From assembly GCA_015521265.1 (NCBI GenBank), contig WAON01000050.1, positions 1 through 24,734 on the forward strand: DNA of 24,734 nt, written 5' to 3'. The notes beneath the pieces are model-generated. The model saw only the letters and a list, made by a program, of their open reading frames with translations, had not been told where the DNA came from and searched no databases. A program made the position numbers and the translations under genes. Source of the stretch: Desulfurococcales archaeon (GTDB lineage: Archaea > Thermoproteota > Thermoprotei_A > Sulfolobales > Desulfurococcaceae). Below, one piece after another: positions 1 to 24,734 of the stretch. Position 1 is the first letter of the stretch, and the number at the start of each line of letters is the position of its first letter.

Positions 1-1
1 G

Positions 2-856
2 TCTAGATATTTCTACTAGACTAGATTTCTTTGATAGTTTATTTATAATTTTTATAAAGCTACTGCCGAAAATACTATCAGAATTAACTTTAGCATTAAT
101 CAATTTCAGCTTTCCATAGCCTCTATTAGTGTTTTTGCCTATTCCTGTCACTTTTAACGCTAGGGCTAGGCTGTAGCCGAGTAGGGCTTCCCAGAATGGA
201 TCAGTATCTTTCCTTAGCGTAGCTTTAAGTCTAAACCTGTATGTACATGGGGGTAGGGGGATTAAATCGTAGTTTCTATTTGTCATTTTTGCTGGGCGAT
301 CTTTTCTTGATAGTAGTTGGTGTTGAACTTTTCTCGATATTAAAATTTTACTTAGAAGTATGAGGTTGGGAGGGCATGGTTCTAAATAGTTATTTTTACA
401 AGGGTTAATGTCGGGTTCCTTTAAAAGATCCCATTTTAATTGACGTATTTCACGAGTGTTTATGTCAGGATAATTAAGGCTCTTAATCAGAGATGTGTTT
501 TCAGTCATAATAACTAATTTTGAAGCCTCGGCCCCTCTACCGCTTCTATCTATTTTGCCGAATACTTCACTGATTAACTCGTTGGCTGTTCTTAGTGTTG
601 GAAAGTATCCTGTGAGCTCGTAGATTAATCCTCCTATTATTGCTCGGGCCCACCACCTGGTTTTTCCGATTATGTCCGTTGGGCGTGGAGGCTCGATCGT
701 GTAGCCTCCGGGCTTGCTGCTCCATCCTCCGAGCCATCCACCGACGAGTGCTGGTGTGATATTGGTAAACTCGGCATCTACTAGTATTTCACTATTAATG
801 ATCCCGTCTGCAATGTTTACAATGTCCTTAATCCCTAGAGGATCACTTGTCATCAT
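2..856 (-). CDS. cmr1: Type III-B CRISPR RAMP protein Cmr1 (3'-truncated by the window edge)
   Basis: Manual translation from ATG at 856 gives an open frame to the window edge: MMTSDPLG...EFTNITPALVGGW...PRPTDIIGKTRWWARA...EVFG...ASKL...TGIGKNTNRGYG. These match the Cmr1 RAMP motifs (TP..GG, xxGxxRWWxRA, FG...AS, Gly-rich loop). A GGAGG RBS lies at 861-865. It follows cmr4-cmr5. It is not in the ORF track because there is no stop codon in the window. Confidence 0.85.
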   Translation of the reverse strand, partial: MMTSDPLGIKDIVNIADGIINSEILVDAEFTNITPALVGGWLGGWSSKPGGYTIEPPRPTDIIGKTRWWARAIIGGLIYELTGYFPTLRTANELISEVFGKIDRSGRGAEASKLVIMTENTSLIKSLNYPDINTREIRQLKWDLLKEPDINPCKNNYLEPCPPNLILLSKILISRKVQHQLLSRKDRPAKMTNRNYDLIPLPPCTYRFRLKATLRKDTDPFWEALLGYSLALALKVTGIGKNTNRGYGKLKLINAKVNSDSIFGSSFIKIINKLSKKSSLVEISR

Positions 857-881
857 CCTGCCTCCTTTAAAAGCGGGTTCA

Positions 882-1562
882 TCATGTTGTTTGTGTTTCT
901 TCGCTTAGTAACTGGTTCTTAAAGGTTGTAAGGTAGATATCTATTAGTCTCCTACCTATATCGGCTATACGTAAAACTAATCCTCCCGGAATTTTTCCCT
1001 CTGCTAGTTCATCGATTAATTTCTCGAGCATGGTTGTTCCTTTCTTATCATTATTACGTTCACCTCTATCGTCTTTGAGCAGACCTAGAAAGTATAAGCT
1101 TTTAATAATAAATCCGAGGTAGAGGGCGTATGAAAGGCTTGTAATATCTCCACCCTTAACATTTATTTTTTTATCCTTCGCTTCAATGATTGTATTCATT
1201 AAATCGTCGATTTTCTTATCTAAGATTTTCTTATCTAAATCATCACTATCTTTGAGGGAAATTAGTTGTAGAGCAACCTCTAATCCTTCATGTTTTGTCT
1301 TAACGGCATGCGTCCCCATAAATAATATCGTGTATAGGGGTCCCCAAGTAGTCATTAGGCTGAGTGCATTCTGCGCTCTCCTAATCACGCCATCAGCTAG
1401 ATCCTCAAGAGCCTTCTTACCATTTCCACGCTTAACTATCTTGTCTATCTTGTTCTCTAATTTCTCCATTATCTCTTCGATACATTTAACGTTTTTAAGC
1501 ACGATCTTATTTATGTCTCGTTCATCTTTTCTCGCTAGGCAGGAAGAGGATTCTTCAGCCAT
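882..1562 (-). CDS. cmr5: Type III-B small subunit Cmr5 (Cas11), 226 aa
   Basis: Helical-looking protein between cmr4 and cmr1. RAQNALSLMTTWGPLYTILF resembles the Cmr5 motif (xxPxLIxxxGLxxTLxF). The RBS GGGTGA overlaps the cmr4 stop. The call relies on position plus one motif. Confidence 0.7.
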   Translation of the reverse strand: MAEESSSCLARKDERDINKIVLKNVKCIEEIMEKLENKIDKIVKRGNGKKALEDLADGVIRRAQNALSLMTTWGPLYTILFMGTHAVKTKHEGLEVALQLISLKDSDDLDKKILDKKIDDLMNTIIEAKDKKINVKGGDITSLSYALYLGFIIKSLYFLGLLKDDRGERNNDKKGTTMLEKLIDELAEGKIPGGLVLRIADIGRRLIDIYLTTFKNQLLSEETQTT

Positions 1563-1571
1563 TTAGAAGGA

Positions 1572-2537
1572 TCACCCGGCGATCTTTATCCTTACAAGCC
1601 CCTTCCCAACGGTTTCCTTCCCACCAATTACGAGTACGCCTTCATCAGCGTAATCGAGCATTATCCTCCTATTACGAGACTTTGCATCATCGGCTGAGAT
1701 TATACAGTTCCTAGTCTTAACGGATCTGTATATCGATGCAAAATAGAAGACAGCCCCCTGAGAAACATACTCCTCACTCCACAGAGCACCGGGCATAACG
1801 GCTTTCCTCTTATAATCAAGCCTTATCCTAGTCTGCCTAATAATCCCGGCTTCAACAATTTCCCTAAAAACTTTATCGTCAAAAACATAGACCCCGCCGT
1901 TTAGTAGATTCTCGTCTAGCTTACCCATGTTTTTAATTATATCAACAAGCCCGCCGAGCAGTTCGCTAAGCTTTTCCTTCTCATAATACTTTCTACAACC
2001 TTCCCGTACTATTACGTTATTAACAATTAAATCACCACAGGCCTCGTCAGAATTAGAATTATTAGGATCGGAATTATCAAGTTTAATAGTGAAGTCTAAC
2101 AGATCATGGCCTACTATACTCAGATTTTCCACGAAATCATTATATCTCGATACGAGTAGGTTACTAGTAGCATAGGCGAAGGCCGGCGGATCTTCCCCAC
2201 TACTGTATTTCTCCACTCGTATAGGGTATAGTAGTAGATAGGCGTCAGTGAAGGATACTGGGCTAACCCATACCTCCTCCTCACTAATACTTTCTTCACT
2301 ACGACTATCAACACCGTAGTAAACAGTACACTCCCTGGGAACCTCTCCGGACTCCAATAGTTTTCTCAGCATACACTTAGACTTAACAACACCCTTAATA
2401 CTACTACCCGGAACATATGGGTAGCCGAAGCCGTCCCGAGCAACCGGTAAATCAACACTACCAACAGTACGCCCAACACCAACATGAAGAGGAGTAATAG
2501 TAGTTAAAAAGTATAAATCACTAGAATACGTCCTCAA
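1572..2537 (-). CDS. cmr4: Type III-B CRISPR RAMP protein Cmr4 (Cas7-family target-RNA nuclease)
   Basis: Motifs TPLHVGVG...VDLPVARD.FGYPYVPGSSIKG, F.DA.LLLYPIR, ALWSEEYV and C-terminal GGKETVGKG are diagnostic of Cmr4. The Asp in the VDLP motif (D29), equivalent to the catalytic Asp, is present. TTG start. Confidence 0.95.
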   Translation of the reverse strand: MRTYSSDLYFLTTITPLHVGVGRTVGSVDLPVARDGFGYPYVPGSSIKGVVKSKCMLRKLLESGEVPRECTVYYGVDSRSEESISEEEVWVSPVSFTDAYLLLYPIRVEKYSSGEDPPAFAYATSNLLVSRYNDFVENLSIVGHDLLDFTIKLDNSDPNNSNSDEACGDLIVNNVIVREGCRKYYEKEKLSELLGGLVDIIKNMGKLDENLLNGGVYVFDDKVFREIVEAGIIRQTRIRLDYKRKAVMPGALWSEEYVSQGAVFYFASIYRSVKTRNCIISADDAKSRNRRIMLDYADEGVLVIGGKETVGKGLVRIKIAG

Positions 2538-3361
2538 CCCTCAGAGCCACCAGTTCCGCTCTTACCCCTTCCTTCCCTAGTCTCCTTTGTCTCGGTCGAA
2601 TTTAACCTATTCATAATATTCTCTATAATGTTAGAAATTTTTTCGTGATCAATCGAAATAGTTTCAGTACGATTCTCCTTAAGCCATAGTACAGCGTAAT
2701 ATGTTATAGCGGCAGCATCACCCTTAGACGGGCATAGTGTAAATTCGATATTTCTATCTTTTTTCCTTAATAGAAATGTTCTTAGAAATTCAAGCATCCA
2801 TTCTATATCCCTGTTAACTTCAAAACTCGAAGCAGCTCCAATGTAGGCCGTTGCTAAAAGCGTCATGAAGGAACACTTATTCTCTTTACTTAGTGCGTTC
2901 AGAATTTTCTCAATATCATCTTTTAGGTTACCAGCTCTATTCTCATCATAGCATGTGTCGAAGAGGAATCGTGCAGTATTGACTTTTCTTTTATCTTCTC
3001 GTCCTAATTTTTTGTATACTTCCTCATAGTTTTTCTTAATCTTCGATAGAAACTCCGTATAGTTTTGGGTTGATAGGGGTGAGGGAACATCTTTGGTTAT
3101 TTTGCTGAAGACATCATCTGGTTGTTTTCCGCATATATTATTAATATTTTCATTGCTGATCTCCAGCATTTTCTTTAGAAGAGCTTTTAGACAATTCTTT
3201 AAATCTTCTTGGTCTTTTATTAGTTTGTCAATGAGGTAGTCTACCAGTTTTCCCCGTAATTCATCTATATTACAGGTAGTGGTTGAAGGAGATTTTAGGG
3301 TTAGGAGGTTTATAATATTATCTAAGTTGCATTCATTGGGACTGTTTGTCAAGGTTATCAC
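2534..3361 (-). CDS. Hypothetical 275-aa protein, first gene of the cmr operon
   Basis: GTG start ~25 nt downstream of a TATA box. Its TGA stop overlaps the TTG start of cmr4 (TTGA). Lys/Glu/Asn-rich, predicted helical, 7 Cys. No family recognised. Confidence 0.75.
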   Translation of the reverse strand: MITLTNSPNECNLDNIINLLTLKSPSTTTCNIDELRGKLVDYLIDKLIKDQEDLKNCLKALLKKMLEISNENINNICGKQPDDVFSKITKDVPSPLSTQNYTEFLSKIKKNYEEVYKKLGREDKRKVNTARFLFDTCYDENRAGNLKDDIEKILNALSKENKCSFMTLLATAYIGAASSFEVNRDIEWMLEFLRTFLLRKKDRNIEFTLCPSKGDAAAITYYAVLWLKENRTETISIDHEKISNIIENIMNRLNSTETKETREGRGKSGTGGSEG

Positions 3362-3385
3362 TTGATCAATAGTTTCCTGGTTGTT

Positions 3386-3400
3386 ATATATAAGTTTTTG
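3386..3400 (-). promoter_or_regulatory. Archaeal BRE-TATA promoter for the cmr operon (likely leaderless transcript)
   Basis: The minus strand reads CAAAAAC-TTATATAT(AA) at 3400-3386, 25 nt before the GTG at 3361. Confidence 0.6.
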
Positions 3401-3480
3401 CTCTTAGGATTAATTTGTATTTTAGTAGTAAAGTTTAAAATATGAATATGAAGGGAATATGGTTTTCCTTGTTTTGTTGG

Positions 3481-5052
3481 TTAGTGTTTCTTCCTTAATA
3501 GTATTGTTACTGTTATTGCTCCTACTATGATACCTGTTAGTATTAGTACTTGGTTTTCTGGTACTGGGTCTGGTTGCTGACTGCATTTTAGTGGTGTGTA
3601 GTAGTCTATGTATCCGTCCTGTACTTCATCCCATGTATTAGGGCCTGTCTTGGTTACTGCGTCTAGTACGTCGCTCGTACCGGATATATCCCATGCATCA
3701 CCGCTTGGGTTCACCCTCACTATTCCTACCGATGCCTTAAACCCTATTCCCCTTGGATCGCTTATGCCTAGATCGCTCCATGCAATAGCTACTTCAACCG
3801 TATCGTTATCGATTGAAGCTACGAATACTGATTTATTAGTCGATACATCCTCCCAGCTAGTATCTACCACGTCTAGCGGGGAGCCATTATTCCATACTTG
3901 TACTCCATCGCCGTAAACCGGCTCGTTACTGCTTACCTGGGAGTTTGAGAGGTCTATTAGGATCTGTCTCTCCCAGTCAGCCGATCCATTGCTAGCAACC
4001 TGTGTCTCAGAATTATATCCTAGATATGTTCCGCCGCTACCGGTTACATTGTCTAGATCCAGTGCAATCATGATGCCGGGCGCGCCATCTACCCCGACCT
4101 TGTAGAGGTCTTGGAAGTTTAATAGGAAGAATAAGTGTGTCTCGTTACATGTTATGTGGAACTCGGTTAGATCGACTAGTACGTCGTAGGTTGATATCTT
4201 AGGCGTTAATACTACGTGGGTAAGGTTTGATAATGTATCGGTATCAGTCCACTCATTAGTTCCACTATCCTCAACGGCGCTGTCATAGGGTACTGTATCG
4301 ACTGCACTCGAGAAACCTGATTGTCCGGCTACCCATATTATTATGGAGAAGTTGGTTGGTGATCCTCCGAGAGCGGACCATGGTATTGCTACTTCCATGA
4401 ATTGTAGACCGCTACTGGTATCGCCGCTGTAAGCGTATGATCCACCGATTCCACTTATAGTTGTCTTACTCCAACCGCTACCAGTCCATTCCGCGAATAA
4501 GTCGCCGCTTAAACCGCTTGTATCGGTCCATGAGAAATAGATTTCGTAGTCTATTGCTGCACCGCTGAATCCTACGTGTATATTGTTTGCATCGCCGTTG
4601 GTACTATCATATACGTAGCCCGAACCGGGCCCATTTATATCGATCCCGATACCGTAATTCACTGTCCAGGAAGCAGTATTCTGGGTATCGAATGCTATGT
4701 ATAAGTAGTTCTCATTCCATCCAACATACGATCTATTAAGGTTTGCGCCATCAAGGTTAAGGCCGGTTGCCTTATCGTACAAGTCTACTACCTGGAAATA
4801 CTTGTCCGGGTCCGCGATCCAGTCGTTCTCTGAGCCGTCGATACTTATTGCTACTATATCATTCCTCGTATCATTCCTAGCATCAACCCATACATATTCT
4901 GAATCAACTATTCCACCGGTATTCGCTGGTAAGCTTGCAGTGATCCAATCAGATGGATCCCCGTCAACATTGATCGTTTTAGCATAGATCACTGCAGTGG
5001 ATAGGATAAGCATAGTTATGAGTAAGAGTATGACTACGTGTTTATAACCCAT
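3481..5052 (-). CDS. Secreted, C-terminally anchored protein with two DOMON-like/CBM9-like sugar-binding domains (~523 aa)
   Basis: The start is reassigned from 5154 to the ATG at 5052, giving the signal peptide MGYKHVVILLLITMLILSTAVIYA. Paired motifs INVDGDPSDW/ISIDGSENDW and EVAIPWSALG/EVAIAWSDLG are typical of DOMON/CBM9-like domains. The C-terminus is PDPVPE + TM helix + RKKH. Confidence 0.7.
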   Translation of the reverse strand: MGYKHVVILLLITMLILSTAVIYAKTINVDGDPSDWITASLPANTGGIVDSEYVWVDARNDTRNDIVAISIDGSENDWIADPDKYFQVVDLYDKATGLNLDGANLNRSYVGWNENYLYIAFDTQNTASWTVNYGIGIDINGPGSGYVYDSTNGDANNIHVGFSGAAIDYEIYFSWTDTSGLSGDLFAEWTGSGWSKTTISGIGGSYAYSGDTSSGLQFMEVAIPWSALGGSPTNFSIIIWVAGQSGFSSAVDTVPYDSAVEDSGTNEWTDTDTLSNLTHVVLTPKISTYDVLVDLTEFHITCNETHLFFLLNFQDLYKVGVDGAPGIMIALDLDNVTGSGGTYLGYNSETQVASNGSADWERQILIDLSNSQVSSNEPVYGDGVQVWNNGSPLDVVDTSWEDVSTNKSVFVASIDNDTVEVAIAWSDLGISDPRGIGFKASVGIVRVNPSGDAWDISGTSDVLDAVTKTGPNTWDEVQDGYIDYYTPLKCSQQPDPVPENQVLILTGIIVGAITVTILLRKKH

Positions 5053-5163
5053 GATGCATCTACCAAGGTTTTCTCCCTTATAGTTTTGCCCATTACCGTA
5101 TTTAATTATTCGGTATAACTTGTCCATACCTCCGGATTTGATTCCGGTGCTCAAACCTAAACA

Positions 5164-5171
5164 TTATATAA
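5164..5171. promoter_or_regulatory. Palindromic TATA-like box (TTATATAA) between the divergent genes
   Basis: TTATATAA is its own reverse complement and is preceded by AAAC on the + strand. Other TATA candidates exist (TTAAATA on the minus strand at ~5105-5099; TTAATTATA at 5221-5229), so the assignment is uncertain. Confidence 0.35.
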
Positions 5172-5203
5172 TCAATTGTTTAGACAACCATTAGCCTCCG
5201 AGT

Positions 5204-5262
5204 CAGGGGGATGTGGAGACTTAATTATACAATCCACTCCCCCTGCAACCAGGGGCTGTGGA
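5204..5262 (+). repeat. Three related GC-rich motifs (direct, inverted, direct) upstream of the giant gene
   Basis: CAGGGGGATGTGGA (5204-5217), TCCACTCCCCCTG (5233-5245; reverse complement CAGGGGGAGTGGA) and CAGGGGCTGTGGA (5250-5262). Confidence 0.85.
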
Positions 5263-5296
5263 AGAGTTGACTCAAATGATTCGGGATTGATAAGAC

Positions 5297-8200
5297 ATGT
5301 ATAAGCCGTTATTCATAATTGTACTCGTCATAATCTTAACTGGGTTAATCCTACCCATAACATATGGGTTAAACACTTCCAGCATTAATGATTCAAACAA
5401 ATACCTAGACTACCACTACTGGGCAACCATAACACACAAGCCCGAAAAACTCGAGAAGCTCATCAACGAAGTAATACCAAGCAATGGATCAATACATAAC
5501 GACATTGCAGAATACATGTTCTGGAACCACGTAATACCAGAAAAATGGGGTTATGGATACTATGAGAAAATACTATACGATAAACTAATACCCAGAAACA
5601 CCAGCAGCTCATACTATTACAAAACATACTTTAGAGACATAATAGGATACGGCTTCGAAGCATACTACATGGGATTCACTAATGTTACACCATTAGTAGA
5701 GCCGAGGGTCTACAGCTACTACCTTGACACACTGTTCGGATACCTAATACCGAAAAACTACAGCAGCGGGTTCTACTATGACACAGTATTCTACAAACTA
5801 TACTATAACTCGGTATGGGATTATCCAAGAATACTAGCAAACATAGCCTACAACACACCCTACGGATCATACATTGCACAAATACTAACAAGGATAGATA
5901 TGATGAAATGGCTTGACAGGTTCGGCAATCAGACGATTACTGGGAACAGCACTCCTTCACTCCTAGATACAAACCTAACCGGAACTATAAGGATAAAACT
6001 AGTAAGCATAGACGGCCCAGTAGAATACGCAGACGTATCCCTATACCGTAAAACACCATGCATCTATGGATCCTATTGCGGAGTAGATTATGTAGCTTCA
6101 AAATTCACAGATGCTAATGGAACAGTAGTATTCCACGTATACGCTGGAACCTACCAGATAGTGCTGGATGCAAAGGCTTATGGAGTAATAGATAATGTAA
6201 CGTTGAATCCGGGGGAGGAGAAGAATATAACGTTAATGCTTGGAAAGACGACTATAACCCTATACGATGCAGACAATTACCGGATGGCTTGGCTTTCAAT
6301 CTCAATATATCAGCAGAGGAATACTCCTGAGGGTCCTAAGCCGGGCTACTTTATCGCAAACACTATGCTCAGCGATAATGGAACGCTAACAGCCTATTTC
6401 ATTGAAGGAACATACATGATAAGACCACACGTATACAACTTGGAAAACCCCTATATATCCGGGATCGAGGCTGTAGCGGGGGTTACTAGGAGCTACGTAT
6501 TCCACCTAGACGTTGTAAAAGTTACGATAAAACCCCACACACCAGTACCGCTAGACTACTCGGGATTATACCCTTCAATATATATTTCAACACAGCCATA
6601 CTCGTGGGATTATTCGGTAGAGATATCTAATGGTGTTGGAACAATATGGGTTAAGCCCGGCGATTACTTCGTCTACATACCCTACATATACTTTAAAGGA
6701 CTAAGTACTAGGGCTAACATACTGTTCCCGATCCATGTAGCCGTCGGCTCAACTAACACTTTCTACTACGACCTAGGAGTACTATGGTGGAAGCCTAGTA
6801 ATGTAAACCATGAATCCGTTATGACGCTTACGGTCTACAGTGTGAAGACGATTAATGGAACAATTTATAGTACGCGTCTAGAAGGCGATGTAAATATTAA
6901 ATGGGGAGACTACCTCCTACTCCCACCTATGAAGACATACTTGTTCAAGCCAACAATGGGGCTTAATAGTTCAAAGTACAACTTCACAGTATACGTTACG
7001 CCGACGACAAACTACGAGTACACTGGGAACCTACCAGTAGGATATCTAAACGTAACACTAATCTATAACAATACAAGCCTCTACGACACCTATGAATTAA
7101 TAGATAAGCATAGTCAAAACAGCCTATACTATCAAACCCCACAACTAGTAGCCCTACTACCCGGAGACTACGTGTTGAATATGAAGCATATAGGGCTGGG
7201 AGGAGTAGTAGATAATTTAACGATAACACCCGGCGTAGTAGTAGGCCAAGTGTTTCGGACCGGTAAGCTAGTCGTAAATGTTTCATCATATAATGGCGAG
7301 AGGGCTTCGGAATGGATACCGGTAATTGTTGTGCAGGGTAATGATACGAGCGGGGAATTCATCACTAGTGGATGGACTACAAGAAGCTTAGCATTCTACC
7401 TACTACCAGGTAGCTACACGGTCATAGTACCCGGGATCAACACTACTTATGAATGGTACGTCAACATAGGGTATGGTGAGACTAGGCTAGACTTAAACGT
7501 TTCAGAAGCGAATGTAACGGAGACATACTTCAACCTAGGCAGGATAATGGTAAACATCGACCTCCCCGGCTCGCCTGAAAGCATCCGCAGCTACATTAGA
7601 ATAGTTATCGCTGAACAGAGAGTAGTTAATGGAACACCGGTTCCCGGAAGAATTATCCGGGAAGAGCCTTACTGGCACCTCCCATTGACGGCTAGCTTCG
7701 AAGTAACCCCTGGAATATACATGGTTTATCTTGAAGGTTCTGATGGGAAACCGATTAATGGAACGTTGACGTCGAATATCGCTGTTGATCCTAATGGATT
7801 AGCTATCGTTAACTATACGTTATCAATACTAAGAGTAAGGCTAGTAGTAAATAACACTCCGGTACCCGGCGTTGACATCGATATCTATAGGGGGACCGGT
7901 GATAATAGACAGTATTACTCGGAGATAACGACTGATGCAAGCGGTACAGCTGTTATAGCATTACCGCCTGGAAACTATAGTTTATGGACATTCGTACCGA
8001 TAGAGGATGAAGATCACCTATTAGGAACAGTCAATGTAACAGGGAATGGGCTAGTAATAAATAAGACACTCCAGTATCCCGGAGGATTCATAGTCCTACG
8101 CCTACTAGGACCCGGCGGTGAGCCAGCGGCTAATGTTAGGGTCCAGTTCAGATCCCTAGACCGCTACTCCTCAGAGATCATCTACACCGATATGGATGGG

Positions 8201-11200
8201 TACGCTTACGCCTACCTAGCAGCAGGGACTTATAGGATACTAGTCTACCCCTTCCTCTACAGCTATACGGGCGGTAGAATCGTTAGCGTTGCCCCCGGAG
8301 AATCCGTATACGTCGAGCTGCACCTCTCAAAGGTTACGCTACACGTTAATGTATCCGGTAGTCCATGGCTCGTGTTCTACATTAGGAATAATACTGATGG
8401 AAGACTATACAGCTTCGCGCCACACCTCTACAATGGCAAAACCTATGATTTATGGCTTCAACCCGGAAACTATACAATAGCCCTCCCAGGATCCAGGACT
8501 ACTATACAGTCATGGAACAAGTACGGCTACGGTACCGAGTACAGCTTCATACTAGGCCCCAACGACCATGTCGAGCTAAGCTTCAATGTTTCTGAGATAG
8601 TGGTTATGCTAAACCCGTGTGGAGACTATGATTTAGCCGGTTCACTATACGCGTACCTACTAGGATATAATAGCAACCTATCAGACCCATACACTGAAGT
8701 TATAGGGAATCGATACTTTACAACATACTATCCACAAGCATACGCAGTATTCTACGTTACACCCGGCGAATACGCCGTAATAATACCTGGAGACCCATGG
8801 AACTCTACATGGTTCTACTCAAAGTTTGGAGAATTCATATACGGATCCCTAATAGGCTACGGATTAATGGATCACGCACTAGTAGGCCATGGCGGTGAAA
8901 TACTGGTATACCAGCACAATGTTTCAGTACTAGCCCTACACTTGAATAATACATATCCAGAGGGTGCAAGAGCTGAATACTCTATATATACACTCTCAGG
9001 ATCACTCGTAAGATCGGGATACGTAAGCCCAGGAGACTATGCCTTCATACCATTAACACCCGGACAATACGTCTTAAACAACTACGGCTACACAAACATA
9101 ACACTTACAGAATGCAACTCAACACTAGTAGAGTTGAAAATTACCGGTTTAAGCCTAAAAGTAGTAGGCCCAGATAATGAACCAGTTAAGAATGCATATT
9201 ACATTATACATGATATGAACGACAACTACGTAGCATCAGGCTATACAGACTCATTTGGAGAAGCATTCATCTCCCTATCGCTGGGCAGTTACAAGCTAGT
9301 GTTTCCAGGAGTAAACCACTCATACAGTCCCTACAATGCAAAATACAACCTGAACAAACAGTTCGGATACGGACTACAACTAAACATAACGATAACAGGG
9401 TACAACAAGTTGAAAGTAATATTCTCGAGGATTGATGTAAACATTACATCCCAACTAGGAAAAGCGAGCAATGTTGAAGTAATGCTCTATACACCAGATA
9501 TGTCTAAGATCATAAAGGGAGCATACACTGATTCCAATGGAATCGCAAGGTTCTACGTATCAAGTGGAAGCTATAGAGTAGTTATAAGGGGATTATACTA
9601 TGGCTACAGCGACGCATACTATGTAGGCTGGTCGTACTATCCACTATTCGGTTATGGCGCAATAGTCGGTGATGTCAACATTGGAGTAAATACTTCAGCT
9701 GTACTACACTATAATTTATCAGTAGTAAAGCTAAGAGTCCTAGACACCAATGGAAACTATGCTGGCGGACTGCGCGTAGTGCTTAGAGCGAATGACACGT
9801 ATACAACATCTCTAACATACACTTATACATCAAGCTATGAACCAGTATACTTCTACGTTACTAATGGAACATACATAATAGACCTAATATTCCTAAAGAA
9901 AACGGTAACCGTTGGGATCGGGGAACTCGCCGATGTAGTAATAAACGTTGCAATGCTACACGTACATATTAATATACCGGAGAATAATTACGATATTATC
10001 CCCTACGGTATATCGATAACAGTATACTATAATACAACCGGGACATCCGGCTACTCAGCAGTATTATACTACACTACAAATAGTACTGGAGACGCAATAA
10101 TCTATACACCACTAAACATTAATGTAACAGTAGTGATTAAGAAAGGCTACTCAATAACTGAAACCATCTACATGGACTCAGCAAAGTATAGGGAGTATAA
10201 TCTAAGCATATTTTATATTAAAGTACTATCACCAACGGGGCCAGTAAAATACCAGGAGTTCTACCTATACACACTCGACCACTCTTCATATATAAGGCTG
10301 ACAACGGATTATCGTGGAGAAGACTATGCTATCATTGTGCCGGGAACGTATATTCTACAGAAGAGCGATTGGAGCTCGATTATTGGTAGGCTAGACGAGC
10401 TCGTAATCATACCGAATTACACGGTGAAAACATACCAGCTAAACCTCTCGATATTGAACATACACTCGCTAGTCCCTTCAAAATACTATCTTGGAAACCC
10501 GTTCGAGTTCACTATCTCATCTATCGATGGGTCATATGTTTCTTGGTCATACTACTTGTATCATAATGATACTAGGAGCTTCTACGTAATCCCTGGAACA
10601 TACGTTATACACTCGGATATTAGTAATGGCTGGGATGTAAACAAGACGGTAGTTCTCCCCGAAAACGCTACAAGGGACGTTACGTTCAAGCTTGGCGGAT
10701 TAGTGTTATGGATATATAAACCCGATGGATCACTATTGAATCCACCCATCGATCATCCATACGGGTATTCTATGATTGTGTCACTATATACTGAGGTAGG
10801 CGGCTCCCTGGAAAGCTTTGTATCGACTAGCCAGACCGACTCGGAGGGTAAAGCTGTATTCGGACCTCTAGTTAACGGAACATACGCTTTCAACCTAGAT
10901 CCGTACGACGACTATGGTGGACCCTACAAACTATACAATATTACGGCCGAACCACTAGTGTTCAGGGAATACAACTTTACACTTGGCGGGCTAGTAGTAC
11001 ATATGCAGTATAATAATGGAACACCTGCACAGGGCATTGCTATAACGATTTATAGTAGGAGCTATACGCTGTACACGTTGTACACTGATGCAAACGGAAC
11101 CATTACAGCATACCTATTACCGGGAACATACACCCTGTACATTTACGGTCTAGGATACGTCTACAACATACACGTCTACCCTGGAAGATACACGAATAAG

Positions 11201-14200
11201 ACATACACGACGAATCCAAGCGATCTAGAAGTATCGAGTATAACATGGACACCGTCAACGCCAAGCGATGGAGACACCGTTCTCGTAACGGCAACTATAA
11301 AGAATAACGGGCCCGGACACGTATTCAACGATTTCAACGTAGTATTCTACCAGAATGGGACTAAGGTTTATGAGGCAGTCGTACACGGATTGCTCAGCGG
11401 CTACAATACTACCGTAACTGCGCCAATAACAGCTATTGCGGGTACTGATGAGGTTAGGGTCGTGGTAGATCCGGATCAATCAATAGTTGATCCTAATAGG
11501 GGCAATAACGAGTTAACAGCATGGATAAACGTGTTACGCCCAGACCTAGAAGTTACTAGTGTATGGATTAATGGAACACTAATAGATGGAGCAGCTGCAA
11601 CATTATACTTCAACGTAACAAATAATGGGCCCGGAGCATTACACCATGAGGCCAGCGTCAAGGTAATCTATGGATCCATGGTAACCTATAGGAGGATATA
11701 CTCGCTCGAAGTAGGCGAAGTAGTAACATTATCAGTAAACATAATCGTATTAGGAGGGTTATCAAATGCTATAATAACCGTAGACCCAGACAACGAGGTT
11801 AGTGAATCCAATGAAGACAACAACGTCTACAACTACACTTTGTCGGTGCCGGAGCCAGACATAGTAGTAGTTTCAGCGGCATTAAACGCTTCAGAGTTGG
11901 TTGATGGAGGAATAGGGGAGATAACAGCGGTAATCAATAACACTGGAGGCAGGACGCTCAGATCTATACACGTCGTACTATATGCTGATAATAAATACTT
12001 GGGAACAACAATTATCAACGGCCTAGACACCGGTGAAACAGTAACAGTAACCTTCTACGTATTACTACGCGGTGGAACAACTAATTATACAGTAATAGTA
12101 GACCCCTACAACAAGGTACCGGATGCTAATAGGTCTAATAACAGAGCAACAGTACCTGTATACATTCCATACCCAGACCTAGCATTCACAAGCCTATACT
12201 TTACACCGACAAACCCTGGAAGCGGCGAAATAGTACATGTAGTATTCAATATAACAAATATAGGTGTAGGAGGTACAAAGACAAACTTCGCGGTAGAATT
12301 AAAAGTAAACGGAGAAGTAAAATCTTCAAGCTATATATCAAGAGACCTATACCCAGGAGACACGATAACAGTAACACTATCCACTATTGTACATGCCGGA
12401 AACAACACGATAGAGATAATAATCGATCCACACGGATACGTATCAGAATCGAACAAGGCAAACAACAAATACGTGTTCATAATAACCGTACCATACAGCG
12501 ACCTAGAAATAAAAACAATGAATATATCACAGGGACCATACCATAACATGGGAGAAGTAAACGTAACAGTTACGATAGTTAACAACGGCCCAGGATCACT
12601 CAACGAGACATTCTACGTAGCCTTCTTCGGAAACGATGAATTCCTAGAACAGGTCGAGGTTAACGGGCTTGGAGTAGGTGAGGAGAAGAATATAACGGTA
12701 ACTATACCCGTGTACACCGGTTACTACACAATCAAGGCAATAGTGGATGATCACTACCAGAGAATAATCGGAGGATCATATGTATGGGGTCATAAACACG
12801 AAGTAGCAGATCCGTATAGGAATAACAACATAGCATCCAAGACAATATACGTTGCAGGACCAGACCTAACATTAGTTAGTGCAGAAATAACCCCGTCAAC
12901 GCCGGATCCATGGACTGGATTCAATATAACACTGAGGGTAAGGAATAATGGAGACTATGCTTCAACGAGGCCAGTAGCGGTAATAGTCGAAGTAGGATCT
13001 GTGAGGCTTATTGATGAAGTACCAGAGCTAGACGTAGGCGGTGAAGCAAATGTTACTATCCCGGTACTCGACGGCCTGGATCCCGGGACATATACTGTGA
13101 GAATAGCTGTAAACCCATTCCACGAAGTAATAGAGCACGACTATACAGACAACAACTACACGATAACCCTCATCATACCGGCGCCAGACCTAGCAATAAC
13201 ACACATCTACGCACCAGTTATAAATGGCTCAGTAGAAGCGGGAGATCAAATAATCATTAATGTAACGGTGAAGAATTATGGTGCAAGCTTCAAACGCGAC
13301 ATCTACATCGAAGCCCTTGTAAATGATTTACTCATTGGAAACAACTATATTATAGGGGGAATAGACAGCGGTGAGGAAAAGAACATAACACTATCATTAA
13401 CAGCTATACCTCCAAGCCTCGAGAATACCCGTATAATAATTGATCCACGCAATGATATCTACGAATCCGATGAGACAAATAATGAAGCAATCTATCACGG
13501 ACCCATAGTTAGATCGTTGATCCTTGGACAAACAGCCTACGATGTAATATACATGCACCATGAAGAATTCAACCTCAAAATACAGAATAACGGCGGAGTA
13601 CCGTTAAAGGTTACCAGCATAGTATTTACAACAACCAGCCTAGTACTTAATACAAGCCTACCATTAACGATTAAACCCGGTGAAATAGCATCCATACCAA
13701 TATTAGTTGATACATTAACCGAAGGAATAGGCCCGAAGAACTACGGCGTAATAATCTACACCAATACCTCGATAACTATCAATTCAACAATCACAGTCCT
13801 AATCCATAATATCAGCAAAGTAATAAGCGTCAATGTAAATAAGAAAGAAGCAGTTTATAGTATGGGCCAGACAGATAAGATATCATTACTTGTAGGCTCG
13901 CAGCTCCCATCAATAATAAACAAGGCACACGTAGAATTATCAGGGAATGCTACAGGCATTATAGAAGGTTCGACAAGCTTCAACATAACGATTCGTCACA
14001 TAGTAAGAATCATGGTTAATGCAACCATCCCGCCTGGAAGATACATCTTATTAATCAATGTATCATTCCAGGGAGTGGACTATTATGTTGTTAGAAAAGT
14101 AGATATTACGGTTGTTAGAGACCCAATAGTGAAAATAATATCTCCGAGGAGTATTAATAGCGTACTAGCATCGAACACCCTCGTTGTAACCTTTAAGAGC

Positions 14201-17200
14201 AATGTACCAATAAACGGGACGATATACTTCAGGGATGTAAGTAGTTCCTCATGGACTATTATAAGATACGGCGAATTATCGAGGGATACGTTCTATAGGA
14301 TACCTATCGGCGGATTATCATCAGGGCATAGATACATGTTCTACATTGAGGCAGTATCGGAGTACGGCTCATACACCTCGCCGATGTACTATGTAAACGT
14401 AACGGTTTCAGTGGTATTCGTGGATCACGAGCTTAACGTAACGATTAACCGCGACTACAACCAGCTGGTCTACGTTAAAGTAAGGAATCTCGACTACATG
14501 TATCCACACGCGATCTATGCTAAGATCATAGAGTCTAGCCCGGAGCTAATAGTAGACTTTGTAGGGCCTGGATCAATTGATACCGTTGAAAAAGTAGGTT
14601 CTGGTAAGTTCGTTACGTTGATGCTAGTAATACATGCTGCAGATACGACTAGGAATAACTATACTATAACGGCAATGCTGGTAAACCTAGATAGTAACGC
14701 TACAGACTACATGGTTATACACGTATATGTTAAAGAGCCGGTCTTCAACGTTACACTAGATTATCTCGGAATGGATAATCATACACTAGTACAGTCGTGG
14801 AGGCTTGTGAACCATGGAGACACGATAACCGATCTAAGCGTGCACCTCGAAGGACCGGCTTCAACATTCGCCTACGTATACCCGTCGATGAACCATGTTA
14901 GGATAATGCATGAGCAGGCAATATACTTCTACGTAATACCAGTACTCGGAATATACCCAACGGATCCAGCGCTACATAATGGAACACTCGTCGTTGAAAC
15001 AGGAGACCCGGCATCGTTCAGATACGAGATGCCGCCCATAAACCTCCCGAAGGGTTCGAAGATATATAGTGTACCAGTCGAACACGTTAGAGCTACCGGC
15101 CAGTCGAAAGACTGGTACTGTACTAATAGGCCCCACGTATCGACGAAGATCAAGTTATCAGTTGATCCACCAGCATTCAACAACACGCTACAAATAAACG
15201 CAACCCTATGGATAGACTTCATACCACGCTACGATGTCTGGCACGTACTACCACACGATGGAACAATATATGTAAACGGCGTACCAGTCTATAACTGGCA
15301 CAACACTATACCCGAGGGAACGGTGAAGATTCCATTACCGCCTAAGGTTATTGAGAATGCGGTTGCTGCCGGGGGAGACATGTATACTTTCACGGTAACA
15401 GTAGATACTAAACATATGAATGGCGGACACTACGTTGTAGCGACGAATTACAAGTTACAAATCGATACGGGTTCAACATCGATATTCGTAGCAGCCTCGA
15501 GCTTCCAGGATGCTAAGAATAGTGTAGTACACTTATCTAAGCCTAATAATGACAAGGTTAAACCTAAGGAATGTGATAAGAAGGTGAAAATGCCTGGATG
15601 GCTACAAGCTCTTATAACTTATTTGAAGGGCTCTCATAAGTGGAGCTTTGAGAACCTGCCGGCGCCGAAGATACTCTTAGACATGGTTAAGTCTAGCTCG
15701 CCGATAGAGATCAAGGCTGAGTTCTCAATAGAGGTAGATCCAACGCCAACCTCAGTAAAGGTAAGCGGAGGTGGAAGCGTTGAGCTCGGAGTCGGAATTT
15801 ACGGGGCAGAAGGAAAGGTAACAGCCAGTGGTGGATGGAGCGTTAAGAACTGTAAATGGGGCTTCGACGGTATAACAATTGAGCTATCCGCTGGAGGAGG
15901 ATACAGGTGGAGTTATAAATTCCCGTTGGAATGGGCTAGGTGGATACCCAGAGCTGGTGATGACGCTAAGCCATTAAGCGTTGAGGGGAAGATCTACCTA
16001 GAACTATCATCAACAGTAATACAGCTAGACGAGCACTTGAAAGTTAAAGCAATACCAACATTATTAATTGGAATATCGGCTACGGGTAAAGCAGAGCTAA
16101 GCGTTGGATCAAGGTTAAAGTTATCAGCTGAAGCAACAGTCGGATTCCACGCAGGCTACAAGGACTACGACTACTATGCACAATTTAAAGCAGGAATAAC
16201 GGGTAATGTCGAGGTAGACCTCTCACTATTCTCAGCATCAGCCTCCGGAACCTACGGGTTAAAATACGTATATGAGCATGGATCATGGGTTAAGAAGAGC
16301 TACAACGATCCAGGTGTAACTCTGTTATCTTATCAGTTCTACAATATTGATCTAGGCTATCCAACCCTAGCATCACCATCCACGATGAGCAGCTTGGGAG
16401 AATCAACAGCATACGTAGAAGGCCTGGGATTATACACCGTATGGGTTTCAACCGATAACAGTAATTCAAAGATAATGATCTCAAGGCTAGTCGGAGACAC
16501 ATGGACTACGCCAACCCAGCTCAGCTTCCCCAATGAGAATTATGCACTAGTAAAAGCAGTACCAGTAGGTTCGAAGCTGGGAGTACTAGCCCTAGCAATG
16601 CCCAGTATAAGCGAGAACACGACTCCGTCAGAGCTTGTACGCCTGCTCAACAAGGGTACACTATACTATGCAGAATACAATGGATCAGCATGGACACCTC
16701 CAGAAATAATAGCGGTAAACGTCTCGCTATCACTGGACGTCGAGTCCTATAATGGATTAACAATAGCGGCTTGGTCGACACTAATTAATAACTCCTATGT
16801 AGTCGAGGCAGTGCTAAACGATGGATCGGGCTGGAGCCCGGTAACGATCATACCTGGATCAAGGGTTCCAAGCACGTATACAATATACGATGTAGCAGCC
16901 GGATTCATAGATGGAAGACCCACAGTATACTGGGCCACAGACCTATACTGGGACGGCGAAGAACTGATCAGAGGAATAAAGTACTCCGAATACAACGGTG
17001 AATCATGGACTACACCTACTACACTACCAACTACGAGCAACGTAGCACTACTAGATGCCGACACCTATGGAAGAATCGCTTGGAGCACTGATGAAGGAAA
17101 CATCTACCTAGCAGGATGGAACGGAACCGCATGGGTCATTGTAAGGATAGGAACAGGCTTCGATCCATCAATACTATCCAGTAAGAACAAGCTACTAGTA

Positions 17201-20200
17201 GCAGCTAATATCAGGGATGACCGTGATGATATAGAAATATACATTGTTGATACAACAACGTGGAAGACGGTAACGGCGAGGATAACGGATGACGACCTAC
17301 TAGATAAACAGTACACGTTCGCATCTACACCGAGCGGGTACCTAGCACTAATATGGAGGCGTAGCCTAGACCCAGCAGTAAAAACACCGCCAGAAAACAA
17401 GACATGGGCCAGTGGAATAGTCTACGAACCACTCTACAATATCTCAATAACAGGGCTAGACACTACTAAGCCAGTAGTAGAAGGCAACCCATTAACAGTA
17501 ACGACAAACATAACAAACAACTCTACAAAACCAGTAACCGGAAAACTAAACATATACCTCAACGAATCACTAGTTAAAACCGTAAACATCATGATACCGC
17601 CGAACACAACCTATACAGTAGACGAGAACATAACGATCAACGAGTCAGGGAAGTGGAGCATAAAAGCAGAACTAACAGACCTAAACGCTACATCGATCGG
17701 CTTACTCGAGAAAACAATAACCCTTGAAACACTAAGACTCATCCAGAACACATCGCTAACACCGGGATCATACATCGACGCAGTAACAACGATACACCTA
17801 TACGTAAATGGCTACAAGAAGACAAATGTAACAATAACGGCTAATAACCTGACTGTCGGCTCGGCTAGTGGAGTCATTGGAGATGTAGCAGTACAGTTAA
17901 ACCTATCAAAACTACCCGACGGCCCAACTACACTAGTAATCAATGTGGTAACAATAGATGGAGCAGCCAATGATTCACTATCGATAAATGTATACCTAGA
18001 CAAGACTCCTCCAACAATCATAGTACATGAACCAGAGAACAACACGATTGTATCCGGTAATGTAACGGTTATAGCAGAGATCTACGATACATATTATGAT
18101 CTACCATCGACGCCCGAAGTATACATTAATGGTTCAAGTATTATGTGGACGCTGGTAGAAGGAGACAATTACACGTTAATAATAGATACTACAACGTATC
18201 CGGATGGTAAGCCGTTAAACATAACAATAATAGCAGTAGACGTATCTGGGAAGACAATGGTGAAAACAATATATGTCACTCCAGATAATACGCCGCCAAT
18301 TACAACCGATAACTCTACGAAGACATGGTATAACAACGATGTAGCAATAATGCTTACAGCAACCGATAACGTTGCAGGAGTAAACGCTACTTATTACAGC
18401 GTGGACAACGGATCATGGGTCATGGGCGACATTGTCTATATACCAGCACCAAGCGATCACAGCAATGATGGAACACACACGATAATGTATTACAGCATAG
18501 ACAACGTAGGCAACATAGAGCCGATAAATACACTTATCATAGGAATCGACACTCTATCACCAATAATAACATGTAATATAGCAAACAACACCTACTTCTC
18601 TGGAGGAACAGTTAGCTTCTTCTTCCACATAGTAGACAATACGTCAGGCTTGTCGAAAGCCTATGGTTACTTCGATGGATCACTGCAGCGTATAAAGAAC
18701 ATGAACGGCGAACACGAATATACGATGGACTTCCAGGGATTAAACCTAGGATACCTAAGAGAGGGTATGCACTACTTCAGGATAGTATCAGTAGACATTG
18801 CAGGTAACACTAGGGAGTACATACTAGTATTCTATGTAGACAAGACTCCGCCTACAGCAGAGATCACGAGCCCCGAGGATGGAGCCCTAGTATCCGGAAC
18901 GATCAATATAACCTTCAACTACACTGACAACCTATCGCCAGTCTACGCATACCTACACATAAACGGTGAAACAATAAACGTTACAGGAACATACAGCTAC
19001 ACACTGGACACGACACAGTACAATGATGGACAATTAACAATAACACTTGAAGCAATAGACTATTCCGGCAGGAGATCCACGGATACAGTAACGATAATAG
19101 TAGATAACACCCCTCCAGCAGTAACGATAAATTCACCAGCTAATAACTCAGTAGTAGGCGGAATAGTAACAATATCATATAGCATTGATGAAGAACACCT
19201 AGACCAGGTATGGCTAAGCATAGGAAACATAACGGTAAACATAACTGGATCAACAACTTACAGCTTAAACATTACGATGCTACCAGATGGAGCATACACG
19301 CTGACAATAACTGCAAACGATACACTAGGCCATACATCATCAGCCTCAATAATAATCATAATCGATAATACACCGCCCACAGCAGTAATAACCTATCCAG
19401 TAAGCCGCGGATACTACTCCGGAGTAATCAATGTAACATTCAACTACTCAGATACAAACCTTGACAAAGCGTATCTAGGCATAGACGGCTCCTACATAGA
19501 TGTAACTGGATCCTATAGCTACACGCTAGATACTACACAGTACAACGACGGCGAGCACAATATAACGCTACTAGTAAAGGATAAAGCCGGAAACACCATG
19601 GAGTACACGGTAACAATATACATCGACAACACCCCGCCAACTGCACAGATACTATCACCAAGCAACTCAACCGTAATACACGACGTGGTAAACATAACGG
19701 TAATGTATAGTGACATTTTCCTAAGGGAAGCAATACTACTGATCGATAATGAGACAGTAAACATTACCGGAACCTACAACTATACACTAGATACAACAAC
19801 CATGACGGACGGATTACACAATATAACACTAATAGTACAGGATAAAGCAGGGCATGAATCAACGACTAGTATAGTAGTAATCGTAGACAATACACCGCCA
19901 ACAGGTGAGATAACAAGCCCGGCCAACGATACGTATCACCGCGGGACAATAACGATAACAGTATCCTACAATGATCTAACGCTAGAACAAGCACTATTAA
20001 TCATAGACAATGAAACCATAAACATAACCGGCTTGACAAGCTACACATTAGACACTACAAGCCTAAACGATGGAGAACACATTATTAAACTAGTAGTAAC
20101 CGATAAAGCCGGACACGCTGCAAGCGATGAGATAACAATTATCGTGGATAACACTCCACCAACAGCATCGATCAACTCTCCAATGAACGGAGCAGTCGTA

Positions 20201-21382
20201 TCCGGAACGGTAACTATCGATGTATCATATGGCGATGCAAACCTAGAAGAAGCCAGGTTATACCTTGATAACACGCTAGTAGCGGAATTAACGGGTTCAA
20301 CATACCAGCTAGACACGACGCAATACAGTGATGGAACCCACACGTTGAAACTAGTAGTATCCGATAAAGCAGGGAATACTATGGAGTCAACAATCACTAT
20401 AACAATTGATAATACACCACCAGTAATCTCAATCGAAGCACCTGGAAACAATACCTATGTTAAAGGAACGGTAACAATTAATGTATCATACACCGATCTA
20501 ACACTGGATAAAGCAGTACTAGTAATAAACGGGGTAGAACACGATATAACCGGTGAAACAAGCTACGTACTAGACACTACAACACTACCAGACGGCGAAG
20601 TAACAATTACGCTGAGAGTAACGGATAAAGCAGGGCATGAATCAAGCCAGAGCATAGTCTTGATCGTCGACAATACTCCGCCGACAGTAGAAATTACTTC
20701 ACCGATTAACAATGCAGTAGTATCAGGGACGATAAACATAGCCTTCTCAGTTGAAGATGCAAATATTGAGAAAGCAGTATTAACAATAGATGGAGCGGAA
20801 CAAGTAGTAACCGGTAAGAACAGCTACACATTGGACACTACAAAACTAGCAGACGGAGAACACACGATAACCCTAACAGCAATAGACAAAGCAGGAAACA
20901 AGGCCGAAGCAACAATAACGATAATCGTCGACAACACCCCACCGACAATAACAATAATATCACCACTACCAGACGAAGCCTACTACCTTGGACAAACACT
21001 AACCATACAGTGGAGTATCGACGATGCAAACCCTGTAGAAACAATACTATACATCGGAGAAGAAGAACTAAACGTAACAGGTAAGACAAGCATCACATAT
21101 AAACTAGAAAACATACCGACAGGAACACTAACAATAAAGATCAAAGCAACAGATGCAGGAGGAAACACGGCAACCAAGACGGTTACAATACGCGTACTAA
21201 CACAAACAACAACCACACAACCAACAACAACTACAACACCAGGAACAACAACCCCCTCAACAACCCCGCCCACTACAACCAGTCCACCACCAACAACTAC
21301 AACAACAGCTGTAATAGTTGGAGTAATAATAGTACTACTGTTAATCGCTGGAATATACCTGTTGAGAAGTAAGAAAACATAG
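5297..21382 (+). CDS. Giant (5361 aa) secreted, membrane-anchored modular surface glycoprotein / putative adhesin
   Basis: Uninterrupted 16-kb ORF. Order of parts: signal peptide MYKPLFIIVLVIILTGLILPITYG, ~20 prealbumin-like beta-sandwich repeats, 7 CARDB-like repeats, a central unique module, a putative beta-propeller, ~12 Ig-like D(N/K)TPP repeats, a Thr/Pro linker, a TM helix and an RSKKT tail. Very many N-x-S/T sequons. Confidence 0.92.
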   Translation: MYKPLFIIVLVIILTGLILPITYGLNTSSINDSNKYLDYHYWATITHKPEKLEKLINEVIPSNGSIHNDIAEYMFWNHVIPEKWGYGYYEKILYDKLIPRNTSSSYYYKTYFRDIIGYGFEAYYMGFTNVTPLVEPRVYSYYLDTLFGYLIPKNYSSGFYYDTVFYKLYYNSVWDYPRILANIAYNTPYGSYIAQILTRIDMMKWLDRFGNQTITGNSTPSLLDTNLTGTIRIKLVSIDGPVEYADVSLYRKTPCIYGSYCGVDYVASKFTDANGTVVFHVYAGTYQIVLDAKAYGVIDNVTLNPGEEKNITLMLGKTTITLYDADNYRMAWLSISIYQQRNTPEGPKPGYFIANTMLSDNGTLTAYFIEGTYMIRPHVYNLENPYISGIEAVAGVTRSYVFHLDVVKVTIKPHTPVPLDYSGLYPSIYISTQPYSWDYSVEISNGVGTIWVKPGDYFVYIPYIYFKGLSTRANILFPIHVAVGSTNTFYYDLGVLWWKPSNVNHESVMTLTVYSVKTINGTIYSTRLEGDVNIKWGDYLLLPPMKTYLFKPTMGLNSSKYNFTVYVTPTTNYEYTGNLPVGYLNVTLIYNNTSLYDTYELIDKHSQNSLYYQTPQLVALLPGDYVLNMKHIGLGGVVDNLTITPGVVVGQVFRTGKLVVNVSSYNGERASEWIPVIVVQGNDTSGEFITSGWTTRSLAFYLLPGSYTVIVPGINTTYEWYVNIGYGETRLDLNVSEANVTETYFNLGRIMVNIDLPGSPESIRSYIRIVIAEQRVVNGTPVPGRIIREEPYWHLPLTASFEVTPGIYMVYLEGSDGKPINGTLTSNIAVDPNGLAIVNYTLSILRVRLVVNNTPVPGVDIDIYRGTGDNRQYYSEITTDASGTAVIALPPGNYSLWTFVPIEDEDHLLGTVNVTGNGLVINKTLQYPGGFIVLRLLGPGGEPAANVRVQFRSLDRYSSEIIYTDMDGYAYAYLAAGTYRILVYPFLYSYTGGRIVSVAPGESVYVELHLSKVTLHVNVSGSPWLVFYIRNNTDGRLYSFAPHLYNGKTYDLWLQPGNYTIALPGSRTTIQSWNKYGYGTEYSFILGPNDHVELSFNVSEIVVMLNPCGDYDLAGSLYAYLLGYNSNLSDPYTEVIGNRYFTTYYPQAYAVFYVTPGEYAVIIPGDPWNSTWFYSKFGEFIYGSLIGYGLMDHALVGHGGEILVYQHNVSVLALHLNNTYPEGARAEYSIYTLSGSLVRSGYVSPGDYAFIPLTPGQYVLNNYGYTNITLTECNSTLVELKITGLSLKVVGPDNEPVKNAYYIIHDMNDNYVASGYTDSFGEAFISLSLGSYKLVFPGVNHSYSPYNAKYNLNKQFGYGLQLNITITGYNKLKVIFSRIDVNITSQLGKASNVEVMLYTPDMSKIIKGAYTDSNGIARFYVSSGSYRVVIRGLYYGYSDAYYVGWSYYPLFGYGAIVGDVNIGVNTSAVLHYNLSVVKLRVLDTNGNYAGGLRVVLRANDTYTTSLTYTYTSSYEPVYFYVTNGTYIIDLIFLKKTVTVGIGELADVVINVAMLHVHINIPENNYDIIPYGISITVYYNTTGTSGYSAVLYYTTNSTGDAIIYTPLNINVTVVIKKGYSITETIYMDSAKYREYNLSIFYIKVLSPTGPVKYQEFYLYTLDHSSYIRLTTDYRGEDYAIIVPGTYILQKSDWSSIIGRLDELVIIPNYTVKTYQLNLSILNIHSLVPSKYYLGNPFEFTISSIDGSYVSWSYYLYHNDTRSFYVIPGTYVIHSDISNGWDVNKTVVLPENATRDVTFKLGGLVLWIYKPDGSLLNPPIDHPYGYSMIVSLYTEVGGSLESFVSTSQTDSEGKAVFGPLVNGTYAFNLDPYDDYGGPYKLYNITAEPLVFREYNFTLGGLVVHMQYNNGTPAQGIAITIYSRSYTLYTLYTDANGTITAYLLPGTYTLYIYGLGYVYNIHVYPGRYTNKTYTTNPSDLEVSSITWTPSTPSDGDTVLVTATIKNNGPGHVFNDFNVVFYQNGTKVYEAVVHGLLSGYNTTVTAPITAIAGTDEVRVVVDPDQSIVDPNRGNNELTAWINVLRPDLEVTSVWINGTLIDGAAATLYFNVTNNGPGALHHEASVKVIYGSMVTYRRIYSLEVGEVVTLSVNIIVLGGLSNAIITVDPDNEVSESNEDNNVYNYTLSVPEPDIVVVSAALNASELVDGGIGEITAVINNTGGRTLRSIHVVLYADNKYLGTTIINGLDTGETVTVTFYVLLRGGTTNYTVIVDPYNKVPDANRSNNRATVPVYIPYPDLAFTSLYFTPTNPGSGEIVHVVFNITNIGVGGTKTNFAVELKVNGEVKSSSYISRDLYPGDTITVTLSTIVHAGNNTIEIIIDPHGYVSESNKANNKYVFIITVPYSDLEIKTMNISQGPYHNMGEVNVTVTIVNNGPGSLNETFYVAFFGNDEFLEQVEVNGLGVGEEKNITVTIPVYTGYYTIKAIVDDHYQRIIGGSYVWGHKHEVADPYRNNNIASKTIYVAGPDLTLVSAEITPSTPDPWTGFNITLRVRNNGDYASTRPVAVIVEVGSVRLIDEVPELDVGGEANVTIPVLDGLDPGTYTVRIAVNPFHEVIEHDYTDNNYTITLIIPAPDLAITHIYAPVINGSVEAGDQIIINVTVKNYGASFKRDIYIEALVNDLLIGNNYIIGGIDSGEEKNITLSLTAIPPSLENTRIIIDPRNDIYESDETNNEAIYHGPIVRSLILGQTAYDVIYMHHEEFNLKIQNNGGVPLKVTSIVFTTTSLVLNTSLPLTIKPGEIASIPILVDTLTEGIGPKNYGVIIYTNTSITINSTITVLIHNISKVISVNVNKKEAVYSMGQTDKISLLVGSQLPSIINKAHVELSGNATGIIEGSTSFNITIRHIVRIMVNATIPPGRYILLINVSFQGVDYYVVRKVDITVVRDPIVKIISPRSINSVLASNTLVVTFKSNVPINGTIYFRDVSSSSWTIIRYGELSRDTFYRIPIGGLSSGHRYMFYIEAVSEYGSYTSPMYYVNVTVSVVFVDHELNVTINRDYNQLVYVKVRNLDYMYPHAIYAKIIESSPELIVDFVGPGSIDTVEKVGSGKFVTLMLVIHAADTTRNNYTITAMLVNLDSNATDYMVIHVYVKEPVFNVTLDYLGMDNHTLVQSWRLVNHGDTITDLSVHLEGPASTFAYVYPSMNHVRIMHEQAIYFYVIPVLGIYPTDPALHNGTLVVETGDPASFRYEMPPINLPKGSKIYSVPVEHVRATGQSKDWYCTNRPHVSTKIKLSVDPPAFNNTLQINATLWIDFIPRYDVWHVLPHDGTIYVNGVPVYNWHNTIPEGTVKIPLPPKVIENAVAAGGDMYTFTVTVDTKHMNGGHYVVATNYKLQIDTGSTSIFVAASSFQDAKNSVVHLSKPNNDKVKPKECDKKVKMPGWLQALITYLKGSHKWSFENLPAPKILLDMVKSSSPIEIKAEFSIEVDPTPTSVKVSGGGSVELGVGIYGAEGKVTASGGWSVKNCKWGFDGITIELSAGGGYRWSYKFPLEWARWIPRAGDDAKPLSVEGKIYLELSSTVIQLDEHLKVKAIPTLLIGISATGKAELSVGSRLKLSAEATVGFHAGYKDYDYYAQFKAGITGNVEVDLSLFSASASGTYGLKYVYEHGSWVKKSYNDPGVTLLSYQFYNIDLGYPTLASPSTMSSLGESTAYVEGLGLYTVWVSTDNSNSKIMISRLVGDTWTTPTQLSFPNENYALVKAVPVGSKLGVLALAMPSISENTTPSELVRLLNKGTLYYAEYNGSAWTPPEIIAVNVSLSLDVESYNGLTIAAWSTLINNSYVVEAVLNDGSGWSPVTIIPGSRVPSTYTIYDVAAGFIDGRPTVYWATDLYWDGEELIRGIKYSEYNGESWTTPTTLPTTSNVALLDADTYGRIAWSTDEGNIYLAGWNGTAWVIVRIGTGFDPSILSSKNKLLVAANIRDDRDDIEIYIVDTTTWKTVTARITDDDLLDKQYTFASTPSGYLALIWRRSLDPAVKTPPENKTWASGIVYEPLYNISITGLDTTKPVVEGNPLTVTTNITNNSTKPVTGKLNIYLNESLVKTVNIMIPPNTTYTVDENITINESGKWSIKAELTDLNATSIGLLEKTITLETLRLIQNTSLTPGSYIDAVTTIHLYVNGYKKTNVTITANNLTVGSASGVIGDVAVQLNLSKLPDGPTTLVINVVTIDGAANDSLSINVYLDKTPPTIIVHEPENNTIVSGNVTVIAEIYDTYYDLPSTPEVYINGSSIMWTLVEGDNYTLIIDTTTYPDGKPLNITIIAVDVSGKTMVKTIYVTPDNTPPITTDNSTKTWYNNDVAIMLTATDNVAGVNATYYSVDNGSWVMGDIVYIPAPSDHSNDGTHTIMYYSIDNVGNIEPINTLIIGIDTLSPIITCNIANNTYFSGGTVSFFFHIVDNTSGLSKAYGYFDGSLQRIKNMNGEHEYTMDFQGLNLGYLREGMHYFRIVSVDIAGNTREYILVFYVDKTPPTAEITSPEDGALVSGTINITFNYTDNLSPVYAYLHINGETINVTGTYSYTLDTTQYNDGQLTITLEAIDYSGRRSTDTVTIIVDNTPPAVTINSPANNSVVGGIVTISYSIDEEHLDQVWLSIGNITVNITGSTTYSLNITMLPDGAYTLTITANDTLGHTSSASIIIIIDNTPPTAVITYPVSRGYYSGVINVTFNYSDTNLDKAYLGIDGSYIDVTGSYSYTLDTTQYNDGEHNITLLVKDKAGNTMEYTVTIYIDNTPPTAQILSPSNSTVIHDVVNITVMYSDIFLREAILLIDNETVNITGTYNYTLDTTTMTDGLHNITLIVQDKAGHESTTSIVVIVDNTPPTGEITSPANDTYHRGTITITVSYNDLTLEQALLIIDNETINITGLTSYTLDTTSLNDGEHIIKLVVTDKAGHAASDEITIIVDNTPPTASINSPMNGAVVSGTVTIDVSYGDANLEEARLYLDNTLVAELTGSTYQLDTTQYSDGTHTLKLVVSDKAGNTMESTITITIDNTPPVISIEAPGNNTYVKGTVTINVSYTDLTLDKAVLVINGVEHDITGETSYVLDTTTLPDGEVTITLRVTDKAGHESSQSIVLIVDNTPPTVEITSPINNAVVSGTINIAFSVEDANIEKAVLTIDGAEQVVTGKNSYTLDTTKLADGEHTITLTAIDKAGNKAEATITIIVDNTPPTITIISPLPDEAYYLGQTLTIQWSIDDANPVETILYIGEEELNVTGKTSITYKLENIPTGTLTIKIKATDAGGNTATKTVTIRVLTQTTTTQPTTTTTPGTTTPSTTPPTTTSPPPTTTTTAVIVGVIIVLLLIAGIYLLRSKKT
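5471..5797 (+). repeat. Tyr-rich ~18-aa repeats at the N-terminus of the giant protein
   Basis: VIPEKWGYGYYEKILYDK / LIPRNTSSSYYYKTYFRD / LIPKNYSSGFYYDTVFYK. The starts at 5531, 5585 and 5639 are 54 nt apart, and a further unit starts at 5744. Confidence 0.6.
5980..11215 (+). repeat. ~20 tandem prealbumin-like (carboxypeptidase-regulatory-like/CnaB-like) beta-sandwich repeats
   Basis: Recurrent motif TDxxG-x(6-8)-(L/V)xxGxY, e.g. TDANGTVVFHVYAGTY, TDASGTAVIALPPGNY, TDMDGYAYAYLAAGTY, TDSNGIARFYVSSGSY, TDANGTITAYLLPGTY. Boundaries are approximate. Confidence 0.7.
11220..13500 (+). repeat. Seven CARDB-like domains
   Basis: Seven units each begin (P/S)D(L/I) (PSDLEV, RPDLEV, EPDIVV, YPDLAF, YSDLEI, GPDLTL, APDLAI), contain VxNxG, and mostly end DPxNx(I/V)xExxxxNN. 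Confidence 0.85.
16430..17400 (+). repeat. About six blade-like repeats (x-N/D-G-x-x-W-x-x-P): putative beta-propeller
   Basis: VGDTWTTP, YNGSAWTPP, NDGSGWSP, YNGESWTTP, WNGTAWVI, VDTTTWKT. Confidence 0.5.
17999..21195 (+). repeat. ~12 Ig-like (Big-type) repeats delimited by D(N/K)TPP
   Basis: D(N/K)TPP codons start at 17999, 18284, 18839, 19103, 19364, 19625, 19886, 20147, 20408, 20669 and 20930, with a DTLSP variant near 18548. Internal motif YTLDTTxxxDGxHxITLxxxDKAG. Confidence 0.9.
21200..21307 (+). repeat. Thr/Pro low-complexity linker before the C-terminal TM anchor
   Basis: TQTTTTQPTTTTTPGTTTPSTTPPTTTSPPPTTTTT, encoded largely by ACA/CCA codons. Confidence 0.9.
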
Positions 21383-21392
21383 TATAGAGGAG

Positions 21393-21420
21393 TGGAGGGG
21401 TAGAATAGACTGCCCCTCCA
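21393..21420. terminator. GC-rich hairpin between convergent genes (possible bidirectional terminator or processing element)
   Basis: TGGAGGGGTAG-AATAGA-CTGCCCCTCCA forms an 11-bp stem (one G-U pair) and fills most of the 41-nt gap between the two stop codons. Confidence 0.5.
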
Positions 21421-21423
21421 GAT

Positions 21424-22308
21424 TTAACCTATATGTTTTTTATAAATTATCAATCCTACTAGTAGCGATAACATAGCTATTGCTGTAAAAGCTTGGCGGT
21501 AATAAGTATTGACTGGTTCGCCTCCTAGAGCTACGCCTATATAAATAGTTGTCTTATACGGTGTATTCCCAGCCAAGTGCGCTGTCTCGATTACTAGGTT
21601 GTATATTCCCGCAGTATTGGGTCCATCAATGATTAGGGATACCGATCCGTCTTTTCCGGATCTAGTAGTGTATATTTTACTGGGAGATTGCTTCGACCCA
21701 ATACTTGCTGGTTCAAGCCATACCCAGACTGGTTCGTCGACTACGGGTATATGCGTGTGTTTATAGTATACTTTGAAGCTTACAGGTATATCCCTATGCA
21801 GCGGTAGCCATTTTGGTACTCTTACATCACCAATGTATGTCTCGTTAACTATTGTAAAGTTCCTCCAAATAACTATTCCCTTACCAGTTGTCGAATTAGT
21901 TATGTTTATGTATATTTTCAGCGAGCCATTAATATACCATGGAACGATCAAGTTGAAGGATACATTGAAGTGTTCACCACTACTAGCCATTGATATATCA
22001 GTAACGATTACTCCATAGGATGTGATGTAGATCCCCTGTCCCCCGCCCGGGTGATGGGTGAAGGAAGCTGATACTGTTCCATTATATATTACTGAGATGT
22101 TTGCATAGTAATAATTGTTTTCACCGGTAAAATTAGCAGTGATATTATATGTAACTCCAGCACCAATATATACATCATTATATGCATAAGATGGTTCAAG
22201 ACTATAACTCACCGATACGCCGTCAACGCTGGAATCGCCGCTAGACGGTATAGGCGTTAATAGAATGATCAACAATAATGTTAACAATACTAGGTATTTA
22301 TACATCAT
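21424..22308 (-). CDS. Secreted, C-terminally anchored beta-sandwich (Ig-like) surface protein, 294 aa
   Basis: RBS AGGTGA at 22317-22312. Signal peptide MMYKYLVLLTLLLIILLTPIPSSG. Many sequons. The C-terminal domain has the ..SGKDGSVSLII..PNTAGIYNL pattern. It ends in LGGEPV, a TM helix and KKHIG. Confidence 0.85.
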   Translation of the reverse strand: MMYKYLVLLTLLLIILLTPIPSSGDSSVDGVSVSYSLEPSYAYNDVYIGAGVTYNITANFTGENNYYYANISVIYNGTVSASFTHHPGGGQGIYITSYGVIVTDISMASSGEHFNVSFNLIVPWYINGSLKIYINITNSTTGKGIVIWRNFTIVNETYIGDVRVPKWLPLHRDIPVSFKVYYKHTHIPVVDEPVWVWLEPASIGSKQSPSKIYTTRSGKDGSVSLIIDGPNTAGIYNLVIETAHLAGNTPYKTTIYIGVALGGEPVNTYYRQAFTAIAMLSLLVGLIIYKKHIG

Positions 22309-22346
22309 ACATCACCTAAAATACTTCTACAAATAATATTTGACTA

Positions 22347-22370
22347 TTGGTAAAATAAATAAGTTACCAA
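22347..22370. promoter_or_regulatory. Operator-like inverted repeat TTGGTAA-N10-TTACCAA between divergent genes
   Basis: Perfect 7-bp arms at 22347-22353 and 22364-22370 with an AT-rich spacer. Confidence 0.45.
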
Positions 22371-22445
22371 ATAAACCACTACCTTTATCAGTTATTGAAA
22401 ACTATGTTATTTTTGAAGGAAAGGGTGTTATGGAGGTTTATTAGT

Positions 22446-23603
22446 TTGAATAAGTATATTATATCACTACTTCTACTACTCCTTGTAATCATGGGCTCAG
22501 CACCAATGAAAACCCTTAGCCAGGGGGGTAAGGGGCCAAGCAGTTTCTATGCAAAATATGAGTACAGCATGGATATATCGATCAACAATACTTCAAGGAT
22601 AAAAATAAGCGCAGAATTCATAATATCACTAAACATTACTCGTTCAACGATCTACGGTGAGGTGAGGCTAATTCGTGGAACAAGCTATATATCATCAACA
22701 AACGCTCCAAGCCCAACAACTACAACAATAACCCCGAGTGAAAGCGAGGCGAGGTATAGGTTTACAATACCAATAAACAATTATTACACCGGTGTGCAGA
22801 GCGAGATCGGGAGGAGCACTATATCAGCCCCACAACTAGGCTCCTTCAACCCCGGAAGCCTAATCGGTCCATCACTCTATGGTGTCAAGGATATCGAGAC
22901 AACAGACTATAACGGATACCCAGCTATACATGAAACACTAAATATCAAGTTCTCACAGTTAGGTATAAACTATACGATCACAGGTGACATGTACCTACAC
23001 GAAGCATACCTCCTACCACTATACGTGCACTTAAACGTTAAGATTTCGAGCCAGGGATACGGTAAACCCTTTACCGGTAAGGGAGTAGTTGAGCTAAAAC
23101 TATTAGATACAAACATACCCAGAGAGACCAGCCATGCAGAAATAAACGTCAACGGAGTCAAGATCGTTGCGGGAGGATTCCCGGGAGCGAAAATAGTAAT
23201 CACTGGGAGGAAGGGTAGCACATATATTAATGTTACTAATAAAGGGGATCAGCCGGGCTACGTAATGATCTATCGCGGAGGCTACAGCCTAGCACCAATA
23301 AACCAGGATAACAAGCAGAGTGTTAAACTAGTACAGGTTGCACCCGGCGAATCTAAGAGGATCGATATAGGCGTACAACTACCAGAAAACATTGAGGAAT
23401 CAACTAGTCTTAGAAGCGGGGGCTCTTTCCTCTCATCACCCGAAATACTAGTATTAACACTTATAGTAGTTGGATTATTAGCCGTGCTAGGACTAATAAT
23501 ATATAAAGCAATACATCCTAAGAAAGCAGTTGAAACAACAACTATAAGTGAAGAACCCGAAACAACTGAGGAAGCACCGGTAGGATCGGAGCCGGGACAA
23601 TAA
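22446..23603 (+). CDS. Secreted, membrane-anchored protein with an acidic cytoplasmic tail (~385 aa)
   Basis: The start is reassigned from 22395 to the in-frame TTG at 22446 (RBS GGAGG at 22432-22436), giving the signal peptide MNKYIISLLLLLLVIMGSA. Beta-rich ectodomain, TM helix ILVLTLIVVGLLAVLGLII, and tail KKAVETTTISEEPETTEEAPVGSEPGQ. Confidence 0.8.
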   Translation: MNKYIISLLLLLLVIMGSAPMKTLSQGGKGPSSFYAKYEYSMDISINNTSRIKISAEFIISLNITRSTIYGEVRLIRGTSYISSTNAPSPTTTTITPSESEARYRFTIPINNYYTGVQSEIGRSTISAPQLGSFNPGSLIGPSLYGVKDIETTDYNGYPAIHETLNIKFSQLGINYTITGDMYLHEAYLLPLYVHLNVKISSQGYGKPFTGKGVVELKLLDTNIPRETSHAEINVNGVKIVAGGFPGAKIVITGRKGSTYINVTNKGDQPGYVMIYRGGYSLAPINQDNKQSVKLVQVAPGESKRIDIGVQLPENIEESTSLRSGGSFLSSPEILVLTLIVVGLLAVLGLIIYKAIHPKKAVETTTISEEPETTEEAPVGSEPGQ

Positions 23604-23626
23604 CCACTATCCTTCTCTAACATTGG

Positions 23627-23643
23627 TTTTTAGAATAGTTTTT
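23627..23643 (+). terminator. Possible oligo-T terminator
   Basis: Two T5 tracts, 24 and 36 nt after the stop at 23603. Confidence 0.3.
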
Positions 23644-23695
23644 AACCATAAACGAGATATTATCTACACAGACACTAGACGGTGAGGGCTACCGC

Positions 23696-23998
23696 TTGAA
23701 GAGAATTGAAATATTCTATGACGCATTAACGGAGTATATTAAGAGGATGGGCGGCCACCTCCTCATAGATAAGCACGGCATCGTCGATGTATACCTCCCA
23801 GTAGTAATTGAGGAGGTTCCGGGGGGAGTACAGTACCACTTGATCGGAAAGATCCTTGGAGATAGGGTGGTCGTTGAGAAATGCATAGTAATGTATGAAG
23901 ATGAAATACATGAAGTAGACCCCTCGGAGCTGGAGGGATGGGCGAACTACGTAAACACGAGTTTTAGGAGAATAATATCTAGCCCTGAGGAAAAGTAA
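23696..23998 (+). CDS. Hypothetical 100-aa acidic cytoplasmic protein
   Basis: TTG start preceded by GGTGAGG. Plausible globular composition. Fills the gap before the oxidoreductase gene. Confidence 0.7.
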   Translation: MKRIEIFYDALTEYIKRMGGHLLIDKHGIVDVYLPVVIEEVPGGVQYHLIGKILGDRVVVEKCIVMYEDEIHEVDPSELEGWANYVNTSFRRIISSPEEK

Positions 23999-24042
23999 GC
24001 CCTCTACATATATCCACGAACTAGTTAGGAGGGGATTAATAC

Positions 24043-24734
24043 ATGGCGTCTAAAAACACGATCCAGATCCTTATAGGAGGCCCGGCTGGAAGCGGTAATA
24101 TTACAGCCGGACTAGTCCTCGCCCGAGCCCTTCACCATCAAGGATATTATGTGATCGGGGTATCGGAGTATCCAAGCCTTATCCGAGGCGGGCATACAGC
24201 TTACTGGGTTCGAGGAGGCGTCGAGGAAGTATATGAGCTCGAGGATAGAACGGATTATGTCGTAGCCTTCGACCAGGACACAATAGATAAGCATGGATGG
24301 GAGTTTACAGGGGAGACCATACTAGTATACGATACAAAAACAGTCTCAAAACCCCCAAGCCATACAAGAAACATACCATTCCCATTCAGGGAAGTATTGA
24401 GGGAGTACAAGCTTAAACCAATAACTATGAATATGCTCGCAGTAGGAGTTATATCAGCATTAATGGGTATACCGTTGGATATTGTTAAGTGGAGTATTGG
24501 GAAGCAGTTTATTGGGAAGGAGCAGGTTGTGCAGGATAATGTTAAGAGCATGCTGATCGGTTATGAGAAGGCTTCAACGATGAAACAGGAATACGAGCCG
24601 CCTAGGCTTGGAGAACCACCACATAGGCCCCCCAGAGTACTATTAACGGGTAACGAAGCAGTCTCAACGGGTTTCGTAGCAGGCGGTTTACAGTTCTACG
24701 TAGCCTACCCGATGACACCGGCCTCACCTATACT
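24043..24734 (+). CDS. korA: 2-oxoacid:ferredoxin oxidoreductase subunit alpha (gamma-alpha fusion, KorA-like), 3'-truncated by the window edge
   Basis: Manual translation from ATG at 24043 (RBS GGAGGGG at 24028-24034): MASKNTIQILIGGPAGSGNITAG...EYPSLIRGGHT...NMLAVG...LLTGNEAVSTGFVAGGLQFYVAYPMTPASPI. It has the GxxGxG, YxSxIRGG and GNEA...YP(I/M)TPAS motifs. Substrate specificity cannot be inferred. Not in the ORF track. Confidence 0.92.
   Translation, partial: MASKNTIQILIGGPAGSGNITAGLVLARALHHQGYYVIGVSEYPSLIRGGHTAYWVRGGVEEVYELEDRTDYVVAFDQDTIDKHGWEFTGETILVYDTKTVSKPPSHTRNIPFPFREVLREYKLKPITMNMLAVGVISALMGIPLDIVKWSIGKQFIGKEQVVQDNVKSMLIGYEKASTMKQEYEPPRLGEPPHRPPRVLLTGNEAVSTGFVAGGLQFYVAYPMTPASPI

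Follow-up and report, generated by a model that had tools for sequence, protein, structure and literature searches.

Giant repeat adhesins have an Ig-like stalk bearing non-repeat binding modules, as in Marinomonas MpIBP and other RTX adhesins. A barrel-plus-Ig-array layout is found in the inverse autotransporters intimin and invasin. Among archaea, the hypervariable Ig-domain proteins of Thermococcales, as outlined in PMC8416519, are large Ig-repeat surface proteins with a proposed role in recognition or conflict. Here, we consider a giant surface protein of a hot-spring archaeon, P0001 (5361 aa; 5297..21382, + strand), encoded in a 24,734-nt window of contig WAON01000050.1, from Desulfurococcales archaeon assembly GCA_015521265.1. 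Note that the window is the whole stretch of DNA analysed, read on the forward strand. P0001 differs from the giant repeat adhesins because it is anchored by a C-terminal transmembrane (TM) helix, in the cytoplasmic membrane, and its hub of non-repeat domains is mid-chain, with a 3200-aa arm beyond. Judging from its sequence, P0001 would also, unlike those adhesins, carry archaeal N-glycosylation. The likeness to the Thermococcales proteins is one of description, and a downstream gene module of the kind described in PMC8416519 is not seen here.

From its N-terminus, P0001 comprises a hydrophobic signal, ~20 prealbumin-like repeats, 7 CARDB domains, Ig-like domains, the hub, ~14 Ig repeats, a Thr/Pro linker and the TM anchor. 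The hub region starts with a jelly-roll 'core' domain (15038..15538, +; aa ~3248-3414), marked by the motifs DWYCTNRP and HMNGGHY. This is followed by a Lys-rich linker (15539..15703, +), with the conserved motif KPKECDKKVKMP that contains C3426, and an orphan beta domain (15704..16297, +; aa 3470-3667), for which searches of family databases gave no match. A connector (16298..16411, +; aa 3668-3705), modelled with low confidence, has an invariant D3671-P3672 pair and an L..Y-P motif. It leads to a putative six-bladed propeller (16412..17386, +; aa ~3706-4030), proposed solely from a sequence pattern, a W-x-x-P/V motif in each blade. The proximal stalk (17387..21166, +) consists of ~14 Ig-like repeats (Big_7/Big_3_3; period 87-95 aa), and is the most acidic and most sequon-dense portion of P0001. 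A Thr/Pro-rich linker, the TM helix and a short basic tail complete the protein (21167..21382, +). The stalk repeats separate the hub from the anchor and, at an assumed 3.5-4 nm per repeat, would span ~50-60 nm, which would place the hub ~55-65 nm above the membrane.

The original prediction was that P0001 contains a long island free of N-glycosylation sequons, and both its coordinates and its counts were right. There are 157 N-x-S/T sequons in P0001, accounting for 157 of its 378 Asn residues, and ~62 are expected from shuffling (a 2.5-fold enrichment outside the island). Conversely, between NAT at aa 3301 (nt 15197) and NTT at aa 3774 (nt 16616), where shuffling predicts 2.8 sequons, none of 18 Asn is in a sequon. 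This gap of 473 aa is the longest in P0001 and the sole outlier; the runner-up is 197 aa. When 157 sites were placed randomly, 0 of 5000 trials reached 473 aa (maximum 454). The conserved desert (15200..16381, +; aa 3302-3695) covers the last two thirds of the jelly roll, the Lys-rich linker, and the beta domain of ~200 aa. Within P0001, the gap extends to aa 3773 (nt 16615), and sequons reappear within the putative propeller. Since sequons are so enriched elsewhere, and the genome encodes AglB (STT3), their absence is meaningful. The flanking sequons are probably glycosylated in reality.

The island was also correctly described as rich in Lys, Gly, Ser and Ala (K 9.1 versus 3.6% in the whole protein, G 10.3 versus 7.7%, S 11.6 versus 7.3% and A 6.6 versus 4.8%). 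Asn is lowered to 2.8-3.8%, compared to ~7%. The longest sequon gap is at the same place in the homologues P0002, P0003, P0004 and P0012. Across six homologues (28-64% identity), the region equivalent to aa 3302-3695 of P0001 has 1 sequon among 79 Asn, located at a beta-turn in P0004. Composition predicts 10.1 sequons, and the protein-wide density ~69. By comparison, 20 of 53 and 59 of 118 Asn are in sequons in the two flanks (38-50%). Hence, homologues do not have normal sequon density here, and sequon avoidance in the desert is active, beyond Asn depletion. Polar strand faces of the beta domain have 17 Ser and 8 Thr, yet 1 Asn. Charge is also distinctive. The isoelectric points of the jelly roll, linker and barrel are 8.0, 9.7 and 6.4, compared to 4.1-5.5 for the arms, making the hub the sole non-acidic part of P0001. 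Lys is 2.5-5-fold enriched in the hub region, distant giants included.

The jelly roll supplies the first 110 aa of the desert, and its sequons (3295 and 3301) are confined to its first third. An AF2 model (pLDDT 87) has an eight-stranded jelly-roll fold. The VIA neighbours are the PNGase F N-domain (1pgs; Z 9.4, rmsd 3.0 over 117 residues), the BcsB CBD (6yg8; Z 8.9) and a GH86 module (Z 8.9). Foldseek also matched BcsB (E 6e-4). The likeness to PNGase F and BcsB lies in the eight-stranded jelly roll, and the Z scores barely exceed the generic jelly-roll background of 7-8. Neither protein has sequence similarity to the core domain, and both differ from its family, which has its own invariant set of C3275, N3277, H3320 and Y3379, with H3378 nearly so. 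We dropped PNGase activity of the jelly roll as a cause of the desert, since the fold similarity is scarcely above that of generic jelly rolls. A sequence search found 237 representative proteins at E <= 0.001, nearly all aligned solely over the jelly-roll stretch. Modules that follow it in other proteins vary; among 123 of these, 12 have DUF6531 and 6 have RHS repeats. The jelly roll is a widespread and large family, lacking a model in the Pfam copy searched. This family, with its invariant Cys/Asn/His/Tyr set and nearly invariant His, deserves separate study.

The linker and beta domain contain the alternating strands, and the two Cys residues (KECD, C3426; NCKW, C3519), that had been pointed out from the sequence. 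After the C3426 motif, two short hydrophobic helices (3434-3443 and 3458-3464) flank a short strand. The most conserved motif of the beta domain, WSVKNCKWGFDG, contains C3519 and is at the beta3-beta4 turn. Hence, the two best-kept motifs of linker and beta domain are Cys-bearing, Lys/aromatic-rich segments. The beta5-beta6 hairpin, a former candidate for the most conserved element, was dropped because the Cys motifs outrank it. The AF2 model of the beta domain has 9-10, and at most 11, amphipathic antiparallel strands, of 13-22 residues each, connected by turns of 2-5 residues. Nine homologues share this strict dyad amphipathicity. The turns (DEHLK, GSR, TPT and NC) are polar, and not fusion-loop-like. 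The model is a barrel-like meander, with long dyad-amphipathic hairpins. With a conserved desert, and a model unlike an ordinary small beta-sandwich, neither of the outcomes that would have refuted the original prediction was seen.

The barrel may still be a modelling artefact. The region would then be an ordinary elongated beta-sandwich, or a fibrous spacer against the propeller, and the desert would result from tight packing and low Asn. Mean pLDDT is 67, from a shallow nine-sequence alignment, with termini below 50, and structure prediction may lean towards barrels when a sequence is Gly-rich and has dyad repeats. The depletion of Asn is consistent with this explanation. Conversely, strand blocks have pLDDT values of 75-86, the five models are similar (62-67), and sequon avoidance exceeds Asn depletion (1 observed against 10.1). 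Furthermore, the sandwich domains in the rest of P0001 do not typically have strands as long as 16-22 residues joined by 2-residue turns. We consider an artefact rather unlikely.

The best 50 VIA matches of the beta-domain model are all outer-membrane barrels (Z 8-13), with no soluble barrel or beta-pore-forming toxin among them. CymA (4d5b) is foremost (Z 13.0, rmsd 4.3 over 191 residues), autotransporter barrels (AIDA-I 4mee, BrkA 3qq2, Hbp 3aeh and NalP 1uyo) score Z 10-11, and TamA, BamA and CdiB also appear. The named atlas matches are outer-membrane barrels without exception. An ESM-atlas feature search gave low recognition (1330) and carries no information. In its predicted shape, the domain shares with these barrels a meander of long, amphipathic, antiparallel strands, each paired with its next neighbour, and an N-terminal helical segment before the wall (VIA Z 10-13 over 180-200 residues). 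However, there is no sequence relationship, and rmsd values are 4-7 Å. Foldseek, against the PDB, found nothing at E <= 0.001 with the barrel model. The weak rows, with a best E of 0.015 and TM <= 0.3, were pore-forming toxins, outer-membrane proteins and paramyxovirus attachment proteins. Briefly, PlyB, NetF, gamma-haemolysin, perforin-2 and gasdermin had E 0.015-0.3 and TM 0.07-0.13. RBG or AsmA-like beta-groove proteins, and fusexins or class II fusogens, were absent from the listed Foldseek, VIA and atlas matches. Similarly, the island (aa 3200-4100 or 3405-3715) had no match in Pfam, NCBIfam or PDB sequences, and a PDB profile search was also negative. Pfam at E <= 10 produced only noise, with no OMP_b-brl, Autotransporter or Omp85 profile match. 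Of the membrane, pore or fusogen idea in the original prediction, an unglycosylatable region with amphipathic hairpins is upheld; significant similarity to beta-pore-formers, fusexins or RBG grooves is not.

Could the domain nonetheless be a membrane-inserting, outer-membrane-protein- or pore-like barrel? Its hydrophobic face would point outwards, around a lumen lined by Ser, Lys, Glu and Gly, and its target would be the membrane of another cell or an unrecognised outer sheath. Besides the structural matches, such a barrel would account for the strict dyad pattern, the aromatic clusters near both rims, and a polar face that is Gly/Ser-rich, like a pore lining, and nearly free of Asn. Fast divergence, with retention of the pattern, is also expected of membrane barrels. 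On the other hand, the Foldseek and family searches returned nothing significant, and the domain lies inside an archaeal protein that is Sec-exported and helix-anchored. Hence, it lacks the C-terminal beta-signal of outer-membrane barrels. Its turns are short at both ends, unlike outer-membrane proteins as we know them, and its hydrophobic face may point inward. To our knowledge, described Desulfurococcales, except Ignicoccus, have no outer membrane. No Omp85 (PF01103) turned up in the 86%-complete genome, in which positive controls were detected. S-layered Desulfurococcaceae also lack an outer membrane (PMC5744192). Overall, we regard membrane insertion as unlikely. A self-inserting TM barrel, of the outer-membrane-protein type, mid-fibre and ~60 nm from its own membrane, in an archaeon with no recognised outer membrane or Omp85, is improbable. 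If true, no archaeal transmembrane beta-barrel would, as far as we know, have preceded it, and it would represent a novel type of device for contact between cells.

The hydrophobic face itself provides further clues. It has invariant mid-strand glycines (3493, 3506, 3597, 3636 and 3651), is 28% Ala plus Gly, and shows complementary large/small swaps in one subgroup. Its stripes span up to 11 alternate positions (~20 residues), which we estimate to be longer than a bilayer. Together with the two preceding helices, these properties favour a protein-packed, rather than lipid-exposed, face, and fit protein packing better than a membrane barrel. Aromatics of the same face are concentrated close to the two ends of the strands, with a spacing of ~12-14 residues that resembles membrane girdles. 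Conservation of the hydrophobic and polar faces, used as a proxy for orientation, is 0.36 and 0.32 respectively, which is not a significant difference (p = 0.11). Because the barrel model is of only moderate confidence, the direction of the hydrophobic face, in or out, is inferred rather than seen. In the monomer model, all hairpins are already used in the domain's own barrel. A homotrimer model (aa 3425-3694 x 3) scored 0.00, lacked controls, and carries no weight either way on oligomerisation.

Our best explanation, offered tentatively, is that the island is a bare, glycan-free contact hub of an acidic, probably heavily N-glycosylated, membrane-anchored archaeal fibre. What the analysis establishes is the desert and its conservation, where the domains begin and end, the amphipathic nature of the strands, a barrel-like model, the contrast in charge, and a restricted distribution. 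The hub would pair the jelly roll, which resembles carbohydrate-binding modules, with a compact, lineage-specific domain of beta-barrel-like shape. The Lys-rich linker would be tied to the barrel by a probable C3426-C3519 disulfide. The barrel would be soluble, with its hydrophobic strand faces buried against its own two helices or neighbouring domains. Its polar surface, rich in Ser, Thr, Lys and Glu, would touch a partner so closely that glycans are excluded. This partner could be the neighbouring propeller and jelly roll, the S-layer canopy of the same cell, or the acidic glycoprotein surface of another cell. Counting against a soluble hub, the best-matching shapes are exclusively wide outer-membrane barrels, the rim aromatics have girdle-like spacing, and the difference in face conservation falls short of significance.

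In a special case of the contact hub, the barrel, jelly roll and propeller would form a collar that threads through the S-layer canopy of the same cell, or docks into it. The canopy would leave no room for glycans, and the distal arm of 3200 aa would extend beyond it. Desulfurococcaceae have open S-layers, of p4 meshwork, and a wide quasi-periplasm; Staphylothermus has a 70-nm stalk and a 70-nm quasi-periplasm (PMC5744192), comparable with the ~50-65 nm predicted here. The hub is also mid-chain, rather than at the tip, and, within an acidic protein, stands out as neutral or basic. However, the beta domain is in only 2 of the 26 genomes searched from the same family, though S-layers are present in most described members of the order (PMC5744192). 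In addition, the genus is uncultured and no S-layer partner was identified. We consider the collar doubtful.

Returning to the contact hub in general, the beta domain is restricted to giants of two Desulfurococcales genera. A profile search for stand-alone or mid-size carriers of the barrel, covering proteins of 119-552 aa and 553-2000 aa, came up empty. An exhaustive single-sequence search found it in giants only, plus one 307-aa fragment from a frameshifted short contig, and a scan of JGI metagenome contigs revealed no relatives. Within the clade, the region is collinear, with identity (28-64%) slightly below that of the flanks. At depth, it diverges far faster than the flanks. In P0013, flanks align at 29-31% identity and ~180-300 aa past the core do not. 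The barrel profile has no detectable similarity to the post-core regions of P0016 and P0013, and a marginal match to that of P0015 (probability 67%, E 5e-5). This region in the distant giants is nevertheless Lys-rich, Asn-poor, sequon-poor and amphipathic, despite sequence divergence. Because these properties persist, the data point to one domain that has diverged, rather than been replaced.

The original prediction offered an exchangeable cassette as an alternative. Here, the slot between jelly roll and propeller would hold a rapidly replaced, or diversifying, specificity or effector module. The loss of alignment in distant giants, and the varied modules after the jelly roll elsewhere, lend this idea partial support at depth. 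Within the clade, it is rejected, since the region is collinear. The properties that persist in the divergent giants also speak against it, and domain searches recognised no toxin or immunity genes. We judge a cassette quite improbable. Nothing was found to support the further suggestion of a contact-dependent delivery or antagonism device, and P0001 has no Pfam match, anywhere along its length, to DUF6531, RHS/YD repeats or a toxin domain. An RHS-like mini-cocoon was similarly dropped, as RHS and DUF6531 matches are lacking and none of the top structural matches is a teneurin or Tc shell.

Archaeal surface proteins are usually taken as passive glycan-coated scaffolds. In P0001, sequon mapping alone locates a bare patch of ~400 aa, conserved to 28% identity, and with a composition that is recognisable where sequence similarity is lost. 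This suggests that 'glycan holes' could be a general, cheap guide to functional sites in archaeal surface giants. The beta domain is probably an undescribed domain family, with a predicted shape that most resembles outer-membrane barrels; as far as we know, this class of fold has yet to be established in Archaea. A soluble domain would be a new hyperthermostable barrel module that probably serves in adhesion or docking, whereas a membrane-active one would alter how interaction between archaeal cells is viewed.

The only giant ORF of the window (nt 5297-21382, forward strand) encodes P0001, a protein of 5361 amino acids whose numbering we use throughout. The gene's neighbours are a pyruvate:ferredoxin oxidoreductase gene on one side and, divergently upstream on the minus strand (window positions 2-3361), a type III-B CRISPR operon (cmr, RAMP). 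Another cmr operon (L009:1-1394) adjoins the gene for P0013, a distant giant that is about 29% identical along most of its sequence. Hence, the giant gene and cmr neighbourhood is conserved at these loci. P0001 has a hydrophobic signal at the N-terminus; at its C-terminus, a linker rich in Thr and Pro leads to a TM helix and then a short basic tail. Pfam identified prealbumin/CarboxypepD_reg-like repeats in the first 1900 residues, seven CARDB domains (residues about 1976-2700), and Big_7/Big_3_3 Ig repeats (residues about 4500 to 5300). Residues 3200-4100 had no Pfam match. The proximal Ig stalk (window 17387-21166), with a very regular period of 87-88 residues marked by D-N/K-T-P-P, is the most acidic part of P0001 (pI 4.1, net charge -69) and the densest in sequons, with up to 7 per 100 residues. 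In precomputed domain lists of the collection, accession PF27332.1 appears for P0001 and its homologue P0002 only.

P0001 contains 157 N-x-S/T sequons among 378 Asn residues, where shuffling predicts about 62. Since the genome encodes an STT3/AglB homologue, scoring above the Pfam cut-off, these sequons are plausibly used for glycosylation. The original prediction described an island between sequons at nt 15197 and nt 16616, with 18 Asn residues and no sequon; these limits are exact. The gap (473 residues, 3301 to 3774) is the longest in P0001, the second longest being 197 residues. A gap of this length never arose in 5000 random placements. The longest gap is at the same place in each collinear giant: P0002, P0003, P0004, and P0012 (62%, 39%, 34%, and about 35% identical to P0001 over the queried region). 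We aligned six homologues and placed every sequon on P0001 numbering. Between residues 3302 and 3695 there is one sequon for 79 Asn residues, where composition alone predicts 10.1. The exception, in P0004, is in a two-residue beta-turn at 3623. In the flanks, 20 of 53 (left) and 59 of 118 (right) Asn residues are in sequons. We conclude that the desert is real, conserved, and due to both Asn depletion and active avoidance.

The desert starts inside a jelly-roll domain (DWYCTNRP ... HMNGGHY; window 15038-15538, forward strand, residues about 3248-3414). Its conserved sequons (3295, 3301) are confined to the first third, and the remainder is part of the desert. The family is widespread. When 1.84 billion representatives were searched exhaustively with residues 3150-4050, 237 proteins (cluster representatives, mostly of 1000-5000 residues) matched at E <= 0.001, nearly all aligning to residues about 3150-3412 only. 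The Pfam copy searched has no model for it. The AF2 model (99-sequence alignment, pLDDT 87) is a jelly roll. Its nearest structure, with VIA Z 9.4 and an rmsd of 3.0 over 117 residues, is the N-terminal domain of PNGase F. A GH86 accessory module and the carbohydrate-binding domain of BcsB come next; for BcsB, Z is 8.9 and the Foldseek E-value 6e-4. Such scores are only a little above generic jelly-roll background. C3275, N3277, H3320, and Y3379 are invariant, and H3378 nearly so, which suggests a site for metal binding or catalysis. Modules that follow the domain in 123 other proteins include CARDB (40), Big_7 (23), DUF6531 (12, directly after the jelly roll), RHS repeats (6), and dockerin (5). 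The domain looks like a general surface-protein module.

Directly after the jelly roll is a Lys-rich linker (pI 9.7, conserved motif KPKECDKKVKMP). It is followed by a short strand flanked by two helices, both short and very hydrophobic, and then by beta structure of about 200 residues, the barrel domain (residues 3470-3667). Region 3413-3700 was found only in P0001-P0004 and P0012, at loci L001-L004, and in one 307-residue fragment. Of 201 genomes from the order, 3 were found to carry it, and these belong to two genera of one family; the relatives' contigs are titled as Desulfurococcales and Desulfurococcaceae metagenome-assembled genomes. Profile searches found no stand-alone or mid-size version. 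The fragment, P0014 (L010:112-2797), is the sole short match; it sits on a 2.8-kb metagenome contig where adjacent ORFs overlap, and is most likely a frameshifted piece of another giant gene rather than a stand-alone protein. No relative was detected in Pfam, NCBIfam, or PDB sequences. By sequence, the barrel domain is an orphan limited to a few uncultured Desulfurococcaceae.

Its AF2 model (nine-sequence alignment) has a mean pLDDT of 67; strand blocks score 75-86, and the termini fall below 50. The model predicts nine to ten antiparallel strands, 13-22 residues long, with connecting turns of 2-5 residues. Foldseek gave no significant match. In the all-against-representatives VIA comparison, the top 50 are outer-membrane barrels only: CymA is best (Z 13.0, rmsd 4.3 over 191 residues), and autotransporter translocators (Z 10-11), TamA, BamA, CdiB, KdgM, and NanC also match. 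An atlas search agrees, finding TonB-dependent receptors and OMP barrels (TM 0.4-0.6). These OMP-like matches argue, at moderate confidence, for a tall, fairly wide, barrel-like meander with long strands. The model is not an ordinary beta-sandwich, the fold that the original prediction had named as counting against it.

All strands show dyad amphipathicity in all nine homologues. Pooled hydrophobic faces are V15 A14 L11 G10 I9 Y8 F5 W3, and polar faces S17 K14 E13 G12 T8 with one Asn only; conservation of the two faces does not differ significantly. The hydrophobic face could be exposed to lipid, on the exterior of a membrane barrel. The exclusively OMP-like neighbours of the model favour this, as do aromatics gathered at both rims and a polar face that, rich in Gly/Ser and otherwise Asn-free, resembles a pore lining. 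Alternatively, the face is buried in protein, in a soluble domain. Pointing this way are invariant mid-strand glycines on the hydrophobic face, its 28% content of Ala or Gly, complementary large/small substitutions in one subgroup, hydrophobic helices before the strands, and hydrophobic stripes of up to about 20 residues, estimated to exceed the bilayer span. Furthermore, Omp85 was not found in the 86%-complete genome. Counting only readings with a real barrel, the soluble domain is probably correct; a membrane barrel is unlikely but, if true, would be much more novel than a contact hub. Hence, of the membrane-active beta module first envisaged, amphipathic strands and an OMP-like model shape stand, while membrane insertion is disfavoured.

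The best-conserved segments of the domain are two Cys-bearing motifs, at 3514-3525 (WSVKNCKWGFDG) and 3422-3433. Because both Cys are kept wherever region 3413-3700 is present, the linker is probably tied to the beta3-beta4 turn by a disulfide. Just past the last barrel strand is an Asp-Pro pair (D3671-P3672, window 16307-16312), invariant in all nine homologues. Since Asp-Pro bonds are heat- and acid-labile, this could be a site of programmed or spontaneous cleavage in a hyperthermophile. Beyond it, residues 3706-4030 (window 16412-17386, forward strand) lack a Pfam match and contain six W-x-x-P/V motifs, spaced 42-63 residues apart, consistent with a six-bladed propeller.

An exchangeable cassette was also considered originally. 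Within the clade the island aligns collinearly, and its divergence is only a little greater than that of the flanks, so swapping is rejected there. The jelly roll is still 37-41% identical in giants that are more distantly related. The P0013 alignment picks up again around the last barrel strands and continues through the propeller; the stretch just before them cannot be aligned in P0013. Profile comparison does not detect it in P0016 and gives a marginal match for P0015 (hhalign probability 67%, E 5e-5). The corresponding stretches remain Lys-rich (2.5-5-fold), Asn-poor, and sequon-poor, and in those of P0015 and P0016 there is also an enrichment of long amphipathic windows. Such retention is better explained by a single constrained module that diverges fast than by its replacement.

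Jelly roll, linker, and barrel domain are together the sole non-acidic part of P0001 (whole-protein pI 4.9). The best-supported interpretation is a glycan-free contact hub formed by jelly roll, barrel domain, and putative propeller. It would occupy the middle of an acidic fibre with a glycan coat, separated from the membrane anchor by about 14 Ig repeats. Assuming 3.5-4 nm per Ig repeat, its height would be about 50-65 nm. Desulfurococcaceae have a wide quasi-periplasm and a tetrabrachion stalk of comparable length, 70 nm (PMC5744192). In one attractive variant, the S-layer canopy would be at the height of the hub and would be where it docks. Nothing found supports a toxin-delivery device: a Pfam search of P0001 found no toxin, RHS, or DUF6531 domain, and the delivery or antagonism role suggested originally is not borne out. 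P0001 would belong with giant repeat surface proteins carrying a non-repeat binding hub. The barrel domain would be the new part, with a predicted shape nearest to outer-membrane barrels, a fold class that, to our knowledge, is not established in Archaea.
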